Assembly: GCA_051294905.1 (NCBI GenBank)
Contig: CM119372.1
Span: 8,558,001-8,622,000, forward strand
DNA from: Botryllus schlosseri
Taxonomy: Eukaryota
Direction of reading: 5' to 3'
DNA length: 64,000 nt
Shown here: positions 1-64,000 of the stretch, one piece after another
Layout of the letters: each line of letters begins with the position of its first letter
How positions within the stretch are numbered: the first letter of the stretch is position 1
Notes under the pieces: model-generated
Told to the model about the DNA's origin: nothing
Database searches by the model: none
What the model saw: the letters and a program-made list of their open reading frames with translations, nothing else
Position numbers and translations under genes: made by a program

Positions 1-2433
1 GGTGAATCGCTCGATATTCCGTTTTCAACTACAAGCGCCACAACGCGAGAAATTCACTTGAAACCTGTTTCAGTACTGCAAGAAGAGGACTCATCAGCGA
101 ACGACTGGCGTGATTTAGAGAAATGTATTTGCAGAGATAAGCAGCCAGATATTGTAATATCAGGCAACGAGCCTATGAAATGCATGGGGATCGATAGGGT
201 TGACTCAAGATTGTCCAAATGCATCTACCCAATTAGAATATCAATGATGATGCAGGCATCAAAGACGACTCCGTTGAGTGCGTTTTGCGACGAACACCGG
301 GAGAGAATGCTGAGACACGAATGCTGTCCTGGGTGCGGAATGTTTTGTGCTGGCGGTGGTTACTTGATATGCGTCGCTGACGCAGAGTGCCCACATCGGT
401 TCCACGACGAATGTGTCTCGTCGTTGTACAAAGAGAAATGTTGCCTTCATTGTATGGCGCCGATGTCGCAAACGCGCGAAGTGTGCATCGACCCGAAGCA
501 AGATTCCCAGTTGCGCGCGATCATTGCCAAACTTGATCCGACCAGAGTGGAAAGGAACAAGAAATCAAGGCAGAGATTTGCTCGCATGGGTCATAAGACT
601 CGCATTTTTCCTAGTTCGGGTACGGGTATTGTGAAAACCCTCGGCGTCTACACCGTAGACACTAATAAATTCCCTGTCGGCACCGACCGAGAAGCCTTGG
701 AAGAGGCGTTATGCGAGTATTCAGAGTCCGTCCCCGAAAAACTCCACAAAACAATCATTCAAATTACCAACCAAGGCGACACAATGAAGTTGATTCAGTT
801 CATATGTGAAAGCGGGGCTCGCGAACTTAAATCGGCTGCTAAAATTTCATCTGTTCTCACTAAACCAATCACGTGTTCCAACATACCAATGGTGTATCTC
901 CTCCTGAGCACCTTTGCCGACGTCGACGTCACTGATCAGGCAGGGAAAACGCCTTTATTCTATGCCGAAGAACAGGAAAACGTTACCTTGATTGATTTCC
1001 TTATTAAATCGGGCGCGGACATAATGGTCAAAGACTCTGAAGGCATGATGTGCATACATCACGCCGCCAAAAACGGCCGGATCGTGTCTTGCGCTGCTTT
1101 GATAAGGCACAGTCGGGAAATAGTAAATACGGAGGACGAAGGTGGATGGACTCCAATTTTATGGGCCACTGAGCATAAGCACGTCGCCACTGCCAAATAT
1201 TTGGAGCATTTCGGTGCCGACATGATGAAAACCGACAACGAAGGCAATACTTGCTTACATTGGGCGGCTCTTTCTGGCAATCTGGATCTGATCATAGCTT
1301 GTCTGCAGAAATGCGAATGCGCAAATATACAAAATCTGACCGGCGACACTGCGCTTCACGTTGCGGCAAGGCAGGACAATGTCGAATGCGTTTTGTGTCT
1401 TATAAACTGGGGGACGGACTACGAAGTCAAGAACGCACTAGGGAGTACCGCACTGGAATGCGCCCCTGCCGGGTCTGATTCGGAGGCTTTGCTTAAGCTG
1501 AAAGAACAAATGATGTTCAACTTGCCGAAGTTGGCGGAAGATCGTGACCGCGACAGTAAATTGTTGTCGTCGGATCTCTCGCGAGGATTTGAAAATGTCC
1601 CCGTGTCTTGTATCAACGCCGTCGATGACGCAATAGACCCGTCCGCCGGACAAGACGGATTCCAATATGTTACGGCCAGCGTTCAAACGTCTTCCGATGC
1701 GATCGTAAAGAATGCTCTGAAATGCAAAATACAATCTTGCTGCTGCTACAACGAATGCACAGACGGGTCGTGTTTGTGTAGCGTAATGGGCGGAAAATGC
1801 TGGTACAAAAAAGACGGACTTCTCGTCGATGAGTTCGATTTTGTAGACGCCCCGTTTATCGTGGAATGTAGCGAAACGTGCTGGTGCCCTGCGTCATGTC
1901 ATAATCGCGTCGTTCAAAAGGGTATCAAATACAGCCTGCAAGTTCACCGGACCGCTACGATGGGATGGAGTGTCCGCGCTCTAGAGGAAATACCGCGTGG
2001 TGCGTTCGTTTGTGAGTATGTCGGAGAGTTGATATCGGACGCGGATGCTGATATTAGAGAAGATGATTCTTATCTGTTTGATTTGGAGAACAGCGATGGA
2101 GAGATATTTTGTATCGACGCACGGTATTACGGAAACGTGTCTCGTTTTATAAACCATCTTTGCGATCGGAACCTGATGCCCATTCGTGTTTTTATTGATC
2201 ATCATGATAAGAGATTTCCGAGGTTAGCCTACTTTTCTACAAAGGACATTGCTGCTGGCGAAGAGCTCGGTTTCGATTACGGGGATCGTTTTTGGGATAT
2301 CAAGTCTCGGTCGTTTACGTGCGGGTGCGGATCGAGTCGGTGCAAGTACTCGGCGGAAGCTTACAAGCTGAAAAAGGAATTGGAGAGCAAAAAAATCCAG
2401 GAAGAGAATGAAAAAACTGATGTTGCGGTGTGA
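1..2433 (+). CDS. EHMT1/2: Histone-lysine N-methyltransferase EHMT1/EHMT2 (GLP/G9a) ortholog, 5'-partial, no introns in the visible part
   Basis: Frame is open from base 1, so the TTG at 58 is not the true start. Cys-rich region (HECCPGCGMFC), ankyrin repeats with methyl-lysine cage motifs (GGWTPILWATEH, CLHWAA), pre-SET Cys cluster, SET motifs (EYVGELISD, NVSRFINHLC, FDYG), post-SET CGCGSSRC. Confidence 0.95.
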   Translation, partial: GESLDIPFSTTSATTREIHLKPVSVLQEEDSSANDWRDLEKCICRDKQPDIVISGNEPMKCMGIDRVDSRLSKCIYPIRISMMMQASKTTPLSAFCDEHRERMLRHECCPGCGMFCAGGGYLICVADAECPHRFHDECVSSLYKEKCCLHCMAPMSQTREVCIDPKQDSQLRAIIAKLDPTRVERNKKSRQRFARMGHKTRIFPSSGTGIVKTLGVYTVDTNKFPVGTDREALEEALCEYSESVPEKLHKTIIQITNQGDTMKLIQFICESGARELKSAAKISSVLTKPITCSNIPMVYLLLSTFADVDVTDQAGKTPLFYAEEQENVTLIDFLIKSGADIMVKDSEGMMCIHHAAKNGRIVSCAALIRHSREIVNTEDEGGWTPILWATEHKHVATAKYLEHFGADMMKTDNEGNTCLHWAALSGNLDLIIACLQKCECANIQNLTGDTALHVAARQDNVECVLCLINWGTDYEVKNALGSTALECAPAGSDSEALLKLKEQMMFNLPKLAEDRDRDSKLLSSDLSRGFENVPVSCINAVDDAIDPSAGQDGFQYVTASVQTSSDAIVKNALKCKIQSCCCYNECTDGSCLCSVMGGKCWYKKDGLLVDEFDFVDAPFIVECSETCWCPASCHNRVVQKGIKYSLQVHRTATMGWSVRALEEIPRGAFVCEYVGELISDADADIREDDSYLFDLENSDGEIFCIDARYYGNVSRFINHLCDRNLMPIRVFIDHHDKRFPRLAYFSTKDIAAGEELGFDYGDRFWDIKSRSFTCGCGSSRCKYSAEAYKLKKELESKKIQEENEKTDVAV

Positions 2434-2971
2434 TGCGTGAATCCAGTGTTATTTGTATTCTGATCCAGGCAATCTTACTTGCTTTGCGGACTGGTTTCAA
2501 AATCGTATTTTTACAGTCTTAAAAAAAAACATTAAAAATTGATTCCAGCTCATATACTATTTGGTCACTAAAGGGTGCCCAGTAAGGCAGTAGCACAACA
2601 TTTCGATCAAAGAGATTAACTTTCGATATACATTTCAACAGCAATCTAGACCATTATGCAAAAGTATACAAACTCTTCCTGGACCGACGCAGGTCTGCAG
2701 ACTATAGGTTCTGTTCGACCCGTCAGGATTATTAATCCAGAACACAATTGTATCTTGTTTTTGCTGCCCTTAGCGTTGTTGAACAACACACCAACTGAAT
2801 TTTCCATCATGAAGACGCTTCCATACAAAAACTTGTATCCTGATATCGTGTATTCGCTTTGGCTCTGTTACTTGCCTTTAAAATTCCTCTTTCCATTTTA
2901 TCTGCTGCATGTTATTGTTGGACCCGGTTATTGCCTGGGTTTGAACGGGTAACGGATGAATATGTCAATCG

Positions 2972-2992
2972 TCTTTTTTTCTGTTTGTTTAG
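2972..2992 (+). promoter_or_regulatory. Splice acceptor (5'UTR cis-intron or SL trans-splice site) 29 nt upstream of the GART ATG
   Basis: Pyrimidine-rich tract tctttttttctgtttgtttAG followed by gtctg. Confidence 0.55.
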
Positions 2993-3021
2993 GTCTGTTA
3001 ATTCGCTAAGCAATAATAATC

Positions 3022-6000
3022 ATGGCCAAGGTGCTTGTTATCGGATCTGGCGGTAGAGAGCACGCTCTCGCGTGGAAACTGGCACGATCAGCCGACGTCT
3101 CGAAAGTACTCGTTTGTCCGGGAAATGGAGGCACCTCGCAGCTTACCGCAGGAAAAGACGCGTTTGCCCAGAAGATATCTAACACAGTAGAAGCGCCGTG
3201 CGGAGATTTTAAAAATCTTTCCGAATGGTGCAAGTCTTCGGATATTGACCTCGTGGTTGTTGGACCAGAAGTGCCGCTCGCTGATGGGATAGCTGATGTT
3301 TTGTCTGCGAACGGTGTCGATTGTTTTGGGCCATCGAAGAAGGCTGCGCTACTGGAAGCTAGTAAAGACTTCTCGAAAAACTTCATGGTGAAACACAGCA
3401 TACCAACGGCCAGATTTTCTAGCTTCACGTCGTCGGCTGATGCCGAGAAATTTATTGCGTCGGCCGAGTACGAACCTCTGGTCGTGAAAGCCAGTGGTCT
3501 TGCCGCCGGGAAGGGCGTGATTGTATGCGAGACGAGAGATGAAGCTCGCAACGCGGCCAGGGAAATCCTCGACGATAATAAATTTGGCATCTCGGGCGGG
3601 GTGGTCGTTGTCGAAGAACTTCTCAAGGGCGAGGAATTTTCTGTGTTGTGTTTCAGCGACGGCAAGAATATCGCGGTGATGCCGCCTACGCAGGATCATA
3701 AACGGGCCTTTGATGGCGATTTAGGTCCCAACACGGGCGGAATGGGAGCTTATGGCCCCTGCGACCAGTTGGACCAAAACGCGTTAGATTTTATCAGAAG
3801 GGATGTCTTGCAAAAAGCAATTGATGGTGCCTCTGAAGACGGGCATCCATTTGTCGGTGTGCTCTATGCTGGCGTTATGATGACCGTTGATGGCCCCAAA
3901 GTGTTAGAATTCAACTGCAGGTTTGGCGATCCAGAATGTCAAGTTTTGATGTCGTTACTTGATTCTGATCTCTACACAATTATGAAACAGTGCTGCCACG
4001 GAGGCCTCGTTTCTGGTAATGTTTTGTGGAAAACGGACGTGTCTGCGACTTGTGTCGTTCTGGCTAGCGGCGGATACCCGGGAAAGTATGAGAAGAATAA
4101 AACGATCTGCGGTATTGATGCATGCAACCAACTGGCAGGGGTGCAAGTATTCGAAGCTGGCACAGCTGTTGTCGGCGAGGCGAAAGTAACGTCAGGCGGA
4201 AGAGTTTTATCTGTCACGTCTGTAGCTGAATCATTGGAAAAATCTGTCGACGTGTCCATGCGCGGTTGCAGTTTGATATCTTTCGAAGGCATGTTCCATC
4301 GTAGGGATATTGCCAAAAGAGGGATTGCGTACAACGCGCCCAAGCCTAAACTTACCTACGCTTCTTGTGGCGTGGATATCGGGCAGGGAGACGCTTTTGT
4401 GCAGAAAATATCACCGTTAGCTGCAGCGACTTCAAGGCCTGGTTGTGACGCGTCTCTTGGAGGATTTGGAGCTGTTTTCGATCTCAAGGCTGCTGGATAT
4501 TCCAATCCGGTATTGGTTTCTGGTACCGACGGCGTCGGTACTAAATTGCTGCTCGCGCAGGAAGCCAAATTGTTTTCCACTCTCGGACAGGACCTCGTGG
4601 CGATGTGCGTTAACGATATACTGACTCACAACGCTGAACCGTTGTTTTTCTTGGATTATTTCTCATGTGGAAGGCTGGATGACGCGACTGCCGCTCAAAT
4701 ACTGAAAGGTGTATCTGATGCTTGCAAGGCGTGTGACTGTGCGCTGGCTGGTGGTGAAACTGCGGAAATGCCGGGGCTATACCCGAGCGGTGAATTTGAC
4801 CTCGCTGGTTTTGCGGTCGGCGCTTACGATAAGGGCAGGCACACGCCTCTTCCTCTTACCGATAGTATTATCGAAAATGACGTTGTGATCGGAATATCGT
4901 CGACTGGAATTCACAGCAATGGATATAGCCTCGTCCGGCAGGTAGTGAAGCTATCTCGATTGAGTTTGAATTCGAAATGCCCGTTCGACGATGAGCGAAC
5001 CTTGGTGGAAGCGTTGCTGACGCCTACCGCTTTGTATTCAAGGCCAATACTGTCTGTTATCAGAAATAATGAGGGAGTGAAAGCCGCGGCTCATATCACC
5101 GGGGGCGGATTGCCCGGTAATCTTTCCCGCGTTCTTCCTGTCCATCTGCGTGCCGTTCTTGACGCTGAAAAATGGGATATGCATCCAGTATTCGGCTGGA
5201 TTGCAAAGACTGGCAACGTATCGCCTGTTGAGATGTACAGAACTTTCAATTGCGGTTTGGGATTGTGTCTCGTCGTCGATCGGGAGAATCATGTTAAAGT
5301 TCTCGAGGAGTGTAATAAAGATTTACAGGGTACGGGCCTTGAAGCATATTTAGTAGGCAGAATCGAACCGATGAACGTCAACACTAGTGACAAGGTTGTG
5401 GTGCGAAATTTCAAGCCTGTACTGGAGAAAAGCTGGACACCAATATCGACGAATGGCTGCAGCAACGGCATCATTCCTAATATCAATGCAGCTGAAAAGC
5501 CGAAAGTCGCTGTGCTGATATCTGGTACCGGCACGAATTTGCAAGCCCTGATTGATCATGAAAAGTCAGGTAAAGCAAATTACGTTATCGCATTGGTGCT
5601 GTCGAATAAAAACTCGGCTGCAGGCCTTGACAAAGCTAAAGCTGCTGGGATTCCGACTGTTGTGGTGGTCAGCAAAAAAGCTTGTTCGCGAGAAGAGTAT
5701 GATCAACAAGTGCACCGTACTCTTTTGGAAAATGGAATTCAACTGGTTTGTCTCGCCGGGTTTATGAGACTCTTGTCCGGGTGGTTTACGCGAACGTGGC
5801 AAGGTAGGGTACTGAATATCCACCCCAGTCTTCTGCCGTCGTTCAGAGGCATGGACGCTCACCGCCAGGTTTTAGACGCGGGCGTTAAAGTCACTGGGTG
5901 CACGGTGCATTTTGTTACAGAGAAAATGGACGATGGAGCTATAATATCGCAAACCGCCGTGAATGTGGAAGATGACGATGATGTGGAATCTCTCTCCGAA

Positions 6001-6105
6001 CGGGTGAAAGGGTACGAGCACAAGACCTATCCTGCTGCGTTGGATCTTGTCGCTAAAAGGAAAGTTGGATTGGATTCTTCCTGCAACAGAGTTATCCGGC
6101 AGTAA
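3022..6105 (+). CDS. GART: Trifunctional purine biosynthetic protein GARS-AIRS-GART, single coding exon
   Basis: GARS start (VLVIGSGGREHALAWKL; GPNTGGMGAY), AIRS (TDGVGTK; GGETAEMPG), formyltransferase (VAVLISGTGTNLQALI; NIHPSLLP; GCTVHFV). Three-domain animal-type fusion. Confidence 0.97.
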   Translation: MAKVLVIGSGGREHALAWKLARSADVSKVLVCPGNGGTSQLTAGKDAFAQKISNTVEAPCGDFKNLSEWCKSSDIDLVVVGPEVPLADGIADVLSANGVDCFGPSKKAALLEASKDFSKNFMVKHSIPTARFSSFTSSADAEKFIASAEYEPLVVKASGLAAGKGVIVCETRDEARNAAREILDDNKFGISGGVVVVEELLKGEEFSVLCFSDGKNIAVMPPTQDHKRAFDGDLGPNTGGMGAYGPCDQLDQNALDFIRRDVLQKAIDGASEDGHPFVGVLYAGVMMTVDGPKVLEFNCRFGDPECQVLMSLLDSDLYTIMKQCCHGGLVSGNVLWKTDVSATCVVLASGGYPGKYEKNKTICGIDACNQLAGVQVFEAGTAVVGEAKVTSGGRVLSVTSVAESLEKSVDVSMRGCSLISFEGMFHRRDIAKRGIAYNAPKPKLTYASCGVDIGQGDAFVQKISPLAAATSRPGCDASLGGFGAVFDLKAAGYSNPVLVSGTDGVGTKLLLAQEAKLFSTLGQDLVAMCVNDILTHNAEPLFFLDYFSCGRLDDATAAQILKGVSDACKACDCALAGGETAEMPGLYPSGEFDLAGFAVGAYDKGRHTPLPLTDSIIENDVVIGISSTGIHSNGYSLVRQVVKLSRLSLNSKCPFDDERTLVEALLTPTALYSRPILSVIRNNEGVKAAAHITGGGLPGNLSRVLPVHLRAVLDAEKWDMHPVFGWIAKTGNVSPVEMYRTFNCGLGLCLVVDRENHVKVLEECNKDLQGTGLEAYLVGRIEPMNVNTSDKVVVRNFKPVLEKSWTPISTNGCSNGIIPNINAAEKPKVAVLISGTGTNLQALIDHEKSGKANYVIALVLSNKNSAAGLDKAKAAGIPTVVVVSKKACSREEYDQQVHRTLLENGIQLVCLAGFMRLLSGWFTRTWQGRVLNIHPSLLPSFRGMDAHRQVLDAGVKVTGCTVHFVTEKMDDGAIISQTAVNVEDDDDVESLSERVKGYEHKTYPAALDLVAKRKVGLDSSCNRVIRQ

Positions 6106-6844
6106 TTGGGAAATTGAGATTGCTATCGTCAATGGTGATCAGAATGTAGGACTGAATTTTGAGGCTTGTTAAGGTACCTATTATTGCCATTCCCATGCAT
6201 TTCTGATTTCTACAGTGTGACATATTCATAATAACATCCTAATGAATCCTGGACTTTCGTAAATAATTTCACTGATGTCAAAAATAGTTTTCGTTTACTG
6301 AATTCGTAATATTCCTCACTTCCTGGTCTACGTTGTTGATTTACCGTTACATTCATCAATCATATCTGTTTTTGTCGTGAACTTTGCGCATAGCTGACAT
6401 AATGGTACATTAGTATACTTTCGTAAGCATTTGTAATATCTCTTGTCAACTTTGTCTATTCATTTCTATTCTTACACAATGTCCTCAATCACAAATTTTC
6501 AATGCCGTGACTATAATTGCAACCTTCCACCGGAGTAGTAATCGTTATTCCGTGTAGAACCATGACCACCGGCATTTTGATAAGGCTTGATAAAACGTGC
6601 ATGCATTGACATTTTTGTAAATCCTAATTTTTCAACTACGGCCTACTTTCCTTCATTTGTATTTCAACTGTGACCATCGCAATCCAAGCAAATATAGAAC
6701 TTACCTTTGTGGTTAAGATCTATCGCACCCGCTGCTCCATCACTATGAACGCCTTCGATCATTTCAAAAATTGCAACAGAAATGTTGCCTGCTTGTCTGC
6801 CAGTACTGCCACTGTCATGAGATTATCAGTATGAAAACTACGCA

Positions 6845-7048
6845 TCTACCGTGAAATTGCAATAAAAGACTTGCCATAATACCTGAGTACTCGTTTGATC
6901 TTGAAGCAGCAGTGTCAAGGTCGATGCAAAAATGTGCAATATGTAGTCTACCGTGAAATTGCAATAAAAGACTTGCCATAATACCTGAGTACTCGTTTGA
7001 TCTTGAAGCAGCAGTGTCAAGGTCGATGCAAAAATGTGCAATATGTAG
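6845..7048. repeat. Perfect 102-bp tandem duplication
   Basis: 6845-6946 is identical to 6947-7048 (tctaccgtgaaattgc...tgcaatatgtag). Confidence 0.95.
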
Positions 7049-7257
7049 CCTAACTCGTACACCCAATATGGGTAATTTATGTAATAACATTTGAAGTTGT
7101 TGCTCTAAGAAATGAACTATATGAAACACTGAAACCTGAAGGAGGACATAGCCCTGATCTGAGCTTGTTGCATATCTAACATTGTAACCCGCAAATACTC
7201 AGCGCCACTACCCCTTAACAGCTGTCACAGCACAAAGGAACCATCAATTTCAGAGTG

Positions 7258-7263
7258 TTTATT
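7258..7263 (-). terminator. Probable polyadenylation signal of PISD
   Basis: AATAAA on the minus strand about 215 nt past the PISD stop. Confidence 0.5.
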
Positions 7264-7476
7264 TCAATTAAAAAAAAAGCATCCATAGTCAATGCAGAAC
7301 GTATCTGGCGCTCAAATGTGCATTTTCAGTAGGCAACGTATAAAGAAAATCGACGTATGTTTGGCTGTAAGAAAGCAGGTATAAGAAGATAAGAGGATAC
7401 AGACAGTCTTAACATTTTTGTACGATTGTTAAACGTATCTAATTGCATAATCATGAATTGAACTGGCTTGAGGTGT

Positions 7477-8988
7477 TTAAACTTTTTGTAGCGCTTTACC
7501 GTAACATATCTTGTCGCTGGATTCCACGGCATATTCGAAATCTTTGGGCGCTTCAAATATCAACACGATTGTCGAGCCAAGGTTGAATTCTCCCATTCCT
7601 ATTCCCTTCACGGCCGGCACATCGTCGTACTTTGCATCATAGTAGGCACCGTACACACGCTTTGGTCTGTTTGTTTTCAACGTGAGATCCCCGTAAATGT
7701 CAACGGAGCCGACGTTAGTCGCGCCGACCGCGGTCATGGAGAAGAATCCGTGTTTCCACTTTCCCATCAGCGCAACCCGCTCGTTAAGAACGAACAAGCT
7801 AGGCACTACGGATGCAAGTTTCGGATTAACGCTCAATAAATCGCCAGGAAAATGTCGGCGATGCTGCACAATCCAATCGGTAGGCGAGTGAAAGCGATGA
7901 TAATCACCTGGCGCCAGGTAGATCACACAATGGTATAAATCATTTTCCTCTGGATAGTGTAATAAAGCTTTGGCATAATTCGGCAACGGAACTGCGCACC
8001 AGTCGTGAGCGTGCTGGTCTTTTTCGCCCCACTCTTCATGGACGGGATCAAAATGTAGAGGACCCAGAAATTTTTGCAAAGAGTAAGTAACCCCTTTGAC
8101 TTGCTCAACAGATCCGTTGACCACTTTACCAAAATGCAATATCTTGCCGTCAGAAGGGCTTACAAGATCCACTCCCGCATCTATTGGTCTGACACTGCTT
8201 TTTATCGGCCTACGAAAAAACTCTGAAAAATTGGAGTAGCTTTTTGGATCCGGATCGACCGCTTCATCGAATTTAACGCCATACACTCTCCCGAACATAC
8301 CGTACAGATACGGTCTCAGATACACCGGTAAATCAATGGTGGCATTGAATCTGCCCCAAGCACGGGACAAAGCGCGCCACGGGATACCCATATATACCCG
8401 CAACATTAAATTGGAATCCTCAACACGATGTGCAACGTGCGGATTGTATTCCAGGGTTGGATCGGAAAGTGCGGAATTGCGATCGACAAAATCTGGATAA
8501 AATATCCATCCGACCAAAATACCAGACGATGTCACTGCAAGGAACTTCAAGTAGTTTAGCAGGTCTGGAAATACCGGGAAAAAGCGCCGTCCCCATTCCT
8601 GGTCTCTTTTGCGTTTTTCTACAAATGACTGCATCCTCTTAGAATCATTTACTTTAATGGCGTTCTTTTTTAGACCTTGCCCAGGAAAGGGTAGTGCTGA
8701 GTATAGATTGGGACATGAGCTCACCGACTTCAATACTGGGTGGTTCCACAACTTCTGCCCAAGTAAATTTGGTTTATTCCGGAATACACTTTGAAGCCTT
8801 CCATAGCCAGTCTCAGGAACAGAATTTTTCACATGGTTTGCAAACGATGACGTCCAATGATACATGGCTTGTGGTGGCTTTTTCACAATGTATTTCAAAA
8901 CTGCGGCAAAAAGAAGACCATGGGCTTTCAGAGCAGTAACCATTATTAAATAGATAACCCGAACCGATCTGCTAAAAATGAGGACCAT
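7477..8988 (-). CDS. PISD: Phosphatidylserine decarboxylase proenzyme, mitochondrial type, single coding exon
   Basis: FFRRPIK, VSPSDG, YLAPGDYHRFHSP, VGATNVGS and the autocleavage motif FNLGSTIVLIFEAP; hydrophobic segment and basic N-terminal extension. The exact start Met is uncertain. Confidence 0.95.
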   Translation of the reverse strand: MVLIFSRSVRVIYLIMVTALKAHGLLFAAVLKYIVKKPPQAMYHWTSSFANHVKNSVPETGYGRLQSVFRNKPNLLGQKLWNHPVLKSVSSCPNLYSALPFPGQGLKKNAIKVNDSKRMQSFVEKRKRDQEWGRRFFPVFPDLLNYLKFLAVTSSGILVGWIFYPDFVDRNSALSDPTLEYNPHVAHRVEDSNLMLRVYMGIPWRALSRAWGRFNATIDLPVYLRPYLYGMFGRVYGVKFDEAVDPDPKSYSNFSEFFRRPIKSSVRPIDAGVDLVSPSDGKILHFGKVVNGSVEQVKGVTYSLQKFLGPLHFDPVHEEWGEKDQHAHDWCAVPLPNYAKALLHYPEENDLYHCVIYLAPGDYHRFHSPTDWIVQHRRHFPGDLLSVNPKLASVVPSLFVLNERVALMGKWKHGFFSMTAVGATNVGSVDIYGDLTLKTNRPKRVYGAYYDAKYDDVPAVKGIGMGEFNLGSTIVLIFEAPKDFEYAVESSDKICYGKALQKV

Positions 8989-10289
8989 TCCATTAATTAC
9001 GGCATCAAATCATATATTCCCTTTTGTGTTAAAATGAATGATACCGAACCTGCATCGAACAACAATTTCTAGCTAATGAGTGCATATCGTATGATGTGGT
9101 CAATATATTGAACTGGATTACATAACACACTCTCTCTCACTCAACCCTTAGCTTCTACTTGGCATGAACGTTGAACACGAACAAACAGCATGACTATGCT
9201 GTCGCCTGGACTTCGCCCCGACATTGCGAAACATGTAGTTCCTCACTCAATCAAAGAGCATAAAATCCCGTAAAATGTTAACAAAAACAGTACGTTCTGA
9301 TAAGAATTATCAGCTATCACCAGGGCGACCGGAAACATCTGTACGCAACGCGAAATACTGAATATTTTTATACAGTATCATACAGTCACCTTGGTCAGTC
9401 GCACCTGAAGCCTCGCGCTGAAAATATAGCCAGTCGACCATGTCTAATTAAACCAGCAACTCTGTATGTTTCCACTGTCGCTATCGCCGCATATTATGCA
9501 TGCGAAGAGGTTCGACTCGTTGAGCTATAATTTTAAATATTTCATCATCTTCAAATTCATGTTCATCTTCATGTTCAGTTCATACATCGACAATAGTAAC
9601 GGGGGCTGGCGCGGCTCTGAACCGACGAATTTCGACTTCTTCTTCATGCGCAGCAAACGCCTGCTTGCATTGTGCAAATATCGTTGATTTATATTTTAGA
9701 ACCCAATGCGCCACTATATAAACAGAAAGAAGACGCCATAGCACGGGGAAGTCTGTTAATTAAACAGCCAGCTCGGCCCAAAATAGAATTACAGAAGTAT
9801 GCATAGGCCGAGAGTGACGCTAAATGATTAATGCTGATGCATGGCATATTAGTGGAAGTAGAAGTAATGTCGCAAATTTGTACTAAATTTTCTTCAAGTA
9901 GAAGTAAGATAAATTTTCAGAATTCAAGCAGAAAACGCTGAAGATCAGCACAAGATAGCATGACTCGTCATCGATCATGATGAATTAATCACGCCTGTGA
10001 AACAGTATTTGTGAAACATGTTTACATTCGATAATTTCACCGACATTCCGACTGTCGTCAAGCATGTCATGTCCATATTCAAAGCAAAATAGAAGCACAT
10101 TTTACTGAATGAATACAAGTCTACGCTTGAGATTAGCGCAAAATGATATGACATCGATTTTTTCCTACCGACAGATGACACAGCATGTCACTTCAATTTC
10201 ATTTCTTGTCCAAGTTTATGATGTAACAGCTCCACTGCGGTCACTGTCTCGAAAACTTCAATGACTTCTTTACCTCGGTATCAAAAGTG

Positions 10290-10430
10290 CATAAGTACGC
10301 CTACAACATACGCGCGCCCACGTCGTCCATATACGATATGGTCGGCAAAAAAGATCATCGCTCTATCTATCAAATATGCCAGACCTGCAGTGTGAAACAG
10401 TATCTCGCCGGCTGTCTGAGAGTCATTGAA
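10290..10430 (+). mobile_element. Degenerate LINE (CR1/L2-like) ORF2 C-terminal fragment
   Basis: HKYAYNIR followed by ctatcaaatatgccagacctgcagtgtgaaacagt, which matches the SIKYAGP..WNS segment of the adjacent minus-strand copy. Confidence 0.5.
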
Positions 10431-10440
10431 CATGTCGACA

Positions 10441-10848
10441 TTCGGTTCGGTTTATTAGCAATTTTTATCAGTTTAATACACCACAAAATTGCGATACAAT
10501 GTAAAGATAAGAAGATAACGAAACGACTTGGAGTAGTCTTTGGTATCAGATCAGACACACACCTTGGCCTAGCTAGGCGATGTAAAGAGGAGGCGAGGCA
10601 TGCACAGCACAGCGAATGAAAAGCAGAAGAAGGTATTATAGAAAAAAAGCTAGCGACAAAAATGGAGTGGCATGTCACGGAAGGCGAGGTTGATGGGTCA
10701 GGTCGTGGTCCGGTAATCTTGAGGGCGGACTAGTATTCATAGTAGAAGTTGCTTAATCGACTCGAATGTGGATGCTCGTCGACTGTCGGATGGCCGGCGG
10801 AGTACTGTTCCACATGTCAGGTCCGGCATATTTGATAGAACTGTTGTG
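10441..10848 (-). mobile_element. LINE (CR1/L2-like) 3' end: ORF2 C-terminus, 3'UTR and (CCGAA)n tail
   Basis: Minus strand reads NSSIKYAGPDMWNSTPPAIRQSTS. The 3'UTR matches the copies at 45981-46800 and 57450-57808 and ends AATAAA-CCGAACCGAA. Confidence 0.75.
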
Positions 10849-11274
10849 TACATTGTTAAAACAGATCATGGGTATTGGAGAAGGCATAAAAACCAACTCC
10901 GACCACGCTTGATTTCAGCTGGCAAGAATACAGCCACACGGGAAGTTGCTCAGCCTCAACGGTCACAAGCTGAGCAACCATTGGTCAGGAATAGGGCACA
11001 ACGTCCTGCAACTAGTCCTGCTCGAACGTCGGGCAGACGTTATCCGCTTAGAATTAGAAAACAAACTTGAGTTCTATCGGCCAACGTAAATTACCTTGTA
11101 CTCTTAACTTACAGGGGAGGACTGTTATGTTCGTGCATTTTACGTTGGTATCGTTTGTTTCTTATTTGTCTAGGATTGGTAATTACCGCCAATCATTATT
11201 TCCTCGTGTGTCGTGCTTTGTATTTATACCCTGTGTTCTGTTGTCTACTGGTCTTCCGTTTAACTGAACTCTGG
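10849..11274 (+). mobile_element. Gypsy-like LTR retrotransposon 3' fragment (integrase tail, PPT, start of 3' LTR)
   Basis: YIVKTDHGYWRRHKNQLR...RRYPLRIRK is typical of Gypsy pol C-termini; purine tract AGGGGAGGA then LTR-like TGTTATG at 11123. Confidence 0.7.
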
Positions 11275-12484
11275 ATCTACTTAAGTACGAGTAGAAGTAC
11301 TTCTTCCATAAGCCACCTAAAACTACTTGAAGTATAAGTAGAATTGACTGACTTTAAATCTACTCAAGTAAGTAAGTAGTTTTGAAAACAGTCTTAATTC
11401 GTTCGCATGGACTGTCAAAAGCTGCAAATTGAGCTATGCGGAAAGTGTAGAGAGCTTGAATCGTATTGATGCACCCCATGAGGTATCAATTTTCGACAGA
11501 ATAGCCTATAAGCATCCGTCACCATCATGGGATGCAAATTATGGTATTGATATGAAAATGCGATACTAACTATAGAAGATCTCGTTTTAGAGAATATCAA
11601 TGCATGGTGCCCTACCCCATATAATAAGGCCCCAAGTTTAAGCGAAGAGCAATACGTAGAAGTTGTATCGGATACGGTTTCAACATTTTGCGCGATTAAT
11701 ATACAAATATTGTGGTGCGTAAAATTTAGTGTAGCTTTATTTTCGGAAAATATAGGCATTACTACACTTGCTTTTATGCTTCAACATGTATGTTCTGCAT
11801 ACAAAAGAACTGAAAGTAATTCCAACTCAAAGTATGACACTTCGACTATCATACTCGGAATTGAAAGTGAAATACAAACACCACTTCTAAAAAGCGGAAA
11901 ATATATTTCATGTCTTTTGTCCATAAAGGTGATCTGCTAAAACAGGTGTAACCACAGTAACGTTCTAAAAAGCCGGATTTTCCAGACTAGCAGGACACGT
12001 CATGGGCTGCTACATAACGATAGAATAAGTAATTGCTAGATTGCAAAACGGTAGTTTCAAACGTTATGGTGGGCCATATTTACTGTGATGAAATATTTGA
12101 TATGGGAGACAATGCGGAGTGAGCGGAACCATAAGCAATCTGGTACCTAAATTATATTCACTGATACTTTCGTGAAGACATATTTGTCACTCCACAATTA
12201 CTGTGCGCGAAGTGCAACGAAATTTCAGGGCTTTACTTGACTTTTATGAATATTAAATGTTGCTACTTCGTGAAAACAGCCCCGAAATTCCTCAGGCTAT
12301 CTTTCGTATTGGGGATTAAACTACTTCTACTTTATAAACTGAAAATAGCGGAAAGTAAGTAAGTAGATCACAAAATATTACGAAGTAGAAAAAAATAAGA
12401 TCTACTTGAGTAAGTACCAGAAGTAGAGAAAAACTACTCGAGTACTTCCAGAAAGTATAAGTACTTCGTTACTGACCACCTCTG
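11275..12484 (+). mobile_element. Non-autonomous hAT-like element, AGTAG-rich family, left end truncated
   Basis: Colinear with the copies at 19706 and 21034; right terminus gtacttcgttactgaccacctctg. Confidence 0.85.
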
Positions 12485-13485
12485 ATTACATCTCCTTTAT
12501 GGGTGGAATTGCAAAAACAAGCATGCGAAATAAGTAGTAGCCTCTGTATCACTAGAATATAATTTGAAAACTGCACTATACCTGATGATTCGATTATGAG
12601 AATGCATCTGACTTCTTTGACCAGGCAGATGACGAGGCCACCGAAAGCTCAACACCAACAGAGTCCGACCAACACTGTTTGATGGAAGATTTGATAATTC
12701 CTACAATGATCAGCATGAAGAAGATTACTCGCACAGCCCTTCAAAATTTGTCTGCATCTACTTTTCACACTCAATCGTGGCATCATCCCCTGACAATACA
12801 ACCACCACCAGCGTAATTTCAAAACGATTTATAGGTTCACAAAATCAGGGCGATGGAACATTCAAATTCATCAATAATTGGAATTTTTGAAGTCGTATAA
12901 AACTTTGCTCAAATCACAATTCAAAAGTATTTCATCTATTATGTACATAATAATAATAATAAGGAAATAGTAAACAAATAGGTTCAAGTTGCAATGGAAG
13001 CTATCAATAGCAGTGCAGTTTTGCAGGCACAAATGTTACGTTGGAACCAGCGTTAAATGAGCTGCAAATATAAACTATGTATAAAAAGACGCACTATTGT
13101 TATAATTGTAAAAGGAACTAACAAATGCCGGTTAGTTGGAGAGGCACCAACAGTGGTGGGTGGAAGTGGAGCGCTGATATTCTCTTACAGAGATGGTATT
13201 TGTTGAATTGCTAGGGGTATATGGTCAATACGGAGAAGTTGTAGTGGAAACAGCTTTACACCCAAGAAGCCGCAGAATACTTTAGTACGGTAATGACGTC
13301 ACTGTGATACATAATGAGGTTAGGAAGCTACAATCCATACCAACCACTATGGTACACAAAGCAGGAACCTTAGTCTCTTAGTAATTTCACAATGTCGAGT
13401 GACAAAAGCATGCCGGTAAATAGCTTCACTACTAGCACCCGGTCAATATGAATGATGCATCAAGCAGCGTACTAAAGCTTCATTG

Positions 13486-14946
13486 TCAAAAGTTTTCCCG
13501 GGAGTTACCTCTGTTAGGAGGTCTGTTGTGATAACCACCACCTTGCATGTCTTGATTGGAAGCTGGCATTGTACCGTGGTATGGTTGTGATTGGACAGGA
13601 TGCTGATCTTGCGGATGTGAGCCATATGGCACAGTATCCCTCGGTGGAATGGTATTTTCGTACATATGAGGCCCAGGCAAACGTGTTGGTGGTGTATTGT
13701 AGTTGTAGTAATGTGAGGGCTCTTCTCTCCCACTTGGATGTCTGGGAGTAGGTGGTGCATAGTGGCGTTCGTGGGGATGGGCTGGTCCGGATAGGTTTGG
13801 ACTCTGTTGGTGAAGCAGCTGCTGACGCAAAAATTCATTCTTCTTTTCAAGTTCCTTCTTAGCGTGCAGTATGCTCTCTTTCTCTTGTCTTTCCTGATGA
13901 TAATCATCTTGAAAAGCTTTCAATTGCTCTTTCACAAACATCGCTTCATTTGGATCTGCAGTATTACGCAGTAGTTGTACTTCGTGCTGTAATCGCTCTA
14001 ATTCTGAATCTCGCTGGTATATGTTTAAATTCAGCTGTTCAATCATCGCGTCTCTGCTATCAGAGGACCGAGCAGATTTGTCTGAATGTCCATCGACCAT
14101 TGACATCCTCTCAACGTCCTCTTCCGCTCTTCCACATCGGACAGTTAATTTCTCGATTTTATCCTCCTGATCGCGACTGTGTTGCTTATGGTTCTCAATT
14201 TCTTGTTTAAGTTTTTGATTCTGGAGTCGCAAGTCAGCGACCATGGTTTCGTATTTTTCTGTCTCCGTCTCGGGTACGGAATTTTGCTGAGTGAAATTTT
14301 TTTTGCCATCGTCCCTGGCCTTTCTCAACAGGTCAAGCTCTGATTCGGCTTTAGATAATTTGTCGTACAGCCGTTCTTTTTCTCCTTTCAAATCATCGGC
14401 TTGGAGGGACAACTTTTTGTTATGAGACTTGATATCCTGTACTTCATTCAATGTGCGCTCCTTTTCTTCTGTTAACTCGGCCTTCAATGCGCTGACCTGC
14501 TGTGACAAGCAGTTATTTTCTTCAGCTTTCTCTAACACAAGTTGGTAATACCCTCTTACGAAAGATTCCAATTCCGCAATCTTATAATTCTTATTTTGAA
14601 TTTCGGACTGAAGTCGAGCGTCACCAACCATTGGGCTTACGCATAGGTCACTACCAGGGTGAATGTTGTTAGATGCCCCTGCAATTTGTTTTCGTAAGTT
14701 TTCACGGTCAATAACCACCTTGTTGTATTGGTCTTTTAAAACATCTAGTGCTTGTTGCTTTTCTCTCAATGTCTTGTGTAGTCCCTGAACCGTTTCATCT
14801 CTCTTTGGTTGTTCATTATTGCTTTCGCTGCATCCGTCTTGACATTCAATTTGCAGCTGCTCCATTTGTTGACCGACTTCCTCTTCGTGAAATACTGCCG
14901 TTGATGGAGAAGACTCTTTTATTGATTCACATTTCTTATCCTCCAT
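13486..14946 (-). CDS. Coiled-coil UBAN-domain protein, TNIP/ABIN-like (NEMO/optineurin family), single coding exon
   Basis: Long coiled coil, then VKEQLKAFQDDYHQERQEKESILHAKKELEKK (UBAN/CC2-LZ DFxxER-like), then a Pro/His/Tyr-rich tail with no zinc finger. First ATG at 14946, with an acceptor-like site about 30 nt upstream. Confidence 0.75.
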   Translation of the reverse strand: MEDKKCESIKESSPSTAVFHEEEVGQQMEQLQIECQDGCSESNNEQPKRDETVQGLHKTLREKQQALDVLKDQYNKVVIDRENLRKQIAGASNNIHPGSDLCVSPMVGDARLQSEIQNKNYKIAELESFVRGYYQLVLEKAEENNCLSQQVSALKAELTEEKERTLNEVQDIKSHNKKLSLQADDLKGEKERLYDKLSKAESELDLLRKARDDGKKNFTQQNSVPETETEKYETMVADLRLQNQKLKQEIENHKQHSRDQEDKIEKLTVRCGRAEEDVERMSMVDGHSDKSARSSDSRDAMIEQLNLNIYQRDSELERLQHEVQLLRNTADPNEAMFVKEQLKAFQDDYHQERQEKESILHAKKELEKKNEFLRQQLLHQQSPNLSGPAHPHERHYAPPTPRHPSGREEPSHYYNYNTPPTRLPGPHMYENTIPPRDTVPYGSHPQDQHPVQSQPYHGTMPASNQDMQGGGYHNRPPNRGNSRENF

Positions 14947-17079
14947 GCTAACCAACCACCATATCACAACAAGATCTGTTGTAATGCTACAAAAAATACG
15001 TTAGCAAGTCTGCAAATAGGGATTAATCATTAACTTGAAATACCGAATGACATAAATGTGAAGAAAATGAGGGCTTGGATGGGAAAATCATCCATCTGAA
15101 AAACTGATGACCAGATGGTGTGAAGAATGTTTAATATATCAGTAGTCACATGCCTCATATTTAGATGCTCTAGGCCAGCAATCAGCAGGAAGAGCTATTC
15201 CAACAGATTTGCCATCACATAAAAACAAGGGAGCGCCGCTAACCCTGTTTCATCCATATAATAATCATGACGCCACATACAGTTTCATTACGATACACAT
15301 ATTACAATATCTTAATGAAATGATTATAGTGATTTTAACTTCTTGTAGCGATCTGAATCTGCTATACGTGAAAACGGTAGAATTCTAGTGCAATATTAAA
15401 CCAACTTGAAAACTTCATGATGATAGCGCACCATGAGGCCGATGTTGTTGACCCTAAACACTGTAGCCTATCTTGAATAAATACAAAGGAACATATGCAT
15501 AACTCAATATTGTTTTATTCCATGATGTTAGCACTTTTGTTTCATATAGTCACTATAGCCGGGGTTTACCAGCGCGGTGCCAGCGGGCATCAGGTCACAG
15601 GTAAGGACCAGAAGAGTCGTTATTTGTGGCTGTAGCAATTATTCATGAGCGTTAAGGGTCAATGTAGAGAAGGGTTCCACGTGAACGGCTTTTTAACATG
15701 GGCGAGTCGACCCTAATGAACATGTGAATGCAATTTTCGACCAGAGAGGCGTTGCTTGTCTTCGCACCTATAATGTTTGAAAGGAAATCTAGATAATATT
15801 CCCATGCCTCCATTTGGATCTTGGCGCTCCGACACCCAGTGGGGGGTAATTCCAGCCCAAATCAACTGATGCAGATAACCACGCGTTTCAAAATAAACAC
15901 CAAATGCAATTCCCCAGCAACATAGACATATTTCAAACTGAACAAAAGTTATTTTGCGAAAATCCATTCAGCGGTTTAGAATTTATGGGGATTTGAAAAA
16001 GACCACTTTTTGTGCTCAGTCAACCGTGAAAAGGTATGATTTTTAGAACATGAACTTTAGAATTTTAATGTAAATTAGTCTTTTTCTATGGCTTTGAATG
16101 GAGTACATTTTCAGAAAGTACATAGCCTAACACTCATTTTGAATATTTTTATTATGATAATAACCTATCCGCTTGGGGTTAAAAGGGGGGCTAAAGGTGA
16201 GGCAGAAGTAAAATCAGTCATGCGTGATGAATTTTTCCAGGCTGAATTGTGAAAAAAGGTATACTTCAAATTTATTGAGTAAGGTGTCATATGAAAGCTA
16301 AGAATGAGCACTGTCCAATAAAAGCAATGCCACTAGTGATTTCAAGGATCTAAGCTGCCTTATAGCAAGAAAACTATATTCAGGTATTTTCCATGTGTCC
16401 CAAGGTATTTTTGGTTATATATTTTATACACATTCTTGACATGTATGATTGATTAATGCTTCATTAAGCATATTAAATAGCTTGGGGCAGGGCTTACTAA
16501 AATATGAAATATAAAAAGCAAGAATATAAAGTGAGTCGTGCATAGATTATTTAGATACATACCATCATTTCTATAAATGAAATCTTCAAACAGTCTGGCG
16601 GTATAGCAGCTGTGCATGGTTGAAAAATATAATTTTAATAAATACACTAGGCACATATGATTTGGTTTCATGGGAGTTATTCTTTGTAAGTGGCAAAGAT
16701 TTATCTTGCAAACTTGAAAGCTCAATGTCACATCTGTGATTTAAAAACATGGGATTTGACGACTCTGACCCGGCATAAGGATGGAATGCTTATGTGAACT
16801 TTTCAATGAGAACTATATCATTACATATTTTAAACTTTTGCTGTGTAGGCATTCTGACTAGAAATGTAGTACAGAAGTATGTCAGGGTTACATTTGCAGC
16901 AATACTTTTTATAGTATAAGCTTGATCAACAGAGACAAGCATCAACTACAAACCACTTTATATCATCACAAAGCTACAAAACTGCAACTGAAATCTTGTG
17001 ATCTATTCAAATTAACAAAAAATATCAACGTACCTGCAAGTGATAAGCTAAGAATTCGTGTAACAACGGAAGTGCTGTA

Positions 17080-17561
17080 AAGGGTTGTAATGACTATAGT
17101 CACTGAACTTGACTCGAGTCATTTTTTTTAAACGTTTAAAATGACCTGACTCAAGTCAATTTGTGTATTGACTCGACTTGTATTCGAGTCATTATTCATG
17201 ACTCGAGACTAGGACGGCCAAGAAAGACAATTCGTTGTAACTTCGAAGAATGGTAAAGTCACCACATTATTGCTATTTCGTCTATCAGCCTTGATACTTG
17301 GAAAATAGGGCCAGAAAATGTTAGGACTGAGGAAAATTACAATATTATGAATCCGTGCCATTTTATATCACTTTAGCAGAGTTGGGAAAAGTAGGTTAAA
17401 CCGGATTGATAAGTCGGACTCGAGTCATCATCCCTCTACTCACTGACTTGAAACTCGGGCTACTTGACACGGTGGGAATTGAAAATGACTCGACTTGAGT
17501 CAAAACTATAAAAGTGAGAGTGACTAGTGATTCGGAAGCTTGTGACTTGGTTACAACCCTG
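17080..17561. mobile_element. hAT-like MITE, GACTCGAGTC-repeat family
   Basis: TIR (c/a)agggttgtaa...ttacaaccctg; TSD gtgctgta/gtgttgta. Confidence 0.85.
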
Positions 17562-17945
17562 GTGTTGTACAGGAAATGTAGCTGTTCCCGGAAGAATTTT
17601 ATTGAGAATCTGTGAACAGATTTGAGTAAACTTGCTCGTTGGGCGTTTTCACAATTCTGTGAAATCAATTTCCAAATTTTGATGTTTTGCAAGTGTTGAC
17701 TGGCCAAATGAGTGAATGATTGCTCTACCAGTATGCTATGTAATTTACCTGTATGAGATTTGACCGATTGTTGAGGCGATAATATGGTTGAAAAATATAA
17801 TTTTGATAACTACACTAGGCACATATGATTTGGTTCCATAGGAGTTATTCTTTGTAAGTGTATGAACAGTTCTCTGCTTGAGAAAATATTTTTGAGAATA
17901 TCCCTAAATATTGTGATGACAACAATACTTCAACTACTTATAGGT

Positions 17946-18484
17946 CAGTGGTTCTCAACCGGGGGTCCACGAAGCATTTTCGAGGGGTTAATCAGGTTGA
18001 CATCAATCAGGTTTCGAAACATTTTGGATTTGAGGTTGTCAGGCAGCAAATTAGTGAAGAGTCGTTTAAAATTTAAACCTCATCACGAAATCCATTTTTT
18101 CCTTTGGTGCCATATATGCTGCGATTATATACCGAAAGGTATTGTCGGAAGCATTACACATAATTATATTACCTCCGCCAACTCCTATCTTTTTATCAAA
18201 TCAAAGGCACGGATTTTCAAGACACGACCACGTACTTCAAGAAATTCAGCTGCAGACTTTGCTTTGAAATGATAAAAGTCTACCCAATTTCTACATATAG
18301 TAAAATGTTGTTTTCAGGACAAGTCATTTTGTTGGTGTTTATCACTAGCGTACAATTGTTATTTGCACAAGACGGATTACTGTTGCAGGATTATTGAGAT
18401 AAATTTGTACTAAAACTTGAGATGGTCCCCGGGTCCGTGACGGCCAAAAGGGGTCCGCGAAGACAAAAAGGTTGAGAACCACTG
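17946..18484. mobile_element. hAT (Charlie/Buster-like) MITE
   Basis: TIR cagtggttctcaacc...ggttgagaaccactg; TSD ttataggt/tactaggt (6/8). Confidence 0.85.
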
Positions 18485-19705
18485 TACTAGGTCATAAACA
18501 GTGCCTGGGAATCAGAGTGTAGCACAAAGGTTGTCCTTTTACTGATCATTTTACCATGACTGTCTAATGTCTATGTATATTAGTTACTCAGAGATGTCAG
18601 AGTGAAATGTAATGTGAAGTATAGAACTAGGCACTCAGTCGGCTGTCTCTGTATTCGTATTTTTGACTGAATAATAGTATGATTAAATGTCTGATATCAC
18701 TTGTACCATGCAATGAAATGGATAGTGCTAGCTAATACCTATACTTAATCAAGTAATGGTCGTAACCTATCAAAGACCAAGCAGCTGTATAAATTATACC
18801 ACCCAAAATACCTTTAGACACAGGGGAAATAGCATGATCATAGTTTTCAGGCTATTAAACTGCTTATATCCTTGAAATCACTATTGGGATTCCTTTTACT
18901 GCATTGTATTTATTCTCAGCTTTCATATGATACCTTACTCAATAAATTTGGAGTGTACCTTTTATCACAATTCGACCCAGAAAATTGTGTCACGCATGAC
19001 TGATTTCTTGGTGGTTCAACTGTCACTGCTCATTTGACCCATAACCTTTTGGAATATCCAGCAAATTATTATTTACATTTAAAGTTCAGTTAACAGAGGT
19101 CACAAAAACATTGATTCACCCGCGAAAACTCAAGCCCATTATATGTAAACATAACTGCAAAATAAGTTGTTCAGAAAGGCCATTTTGACATGGTTCAACG
19201 AACGCAAAAAGTGGTATTTTTCTTATTGCGATAAAATCTCGAAGCCTTGTCCGATTTTGATAAAATCAAGTTTTTTCTGATCAGACGATCAATGTCTCCC
19301 TTTGTGTGCGATTTGAAGAAAATCCATGACCATAGGGTTATCTTTTGAAAATAATTCTGTTGATTTGGGCTGGAATTACCCTGGGGCAATCCAACTGAAC
19401 TTTTGAGACGCTGGCGTGAGTACTGAGTGGAGATATCTTTTCTTTGTGCAGTACCTACTCTGGATGTCAAAAGAAATTCAGTGAACTCGGCTCACGATGA
19501 ATTTGGGAGTCTCCCGCTTGACTGCTAAAGCACGTCACCATGATGAATGCTCAAAAATCCTCCGATTATTCCTAAGCATTTGTTGCTGCTTTGTTAATTA
19601 TTAGATGTGAATTTTGTTGCCACTCTGTTATTTATTACACTGATGATGGCAGACAAAGTAAGAGTGGTTTTGGGGGGTCTGAAGCGCACTGATTCCGAAT
19701 ATGAC

Positions 19706-20543
19706 CAGAGGTGGTCAAAGTAGTCCAGAACGCTACTCAAGTAGAAGTAGCGACGAAAAAAAATCTACTCAAGTATGAGTAGAAGTACTTCTTTCATAAG
19801 CAACCAAAACTACTTGAAGTAGAATTGACTGACTTCAAATCTACTCAAGTAAGTAAGTAGTTGTGAAAACGATCATATTTCGGTCGCATGGAATGTCAAA
19901 AGCTGCAAATGGAGCTATGCGGAAGGTGTAGAGAGCTTGATTCATATTGATACATCCCATGAGGTGTAAATTTTTGACAGAATAAGCAGTCGTCCACATC
20001 ATGGGATGTGTATGATAGTATTGATATGGAAATGCGATAGTAATCCCACTTTTCCAGATTAGGACACGTCATGGGCTGCTAGGTATAATAGGTAATTGCT
20101 AGATTGCGAAACGGTAGTTTAAAACGTTATGGGGGCCACAATTACTGTGATGAAATATTTGATATAGGCGACAATGCGGTGTGATTGGAACCACACAACC
20201 CGGTATCCAAATTATATTCAGCGATACTTTCGTTAAAACCTATTTGTCACTCTATATATACTGTGCGCGAAGCACAAGGAAAATTCTGGGTATTATACGA
20301 CTTTTATGAAAATTATATGTTGGTACTACGTGGAAACCGCCACGAAATTCCTTAGAATATCTTTCTTATTGGGGGATTAAACTACTTCTACTTGACAAAC
20401 TGAAAATAGCGAAAATTAAGTAAGTAGTTCACAAAATATTAGGAAGTAGAAGTAGCAAAAAAGATCTACTTGAGTAAGTACAAGAAGTAGAGGAAAACTA
20501 CTTGAGTACTTTGAAAAAGTAGAAGTACTTCGTTACTAACCTG
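19706..20543 (+). mobile_element. AGTAG-rich hAT-like element, internally deleted copy
   Basis: Starts cagaggtggtca; perfect 8-bp TSD aatatgac on both sides. Confidence 0.9.
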
Positions 20544-20909
20544 AATATGACCTTAGTTTTTTTCAATCGGCTCTTGTTTTGGAGATAGAAAATCGGCTCA
20601 GTCATACTATCAAGCTTAGACCTTCCATATACTTGTTATTTTTACACACAAAAACTCTTTTAAATCAAAATACAGCAACAGCACTACTTTTGTTCAGGCT
20701 TTTATAGGGAGGGGTATAAGTATCTTCTGAACAAGAGCCAATCCGGCAAAACTATAATGTGATATTCGTAATCAGCAACCTCGAAAACCCCAGAAACAGC
20801 TCTCAGATGTTCTGCCAAAATTTTTTTTTCCATCATGTTGACCAGTGTTATGGATGTGAATTTTGTTGCCAGAGACTTGATGCAAATAATACCTTGAAGT
20901 AGGTTAGAG

Positions 20910-22653
20910 AAGTGGTTCTCAACCTTTTTGACTTCGCAGACCGGCAAACCTTCAATAATAATCAAAATTCACCCAAATTGCCAGCACGACTATGCAACTA
21001 AAGAGAAATGCAACTGTGCTAGCATCTAGCATCCAGAGGTGGTCAGTAACGAAGTACTTCTACTTTTTCGAAGTACTCAAGTAGTTTTCCTCTATTTCTG
21101 GTACTTAATTGAGTAGATCTGAATTTCACTACTTCTACTTCTACTTCATAATATTTTGTGATCTACTTACTTACTTTTCGCTATTTTCAGCTTGTCAAGT
21201 AGAAGTAGTTTAATCCTCCAATCACGATGATAGCCTGAGAAATTTCGGGGTTGTTTTCACGGAGTATCGACATTTAATTTTCATAAAAGTTGAGTTAAGC
21301 CCAGAATTTTTGTCGCGCTTCGCGCGCAGTGAATGCGTAGTATCCGATGTGATTTCACAAAAGTATCGGTGAATATAATTTAGGTAGCGGGTTGGCGTGG
21401 TTCTGTTCACACCGCATTGTCGCCCTTCGCCATATCAAATATTTCATCACAGTTTATATAACTCATCACAACGTTTGAAACTGATGTTTCGCAATCTAGC
21501 AGTTACTTATATCGTAATCTAGCTGTCCATGGCGTGTCCTCATCTGGAAAAGTGGACTCTGACTTTTTTTAGTTTAAGAGCTGTTTTAGCATACCAACCT
21601 TCGAAACTTTCTGGACTAAAGACATTAAATACATGTTCCGTTTTTAGAATTATATTTCAGTTTCAATTCCCAGTACCATATATTTTGATTTCTAATTAAT
21701 ATCAGTTCTTTTGTCTAGATAACGTACATGTTGAAGTATAAAAACAAGTGTAGTAATGCCTTCAATTTCCAGAAATAAAAGCTACACAATATAGCATTTT
21801 TACGGTCCACCATATTTTTTTATTAGCGTTTACTAATCGCACAAAGTGTTTACACCGTATCCAACACCATATCTCCGTATTGCTCTTCGACTAAACTACA
21901 GGCCTTAGAACATGGGGGAGTGCGCAATACCATGATATTTTCTAAAACGTGCTGTTCGAGTAAACAGAGGATTAGCATTTCCATATCAATGCTATCATTT
22001 TAATCCCATGATATGGACGAATGCTTATGCTATCGAAAATTGGATACCTGATGGTATGCATCAATCTGAATCAAGCTCGTCACCTTTCGCATAGAATAGA
22101 TCAATTTGCACCTTTTTACAATCAATGATAACGAATTTGGATCGTTTTCACAACTACTTACTTACTTGAGTACTTTTAAAGTCAGTCAATTCTACTTCTA
22201 CTTCAAGTAGTTTTAGGTTGATCATGGAAGAAGTACTTCTACTCGTACTTGAGTCGATTTTTTCGTCGCTACTTCTACTTCTACTTGAGTAGCTTCGTTA
22301 ACTACTTTGAGCACCTCTGCTAGCATCTGCTCTATTGCTAAATGGTACGATCGAAATTCAAAGAAATTAGTATAATTGTACGAGTTGCGCGTACAGTTGT
22401 TTTAAGTTTACAACAGTGGCTGCATCTGCATTCTGACGTCCCCAAAGTCCAAATCAGAGCATGAACTCTCATTATGATACTGTGCAGAAAAATGCGTTCC
22501 AAATTACAAATTTCTAATTCAATATAAAATTCGATGTTCCATTTCTCTATAAAAGCGTTCAACTTCTTGCATTTTACAATTCTGATATAGAAGCCTGATA
22601 TATTTGGCGAGCCGGCAGGAATGTTGTCACGGACCAGTGGTTGAGAACCACTG
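20910..22653. mobile_element. hAT MITE carrying a nested insertion
   Basis: TIR (a)agtggttctcaacc...ggttgagaaccactg; perfect TSD ggttagag. Confidence 0.85.
21034..22319 (-). mobile_element. AGTAG-rich hAT-like element, full-length copy nested in 20910-22653
   Basis: TIR cagaggtg...cacctctg; perfect TSD ctagcatc. Confidence 0.92.
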
Positions 22654-23126
22654 GGTTAGAGAAAGCTGTATGTGAGCAGTGTTATTGGCTGGAGAATGGG
22701 GTAGTTGCCTGACTGACTGCGCATGTTAGAGGTTTTTCTGTCTAGTCGTTGCCGTTCCGCACTCTTCATCAACATTACACAGCCCCATATAGGATGTCTC
22801 CACATGCGAGCATTACAAAACTTTCATTTCCGAGAACTTAAATAGGACATTTATATACGACATATCCACCAGGACCACTAGTCACTACTAATTCGCCATT
22901 GTCTCCATGTGATACCCACTGAGCTACCACGGCGAAGAGTGACATAAGAGACTATAATATCAATAAAATTCACGACGTTGATAATAATTTGTATCAACAA
23001 ATTCACAGAGGGCCGAGTTCACCATGGGCCGACACAACATAACATTTAATTACATACGGTAATTATACTATGCAAGAAACCCTTCCGTCGCGCGTAACTT
23101 ATTGCTGAAAACAACCATAGTGTTTC

Positions 23127-24677
23127 TACTACAAAAAAAAATTAGACAAGTTTGGTCTCAAATCGATTTTTTAGCAGAAAAAGTCTTAAAGACAAATTAG
23201 TCTTACCAAGTAATTTCTGTCTCAAATCGATTTTTTAGCAAAAAAAGTCTTACAGACAAATTAGTCTTACCAAGTACTTTCTGTCTTAAAAGTAAGACCG
23301 GAATTGATCAAAAATAGTAGGGGTGCTTTGGGGGCATCCTTTTCAATGTTAGGGTCTGAGCGAAGGGGAAGCATGAGAGAGACCAGAATTTGCAGTGTTG
23401 GGATGATACTGTACTAAGGAGTTTACAAGAGTTTACAAGTTATCAAGGTACATGCCACTTACTACTCACATGTACTATTCAGATCAATATATATATGGTT
23501 GTCTGAGTCGAAAATAGCATTTATGGTGAGTGGGTAAAATGAGACCAAAAATACTGCACAATTCGTCTTAAAAACAAGACCAAAAAAACTGAAGCATTAA
23601 AAATTATCACGATAAACTAGCTGTGTCTGTGAAGTCCTTAGATAGCCTAAGTATTGTCCCATGGTCTCTCTCACTCTCCCCCTTCACTCAGAACCTAACA
23701 TTGAAAAGGATGCCTCCAAAGCAGTGCTTCCATTATCGATCAAGTTGGGTCTTACTTTTGAGACGGAAAGTACTTGGTAACACTAATTGGTCTTCAAGAC
23801 TTTTTTGCTAAAAACCGATTTGAGACAGAATGTAGGCCTACTTGGTAAGACTAATTGGTTTTGAGGCTTCTTTTTCTAAAAAATCGATTTGAGACCAAAT
23901 TTGTCTAATTTTATGCTCTTGGCCCATGTCAACTTTCCGGTCTCATTTTCAAGACCACAAAACATGTTGTTTCTTCATTAGCGAAATCCGACTTAAAAAC
24001 AAGACCAAAAATACTGACACATCAAAAACTGTCTCAAAAAGCCAGTTATGTCTTATGCTCCTGGCCCATGTCAACTTTCCGGTCTCATTTTTAAGACCAC
24101 AAATCATGTCATTTCTTGATTAGTGAAATTTGTCTTAGAAACAAGACAAAAAATACTGACACATCAAAAACTGTCTCAATCAGCTTGTTATGTCTTAGAG
24201 CTCCTGACCCATGTCAACTTTCCGGTCTCATATTTAAGACCACAAATCATATTGTTACTTGATTAGCGAAATCTGTCTTAAAAACAAGACCAAAAATACT
24301 GACAAATCAAAAACTGTCTCATTAAGCTAGTTATGTCTTAAAGCTCCTGACCCATGTCAACTTTCAGGTCTCATTTTTAAGACCACAAATCATGTCGTTT
24401 CTTGATTAGCGAAATTTGCCTTAAAAACAAGACCAAAAATACTAACACATCAAAAACTGTCTTAATAAGCACAATATGTCTTATGAGATGCTTTTTATTG
24501 GTCTCATTTTCAAGACCAAATAATTGTGACACAATTATATATGGTCTTAAACAGCTGAATCACTCTTAATTTTGAGACCTCAATTCATCAGTGAGACTGA
24601 AATTGCTGAAAATGAGACCAAATCATCCTCATTTCTTAAATTTGAGACCAAATATTTGTCTAATTTTTTTTGTAGTG
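23127..24677. mobile_element. CACTA/EnSpm-like non-autonomous element with internal foldback and tandem array
   Basis: Right end is the reverse complement of CACTACAAAAAAAATTAGACAA; left end TACTACAAAAAAAAATTAGACAA. Many GAGACC/GGTCTC subterminal motifs. No TSD found. Confidence 0.7.
23921..24485. repeat. About 142-bp tandem repeat, 4 copies
   Basis: Units start near 23921, 24063, 24206 and 24349 (cccatgtcaacttt...ggtctca...). Confidence 0.9.
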
Positions 24678-25090
24678 ATAGTCTGGACTGGTAATAATCA
24701 TTAGCCTGGTTGGAATTGGTGGCAACGTCACGCAGGATTTTCTGTTTAATTCCTTAATTATTCTATATAGAAAAGCTCTCATCACGCAGGATTTATTTCA
24801 AAAAATGGACAGAGATTCCATATAGGAATTCATTAGGAAAACTAAGGACCTTAAAGACCTCCTGCCAAAGAGATTATCGTATCCTATATATCGTAATGGG
24901 CACCCTCAAAAGCTGAAAAGCGAGAGACGCTTAGCGGCTTAGGAGTACAGAACATCACAACATATTTGAATAATATATTCCTAAACAACATTGAATATGA
25001 AATAGCGGAACCCTTGCACATCCGTAGCAACTCTAAAACGCGGAATGCCAACACTCGGCAAATGAGCAGCGGCCTTTTCCTTATGAGAGT

Positions 25091-25524
25091 CAGAGATGAG
25101 CATGGATTAGGATTAGGTTTTGAAAAAACAGAATTTGTGAAATTTTGTCGGATTTGGATTGGATTTGGATTAGACATTTTTTTCAGAACGGATTTGGATT
25201 TGGATTGGATTTACCTATTTTCTGGGAGATTGAAATGTCATGTGGCGAATGGCGACAAACTTTATTCAGATCAGTTATTAATGTACCTATGGTTACTGAG
25301 TTATCTTGAATCAAGTGAATCGTTGGTTGTGAAAGAAATTTTTCGAATCCCTCCATTGCATAAATTAGTATTTTTTCTGTTTCTGTTTTTTCCAGTTGGA
25401 ATCGGATTAGGATTGGACATGGACTTCAATATGAAAAAGTTATGGATTAGGATTTGGATTTGGATTTCAAGGTTCGGATTTGGATTGGATTAGGACATAG
25501 AAATCTCAAATCCGCTCATCTCTG
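25091..25524. mobile_element. hAT-like MITE with GGATT repeats
   Basis: TIR cagagatgagc...gctcatctctg; perfect TSD atgagagt. Confidence 0.9.
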
Positions 25525-25759
25525 ATGAGAGTACAAAGTAGCTGATAAAATTAAGCTGAAAATGTGTCTAAAACACGGAAACTGCGGAAAAGCATCCATG
25601 CGATTTCAAGGCGAATTTGGTGGAAGGAACATTCGATGTCACGGTGAACTTTGAAGGGGTAGGCCGGTATGTAGAGCCTGCCAACCGGCATAGTACCTAG
25701 AAATGGAAATCTATCTGGGCGGAGCATATCGGAAAACGTTTCTAAAGCGCGGAGAAGGC

Positions 25760-26300
25760 GTGACATCGGGCACAAGACCGAGGATCGAGGTAGATGCCAG
25801 TTTAAGTCCGCAGAGTCCGCAAGACTGCAACTGGTCGTTCGCCATCCTCCTATCTGTTCAATACATCGCATTGTATATTGTGTGTGTCTCGTTCAGATGA
25901 AAATATAATCTGACGATTAACAGCGAATATGTCAACCATGCGAGTTCAATGCAGATTTGGTGAAATGACCATTCTTAATTTTAAAAATCGATTTCTTGGT
26001 CGCACTACGCAAGTGGCCCGGGTTCAAGTCCCGCTGTTAGAGGTTATTTTTGGCTCCTTGTCCCCCGTCTCGCTGTTCTTACGTCGACAAAAAAGCCCAG
26101 TCAAAAAGATGCGATGAAGACAGAAAGAAAGAAAAAAGAAAGAAATAGCGACGGTGAAAGATTAACATCGAGGAAGACTGTGACATCGGGCAATAGGCCG
26201 AGGTGGATGCCAGTCGTTCGGCATCCTCCCTCTGTTCATTACATCGCATTGTGTGTGTCTTGGGCAGATGAAAATTTAAACTGACGAATATTGAATATGT
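25760..26300 (+). repeat. Two diverged direct copies of a repeat, with a B-box-like motif between them (possible SINE)
   Basis: 25760-25935 resembles 26180-26300; GGTTCAAGTCC at 26021. Confidence 0.45.
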
Positions 26301-26714
26301 CTTTTCGAGCCATAGGCGCTCAATATCAGCACACAAGGATTCCACTCGCAGTAAAAGATGTGATAACCCGGCCTGCTTGGCGCAAGCGAAAGCGCAGGCG
26401 AAAATATAGCTGTGAAGTTCCGTTCAAAATAAACAAAATAAACATCAGCACCGTTAGCCGATTCGCTACAGTGGTCGCAGTTCATAACATATTCAAATGT
26501 TTCGGACGGGATCGGTCGATGTCTTCACGCTGTGCTGTAAATTTGTTCTGCTCTTCCGGATGTAGATTGAATGGTCTTCAAGATTGCCCAAGTTAAGGAC
26601 ATTCGTTTCTAAAGTAATCTTGTTTCGTTATTCCGGGTGTAATTTGCTTTTGTTCCACAATCTTGTACATACTGTGCCTTATAGATACCACGTCAAGAAA
26701 AACAGGACTTCGTT

Positions 26715-29700
26715 ATGGCATCGGCTCCAGAAAGTGTAGCGATAAGGCACAGAGCTGCTTTTGACTTTGAAACACATTATTGCAGTTTATGTGCGTTACA
26801 AGATACTGTGCCTCTCCTAGAAGTAAAGGTAAGATTTTTGGGAACGCTGTCCCGTACTTGAAACTTGAAACAAGTGCCAACCAAGCCTGTTGCTGCAGAA
26901 GGAATTTGTGTACCATCCCGAACATTGAGCTTAAGCGCTCACTCCGCCCCGATTATTCGAAATTTCATGCCTGTGACGTCATATTTTGTGATACTATTGT
27001 TGATATACAGCAGGGGTGGGCAATTATTTTCCTCCGTGGGCCAAATGAGAAAAATAAATACGTGAAAAAATTTAGCTATGTTCTCCAGCGTATTTATTGT
27101 ATATTTCTAAATTATATTGTTAAAAATGTGTTGATATTAGGTAATGAGAAAGTGACGGTTGATTAAAAAATATGTATTCGCTTTCATGATTCGAAACAAT
27201 GTTAAACATGTTACATTTTAGCTCTCTTTAACCCCCTATCCACGTTCTTCTATTCAGACTCTAAAACAGTGGTTTTCAAACTTTTTTAGGCACTCCTCCC
27301 TTTATCATAGCGAACAATTTCGGCAACACTCATGATGATATCACAAAATATTAAAAAGTGCAACCAGAATGCTAGCAATCCCAACGGATAATTTGATGGC
27401 ATGAAAGATTATGGCTGTTGATGAGAGAATTGTGTAGTATGAAAGTCGGACAATACACAGGGCAATACCTACAAGCTGGATGATATCGCTTCAGTAAACT
27501 TCGACTTCGTGCCACCGTTCTGATGCTTTCACATCTCTCAGTTCGAGGACCATTGCACTATAGAATGTAAACGTGGAATGGCAGCGACCGATTTTGCAGC
27601 TTCGTTCCGCTTCACTGAAGCTTTACTCAGACATATTTTACGGCAGCTACTGTAGGATTTATGGCAATCCAAAAGTCGTCTTCCAGGGCGCAGAATTACC
27701 TGAATCTGGTATTGATCGAAAGCTACTGTCACACTGACTCCGAAAATGTGAATGAAAATATGATCAGGCACTGGGCCGCTTAGAATTCGCCCTTCAAGTC
27801 TGAATTATCGGCATTGTTCGAACAATCGAAGAGCCGCAATGGGTCATTGTTGTGGTCATTGTTTTGCGTTCATCCGATTGTTCTGAACAATGCAGATTTT
27901 AGATGTTGAGGGTGATTTATCATCTAAGTACGGAGCCTGACTGTATTTTGATTGATATTTTCGGAATCAGTGCGACAGTAGCTTTCGATCAAGACCAGAT
28001 TCAGTAAGTTCTGAGCTCTGGAAGACAACTTTTGGATTGCCATAAATCCTACAGTAGCTGCCGTAAAATAAATCTGAGTAAAGCTTCAGTGAAGCGGAAC
28101 GAAACTGCAAAATCGGTCGCTGCCATTCCACGTTTACATTCTATAATTGCACTGAAATGTACATGCAATAGTACAAAGCGTATTTACTTGGTCGCAGCCT
28201 TCCAGGAAGTGTGCAGGTTGAATAGCCTTTATGTTGAGCGAAGCTTTAATTAAAATCCTTATTCTCGGCGACATGATCGGCAAAAACTGAAAGGATGGGC
28301 TATCCCTGACTCCAGTATGCGAATATTTAGTGCTCTAAATTCTAAACCTAAACCTTCATTGAATTTCACTTTTCGACTTTCTTTCTTTTTAGGCATGCTC
28401 GTTGATCCTTTATGGGTTATAGATATGATGAGTCATATAGTAATCGTGAGCACTGATTGACTTTTTTATGAATTAGGGACTTGGAAACATGTCACGTCAC
28501 AAATTGAAACACATGCCGTATAATGCGTAATGTGACAATGTCAGCAAGGAAGGTTTGAACTCAACTATATGGAAATAGTGATTTCTTGTTGCTACTCACA
28601 CTTTGCCACATTGCCTTTATTTTGAATCTGGATTACGCATGCCAGGTACGTAGGCAGTGTAATCGTGGCATATTAATAAACAGGCTTCAAAGTAAACGAA
28701 TTTCCTGTTTATTTGATACAGCCTATGGTTTTGGCCATTGAAAAAGCAAGTTTTATGTTTTGAATTCCAAGCAGCCTTTCGCGGACCGCACAGAATAGCT
28801 TCGCGGGCCGCATTTGGCCCACTGGCCGCACTTTGCCCAGGTCTGATATATAGGAATGTTCTTTCGAATTCGTAAAATGATACATCGTAAATTTTACAGG
28901 CTCATCTTGCTCAAGGAGTACTTGATATCAATGCTGACAAAATACGCCTGGTAGACTGGACTCCTATTCTCAATACGCTGCGCATTAATAAGAATCTTCG
29001 ATTTATTGCTGTTCGCAGTTACTACGCCCAATCAGCGATCAAAGACGGTAATTTCACAAATTTTTAACTTGTATTACATGCTTTCAGCCGTTCGCTATAA
29101 TTCTACTGACATATTCTGTACATAATCATTTTTAAGTGAAATATCCCCACACAGTACATTACATATTTAGATGTGAAAAAATCACACTTCTTCAAAAGAC
29201 GAACTCCGGCAATTCTAGAAAAAGACTTGACGTTGAGGTTGGCTCAAGCGATATCGGAATGTCTCAAACAAACGGAATGCCTGAAATGCTTGGATATGCA
29301 AGGGGTCCCATTTCGACAAAAAGACTTGACTGTCTTAGCAAAGGTTGGTGCTGATAATTGGTGATGCATGTCTTTAGCCGATTAGTGATTGTAACATTAC
29401 ACTCAACGAATCTATGTGACGCTGAATAGGCGTATGAGTGACATGATTAAATGAGCTGGCAGACTAATTTCTGATATTGCTACTGATGTGTTGATGAATA
29501 GAGATCAATGGTTATTACCGGTTTTATTATTGCAATTGATAATACTAATTATTTATGTTTTTTGATGATTTATGTTCAAAGCCATTATGTGAGTCCATTT
29601 GAAAATTTTGCAGCTGTTCAATTAGCCAATTCTTATTACACTTCAAAGATTGTTTTTCTGGAATTGATAGGGGAGTTGGACTACTAGAAAATTTCCAGCC

Positions 29701-32700
29701 CTTCCAAATTAGATTAGAATGATAGCTGCACAATTTTTTCCAAATTTGTTTAGAATTAGAATTAAATCCACAAGGGTTGGATTCAGGGTTGTAATGACTC
29801 AAGTCGCGAGTTTTGGTGGCTAGACTTGACTCGAGTCATTTTTTCCAATGCGTATAATGACTTTACTCGAGTCAATTTTTTCATCGACTCGGAATCGAGT
29901 CAAAACACTTACTCGGACTCGACCCTCTACTAGCTTACATGGACTTGACTCGGTGGTGAATTGAAAATGACTTGAGTCAAAACTATAAAAATGAGGTTGA
30001 CTTGTGACTCGGGACCTTGTGACTTGGTTTCAACCCTTGTTAGATTTCCAAATTAGATTAGAATTAGTATTGCAGAATTCGCAAAATCTTGGAAATTGAA
30101 TAAGGTCGGTTCGACGAGTTCATATCAAGTCAGAGTTTATCAGGGTTGTAATGACTCGACTCGAGTCCGACTCGAGGCAGGATTTTCTGATGACTCGACT
30201 TGACTCGAGTCATTTAATCAAAATACGGAAATGACTCAACTCAAAAGACGGCCAAGACCGACATTTCATTGTAATTCCGAAGCCAACACACTATTGGGAT
30301 TTTGTCTGTTGGTACTGGTACTTGAAAATGCGACCATAAACTGCTAAAAGTGAGGAAAATTGGTATATTATAAATGCGAACCATTCGATATCACCAAACA
30401 GAGTTATAAAAAGTGGGTTTACCAAGACTTCAACTGGAAACTGAGCAGTCAACACAATGACTTGGACTCGGACTCGAGTCATAATTCCATGACTCGGACT
30501 CAGCACTCTGCTCGCTGACTTGGACTCGGACTTGACTCGGTGGTGAATTGAAATGACTCAACTTGACTCGAGTCAAAACTATAAAAGTGAGATTGACTTG
30601 TGACTCGGAGCCTTGTGACTTGGTTACAACCCTGGAGTTTATCCACATAAGCAAGAGAGTCACAAATGTTTTTATCGCAAGCTTGGTTAGCACTTGATAA
30701 ATCCCACGCAATACACAGTATGAGTGTGATTACAGTTTTATTGTATGCTAATAGGCAATAACCCCAATTACACTATGATCTAAAAGGATTAAGAAATACA
30801 AGCAAACAATGTTAGCTCCCTCACGCAGCGTGAAGCCAGGCGAGTACGTGCGAAGCGAGATGTCTGTCACGGTCGATTAGTGTTCAATTACAATGAGCCA
30901 TAATTGAGAAACTAAACAATCACCAAATAACGAAATTGAGACACATCAGCACTATACAGTTCCCCTGCAGCCTTTTCAAGCAAACCACAAATTAGATTAG
31001 AAATGAAATTAGAGCATCAGAACCATTCCAGTAATTAAATTCGATTTTGCTCTAAATAGTCTAATTAGACAACTAGAATTATGTAATTGTTCAAGTCTGG
31101 TAGAGAGTGGGCACTCCTATTCCTAAAATACCCTGGTGCAATAAACTGACTTCTATGGGTACCCTAATTTCGTAGCTAACCTTTTATAACTGTGTCCTGA
31201 TATGATATTGCTCGACTTTCAGGGATTTGAACGGAATGCCACTCTTACACACCTCTCACTGGAGTATTGCCATATCCGCGACGATGGATGTGAAAGTTTG
31301 TGCTCTTCTGATAATTTTCCACTTGTCGAACTCGTCAGGTCCTTGTATTTGTTTCGCAGAGTTGACAACATCAGTGAAGCATCATCCTGGATTAACTCAC
31401 ATTAACTTCACCGGATGCAGTTTAACGCGTAATAGTGCTGAGACTATATCGAAGCTCATCAAGGTGTGGATACTGGTGTAACAACTGTAACATACATTCA
31501 ACTAATGTTTTATCAACTTGAATTGAATGTGTATAGCCTACAGTGTTCTATACAGTTGAAGTTGCCATTGGAAAGGCACTCAAATGAGCAGCGTTAAAAG
31601 TAGTTGGGTGTTTCTGAAGAGAGGCTAAATGATCCAAAGTTGCTGATGGCTTGATGCAGTTGACTCGCCGATTCGAATGGAAGCAAAATGGTCATTGAAA
31701 GATTATTTATTAATAACAGAATTTCAATCAGATTTCATAATCAACAGATAAAAATACCGTTTGTGTTCATCAAAGAACAACGTTGACATAAAGGATGGGT
31801 TTTATTTATTGAATTTAGAGTTGAATATATGAACGAAATAAGTTCTTGATTACACGGACAGACATTGTATGGGCGACTGTAGGACAATGCAATTTTCATA
31901 ACCTATTGTCCTGAAACTAGCTGATGACAACGACTTTCCGCTGATAAAGTATTTGAAAGACGTGATTTGAAGCGCTCATCAACGATCATAGTACAAAGAT
32001 TGCGCTTTTCTGATATTATGAATATTTCATTGAACACCTCAACATTTCACCGCACAGAATTTTAATGAATCAGTAATAAACTTGAAAACTTTAATACCGT
32101 TCTCCGATATCAGTAGTCTAAAAATAGGACCACTTTGTCGTAAGTGGTGCGAGTAAATAAGACTTGCTTTTGTACTCGCGTTGTTACTGACCACATCACC
32201 ACCATATGATCAAAAGTGTGTACATCACGAGTTTCTTCGGCACCATCTTTATGAAATTTGCAGTACCAATCCACGGAGAGACACAGCGAAGCGTGGGCAG
32301 AAAGTCTCCGGTACCGCCAGCCGAACTTGAACAGCATGACCGGCTTGCGTAGAATCACCTTGAACCACAATCCGATGCTTGGCGATGAGGGGATATGCCA
32401 GATTGCGGACGCATTGAAAGACGATCTCTGGCTTAAGGGTGGGGTGAATGAGATTGGTCCTGGCGAGATACTAATTGCAATTTTCAAAGTAACCACGTCC
32501 GACTAACTGCAAAAAGCATATGCCTCAAAACGAAACTACCGACTTCGGTTGGTTACTCGTAGTCCTGATATGTTTTACTTCCACTTGAAGTAGTTTTATA
32601 TGTTTTGGAAATCTTTACGCCTACTTGTAATTGAGTAAATATTGACAGAGCTATTTCTAGTTCTTCCTAAGTAGCAACACTTTAACGACCTCTGTAGATT

Positions 32701-35700
32701 TCTGATCAACATGCAATATATATGTAAATTCTCAGAAATGTTCAAAGTATTCAACTCAATTAGAAGTAATGTCATAAATTTCATTTCAATTACAAGTAAT
32801 AGTGATTTCCAACTCATCCTGAAAAATGGAAGGTTTGAAAAGTGCTTGAGTTTCAAAAAGTCGATTTGATCAAGGCGTCGCATATATTTAGTAGTTCCTC
32901 GGAGGTGGCTACTTTGGGAGTCACAAGATGCCTCTTTGGGACCAAATCTTTTCAAAATTGTTGCGCTAGGTCAAAAAGTTTTCAAAATTGTTTACAAAGT
33001 CAAAATTTTTGTGCAACATGCCTTCATCATAGATGTTTGCACTGTCGAGTGTCGATGAACTTATCATTTGATATTTTACATCTTGTGGCCTACTTTATAG
33101 GCCTACTCTTGTAGGCGGCCCATTGTCTACTCATTGTGAATCATAAACGGTCAAATGAAACAAATATAGATTGGCATAGTGTTATGCTCAATGTACCGCA
33201 ATATCTTAACTGAAACAAGACTGCGTGGGCATTGGTCCTTATATCAAGAAGTGCATGATTATTATTGAAATATGTATTGAAATTATTTTCACAAGTCTGC
33301 CTGACACATTAGCAAAGACGGTGAAAGTAGTCACACGCGCTACTCACTGATGATTTTGATTTGTTTTTACTGAACTGATACGCGATATTCTTTTAAAGCC
33401 ATTGACCTTCAAAAATGTGGTGTCGGCAGAGAGGGCGCTAACGCCCTTTTAGAAACGCTATCACAGAATAAAACTCTGGTGGTGGTCGACGTGAGAGTCA
33501 ACCCGCTGATAGGTAAGTACATGGTCTGATTGATGGCAGTCCAAGGAAATTAATGATTGTTGTTTATGTTAGATCGTAGTTTGCTGCATTCCGTGATTGG
33601 GCAAGTTCTCATCAACTCTAACGGATATGATGATAAAGAGGTGAAGAGTCAACATACATTCCAATTATTCTGTAACAATGATCTTAAGCTCAATATCGGT
33701 ATCCTATAATTCCTCTCTATTATTCACCTGTACTTCTGTAGCTCTTATCCTTGCACTAGGGAGATAACGGAATGGTAGAGCGTTCAGCTTCTTGATCGAT
33801 AGGATGTGGGTTCGATGCCAGGCTGTACCAGATCAAAGACTTCCCTGCTAGATGCTCAGTGCTCTCGGATAGCAAGTAGCTAGAATAATAGTGGTGCTGA
33901 TTTGACAATCTTGCAGTTGCTTTGCGTATCCATCTCCCCAGCACACATAATTTACGCCTGCTTCAGTTGCGTGTAACAAAATCTCATTGGTAGTAACCAA
34001 TCACGCAAACCAGTTTGCTGATCTCCTAAATATTTATGAGATGGCTCTGTGGAACCATCTGAATCCAACCACTGCTTAAGACACATTTATCGTGCTTGCT
34101 CGATGTCTTATGATGACCAAATCTGGAAGCACTAACTTTGTGTGGAATACATCATAGCTCCAGGTTCCAGCTCTTGATAAAATGTGTTATTATGTGCCGA
34201 TGGTATTTCCTTGTTCAATACCCTCTTCTATACCTGAGTACGGCATCACAAGGCCGAGATGGACATTGGACAACCACATCAGTTTACGGTCTCTTTTTTC
34301 ACAGTTTCCTTGGATTAAATCTGAACCTCCCAAGGACCCATATCGCACAAGACCACGTCGGCGTGGTCGTCAAATTCGTAGTGCTTACGGCAGAAAACCT
34401 GCAACAAGATCGGGTGAGTGCGATGTCTTTCCAAAACATGTCTGTCGTAAGGATGCATGAATTTAAATTCCGACGTCAGCAGTAAAACCAGCGAAAGCAC
34501 CAACAAGTCCAACTCCCGGTAATCCCAGCCGGGAGGGAGTGCCGTGGAGAACTGCGTATCGTGCATCGCAGTACAAAAGGTACGTCTACTTATATTGCGA
34601 TTTGCACTGTGTTGAGGTGACGGTACACAATACTTTCCATTACATTGAGAGCTCGTCTGGACCAATTTGTAAACGAAGGCACAAAATATGATGATAGGAA
34701 TTTTCTTTTGATTTATAATTTCTCTCAAGATGTCATTATCGCTTATCGTGTGATACAGACACCTAGATACAATGATGGTGCAGTTTGTTTTAATGTTGTA
34801 CAGAACATCGATCTGATATGTAACAATCGGATAGTTGGCCCTGTCAGAGAACATTTCGCATTTCCGGATCGGATCTGCGTTACTTATGCTACATGTTCCA
34901 TTCCTTTTGTTGATTACGATTTTTAACGTACTGAGTTAATATTAATCAAGTAACTGTTAGCATCGTGTATGATTTCTTGTTTGTTTTCCAAACCGACGTG
35001 GAAATATGAAGCTTGGTTTCATTTCAGGGCATACGCGGGTGCAGGAAGCGTCGGCACACCGCGCTACCTACAGAACCCGGAGGTTGGCTAAAATGTTTTC
35101 TCGACCGATATAATATCTCGGTTACAATGTCTATGAATTCAGGGTTTCCGAGTCACTGTCGAAGAAGCGGAAGAATCCGCATCTTCTACCGAGGAGGAAG
35201 GAGAAGAGCAGCCGATCAAAACTTCCGATCTGAAGTCGCCTGAGGTACCTGCCCTGCAGTTGTCGCAGAGGAAGTCGGGAAGGAACCAGAAATCTGATTC
35301 TCCGGCTCAGACTATAAGGAATTTGCAGGTGATGGATTTACAGATATTTGTTTCACCGCAAATAGGACTGGGCGAAACCAAATGCTTGACTGTGACTAGC
35401 ATTTGGTTTCGGGTCGTGTATTCAAGTATCATTCTTTATAATGTCATAGGAGTATGAATGTTGTGGTATGTCCAAATATATGCCTTTTAAGAGATAGCAC
35501 AACATAAAGATTGTTAGGTATTTTTCTTTGCCGGGTTTATCACGACTTCAGAGAAATGTCGTTTCCACTAATGTGCGTAGCCTTGTACTACATACTGTGA
35601 TACGACGAATTGAACACGATGGGGAAAAAGTATTGCAACTATAATTCTCGTTGATAATGCAAGTCTTTGTGGAACGGCTATCGAAAAAATCGTCTTTAAC

Positions 35701-37450
35701 TGCTGACTTGAATCATTACAAGTAACTGTCGATTCGGATTCGAGCACTCGGATCGCTGCGCTCAGCCCTAGTCGCAATATGTCGCCAATGTTGTGCCGAC
35801 AAATTACTTTAAATCCCTTTCTGCGGGATTACAGGTGGAATTAGTGCACGCTCACCGGGCGATCACGGAGCAAAGAAATTCGAGACGCATCACTGAAGAA
35901 CGAGCCGTGAATTTAGAGGTAGCGACATCAATACTCTTGCTTGTTACCTTTTTCCATCCGCGACCAGTAGACTATATCTGTGTAGTGGGTATAATTTTTT
36001 CACATTTGCAACATATTCCACTTCTACTTGACCAGTTGTTTAGTCAAAACTGATTAATTTCTACCTTCAATTTTGTAAAAAGTAGTTTTGTGATAAGTTG
36101 GTTTCGATTCTATGACCGAGAATTTAATATGAACCAACGGAAATTGCCATTGTGTCACGTTAACAGAATATAATATCTCCAAAGTTTGTTGCGCCATTAG
36201 TTATTTTGAATTAGTCACTAAGACACACTTCGCAGTCTTGGAAGTAGTCGCCTGAGATTATTTCCTATAGTATTCAACTGTCGAGCAAATCGACTTCTTA
36301 GAACTAGGCTACATTCTCAAGTACTCATTAGACCTTTCAGTATCTACTTCTGCTTGAAGTGGTTTTGACATCTTGGAAACGGCTACTTGTACTTGTAATT
36401 GAGTAGAAATATACGGGTAACAGCAAGGCTGACTGCTTTGTCCGTCTCTGGTTCAGATCGAGAATATCCGGCTGAAAAAAGAACTGGAAGACGCGAGAGA
36501 AGCTAGCCGCATAAGCTCGGCGCTCGACGACGACACGCTTTTGGACAGCATCGAAACTTCCTTCAATAAGTTCCACGAATTTCTGGAGCTGCTGGATAAG
36601 CTTGGGTGGGATTACGCACATATCCTGTTTTTTTCTTTTTCCGTATTGAAGATACTCTTGGGGTACAGAACTTCAGTAAACAATTAAATAATATAGTTGT
36701 ATTGAAATAAAACCCGTATATTTTCGGAGAATTGTGAAGTAGGCCAAATACGGTGTCACCGGCATGAAATTTCGATATTGTTCATTCGCATACAGCCTTG
36801 GGGGTCTAGCGGCATACGCAGGCGTTTCGACGATAAAGTTTCCTCTGCCTGGAAGTACTACCGCTGCGGAATCGACATCAGGACGCGATTCCAGGAAGCG
36901 TTCGAGGGGGAAATCTCCTGAGCTGTCTGACAGTGCCGGTGATGAAATAGCTGCTGTACCCCCGCCTATCACCATCCACAGTCGCAGTAACGTAGGGGAA
37001 TCTGGCGACGCAAAGCCGCCGGTGTCGAAAAATCGCGAAAGCAGATTTCAGGTTTGTTCTCTCGGATTATATGAATATTTTCTGCCTATCAGTGTGACTT
37101 TTGCAGTATGAGTCGGGTTTCTGTGTTGAACTCTAGCCTTGTTGGCCTTAAAAGACTGGCCCAGCGATTCATCTGAACCACTGCACTAAAATATACAAAA
37201 TGACAGAAACTTTGCATTCCTATTTTAACCTATTTCTACAATATAGACCTTGATAACAATTGCATATTTTTAACACTGTGAACTCAATGGGGATATCTCA
37301 CATCACATTGTGTGGGGCAAAGGCGATTATCGTTTGAAACATCTTCTAGTTGGCATACTAGTAGAAATATGGCCAAACTGTTATCGACTTATCATCATCC
37401 TCTTTTGTCAGGGCTTACAGGATGAAGCGAATGCGAAAGGTGACTCTTAG
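26715..37450 (+). CDS. CEP78: Centrosomal protein of 78 kDa, 16 coding exons
   Basis: Exons 26715-26828, 28900-29047, 29171-29343, 31223-31295, 31360-31463, 32264-32438, 33399-33512, 33573-33640, 34305-34413, 34480-34579, 35028-35082, 35143-35328, 35835-35918, 36457-36605, 36796-37051, 37412-37450. GT-AG introns with consistent phases. Motifs DFETHYCSLCALQDTVP, WAESLRYRQP, GLRRITLN, DDLWLKAIDLQKCG, PWRTA, SIETSFNKFHEFL match CEP78 as recalled. The last exon is less certain. Confidence 0.93.
27011..28845. mobile_element. hAT-like element in CEP78 intron 1, with nested insertions
   Basis: Termini caggggtgggcaa...ttgcccaggtctg; TSD atatacag/atatatag; empty-site paralog at 52991-53061. Confidence 0.8.
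27559..28145. mobile_element. Foldback MITE, near-palindromic over most of its length
   Basis: tatagaatgtaaacgtggaatggcagcgacc... pairs with ...ggtcgctgccattccacgtttacattctata; flanked by attgcac on both sides. Confidence 0.9.
29784..30038. mobile_element. hAT-like MITE, GACTCGAGTC family, short copy
   Basis: cagggttgtaatgactc...ttcaaccctt; TSD gttggatt/gttagatt. Confidence 0.85.
30141..30634. mobile_element. hAT-like MITE, GACTCGAGTC family
   Basis: TIR cagggttgtaa...ttacaaccctg; perfect TSD gagtttat. Confidence 0.92.
33759..34010 (+). mobile_element. tRNA-derived SINE in a CEP78 intron (3' end approximate)
   Basis: A-box-like TGGTAGAGCG and B-box GGTTCGATGCC (33809), followed by a non-tRNA body. 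Confidence 0.6.
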
Positions 37451-38619
37451 GAGAAATCAGTTATACTGCGGAGGATCTTATCCCGGAATCAGAATTGATG
37501 ACATCACTTTCTCGAGCTACTAGCCTACTCATCGATTATGGCGATAATCAACGTCTCCATCAAGTCACGTGGATATTAGTTGTAGCGATACTTTGTATTA
37601 TTTTATTATTTTCAAAAGATTCGTGCTGTAATTGATTTAGAATATATTTATACTTGTAATTGAGTGTTCCCCTCCTTCATGTGTCCTTGTGTAGCGGGTG
37701 TATACTGTATAGTGATAGCCATGGATTGGAAATCAATGCCTTCTTGTTGATCGATGTCCTGTCAGGGTCAAGTTGAGGATCGATCAGACAGCTCTAATTC
37801 CTACTCGTAGATTACAGCATCGCTCCGACGCAATCACAATGTACTAGAATTCACACCTTTATCTATCTGCATTAGTGTATCTGTAGCGCTAAAATCACCA
37901 ATTGAAGAAGACGAGTCGCATTCCTTTTGTTCAGGCTAAAAGGCATCGAGCTGATTGATATACATCACAAGACAAATATATGATATATTTGAAAGCAGCT
38001 TCCCAACCGTGCTAGACCAGAGCTTGAGACGCTATGTTATGGCTGCCATGTGTGCTTTTAGGAGGATTTGTCCTCATTTTTCTGGAAATCAAAAATGTCG
38101 TCCGAGTACGCCTAAATATCCCCCTTTTGGCAATTCGTCCTCCCTAGACCTCCAGATCACTGGACACTGGACACTTGGACAGGCACAACTACAAAAACGC
38201 CATAAATGATGCGAAGTCCGTGATATGAATATTGGAGTGGGTCTTTATGGAGTCGGTAGTTCAAAAATGACGATAGGATTTCTCGATAAATATATTTTCG
38301 AATAAGTAGAAGTCCGTTAATCTGACTTTTATGATTTGTAAAAAGTGTCCTTCTTTCCGGATCCCAAAATATGTTAACCCTAAGGCTAAGCAATATGAGA
38401 TTACAGCATATTCATTTGAGTTATCCAGGAACAGGATGATGATAACGCTGTAAATTGCCATGCTGTGCTCTGTGCTGACATATATTCTCTTCCGGGATTC
38501 TAAACATCCAAATCCATTACCATGTCACCGGAAGGTGGTGATAGAGTCCAAATCAGCTGTGTTGCTATCGTGCGGCGTCCGTCGAAACGAATTTAACATC
38601 AAGGGGAATGCAATTATGA

Positions 38620-39408
38620 ATGGCAGAATCCGTTGCGGATATTGTAGAAAGAATAATTGCTAACGGACATCTATGCTTGAATATAAGTCATCGAGGGCTT
38701 AGTGTTTTGCCCGAAGAGCTTGCTAAGATTCGGCACTTACGAGTTTTACTTCTCAACGACAATGAACTTGTGCTTCCACCAGAGGAGATCATGCATTTAT
38801 GCAGTTCTCTCGAAGAATTGGTTCTGGATGGGAACAAGTTCACCTTACTGCCAAGCAAACTAAGGGATTTCATTCTATTGAAGAAGCTTAGCTTGTGCCG
38901 CACACCAATTGGTACGTTGTCGCCAGACATCATGAGGCTGTCGAATTTGAGGGAACTGTGGCTTACCGAATGTTCGTTGGTAACGATTCCGAAAGAGATC
39001 GGTTCTCTAGAGAATTTAACACGTCTTGGACTACGGAAGAATTCTCTGCAAACCGTCCCAAAACAGATTGCTAATTTAAAAAATTTGAAATGGATATCTA
39101 TTGCAGAAAATAATTTGGAGACATTACCAAGCAATCTATATTTATTGTTAAATTTACGGTATGCCGATTTATCATGCAATAAGTTCCAATCTGTGCCACC
39201 GCCTCTACTAGATGTAAAAAATCTCAAAGTTTTGGTCTTGTCACATAATATGATTGAGGCAGTGAGTGATGATGAGATTCTGTCAATGTCTGACATGGTA
39301 AAGGTCGATTTGAGATGTAACATGATGAAGACTAAACCTGTACACTGGAAAGGCTTGGAATTCATATTAGTGGGTGAATTTCCAGTTGTAACCCTAAATC
39401 AATTGTAG
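38620..39408 (+). CDS. Small leucine-rich-repeat-only protein (about 9 LRRs), single exon
   Basis: Repeated LxxLxLxxNxLxxLPxxI motifs across 262 aa. Confidence 0.88.
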   Translation: MAESVADIVERIIANGHLCLNISHRGLSVLPEELAKIRHLRVLLLNDNELVLPPEEIMHLCSSLEELVLDGNKFTLLPSKLRDFILLKKLSLCRTPIGTLSPDIMRLSNLRELWLTECSLVTIPKEIGSLENLTRLGLRKNSLQTVPKQIANLKNLKWISIAENNLETLPSNLYLLLNLRYADLSCNKFQSVPPPLLDVKNLKVLVLSHNMIEAVSDDEILSMSDMVKVDLRCNMMKTKPVHWKGLEFILVGEFPVVTLNQL

Positions 39409-39742
39409 TTGAACAAGGAACTAATTCTGTTCTTCACAGTCGCATCTGTTTATTTCATTCAAGGCGTGCAGAAGAGACAAGTAATCAAAATTTATTGCTC
39501 AGTAATAGTAGCCTACTAGAGATCTATACGAGGGATATAGTTAAACTAAATACTATAGAGCAAAATTCTGTGTGAATTTTTATATTTTCACTTTCACATC
39601 CCAAGAAGGAGAGTGCAAAAACAAAATATGTTGAAAGATTGCGGGAAGCACGAGTACACAACGGTATGCATATTAATTGGGTAAAAATAATTGTGGCAAA
39701 TACAGTTATATGTCAGTCTCCAAACAAAACTAGTTCAAATTT

Positions 39743-40866
39743 TCAAAAATATGTGATTGGCGAGTCTTCGGTCAGACCAGTTTTTACCCCGGCCAATTCG
39801 ATGTCCTGTTGCAGAGACTGAAATATTCTCAACTCGATGTAGCAGTCACATCCGATCTTTACCTGTATGACAATATCGCATGAACGATTGCTGTCTGAAA
39901 ATTAAGTTCGTATTGAATTACGGTATACCACCTTTACAAAGTAGTTCGTTCCTGCCACCACTTGTGAGGAATATTTGGTAGCCTCAAACAGATCGAAATT
40001 CTGTCCTGTTTTCTGCTCTGCTGCTGCTTGCACCTACGGAAAGAGTAGATGCATTTGTACTAGCTGACACACAAAAATGAGAATGATTTTGTGATGAAAG
40101 ACGCGAGAATTCAGATGTATAGGCACCGCCCAATCCAAATTATGCAATACTTGAATATTGAGCTATTTCCACTTTTCAAAAGATTGTTATGAAGCAAAAT
40201 CACTTTGTGTGAACAGTGCGCATGCATAATTCCGCCTGATGTATTTTATTTGTCTCTTACAACCACCACAATCAATCAATCAGGTTTGTTGACCCCTAAC
40301 TGTGGAAGAGTATTCCTCATTCCTTGCTACTGAATCAATTTTGAAGTGAGAACGCAGTGAACATTGTGTAGCCGCGTGCCGTTTGACTTCGATTTCTGGC
40401 ACCCTTTTTATGTGATAATGTCTGGATTTCTCACCCAGCGTTTATTTCTCTTTTCAGCAAGTTTGTGCATTTCTATTTGAATACTAAGTTGAATATTTGG
40501 TAGATTTCACAATCTCATTTTGATTCAGTCTTCCTATATTTCATAGTACCGGTATTGCAATTCTGAGATGCTTTGTAAACAACAACATCATTTGAAATTC
40601 TCCACTTGAGAATGAGATACATGTACTTCAAGTGTAAAAATCGTCATTGAACTACAATATTCAATCTTGCCTAAATATAAGGTATTTCCTTCAAAATTGA
40701 AGCACTGAAAATTAGATGCCTTCAAACATTTGTTTATGCCCATCGTTATCATATTTCACATACCCATTACCCATCTTGATGAAGTTATAGTTACCTGGTT
40801 CACCATTTCCCGTACATCTTCTGTCACTGATTTCTCAGGAGACAATCCACCCATCATCGTAGTCAT
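39743..40866 (-). CDS. Type-1 cystatin (stefin, cystatin A/B-like), 97 aa, 3 exons
   Basis: Exons 40866-40795 ([12 protein letters not shown]...), 40033-39932 (...[14 protein letters not shown]), 39862-39743 (VKIG...RIFQSL...ITYF*). QVVAG motif, N-terminal GG, no signal peptide. Absent from the ORF track. Confidence 0.93.
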
Positions 40867-40951
40867 TATGTTGAATCTTTGAATTCCTTCTAGTTCCTGT
40901 TGAATTCTCTAGCTGTCTATTCTTAAATGATCTGAAAACATTCCATCATCG

Positions 40952-40958
40952 ATTTATA
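40952..40958 (-). promoter_or_regulatory. Candidate TATA box of the cystatin gene
   Basis: TATAAAT on the minus strand about 90 nt upstream of the ATG. Confidence 0.45.
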
Positions 40959-41208
40959 CCGCTCACTGTTGTGACTAAGTGAGCTGAGAAAGGAGATTAT
41001 TGAAAACAACAGGAAGTGTTGATTTCTGGTTGAGAGTTTCATATTTCCTTGGTTTTGTATACGAGTCACAAAGAAACATGAGCAATGCTATTGTCAGCTT
41101 CCACAATTCAATATACGTTTCGTACATTTTTATTGTGAGCCCTTTATTCATCATAGATCTGACAAAAATATGTTGATTTATGCTGGCTGAGACACGTTGA
41201 TACACATA

Positions 41209-44200
41209 ATGCCTCCTAAAAGGCAAACCGCGAAACCTAGTGCACCTGTACGTAGGGCACCCGGCCCAAGACAAGCACAAGCCAAAACAGTTTCAGGTGA
41301 GTTCAGACCACGATATTGAATAGTGAATGATCTTTATACCTCATCATTATACCTGATGAATGTGCACTAATTCATTTCAAATTCATGTCTCAATTACTGG
41401 ACATGTACTCGACCTCTAGACCATATCATCTACATAGGTGTTTTCATCAGATTAGCAGCCTTTACCGCAATAGGCCAAGCATATCACTATATTCTTTATC
41501 CTTGGTGTGGCAAGGGTGGTCACTGGTCAGTTACAAAGTAATTCTACTTTATCAAACCACTCAAGTAGGTTTTGTATACTTGGACTACTTGATCTAGCAT
41601 GTGATTATGACTTTAGACTACTTTCATTTGTACTTTAACATGTTAGCACGCCAAACTACTGTCCTCTTACGATTCAAATCTTGTCACGTGGAAAGAGGTA
41701 GGATATTTGGATCAATAGTTACAACCCTGTATCACAGTAATACAATATAACTCCAGAAGTTTCACCAATTTAAGGCATCAACGTGATGTATTAGTGGCAC
41801 TGATGATTCCTGAATGTAATCACTGGCAATCGTCTAACAAAAGTCTGCTATACCTTGTCCCAATCTACTTCTACAAATTACTTACGTCAGAGATTTTCAG
41901 ACTTTGATCGAGTAGGCTACTTCTTAATTTACTTTATTCATGTCTTGAAAATCAAGACTTCTTCTCGTAATTGAGAAGAAATTTATGGCATTACTTTTAC
42001 TTGTCGGATACATGAGTATCATCAATGTCTTCTTAATTTAGTTCTGTCATGTCTTGCAAGTAGAAATTTACGACATTAATTCTACTTGCGCTTGAGTAGG
42101 CCCACAATCAATATGTAATTTGACCATATCTGAGATTACATCATGCTCATGCAAATTTTGAAGGCAACACGTAAGGCATGAGCACAAACGCATCTGTTAG
42201 TAACGTGATATTAAACACTATATATAGTCTTTAGTATCCTAATAATTCGTGGTTATGATGGATCAAAGTAAACTATATAGTCGCATATTGCATTACTCGT
42301 TATGGGCATGAAATAGGTGCACCTGGTAAAAAAGTTGCAGCAACTGGAAAGAAACCCGCGGGTGGTGCGAAGGCTCCTCAAAAAAAGGAAGAAAAAAAGG
42401 GACCATCTCCTCAAGATTTGGCTGCGATCACTATTCAAAAAAATATCAGAAGGTTTGTTTTTGCCACTTAGTATGGATAAAAACCCGGCATCAAAATTTT
42501 GCACAAATGTTGTGGAACTTGGGCTAGTATTAAGAAAAGAGAACTCCTCAAAACCATCTATTCAATGTACAATGGACATGGATACAATTCGTGAGACTGA
42601 ACAAACTACAAAAACTTTCACTCCAATAGGCTATGTCTCATCAGTTCAAACATGAAGACAAAGGCCTAAAATTGGCTGTTCAAATATCCTAATATAATAC
42701 AGTCGGGCACTGGTAAAATCAGGAATATCATTTCAATTGTGTCAGATTCCTAGCGAGGAGACAATTGAAGAAACTTCAAACGCAGAAGGAAGAATATAAT
42801 GACATGATTGAAAGATTGCAGAGAGAGGTGAGATTATTTTGTCTCCACAGCACCCAGAAACAATATATAATATCTGACCACATTTCTCATTTATACAAGT
42901 GCTCAAGTACTCGCTTTAGAATGATTCTAGTACTATCGGTGTGTTCAATCCAATTTCAACTGAGATTTAGTAATACCTGAATGGATAGGCTTACATTCCT
43001 ATTCACTTGTAAAAGGAAGTCGTCTACTTCTAAACATTTATAATTCTACTTCCAGAAATTTTAAGCTCCTCAAAGTCGGGACTGCTAGTCATGCCAGAGC
43101 AGGGGTTCTTAAACTTCTTTGATCAGCGACCCCGTCAAGTTCTGTGGGCGGTTGCCTGTACCACCAAAATTTCAGAAGCCAATGAATGGCGGGTTATCGC
43201 ATCAAGCTCAACTCTATTTTGGCTGTACCAGGCCCAAAATAAGATAACTAATGACTAGACAAGGTAGTCACAGTCCCACTCACTATGTCATTCTCAAAGG
43301 AAAATTTGGTTATGGAGTTTCTTGACAACGTATTGCCCTTGCACAGACCCCCTAAAACTACCTTATGGTACCCCTAATTGGTTCGTGGACCCCAGTTTAA
43401 GAACCCCTGCGCTGAAGAAAGAGCTCTTTCATGTCTTACAAGTATGCTAATACTTACGGATCCGATCGTAACAGGATCCGACATCCAATACCCTTGGGAA
43501 CGCTTAGCCTTCACAGGTGATATATTTTGTGCAGGCTTTCGTCGCCATGGTGAAAGCAGAGCAGGAAGCGGCAGAAAAGCAGCTTGCTCGCGAAGATGAA
43601 GAGCGCAGGAGGAAGATAGAGGAAGCGAAATGCAGGAAACGAATGCTGGAGGCCGCTTTCGACGGTGATATTGAAGAACTCGAGAATATTCTCAAAGAGG
43701 TTGCTGTTTGCGACAATTCAAGAAAATTAACGTGACACATTTGACATTATATATTCTGTCAAGGTTTCGGATTTGGATGATAAAAATGGTATTCCAAACG
43801 ATGAGATCGGACGTGTCGTCCGCAGGAATCATCAAATGGCCATCGTTGAATGTGAAGACGCCAATGAAAACACTCCATTGTCTGAGGCTTCTGGTGGAGG
43901 TAGTGTTGACGCTATAAAATTCCTAGTGGAAAGAGGTAAGGAAGAACATGCAGCTGTATATCAAGAGTTCGAGACCGAGAAATATAGTTTTCTATCGAAT
44001 GCAGGCGCGGATGTAAATACAGTAGGTGCGTGGGGTCGGACTCCTTTATACAGGGCTGCATTTGGCGGGCATCTAGACGCTGTTGAAACGTTATTGCAGT
44101 ACGGAGCTGACCCGAGGATATACGCCCAAGATGGAAATACTCCTGAACATGTAAGAACTTTGTATGTTCTATATCAGTGTTTCGTGAACATATTTGCACA

Positions 44201-47200
44201 AAATCCTCTTGGGTAACGAACCAGCTACCAAGTCCCCCCCACCCTGACAAAATTTGTTTTTGCTTATTGCATGCACAAACACCGTTCGTGCTCATGACCG
44301 TTTGTGTTGATCCAATTCATAGTCAGCTCGTTATGCCAGTCACAACTCTGTAGAAATTTAAGGACAAACACAATTCAAGAATAAAATTAGTATAAGGCAA
44401 TGTCAATTCCAAAGTCATGGTGCTGCATCAGTAGCCTACCTCCGCTCTCCGACCTTGCTGGCTAAGAATTCTGGTCAGTAACTGATTGGTGAATGAACAA
44501 TGAACATCTACCTACAGAGATCGTTGGTAATGATTTCCGATTGAAAATGACATTGTGCTACCGAAAACCACCGCCACATCTGTTCTTACTGCACAGATAG
44601 GGCTACTTATTTTCGAATATTTTAAACGAACCACCCTGTTGTAAAAATACTTCCTGGACTTTTGCAGGTTAGCTCTGTTGAGGCGATTCATGAAGTTTTA
44701 AAAAACTGGGACATCACCATCACCGAGAGCTTAAAAGAAAAGATGGAAGGCGAGAGAGAACGAAGAAGAGCAGAAGATCAAAAGAGGAAAGAAGCAGAGG
44801 CTAGCAAGTGTGTTCATGATTTTTTTCTTCATATTTCATGACAGTGTTAAGTGGAAAGTCAGACCTCAGTCACATTGCTCAGATTCTGGAATATCGGCCT
44901 TCCATTCCATCTCCTGTTTAAGACTCCATTCTGATTGTGTAAAGTGGCACGACTCACCATCTAACTCCAATTTTGAAGATTTAACATGAATCGACTGAAA
45001 TATAGAATTGCAATTCCTCCAGATGACTGGATGATAGTAATTTTTGATAATCCTGTAGGCTATTTCTCATCGGGTCTGTCTCTGTACGCCTCTTTCAAGA
45101 CGTTTTTCCATTTTTACTATATTCATAAGCCAGGGTGGGAGTTTGATTGATTCACTTCACCAAGATATTTGGACTCCTTCGTTCCCCTTGTATCACAATC
45201 TTGTGGTGTTCGATCTGATGAAATTCTCAAACTGATCTGAACAAATTTTATGTCAACCTTCACAAATCCCAGGCTGCAAAACGAACTGGAAGAAATACAA
45301 AAGCAATACGAAACAGCACAGAAGGTTCTACAAAGAGCATACATGGAATTGGAAAAACGCATCCATGAGCATGACAAGTGCGCATTAGAAGCGCCGGAAC
45401 ACGCAGAAATCACATTGCAGGTTGTATTTGTGATTTGTTGATGAGTATTTTTGGACACTGCTGCTGTTCTCCAGCCTTGATCACTGTAATACTTCGGTAA
45501 ACTATGAGTCCTAAGCAGAGGTGGTCAATGTAGTAACCCCTGGTACTACAGTAGAAGTCACGCCATAAATTTCTACTCAAGTAGAAGTAGCGATTTGCAA
45601 GTAAATAAAAAAGTAAGTATTCTTGGCCTAGTTTTGCCTAAAAAACTGAAAACTGTCAAGTAGAAGTAATCTAGAATCATAAACCACTTGAGACAAAATC
45701 TACTTGAAGTACTTTGAAAAGTAGTACTTAGTTGTTGACCACCTCTGGTCCCACCACAAGTCTTGATTGCATATTATTGCTCCTTTAGCACAGTATTTAG
45801 GCAATTTTTACCCGTATTCGTTTTTGAATAGATTTCGCTATCACGAATGACCCTGTTTCGCTTCACACAAGAAATTTTGGAATATATTGTGAGAATAAAA
45901 CTTCATTTTCATCACTCGCCCTTTTTTTCTTATCTTCTGTTACATTTAATTTAGTATACATGTATCTCCTATAGGCCAAGGTGACATGCCACCTCATTTT
46001 TGTCGCTTGTTTTTTCATACTAACTTCTTTCACTTTTCATTCAGTGTGCATGCGTCCTCTTACATCGCCTAGGCCAGGGGTGTCAAACATACTGAGTAAA
46101 TGGAAAATTTATCGCATTATTCAGCAGCTTTTTAACAGAAGTTGAGATTCTTAGTAATAAGTACTGCGACGTAAATATTATAACTCATCAAGACAGCAAA
46201 TGTCGAAAATGTTCATAGGCCACCTTATAACAATCTGTCGGCAGTTTTGAGTTATCACTCAAGTAACCATCAGCAATGAGTCGACGACATTGACACTACA
46301 TTTTGAGAAGGCAAAATAGTACACACTCAGTTCTGAATTTTCTGAAAAAATGGGCCAGATAATTGTTATTCACAGAGGCGGAAACGACAATCCGAAACCG
46401 TTGCATGTAAAATACATAACTGTATTCAATAGGTCAATTATCGTATTTTTGCCAACTCCATTGTTTGTTGGTCGAATAGAGTCCTCAGCCCTCATGATCT
46501 GTGATAGAGTGTATAATACTATTTTGCATAGCGTTGGTAAAAACCATTCCAGTGGAAAACAAAGATATGGATTTCTACGTAACATATTGGAATTATTTGA
46601 CTGGTCCGGCCCGTGAGCGATTGATGTGCTTGAATCCGACCCGCTACCCAAGTTGAGTTTGACACCCCTGGCCTAGGCCAAGGTGGATGTCTGATTTCAA
46701 AGACTACTCCAAGTCGTTTCGACACCTTCCTATCTTTTCATTGTATCGCAATTTTTGTCGTGTAATAAACTGATAAAATTTGCTATTAAACCGAACCGAA
46801 GGTGGGTGTTTGATTGAAAGGCTACTCCAAGTCGTTTCGACTCCGACTCCAAGTCGTTTTGACTCCGACTCCATTTTCATTTTATCGCAATCTAGTGGGG
46901 TTGATGGAATTATTAATAAACTGCACTGAACTGCAACTAGAATTTCAACATCTTTCCATAGCTTTCCAACATTACCAGAGTGCATATGAGAGATCACATT
47001 AATTCACAGCTTGACCTGTTTGCAGTCTGTTCACGATGCTGAAGGAGAACTGGAAATCGCAAAAATGCGAGCTGATAAGGCCAGGAGCAATTTAGAGCAA
47101 GCACGGCTGCGATTAAGAGAGCAACAACATGAAGGCAAGTTAACTCAAACAAACCAGTTTCTTTGATATAATATCACTGTATGTTTTTAGGTGGAGATGA

Positions 47201-47935
47201 AGCATTACCAGGTGTTAAATGCAATATAAGAGAACTAGACGAAGTCTTGATGAGAGATGTGGGCAACAGAATTTCTGATTCTGGCAAATGGCCCATGTTG
47301 ATTGATCCAACTGGACAAGCAACGACCTTCCTGCGTTATCGAGATACCAACTACCTGTGTGCGCTCAATCCGCAACAAATGCAACCCGATGTGATTCGAC
47401 TTGCATTGCTTGGCTCCATAAGGTACGAAAAAAATCTTTTCTAAATTTGAAATCCAATTGGGAATCCTACAATTATCATGTTATATAAAATGTTACTGAA
47501 TTATTTTAGATTCGGAAAGCCAATGGTTGTTGATATGCTAGAAGTCGACATGTACGATACCATAAGTGACATTTTTGATCAGATTTTACCTAACTTGTTA
47601 TCGGACATTATGAGCAAGGAACTTCTGACACAAGAAGGGTAAGTTTCTAACAGTAAGATGGCAATCTGTATTAAACAGAACAGTCTATCTAAGATCGAAT
47701 TTCACCTCATTCTTGTTCGTGTCATACTTCTCATCTTATCAAGATACACTTCATGTTTCACAGATACATGAAATTGGTAAAGCCTGATGATGGAGATTCC
47801 TATCAGAAATCTAAATTCCAGCATCACAGAGTTGATAAATTTCTGTTTGTACTAGTAACAAAGAACAAATTCCCTTCTGATTTTCTTCTTGAAAGTACAT
47901 ATGCAATAAGAATCGTCCTGCCTGACGGTTTATGA
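41209..47935 (+). CDS. IQANK1: IQ motif and ankyrin repeat domain-containing protein, 12 exons
   Basis: Exons 41209-41296, 42317-42452, 42746-42827, 43535-43699, 43764-43935, 44005-44150, 44668-44807, 45273-45420, 47026-47134, 47191-47422, 47510-47638, 47764-47935. IQ motif AAITIQKNIRRFLARR, ankyrins (NTPLSEASGGG, GRTPLYRAAFGGH), coiled coil, C-domain WPMLIDPTGQATTFLRYRDTNYL. Confidence 0.88.
43100..43409. mobile_element. hAT-like MITE in an IQANK1 intron
   Basis: TIR caggggttcttaaac...gtttaagaacccctg; no clear TSD. Confidence 0.8.
45516..45747. mobile_element. Short member of the AGTAG-rich CAGAGGTGGTCA family
   Basis: TIR cagaggtggtcaa...ttgaccacctctg. Confidence 0.85.
45981..46800 (+). 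mobile_element. LINE 3'UTR copy interrupted by a MITE
   Basis: Matches the 10441 and 57450 copies; ends ATTAAA-CCGAACCGAA. Confidence 0.75.
46075..46670. mobile_element. hAT MITE
   Basis: TIR caggggtgtcaaac...gtttgacacccctg; perfect TSD gcctaggc. Confidence 0.92.
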
Positions 47936-48556
47936 AGCCTACACATCTTTATGTCTGCTTATTCTTCTGCATTATTGCTGCTGGGTTATAATGAATGTTT
48001 ACCTGAAGCTGAAGTATTTATAGAGACAATTTTCTCGTCACGATTGACCAGCGTGATACTGTTTAGACAGAAATGAGTAATCGCCACTGTTACCCAAATT
48101 GCACGTATCCTTAATCCTTATACTACTTGTGTATCATCCAACATTTGATGAGGAGCCTAAATATGAGCTGCTTTTGTGCATTATCAAGAACGTGATTCGG
48201 GCGTTTTTTTTGTGGATACCAAATAAGACTGAAGACTGCTATTTCGAGTGTGCTCTGTTTCATTCAATTACCCATATTGGTTACATTTGACACGTCCATG
48301 AGTTGACCAGGAGGACTTATAAGTTAGTAAAGTTACTGCCAGCGCCAGGTATTGCAGTGAGCTAATCGTCAGGCAGTCATCAATGCCCTCGCTTTTTTCT
48401 TAACTATTCATCGAAGTATTTGTGAGCTGAGCAATTATATAACTAGTTGACCGCGGGTATTTTTCAGTTGCGCTCCATTTTACCGTAGCTACATACTCGA
48501 CATGCAACCAAACCAACTGGCAACTGCGAAGGCAATGACCAAGTTCTGTTGGTTGT

Positions 48557-48614
48557 TCATGACCAAAGTCACTCAACTATGACATATGACATAGTTGAGT
48601 GACTTTGTTCATGA
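48557..48614. repeat. 25-bp-stem hairpin (one mismatch, 8-nt loop)
   Basis: tcatgaccaaagtcactcaactatg-acatatga-catagttgagtgactttgttcatga. Confidence 0.9.
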
Positions 48615-48680
48615 CTAATTTATGTTTACAATAATTTCCGGAGGGGGCGCTCGAGTAACAACACTCGAGAAAAGCCTACA

Positions 48681-48694
48681 GTTGCCATAGCAAG
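48681..48694. promoter_or_regulatory. RFX X-box-like motif
   Basis: GTTGCCATAGCAAG versus consensus GTTGCCATGGCAAC; about 100 nt upstream of the ATG at 48791. Confidence 0.6.
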
Positions 48695-48790
48695 CAGCAT
48701 CTATAAGTAGCACCACTATGTAGCGAATAGGCTATTACTCGGCATCAATTAGACCCGATTTGCGGCGATTCTATCCTAATTCAAGTAAGC

Positions 48791-51646
48791 ATGAGTAGCA
48801 AACCTAAAGGAAAAGTTGCTGTGACAAAAAGGGGTAAAGCTCCAGCGAAAACACCGGCGAAACCCGCAGTGCAGGCCGCACGCAGGTAGTTCCAAATCCA
48901 CGAAGAGTACGTTAACGGTGTGATAAAGCAAATCTTGCTCAAAATTCATAGATACATATTTTTTCAGATAAGCCGGCTGAGCCTCAAGTCTTGGAGGGTC
49001 TGAAATGTTCTCTTAGAGATATCGATAAAGTATTAGTTAAAGACCAGGAAGGTGATATCAAGAAGTCAGGACGATGGGCTTTGCTCGTTGATACTAATGA
49101 CCGAGCCGTCACGTTTTTGCGTTATCGAGACACAAATTACCTCTGTACTGCCAACAGCAAGGATATGGAACCGAATACCATCAGACAGGCACTAATCGGC
49201 TCTATCAGGTACGTATCAATTGTTATATCGACTTAATCTGTGAAAATTTGAATCGGGTATACCGCTATAGCAAAACAAACCTACGATGGTAATTGCGACA
49301 ACTCCAGTGCAAAATCCCCGGTTTGAGATGGCAGTTATATGGCCGATACACAATTATATCCTTTTACAGATAGGCCTAACATGCCCCGTAGAGATCACCG
49401 TATCTATCAGTGGCGGAATTCACACAGCAATACCTTTTACACAGATTTGGGAAGCCATTCGTTATCGATTTCCTTGATGCTGACATGCTGGACTATGTGA
49501 AGAAACAGTTGGACACTATCCAGCCGAATTTGGCGAACGATTTATTCAGTAAAGAAATTCTTGCAAACGAAAAGTGAGTCGAAAATTTTAGCAGTTGCAA
49601 AGTGATATCCTACACCTACGGTCTCCGCAAGGCTTTGTTTTCGCGTCTACGAATTCTAAATATAGGCATCACGAATGCTACTAGTAACAAAGGCTGCGGC
49701 GTGACGAATCTACCCGAAACGTGAGCGAGCGATATTCTATGTGTTCTTAGCAAACTTCATTGTCTATAATTGAGAGTAACCATGTAAACAAAGGAACAGC
49801 TAATACAACGTTTGTCATCTGCCGAATATAGACCAAGCCTACACATGATATTAATACAGCACGTATATGACGGATCGTCTCAACTTGCCCCGTCCAGCTC
49901 AGTTCTCGTCAGCCCTATATCAATCGTTACAATGAGCCACATACAATATGTATTGTTAACCATTATACGCAATGTGATCTGACACTTTTTATGCAAACCT
50001 TATTCATATCTTTTTCTAGAAAGATGATGTCATTGATTCATTCCTACTACAAGTCTCTGCTACTCGTGGTCTATCTGAAACATCTGTTATTTTTCATGCA
50101 ATTTGTTTGAGATGAACCTTTTTCTGTTAACATTTTGCTATTGTTTATTTGAAGTGACTGCATAAGAAAATGACAGTTTTTTAATGGTTCTGCGGCCAAA
50201 GCAACTTGAAGTTAGAATATAGTGTCACTGTCAATTAAAGAGCTAAATTACAATACCATCTCAACATCTGGGAGTCTTTTTTCAATTGTGAATCCAATAT
50301 ACTATTCGCGTGGTCAAACAAATCGCATATTAACTAATACTACCAGTGTTAGGTGTGAATAAGTTGTTTCCGTTTTCACATTCTTATTTCGTCATGATAA
50401 CATCATGATCGGTGTCCCGCGATAATTTCGCACTGCATAAAGACTTCCACGTTTACAACCTGATGAAACAGTGGAACTCTTAATGTTTGTGAAGAATTAA
50501 ATTTGTAAGGTTCACTCTAAGCGGGACGGATTCCGATTGTGAAATATTTGAGAGTCGGCACTCATATATCAGAAATCCAACGTAGACACGCATCGTGTAT
50601 TAATTATATGTGATTGCCCGCTCGCACGGTGCAAAAGTGTCAAAAGTGCCTTTCCGGCGGGGCATCAAAATAGATCGCTGTTGATAAATTTATGGTGACG
50701 TGACCAGTATTGGTCTCATCTGGATGATATAAAGTTTGAATATAGATAACTAACCCGCGGATAGATGCGAACACGTGATTGCACGATTGCGAAACATGGA
50801 TAAAGCTAACAGTTTTTGGTCGCTTCCTATACAAATATGGTAATCTTATAGCTGACAAACAGAGCGCAAAATTTATTAAAACCGCTCTTAAACGAAAGCT
50901 ACTGTAGCGCTGACTCAGAAAATACATATTATAATCTGGTAACGGCACTAAAAATTACCCGAAAATTGCTTGCTCCGAACCCGAACAATCTAAGCGCCGC
51001 AATACTGTGACATATATACAATGGTATTAACGCAGCGTTCTCTGATTGTGACGCCATAGCACGTCCCATCATCGTATTACAATATCAGTTTACGGAGCGA
51101 CCCGGAATTACTGGTCGTATCCAGACTTTTACAACTAGATAATCCTAGCTGTCTAATTATGCCAATTATAGCGAAATGTAATAATGTAGTGTAATTCTAA
51201 TATAATTTATGAAATGTTTTCGTGCTCTTAATTTTAATTCTAATCAAATTTTTGGTTTTCCTTGCTGTTCAGTGTTCAGACATTTGCCATTCTCATGCTT
51301 ATGAGAATGAAATCTAATTTGATATTGTTGTATTACTTCGTAATTTAATCAATTTCCAAGTTTTTGCGCATTCAGTAAATCTCATTTGCAAAAATACTGT
51401 GTAGAGCTGTGATTCAAATTCTATTGTATATCTTACAAGCCATTTGATGTAGACATGCAGTACGAGTGATTTGTTGCGTTGTTTTCCAGTTATATGAAAC
51501 TTGTTCGCGATGAAGATGGGGAATTATATTCACATAATCACCAATTCGAATTTAAACCCGAGGAATTTTCGTTGATTATCGCCTCAAGCAGAGCCGAACC
51601 GCTGGAGAACCTTCTGCGCACTTTCTACCCCGTGAGAATTGAATAA
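48791..51646 (+). CDS. Short IQANK1 paralog containing only the C-terminal domain (no IQ, no ankyrin), 4 exons
   Basis: Exons 48791-48833 (donor uncertain), 48968-49208, 49445-49573, 51490-51646. GRWALLVD...VTFLRYRDTNYL...IRQALIGSIRFGKPFVID...YMKLV...YPVRIE*. Intron positions and phases equal those of IQANK1 exons 10-12. Confidence 0.8.
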
Positions 51647-51769
51647 AGCAATGGGGACTCCTATGGACTGTCTGGCGAAACGAGAGAATAGCTCAAGAGA
51701 AAAAGAGCCAGACAGCATTGTTCAGCATTGTTGCGTCCCAATGCCAATCTCCATAACAATGAAAAATTC

Positions 51770-52380
51770 GAGGCTGATTGTGGGAGTTCCAGGTCCACGA
51801 GCGAAATAAAATTTATATTTTCGTAATCAGTGCAGAGTCAGCTTTCGATTGATACCTGTTTTACCAAATTTAATGCTCGGCAAGCCGGTCAAAAGTGCCC
51901 GTAAAATTGCCTGTAGCCAAATGGAAATTGTGACGTGATACAATTTCACTGAGGCGTGAGATTTGCCTGTGTCGACACCATATAGGACACTATGGTAAAA
52001 CACTATGCTCTCACTATCGTACGCACTTGCTCCTGAGCTGCGCCATGTTATTCCAGACGGCATGGTTACGTCATCTTGCTCTCGTTTTGCGAGACAGCAT
52101 GGTTGCGTCACAATGCGGAACTCCATTACAACACAAAATTCGATGCTGATTTTGGGGGTTCCAGGGCCAAGAGCAGAATAAAATTTAAATTTTCGTAATT
52201 AGTACGGTAGCAGCTTTCCATTGATAGCCGTTTTATCAAATTTAGCGCTCGGATAGCAGATCAAAAATGGCCGTAAAATTGCTTTTTGCCAAATTGAAAG
52301 TGAGACGTAATCAAAATGCAGTGAGCCGTCCAATCTAGTTGTGTCCACACCATTTAGGACACTATGGTATGACATTATGA
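51770..52380. repeat. Diverged direct duplication with about 370-bp period (TE-derived)
   Basis: 51770-52010 aligns with 52145-52380 (gctgatt...gttccagg...aataaaattta...cagctttc.attgata). Confidence 0.75.
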
Positions 52381-52744
52381 TTTAATTATGGAGATTGCAT
52401 AGTTTAATCACCGGAAATAGAGCTCAGTGAAAGTTTGGAATTTTACGACTTACCGTATTTTCAGTTGCCTTCCTACTCGCGAAAAACGCTTAAGTAATAT
52501 CCGAACAACTTATCCGTATCGCTCATCGTCGGATTATGATTACCTCCGTGCTTCGTAATACGAGAGTGGTCTACATGCCGTCATGCATTCAGAAAAGGGG
52601 TACTGGGATGAAAAAGGTAAAGAACCACTGTTCTATAGCAAAACTATCATTTGTATCACATGTTGCGGCCGAATCCTTCGTAAATCCTCTGCTTCGGGTG
52701 TAGCGACAAAAGCGTCCAATGAAAGCGTATTTATGACTGCTTTT

Positions 52745-52916
52745 TAAAACTACTTACTTACTTGAGTAGTTTTGATAGAAAGCAAATGTTACTTCTACTC
52801 GAAGTAGTTTTGGGCACCTTCAAAAAGCACTACTTTTACTCGCACTTGAGTAGAATTCTGCGTTGCTACTTCTACGTCTACTTGAGTAGCCTTCTTGACT
52901 AGTTTGACGATCTCTG
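52745..52916 (-). mobile_element. Terminal fragment of the AGTAG-rich hAT-like family
   Basis: actacttacttacttgagtag...agtttgacgatctctg resembles 22150-22319. Confidence 0.7.
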
Positions 52917-53063
52917 CAGATTAAATAGTATATTCATATTCATCCTTTTGTTCGTGCACCACCTAAAAATAGTACATTGAACGCTCTCTCATTCGAAATT
53001 TCATGCTGGTGACGTCATATTTTGTGATACGATTGTTGATATACAATGTTCTTTCCAATTCTC

Positions 53064-53143
53064 TACTAGTTGCTGACGATTACCCCTGACGAGTGTCAGC
53101 CGGAAATATTCGGGTTCATTTCAATATGAATATACTATTTAAT
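53064..53143 (-). mobile_element. Possible Helitron 3' terminus, copy 1
   Basis: Minus strand: CTGAC-actc-GTCAG hairpin, then about 16 nt, then CTAG-T; near-identical to 58751-58830. Confidence 0.5.
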
Positions 53144-53345
53144 TGTATATTGAAGTTCTGTACCTCCAAGAATCTCTGCAGATATATCATGAAGCTTTTG
53201 AAAAAATCGGTCAGACCGCGATAGCACATAGCCTGCATCAACATTACGTTGTAAGTACCATATTATAGTGTTCGATGGAACATATGAACTTTTGCCTACA
53301 ACAATCAAGCGGTTAAATCATAATTCACATTAAGAACATTTTAGG

Positions 53346-56300
53346 TTATACCAGATAAGGCTCCAAGAAAAGCGAGAACACTACGTGAATAACTAGATGA
53401 GACAGTCCGATTAATGCTGCCGGTTGCAATTTAATTCCGCCGTTAATGTCACAGATGGTCGAATTGTCCGATGATGTTGAATTGGCACAAAGCCCGTTGT
53501 CATCTCCGTAACCAGCTGGACAGGCGCAAGACGGATATCCTGATTTATAAATGCTTTGCCCTGTATGTAAATAAGAGATGACTTCAACCAATGTTGTGAA
53601 ATTCATCACTCTCTATATTTACAACAGTAGCCTACATGATATTCGGCCTACACATATAATCCAAACATTTACCGAGATACCGTTGCCCACATGTCATGTC
53701 TGTTGTAGCGAGGCAATGCTTCCTTAATCAGGTATCATTCTAATCCAATATAAGGGTTATGTTTTGCGCTAAGCTATTTCCAGTAACAACCATCACAATC
53801 ATACGACAACGATAATGTCAATGATCCGGGCTGCAATAATACTGAACATTACAACATTCATAGCAGGTTCGTTTGCTGCTGACATAGCTCGATGTCTTTT
53901 TAGCGCCTCATCTGTAAACAACTACACATATCTATTCAATATGCATTTGCATGCCCTATATCAGTGGTGTCCAATCTTTCGGCCAAATGGCCACATTCGG
54001 TTTGCGAATGCGCAATTGCGCATGCCACGTCGGTGCTGATTTGTAATCTTGTAAACTGGCTCTGTCTTATAATTTTGAGGTAAACCCTCACACCGAAACC
54101 ATAATCTTAGAAATATGTATTATCCTCTTCTACGATTATAAGAACAGCAGAAATATCAGGAATAGTCAACAAGGTTTATACCAGTCGACATTTCGATGCA
54201 ACGATTGGTGCTGTTTTTTCTCTAACAAGTTTGGCGACACTCGGCAAGATAGACGATGTAGCAATTCTACGCGAGTTTTCCAGATGACTTTCGGAAATTA
54301 GTGATCAGATATCAGTCTGAAGTGGTTCTATAATGACCTAATGACACAAACAATGACATGATGATCAACTGCGACTTGTGGTTAAAATTAATTATAATTA
54401 CAGCGGCCTTCTGCATTGCACAACCGCAATCGTGGACAAGTCATAGGAAAAACCTATGCTCGTGAGATCCCTCAATCACAAAAATCTGACTTCATAGCAG
54501 CTGCAAACGATAAATTTACTAACTACGACAATATTTTCACGTTTCGGTTTGCTATGTCGGATTGGTATTCATCTATAGCCCGCCATCATTTCTGACCTTA
54601 GCCGTTTGCACAATGACCTATGCCATTTTAGAGCGTGTGACACGAGATTACTAAAACGGGAGTCCGATGCAGGAAATCGGACATCAGACTCAATTAATTT
54701 TAGTACAATTAGCGAGAAATCATGCTTCTTATTATTGTTACTGAAACTTTGTCAAATTTGTCGATTATATACTATTACTCACTGATATTTTCAAAAGCTA
54801 CAGGGTGCCACAGTATATGAGCGTGAAAGAGCCACATGCGGTTTCGAACCCCTTCTATATCTCTCCCGCCGTAGATCATAATATACGTAGTCAAAGAGTA
54901 AACGTACCTTGCGTATTTCCGCCAGGTGCATAATTACACACGAATATTATTGCATGATCCCATTTTTCTTTTCCTACGTACACTTCGCCACAAGTAGACG
55001 CACCACAGCCAATTAGCTCGCTTTTTGCCCATACAACCTATGAGAGATGGAATATTTACTATCTCTGGAATTCGGGCCTGTTATCCGGCAGTGCATGTAC
55101 TGTAGGACAATCGGAAAATTTATCACACCACCGTGTGGATCATGAAGTGATGTGGTGTAACAAAGGTGTCCAAACTACGACCCGCAGTCAATTTTTCTTG
55201 GGCTGCGGCAAGTAGGCCTATAGAAAATGACCATTCTTCGGAACTCATGAACCAGACGCCCACTTACTATACACGTTCATGTGCAGCATGAACATATTAG
55301 TGTTTGTACATGTACATTTTATTTACATATTAGTGTTTCCCCATGAATATCTAATTGGCGTCAACAATCTGGTCGCATACTTCATGAATTCCATATAGCA
55401 GTGCTTTTCAACCTTTTTGAGCTCCATTCGCACTTTTTTGTAAAATAAATTTCAGTCGCACAAACTATAACCTAAAATTGTTATACAAAATGAAGATGAA
55501 GATACTTAACATCGTTTTGTTCAGGTGTATACAACAAATTGGCTACTATGTAGCTTAAGCTATAAAGTGTCTTATTAAAAAGGCAACTTTTTTCGCTCGT
55601 TCTGATGTCAACTCTTTCACTAAAACCCTTCTCGGCCAAACAAGTCGTTGGGTACAAGAACGTCTACTAGTGCTACTAGTGCTTGGATGGCCAGCCCTTC
55701 AAATCTGTTCTGCACACCTATCAAAAATACAGCGTATTTTTAGTGAGTGAATAATGTTTGCTGGCAGAAATCGTTTTTTAGAGCTGACACAAATGTTCCG
55801 AAGGCTCCATTTTACCGAAAGGGTGAAAAACTCGCATGTTTGTGTTGACTGTTGAAGCTTTTGTCTTATGTCTTATGGAACATAAGGTCCAAAGCGATCA
55901 AGGAGAGAATGCACATTAGAGCTCGCTACCTTATGATACGTTGCTCCAGCTTGTGTTCTGTTTTTTTACGACTTCCCATTTTCTGTCTCGCGAGTAAATG
56001 AGAAGAGCAAATAATCTCACGCTACCGTGTGTTCTGCTCTTTAGCTCAATCTGACTTGAGAATTCATAACAGTTTTAACGGCAATGCAGATTTTTAGACT
56101 ACCACCAAAATCGGAGTTTTCGTGGCATCTCGCTACCCGAGCCTCACCCATGAGAAGGAATTCATTTTTAATATTACAATAGTATTTACAATAATATTTT
56201 ACGGACATGTATGACATACAGAACTCACACACCACAATTCTATACCCAACACAGCTCTACAAAACATGTCTGATGCATGCGATTTCAAATTATGGTGAAT

Positions 56301-59045
56301 TAAATTCCCCTGCGTGTCGCAGTAACCACTGTCTACTCAGGTTGCAAGAACGAAAGGTTTGGCCATCCAAGCATCGGTCATTTTTTTTGCCAAGGTTTTC
56401 TTACCGCTTATGATTTTGGGACCGCATTTTATCAGCGGTTTGTTGGCGAAAACTTTACGTCTTCATATGTCTCGAAGCAGAAGTGGTTGGCCTCGAAATG
56501 AATGAGTCTCATAAGCCCGATCTCGCTCCTTGCTCACCCCTACACTAGTTCATCCCAACGGTTTTCGACCAGCATTTTTTCCAGAAAAAACAGTGTCGGG
56601 CAAATCTTATCATGAATTCTCATGATAAAGCCATATTTTCTGCGTATCTCGCTTATGGGCTACAGTACCTAACACATAGTCACCTTGAATAAGTTAAAAC
56701 TATCGCAGAAATTTTTGCAATAAATTCAACCAATGTTACATACATATTAACTGATAGCTCTGGCACCGTGTCGACCAAAAATTATACTCTTTGCGGTCCA
56801 TATTTTAATAAACCTTGAAGGGGTAAAAATTTGCGTTACAATAACTTGCAAATGTGAGTCTGTAATGATGGTATTTACTACGATCTTCGTGGCGCGCACT
56901 AATCGAACAGTTATTACGAAAATATGATGGTTGTTTAGCGAAAGAAAGCAGAAAGTAAATTTGACGTCGTTTTTCAGCCTGTCCCGGGCTCAGACGCGCT
57001 GATATACTGTAGGTGTGCCACCCACAACACCAGCTTCCAAACCAGACTCTGGGTTACGTAATAATTATAGTGCGAAAATATTAATTAACTACGGCTTGTG
57101 AGAGCTGCGATTAGTGGTGCGTCGTTAGTTAAACAAGTTTTTACAATTGCATCTCAACTAAAACAGTTACCCTGGCCTTGAATTTCCTATTAGGTTTATT
57201 TGAATTATTCCACGTCAAAAAATCAGCAATTATTCACGATTTTCATTCGCACTAATCCGGATTTTTCATTCGCACCATTTGCACCACCTTCGTCATTCGC
57301 ACTGCAATTATTTTCATTTGGACAAGTTCGAACCGTCACACAGGTTGAAAAGCACTGCGATATGGAATGCTTGGAACCCGCGAAATAGTCGGTTCAACAG
57401 CTATAGCACGTAGATATAGATCATTGGTACGGAATGCATGTTCTAATGATGCTGGCCATCCGACAGTCGACGAGCATGTCCACATTCAAGTCGAAATACA
57501 AGCAATTACTACTAAATAAATACAGTCCATCCTCAAGATTACCGGACCACGACTGACCTATCGATCTCGCTTCCCATGACATGCCGCCCTATTTATTGTC
57601 GCTTTCTTTTTCTATACTATCTTCTTTACTTTCATTCAGTGTGCATGCCTCCTCTTTACATCGCCTATGCCAAGGTGGGTGTCAGATTCCATAGACTGCT
57701 CCTTGTCGCTTCGACACCTTCCTGTCTTTTCATTGTATCGCATTTTTTTTGTGGTGTATTGAACTGATAAAATTGCTAATAAACCAATGATGATGATGAT
57801 GATGATGACCGCCGACCCTAAAAATGCTGCATGGTTAAAGATATTTTTGGTACGTATATGACAGGGGTTGGAAGCCTATTTCGTCAAAGGAGCTATATTT
57901 TCAATTGTCAATGTCAATTCACTATGACGTCACAATTGAGAATATTCGTGACATCATTCCTTGAAAAAACCAATAAAAAACATGTTTTAAGGGCCTTGTT
58001 TTTAATATGTTTGTTTTGAATTGATTTTTATTTTAAACACAACCCTACTTGTAATGCGAATATGCAAACGGAAGAATACACTTTGAAACTGGGTGAGATT
58101 TTTTGTTTTTCGGGCATGAAAGGTCTGCTCTGCTCCGCAAATATGTTGCGAAGCCAAAATAGCAAGCGAATTTTAGGAGGCTAAATTGGAAGCTGGACTG
58201 CTTCAAGCGTCACATTAAGCACAAAAGTCCCGTGAAACCGGTGGCAATGGTAAGAAGGCACAAGAAGGGAATGGGATAGGTACACCTACATGGTTGCGGG
58301 GGAGCACCTACGATCGAGAGAAGAGAACGAGCTGTCACTCGTAAAGAAATCCAAACCCGTGAAAGTTATAGGGGCTCTGCGCTCTAAAAATGACCTGGTC
58401 TCAAATTGAAGCGCAGATCGAAAATTTTGTATCCGCAGCCATTTTTTTTCAGAAAGCCACCGTAATGGAGCTGCAATTAAGTTAAATTTGCATAGGACCT
58501 TTCCGCTCCAGCTGCCGCGGCTGCGCGTCATCGTTTATTACCCTGTTGCGGAATTTATGGCGCGATATCTTCACCGTCGCATTGGTCGAGGCTCGGTTGT
58601 ACAATACCGGCACTGTGCTGTGTTACCCTAATGTCTTAAGATCTGACACTAGCCAGATTGAACATTCTCAATGACACATTCAAATTCACCAGAAATTCAC
58701 CTTTACAACGATTTAACCGAATGAAGCCACAGCCACCGCTATACTATAGCTACTAGTTGCTGAAGATTACCCCTGACGAGTGTCAGCCGAAAATATTCGG
58801 GTTCATTTCAATATGAATATGCTACTCAATTATATATTATATATATATGTGACAATAAATTTGCCAACCTGCGTATAATGACCGCATACACTGTTTGATT
58901 TGCATTTCCCGGTGACATAGTCATAATCTTTTTTCTCTGCATCCCAACGAATAACCGCTTTTGTTCCAAATTCGTCCGTGAAGTCTTGTTGAGAAGAAAT
59001 GAATAAATTCTCGCCAATATAATCCATTCCATCCACCTTTCGATT
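53346..59045 (-). CDS. CAP/SCP-domain protein (GLIPR1/PI16/CRISP-like), last three exons; 5' exons not located
   Basis: Exons 59045-58869 (IGENLF...CGHYTQ), 55037-54908 (VVWAKSELIGCG...FVCNYAPGGN), 53560-53346 (YKSGYPSCACP...hydrophobic C-terminus). Both CRISP signatures are present. Confidence 0.88.
53962..54853. mobile_element. hAT-like MITE, degenerate right end
   Basis: cagtggtgtccaa...gagccacatgcggtttcgaacccct; flanks cctatat/tctatat. Confidence 0.55.
55399..57357. mobile_element. About 2-kb non-autonomous hAT element in a CAP gene intron
   Basis: 16-bp TIR cagtgcttttcaacct...aggttgaaaagcactg; TSD ccatatag/cgatatgg. Confidence 0.8.
57450..57808 (+). mobile_element. LINE 3' end with (TGA)n tail
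   Basis: STFKSKYKQLLLNKY remnant, shared 3'UTR, AATAAA, then a tgatgatga tail. Confidence 0.75.
58751..58830 (-). mobile_element. Possible Helitron 3' terminus, copy 2
   Basis: Near-identical to 53064-53143. Confidence 0.5.
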
Positions 59046-62000
59046 CTGTATATTAAACGGTCAATAATACGATAAAGTGTGTGAGAGCGAAACTGACTTT
59101 CTCTTGGCATTTGATGTCTGACAGCGACTGTTATAGGAGCATTTTTCAAAATAATGTCCTGTTCACATAATTCACCGACCAGTACACTCTCAGCGGAAGG
59201 GGTGTGTATTCACACCCAAAAGGTGATACACGAAAACAGAACCTAACTGAGAATTAAATCACGGTTGTAAATCCTGCGTGTCTATACGTCCGTAAGTGCA
59301 TGTACCTTCTTATACGTCCCCATACGTGTGAAAAGCATCATTTGGATTGATTAACATGATGTTTCTGATTTACACCGCGGTATCAGTCTGTGGTAGGTTC
59401 TAGGTGTGAATACTGTGCATGCTATATTACCTCAATACCTCCTCGATTTATGATCGTCATATTTCTCTTGGGTTACTTCCCTTTACATCTCAATTTTCGC
59501 GCTCAAGTTCATTTTACAAATGGACATGTTCTATGACATTTTTTATTAACATTTTCCTGTCATCTGGTTTTCTCTAGAAAACTCAAGATTGCACCCGTAA
59601 TAGCCACGCAGTGGAGAGGTAGTGACACAGAATTGGTGTCCAGCTTGCTGAAAATAGACCAACGTCACGGTTGTGAACCGACTTGACATCTGTTATTGTC
59701 GTACCGCGGAAAAGGAGGTCCCAGAACAAAGACATGTGGAAGTTCTGATTCAAGTCTATAATAACCTTTAGCATGCTGCGGGAGTATATTGTCACCCAAT
59801 GCGTGGTTATGCAGAATCATTGGTTAGCGCGAATTTGAATGATTCTGATGGGATCCGTGAGCTTTTGAAGTTTCATGCGAGAAAACTGTGAAAAACTTTC
59901 GGAGCCATTGGTGTACGTATACCTCACAATACAATAGACTCGTGCATGAAAATACTACGAAGGGGCATCAATCACACTGAATCAGTAATTTTGTTTTATA
60001 ATAAATAATGTTCACAGGACTAGCCTACAGGGCTGTGGAGTCTTGTTTGCAATGTTACCTAATTCGGTTCGCTCCTATCGGACGATTAAAAACAGGTTAT
60101 CAACATTTCAGTTGCCCGCGCAACGGTTCGTAAATCTCATGTGTCCCTTTGGCCGAAAAAGTTGCCCACCCCTGATATAGATAAAATTAGACATTACTTG
60201 CAAATTACAACTCAGTTGCACAGGGGAAGAAAATCGCAATATGCCTTTTCGCGATACAGTCAAAATTGATGCAATTTTTGGAATTATACCATGATACTGT
60301 GACAAAGCAAATGCATCGGCTGGTTTTGTAAAATTGTAAAAATGATGTGAACGATGCTTCCCACTTGACAAAATTAAAAATATTTGGTACAAGTATACTA
60401 AGAACCCTACTCTACACGAAGAACACTGTTTGAAATTCGAGAGAATGGTTGTAAAAGAAGTGCATTATGACGAAGCATATAATTTATTGAAGTTTATTTG
60501 AACTTATATGGAACAGGTGAACTTAACCCCACCAAAAATTGACGTGTAAGCGTAAAGAAAATGGTAGAATTGTAGTGTAGAGTAATCTGAACTTGAGGGT
60601 ATTAATGTGGTGTACGTGTAAAAAGGATAATTGCTGGGAACAACCATAAATTGACAGAAGAATAATTCGTCGGCCATTTTGAATGAGTCGAAATATGAAA
60701 TCGACGCCGCGGCTATAATCAGCGAACTGCGGCAACATTTTTAAATCTGGCCCGATAGAGTGAATATATCCGTTAAAGCTTGATGCGATGCGAATTCAGG
60801 AAGTTATAAGGAGTCGAATTTCATAATCTTTGCCATACGCTAAACTCGATACCAAAGAGATGCGATTATAATAAAGTACCTAGCCGGCCAAAGGCTCGTC
60901 ACCAATGTTCCCTATAATTTTTCACGAGCCTGCGCAAATACGCCAACTCACTGCGCAGGCCCTTGGACAGCAGTGCGCAACCAGCCCCTAGAGAGTGATA
61001 AACAGAACTTCTGGGGGACTTCGCCCGCAAGACTCACCTCAGGCTACACGCTTTTCACCGCTACTAATCAACTATGTCTGGTCTTCGTTTAGTGGGCGTT
61101 CCGACTAAACGCGCGAAGCGCCGAAAAATTTCTATAGCTTAGGATCAAAACAGCCAATATCATCGGGAATTGCGTATATTGCTATCAATTTTAATCCGTT
61201 CTATGCTCACGTAATCACATTTACAGGTAAAGCTGATCGAGTGAGATGTGTTGGAAAAGGTAGGATCCCTAAATATAATAAATATCCTCGGGCGTACCCG
61301 TTGGCATAATGACTTCTTTACATCATGCTATTTTGTGACCTCCTATCTGATATGCCAAAAGATATTGAAATATGGACACAAGTAATTTTGATTCCACTAT
61401 GACGATATGGTGACATATTGTGGGTTTACTACAAGACAGACATACATGCACGAGAACGCACTTGAAACCAAAACATGCGATCGATATAGGCCTACCGCGG
61501 TAAAACACTGATGTGACGTCTTAATACCGGCAATGCGCTCGTCACTATCAAGACATACAGTCAGATATAATGATACGGATATTCAAGTCTGATTGAAAAC
61601 GGGAACAAGATCAGCGACCTTATCGACAGAGGATACCCGTTCAAACGGATCGAATAAAATCACAAATTTGTGCTGCTTAGAAGCTGATCTAATGCAACGC
61701 CGTACAGTGCTGCATTCCCCGATCAACGTTGGCAAAGGAATGAATATCTTCAACAATATTGGTGCTTGTACTTGCATGTTCTGCATATTGTACGATATCA
61801 CCATAACGTGGTCAGATTCGCCCGATGGAAGTGATGACTTCGAAAATTCGCGGCATGTAATTTTACAGTAAATCTTACAATATATTCATGCTACGCGGAG
61901 AAGAATATTCATTAGTTTCCCGCAGTTAATTTCGAGCTAGCCCATTGTTATTTATAACTTTGTTAAGCCATGTTATTTCGCCATTTCCACTAAGGATTGC

Positions 62001-64000
62001 GCTATTGATATGATGTCAGACAGTATCGCTGGATTGAATGTTATGAAGCTTGCGTTGTACGCAACAAAATGGGCGGTCTATATCTACGTTACAGGGAACG
62101 GGTGCGAGTGCTAGATCAAGCCCATGTAATACCTGTACGGCCAGGGCCGGATCAAACTGGTACTGCACCCGGTCCAGGCTGGCTTATATCATAAAAATGG
62201 ACCACTGATCACGCAACGGTCAATCTCACCGACCCCAAATTAAAATGAGACAAAACGGCGTCATTATCAATAAAGTGCGAGTCGTGGTTTGATTATCACG
62301 CTTAGATTGGGTGCGCGATCTTCGAATTCTCTGTCGTATTGGAGGTGGGCTCCATTGCATGAATATCAGCTGATCTTCAGAAGTACTGACGTACAAATTA
62401 GCACGATGAAAGCCGCATACTGAGAATTATCAAGGATTAATTATGTGTGCGAAATAGGCCGTTGAGTTCTGATGTGCGTAAGCTTAGCTGGTTTGCTGGT
62501 CGGTTGCGTAACATGAAATAATGAGATTACCATATGGATAGGCCGCATAGTGGAAACCCGCGTGAACGTATCACTTTCCATGAAAACTCGACGACTATGC
62601 GGCCGACATAAGTATACAAGCGAAGATGTATCTGACGTGATACTGTACCTATACCAAAGTAATGAGACCTGTAGTTGTACTTTGTTGACCCTTTTAGAAC
62701 ACTGCATCTTTGCGAATATTCGGCGAAAGAAAATATAAAGTTAATTCACAGCCGGCCAGGATTCGCCACCAAGACGATTGCAATCCAGGCTTTTAGTTAC
62801 GCGGTAATTACAATACGGGTGTATCAAACAGCTACGGCCCATGAGAACTACGCATAGCCTAAGAATTGCGCTGCGGCAGCAAGAAAATACACGACCTTTA
62901 GGATTGCTGTTGAAATTAGTCCAATAAATTCGCCTCAGGAAAATCAACGATTATTCGGAATTCTAGACTCGCACTAAATTCAGGTGATCAACGCCGTCGG
63001 TATATGATGCCGCATCTGTTTAACGCAACGCGCAAGAATATAGGTATTCTGATTTCACCTGTACATGGGAGATGTTCTAACGTAGGGGTGTGCAGCGATC
63101 GGGTGCGTATCTATGTGACAAAGGTCTTGCGAAACTAACCCGTTCCACGCTGGGACACATGAAGACATTAAATTTTGTCCGACATACAGCTAGGGAAAGT
63201 CCGGTGCCAACAAGATCGGTGACGATAAAACCTCTGCCAAAATGACCGTCGCTGGTTGACTAAAACCTTCGACATTGCTATGTCCAATCGTCGGAATGCT
63301 CGGCGTGGGATTGGCTGTCGCGCGAATCCTGCGTTTGTTCAAGTAGTTTGAATTCAAGTAGAATAGCGGAGCGGACTGTTTCAGGCTAGGCGGCTTCACG
63401 GGTCGAATTTCAAACCGTCGGGATTCGCAATTCTGGGGAAATGAGATCGTGACAGTAGCGAGGTTGCGCCATATGGTCACTGTATAATGAAACCCGCATG
63501 AACTCGCTGCGGCTTCCTGACTGAGCGCTTCGAGGACGGTCGTCCTAAGGTAACTGGAATATAATCCCGTACGGCCGAAATGATTTTATAATGGACTATA
63601 TTGTATTAGTTCATTCCTTCGAGGCAAATCAAAAGGAATGTACCCCTTGCTTCAGTAACCAGAAAATGTCAACTGTAAGGCGATACTGTTCATCATGAAA
63701 ACTGGGATGTTTCGTAAAACTGGGACGAATGCAAGTAATCTGATCTTAGCATTGCAACATTGATCTGACGTGAACCTTGGGCGCCGTTAGTGGTGCGAGC
63801 GAACAATCTCAAATGACATGATTTACGAATGGCGCTCGGTTCAGTTATACCCTGAGAATAGTGTAAGGAAAGACCCAGTTGTAGATAAACGATCCATGGG
63901 CTGGTTAGGCCTCAATGTAACGTTAAAAGAAGCCAATTGTTAAGATGTATGCTGTAGATTTGCATACCATGATCCAGTTTGTAATAAGCTCGGTTGCACT

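Follow-up and report, generated by a model that had tools for sequence, protein, structure and literature searches.

Immediately downstream of IQANK1 in Botryllus schlosseri lies a second run of exons that resembles the last three exons of its neighbour. This locus raises the questions of whether these exons form a gene of their own, how such a gene would have originated, and what its product might do. We analyzed a window of 64,000 nt (assembly GCA_051294905.1, contig CM119372.1, positions 8,558,001 to 8,622,000 of the forward strand), to which all coordinates below refer. The exons almost certainly belong to a real and expressed short gene, and the best explanation, which we favor on balance, is a functional mini-IQANK1 gene that would encode a non-catalytic docking module derived from IQANK1.

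The parent gene IQANK1 occupies 41209-47935 on the plus strand and comprises 12 exons encoding 572 aa; the RNA joints listed include six of its introns. Its parts follow in the order basic tail, IQ motif, ankyrin repeats (also recognized by Pfam), coiled coil, and AAA5-like domain. Exon 1 (41209-41296, plus strand) ends in phase 1, and the C-terminal domain is encoded on the same strand by exons 10-12 (47191-47422, 47510-47638, and 47764-47935; 232, 129, and 172 nt, respectively). The IQANK1 of the tunicate Clavelina is the nearest named relative (70% identity over the domain). Intron 8 contains a nested repeat (46053-46817) that is very deep in RNA; reads and contigs join position ~46061 to 46671 and indicate other copies of the repeat without the inner 600-nt element.

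Several further observations concern the surroundings of the two genes. A single-exon leucine-rich-repeat gene (262 aa, 38620-39405, plus strand) is located just upstream of IQANK1, and RNA depth at 40800-41183, far above that of IQANK1, may represent the 3' end of this gene or another transcript. Near the start of the window, four long intron-free frames lie close together (1-2430 and 3010-6102 on the plus strand, 7480-9009 and 13489-15000 on the minus strand), corresponding to an EHMT-like protein (Cys-rich region, ankyrin, SET), trifunctional GART, phosphatidylserine decarboxylase, and, with a weak match, an MCC/USHBP1-like coiled-coil protein. In animals, such genes are usually rich in introns, as are those located 40 kb from the intron-free cluster. 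An exon at 54894-55037 (minus strand) shows a weak CAP-domain match (E 0.0016), and a Cys-rich frame on the same strand (53349-53612) may belong to the same gene.

The short gene starts with an ATG at 48791, 855 nt past the IQANK1 stop, where the original prediction, made from the sequence alone, had expected about 850 nt. RNA was aligned over 40800-52300 from four of 24 listed runs: X24 (bulk reads, ~6% read), X22 (single-cell, ~3% read), X1 (contigs, taken as RNA by guess), and X21, which stems from another organism and, with 2 of 30 bins covered, is uninformative. Four exons on the plus strand are delineated. The coding part of exon 1 (48791-48906) encodes a basic K/A/P-rich tail, and RNA covers a transcribed leader as far as 48742 or beyond. 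Exon 2 (48968-49208, 241 nt), exon 3 (49445-49573, 129 nt), and exon 4 (51490-51646, 157 nt, carrying the stop) are the counterparts of IQANK1 exons 10, 11, and 12, respectively. Exon 2 encodes the first half of the AAA5-like domain, and AATAAA signals are found at 51642 and 51805. All three introns are spliced in the RNA of two studies. The joint 48905->48967, an intron of 61 nt, is covered by 15 X24 reads from 12 starts and one X1 contig; the joint 49205->49442 (shifted by +3 in the exon coordinates) by 9 X24 reads and the X1 contig; and the joint 49573->51490 by 33 X24 reads, 3 X22 reads, and the X1 contig.

The end of exon 1 differs from what had been proposed. Donors at 48833 and 48885 had been considered; RNA places the exon end at 48906, and neither donor occurs among the 15 joints listed (43 weaker ones exist besides). 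The donor at 48833 scores 1.2 bits versus 5.6-11.4 for 13 training donors. On the letters of the window the first intron is reported with ends AG..CA; given a G at 48906 in the reads, we infer a GT..AG intron at 48906/48968. Furthermore, 4 nt at 48877-48880 are missing from the transcripts, namely from 21 of 30 X24 reads (14 starts) and from the one X1 contig. Without these 4 nt, exon 1 has 112 coding nt and ends in phase 1, the spliced junction to exon 2 is in frame, and the reading frame amounts to 212 aa instead of the expected ~190. The phase mismatch that had been noted between exons 1 and 2 is thus due to the 4-nt difference together with the donor at 48906.

Other features hold as first described. 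The spliced four-exon model contains no IQ exon and no coiled coil, no Pfam ankyrin match was obtained on its four exons, and exons 2-4 are free of stops. The N-terminus is Lys-rich, with 11 K/R versus 1 D/E among the first 44 aa. RNA depth is about fivefold that of IQANK1: listed X24 sites have 33-62 reads in the short-gene coding exons versus 7-14 for IQANK1, X24 junction reads amount to 15, 9, and 33 versus 2-4, and X1 contig depth, a poor measure of level, is 160-348 versus 23-37. Beyond these two genes, no other copy of either was found in the genome, a count to be read as a lower bound.

Paralogy of the two genes is evident from gene structure and protein alignment. Exons 2-4 mirror IQANK1 exons 10-12 with common start phases (1, 2, 2) and aligned junction positions, and 76 of 187 aligned residues are identical; over the domain, identity is 44%. 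Profile-profile comparison of the C-terminal domain yields a probability of 100 and an E of 1.4e-72. Divergence is strong: synonymous sites are saturated (pS 0.82, pN 0.40), and at the DNA level the two loci share one 97-nt match of 70%. In addition to the domain, the three exon boundaries, and their phases, both genes have a basic N-terminal tail; the short gene differs in the absence of IQ motif, ankyrin repeats, and coiled coil, in faster evolution, and in its own exon 1 and X-box-like site. Since its tail resembles the IQANK1 N-terminus, internal deletion would fit better than a copy of the 3' part only. The exon-1 peptide itself is too low in complexity for proof of homology, as 1036-1369 of 2000 shuffles score equally high against IQANK1 exons 1-2. 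The interpretation as an old duplicate under selection is supported by splicing, saturated pS, and an excess of synonymous differences (see below); a 3'-only copy would fit less well, and a one-off event does not fit.

The latter point follows from the distribution of short forms. Conservation of IQANK1 extends from sponges to mammals, and relatives also occur in probably non-animal sequences. Searches that gave 85 matches of 160 candidates and listed 150 of 214 revealed complete short forms in the amphioxus Branchiostoma, the tunicate Clavelina, the hemichordate Glandiceps, the sea urchin Strongylocentrotus, the molluscs Solemya, Plakobranchus, Gigantopelta, and Batillaria, the brachiopod Lingula, the nemerteans Lineus and Tubulanus, and the annelid Ridgeia; that of the bryozoan Bugula is partial. 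Their lengths range from 195 to 230 aa (270 in Lingula), and a basic K/A/P-rich tail of 30-60 aa joined straight to the domain is common to the window gene and the invertebrate short forms. This architecture occurs in eight animal phyla; the count leaves out the Siedleckia-labelled P0184, probably host contamination, and P0112, which lacks the N-terminus. No vertebrate or cnidarian short form of the same build is named among the matches listed. An IQ-like pattern is present in 0 of 17 short forms versus 30 of 38 long forms, and an MPPK start in 13 of 17 versus 23 of 38. The short clusters of the ESM Atlas include some headed by Mollusca (83 members), Oomycota (118), Chordata (64), and Chlorophyta (63), of which the last three may be either whole genes or fragments. 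Presence across bilaterians thus points to a recurring architecture and not to a one-off partial duplicate.

Database entries of 195-230 aa labelled 'IQANK1-like' (XP_066291839.1 of amphioxus, XP_076819063.1 of Clavelina, XP_077997734.1 of Glandiceps) share this architecture; they are automatic annotations only and at best 37-45% identical to the window gene over the domain. Apart from this label, no description of a short IQANK1-like class was found in the papers searched. Apparently, the short gene belongs to a widespread, database-annotated, and undescribed class of IQANK1 derivatives.

Linkage, as read from accession numbers and contig data instead of coordinates, varies among the nine other species with both forms. 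The two genes are adjacent in two of them, the tunicate Clavelina (CAK8672610/12) and the bivalve Solemya (ScPMuIL_006891/92). In Lingula (one of nine) both forms share small scaffolds, in three they are located on the same chromosome (Lineus, Tubulanus, Glandiceps), and in three they are not (Branchiostoma, Plakobranchus, Ridgeia). Lineus longissimus carries three near-identical short forms (P0039, P0343, P0344) on its IQANK1 chromosome, a recent expansion.

Did the short forms arise once or repeatedly? In a tree of 67 domains, selected from 221 that were nearly complete (170 columns, with unsettled bootstrap values), the window short form falls into a clade of 12-13 short forms (97/89, 98/87), apart from the tunicate IQANK1. 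The short forms of Ridgeia and Tubulanus group with the IQANK1 of their own species (100/99 and 99/96, respectively). AU tests reject all 18 short forms as one clade (p 0.03), and, with 24 sequences, fixed species trees, and two models, a single clean duplication (p 0.002 and 0.007). Other groupings are not rejected: window short and long form together (0.10), a tunicate clade (0.31), window and Clavelina short forms (0.36), and the 16 short forms that remain when Ridgeia and Tubulanus are left out (0.18). In the fixed-tree tests, the best fit is given by repeated origin in which the tunicate short forms arose once. Among 34 long forms, that of the own species is closest for six of ten short forms; for the window short form it ranks 4, for that of Lineus 15. 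Judged from these sequence comparisons, a single ancient duplication with no subsequent exchange is rejected, and repeated birth or gene conversion would fit. As IQANK1 exon 1 ends and exon 10 starts in phase 1, which is also the phase of the first joint of the short gene, loss of exons 2-9 from a duplicate would yield the short architecture in one step, and such an in-frame shortcut would make repeated birth easy.

The strongest rival, to which we concede a substantial chance somewhat short of even, is one ancient bilaterian duplication followed by conversion from the neighboring IQANK1, or by replacement, that reset some lineages; the function of the short gene would then be old and distinct, not reborn. 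An ancient clade with four reset lineages is not rejected (AU 0.41 and 0.13), a scenario that was named after the tree had been seen. The large short-form clade speaks for this rival, as does the window short domain, which scores 10.6 bits better on the short-form than on the long-form profile, while the long-form profile is the better match for 11 of 14 diverged long controls. So do the adjacent accessions in Clavelina and Solemya and the shared scaffolds in Lingula, but adjacency is also expected from repeated tandem duplication. The failure of the single clade and of the clean single duplication counts against it. Moreover, fast branches may attract one another in the tree, and recent conversion is absent in the window, given the pS of 0.82.

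We then consider the domain that all these forms share. IQANK1 exon 10 matches Pfam AAA_9 (PF12781, dynein AAA5) with E 6.9e-4 (19.2 bits), and oyster IQANK1 does so with E 2.6e-5 (23.8 bits). Among 16 short forms, 14 match at E<=0.05 (best E 7.2e-7; amphioxus short form 18.6 bits), and none of the 16 has an ankyrin match. The scores shown, 18.6-23.8, fall below the Pfam gathering cut-off of 27.4, and the exons of the window short gene, scanned singly, gave no AAA_9 match. Searched against the PDB, the short-form profile best matches dynein heavy chain 3579-3638, weakly (E 0.03-0.05) and alongside histone H2B tails. Exon 2 gave no PDB sequence match and, alone, no usable match in the ESM Atlas, and the long-form profile only generic ankyrin matches among the best 60 of 347. 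Some UniRef names carry a dynein label, and hence the resemblance is already known at the database level.

Structural comparison relied on the AlphaFold model of the amphioxus short form P0092 (pLDDT 82), in which the tail is disordered and the domain has an alpha/beta structure. Dyneins come first in the Foldseek ranking, with no match at E<=0.001. With VIA-align, 5 of 48,161 chains reach Z>=8, all of them dyneins (Z 8.8-9.4, rmsd 3.1-3.7, 116-132 aligned); other AAA+ proteins follow at Z 7.8 and below, and one of the top five ranges is a different dynein AAA module, not AAA5. A Walker A motif (GxxxxGK[ST]), which would follow the first core strand, is absent from that position when 16 short forms are aligned, and exon 2 has none either. 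On the relative's model, the domain is an AAA+ alpha/beta subdomain closest to dynein, and to AAA5 by sequence; a non-catalytic AAA5-like fold is very probable. According to PMC4359366, dynein AAA5 has lost nucleotide binding and is the linker-docking site. The likeness comprises the alpha/beta subdomain fold, the match over the first strands, and the lack of a nucleotide-binding motif, whereas the short-gene domain is free-standing, with no ring, no small helical subdomain, a helical insert, and 10-19% identity. In a model of Clavelina IQANK1 (pLDDT 85.5, pTM 0.49) the domain is attached by a low-confidence linker (pLDDT<50 at residues 397-399), a flexibility which would allow it to stand alone.

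Could the domain act as a decoy of dynein AAA5 that tunes or parks motors by binding to the linker or to a regulator of dynein? We consider this doubtful. Dyneins are indeed the closest sequence and fold matches, and the matched yeast range 3333-3519 includes the AAA5 linker-docking residues K3438, R3445, and F3446 given in PMC4359366. However, identity to dynein is as low as stated above, and the sequence match spans ~60 residues only. Between strands 132-135 and 200-204 the amphioxus model has helices alone, and the linker-docking hairpin of dynein AAA5 is at the position of this helical insert.

The allele of the window deserves separate consideration. The 4 nt at 48877-48880 (plus strand) constitute a tandem duplication that is in the window, not in the transcripts; the resulting frameshift ends the reading frame at codon 33. 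It is probably a private null allele, and an assembly error is a lesser but serious possibility. In the coding part, RNA and window differ at 13 places, of which 8 are synonymous versus 21.6% of sites (p 0.002; pN/pS 0.17), where the 13 are composed of 12 from the best 40 of 332 rows and an inferred one at 48906. That the short gene is decaying in this lineage, with the frameshifted allele common or fixed and the copy dispensable, appears very unlikely. The truncation at codon 33 and the fast evolution of short forms would agree with decay, and the tandem duplication resembles a real slippage mutation more than a sequencing error. Yet the intact allele occurs in two independent studies, the X1 contig equals the window at five leader positions that differ in X24 and still has no insertion, and the coding differences show the synonymous excess. 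RNA cannot give the frequency of a null allele, because nonsense-mediated decay would deplete its transcripts. For annotation, the frameshifted allele would lead to the short gene being overlooked or mis-spliced.

That exons 2-4 double as an alternative 3' cassette swapping the C-terminal domain of IQANK1 is hardly credible. The phase-1 end of IQANK1 exon 9 would permit an in-frame junction with short exon 2, IQANK1 depth is low, and 43 weaker joints exist beyond the 15 listed. Yet among these 15 there is neither an exon 9-short exon 2 joint nor any other intergenic one, the IQANK1 contig contains exons 10-12 of IQANK1 itself and stops at 48017, depth falls to ~1 at 48096-48479 between the genes, and the short gene forms a separate, about fivefold deeper transcript with its own exon 1.

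A ciliary role is somewhat more likely than not, as far as an X-box-like motif and a dynein-like domain permit such a link to be drawn. The RFX X-box-like 14-mer at 48681-48694 (plus strand) lies 96 nt upstream of the ATG, close to the ~100 nt originally noted, and has one mismatch to the consensus used. At <=1 mismatch it is the sole match in the window (expectation 0.14 per window; such a match arises anywhere in 9 of 100 shuffles); at two mismatches there are 4 matches versus 2.64 expected. The 96 nt compare with a typical distance of ~100-250 bp upstream of the coding sequence in C. elegans, according to PMC2873420. A palindromic X-box-like site, assigned to no gene, was also observed at 60111-60124 on both strands. 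Against a ciliary role, solved structures, the 96-nm axoneme models included, yielded no IQANK1 chain, and the short forms diverge fast. A link to Chlamydomonas FAP79 was considered and dropped, as the source text describes FAP79 only as an ankyrin protein.

For the functional mini-IQANK1 gene that we favor, the following course of events may be envisaged. IQANK1 would have been duplicated and the middle exons lost in frame, joining exon 1 to exon 10 (both phase 1), no later than in the ancestor common with Clavelina; across animals there would have been more than one such birth, or an old copy repeatedly overwritten by its neighbor. The short protein would be made in RFX-driven ciliated cells, where its docking module may bind the same surface as the IQANK1 domain itself, without calmodulin control or ankyrin-bound cargo. 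The basic tail might hold it on an acidic partner, e.g., microtubules, and the net effect would be to buffer, cap, or replace IQANK1.

A role of the short form as a same-site competitor of IQANK1 is tentative and rather unlikely. Short forms are much less conserved than long ones (mean identity 38% versus 54%; 38% versus 70% between Clavelina and the window), a difference that speaks against a common, conserved binding surface for the two. A complex prediction of Clavelina IQANK1 55-573 with short form 36-209, computed without alignments, scored 0.00 twice and carries no weight either way. Improbable, too, is the broader proposal that IQANK1 was trimmed repeatedly and independently by way of the in-frame exon shortcut, and that eight or more phyla kept the product because, as a free and catalytically dead dynein-AAA5-like module, it regulates ciliary dynein, or the target of IQANK1, independently of calcium. 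Among the listed papers that mention IQANK1, none addresses the function of the protein.

The natural minimal version, which many phyla have kept or formed anew, draws attention to the dynein-AAA5-like domain as the part of IQANK1 that does the work, and the mini form offers a small soluble construct for partner finding. Together, IQANK1 and the short gene provide a testable case of recurrent gene birth versus concerted evolution. Should the broader, improbable proposal be true, IQANK1 and its mini form would constitute an unrecognized pair of dynein-derived ciliary regulators.
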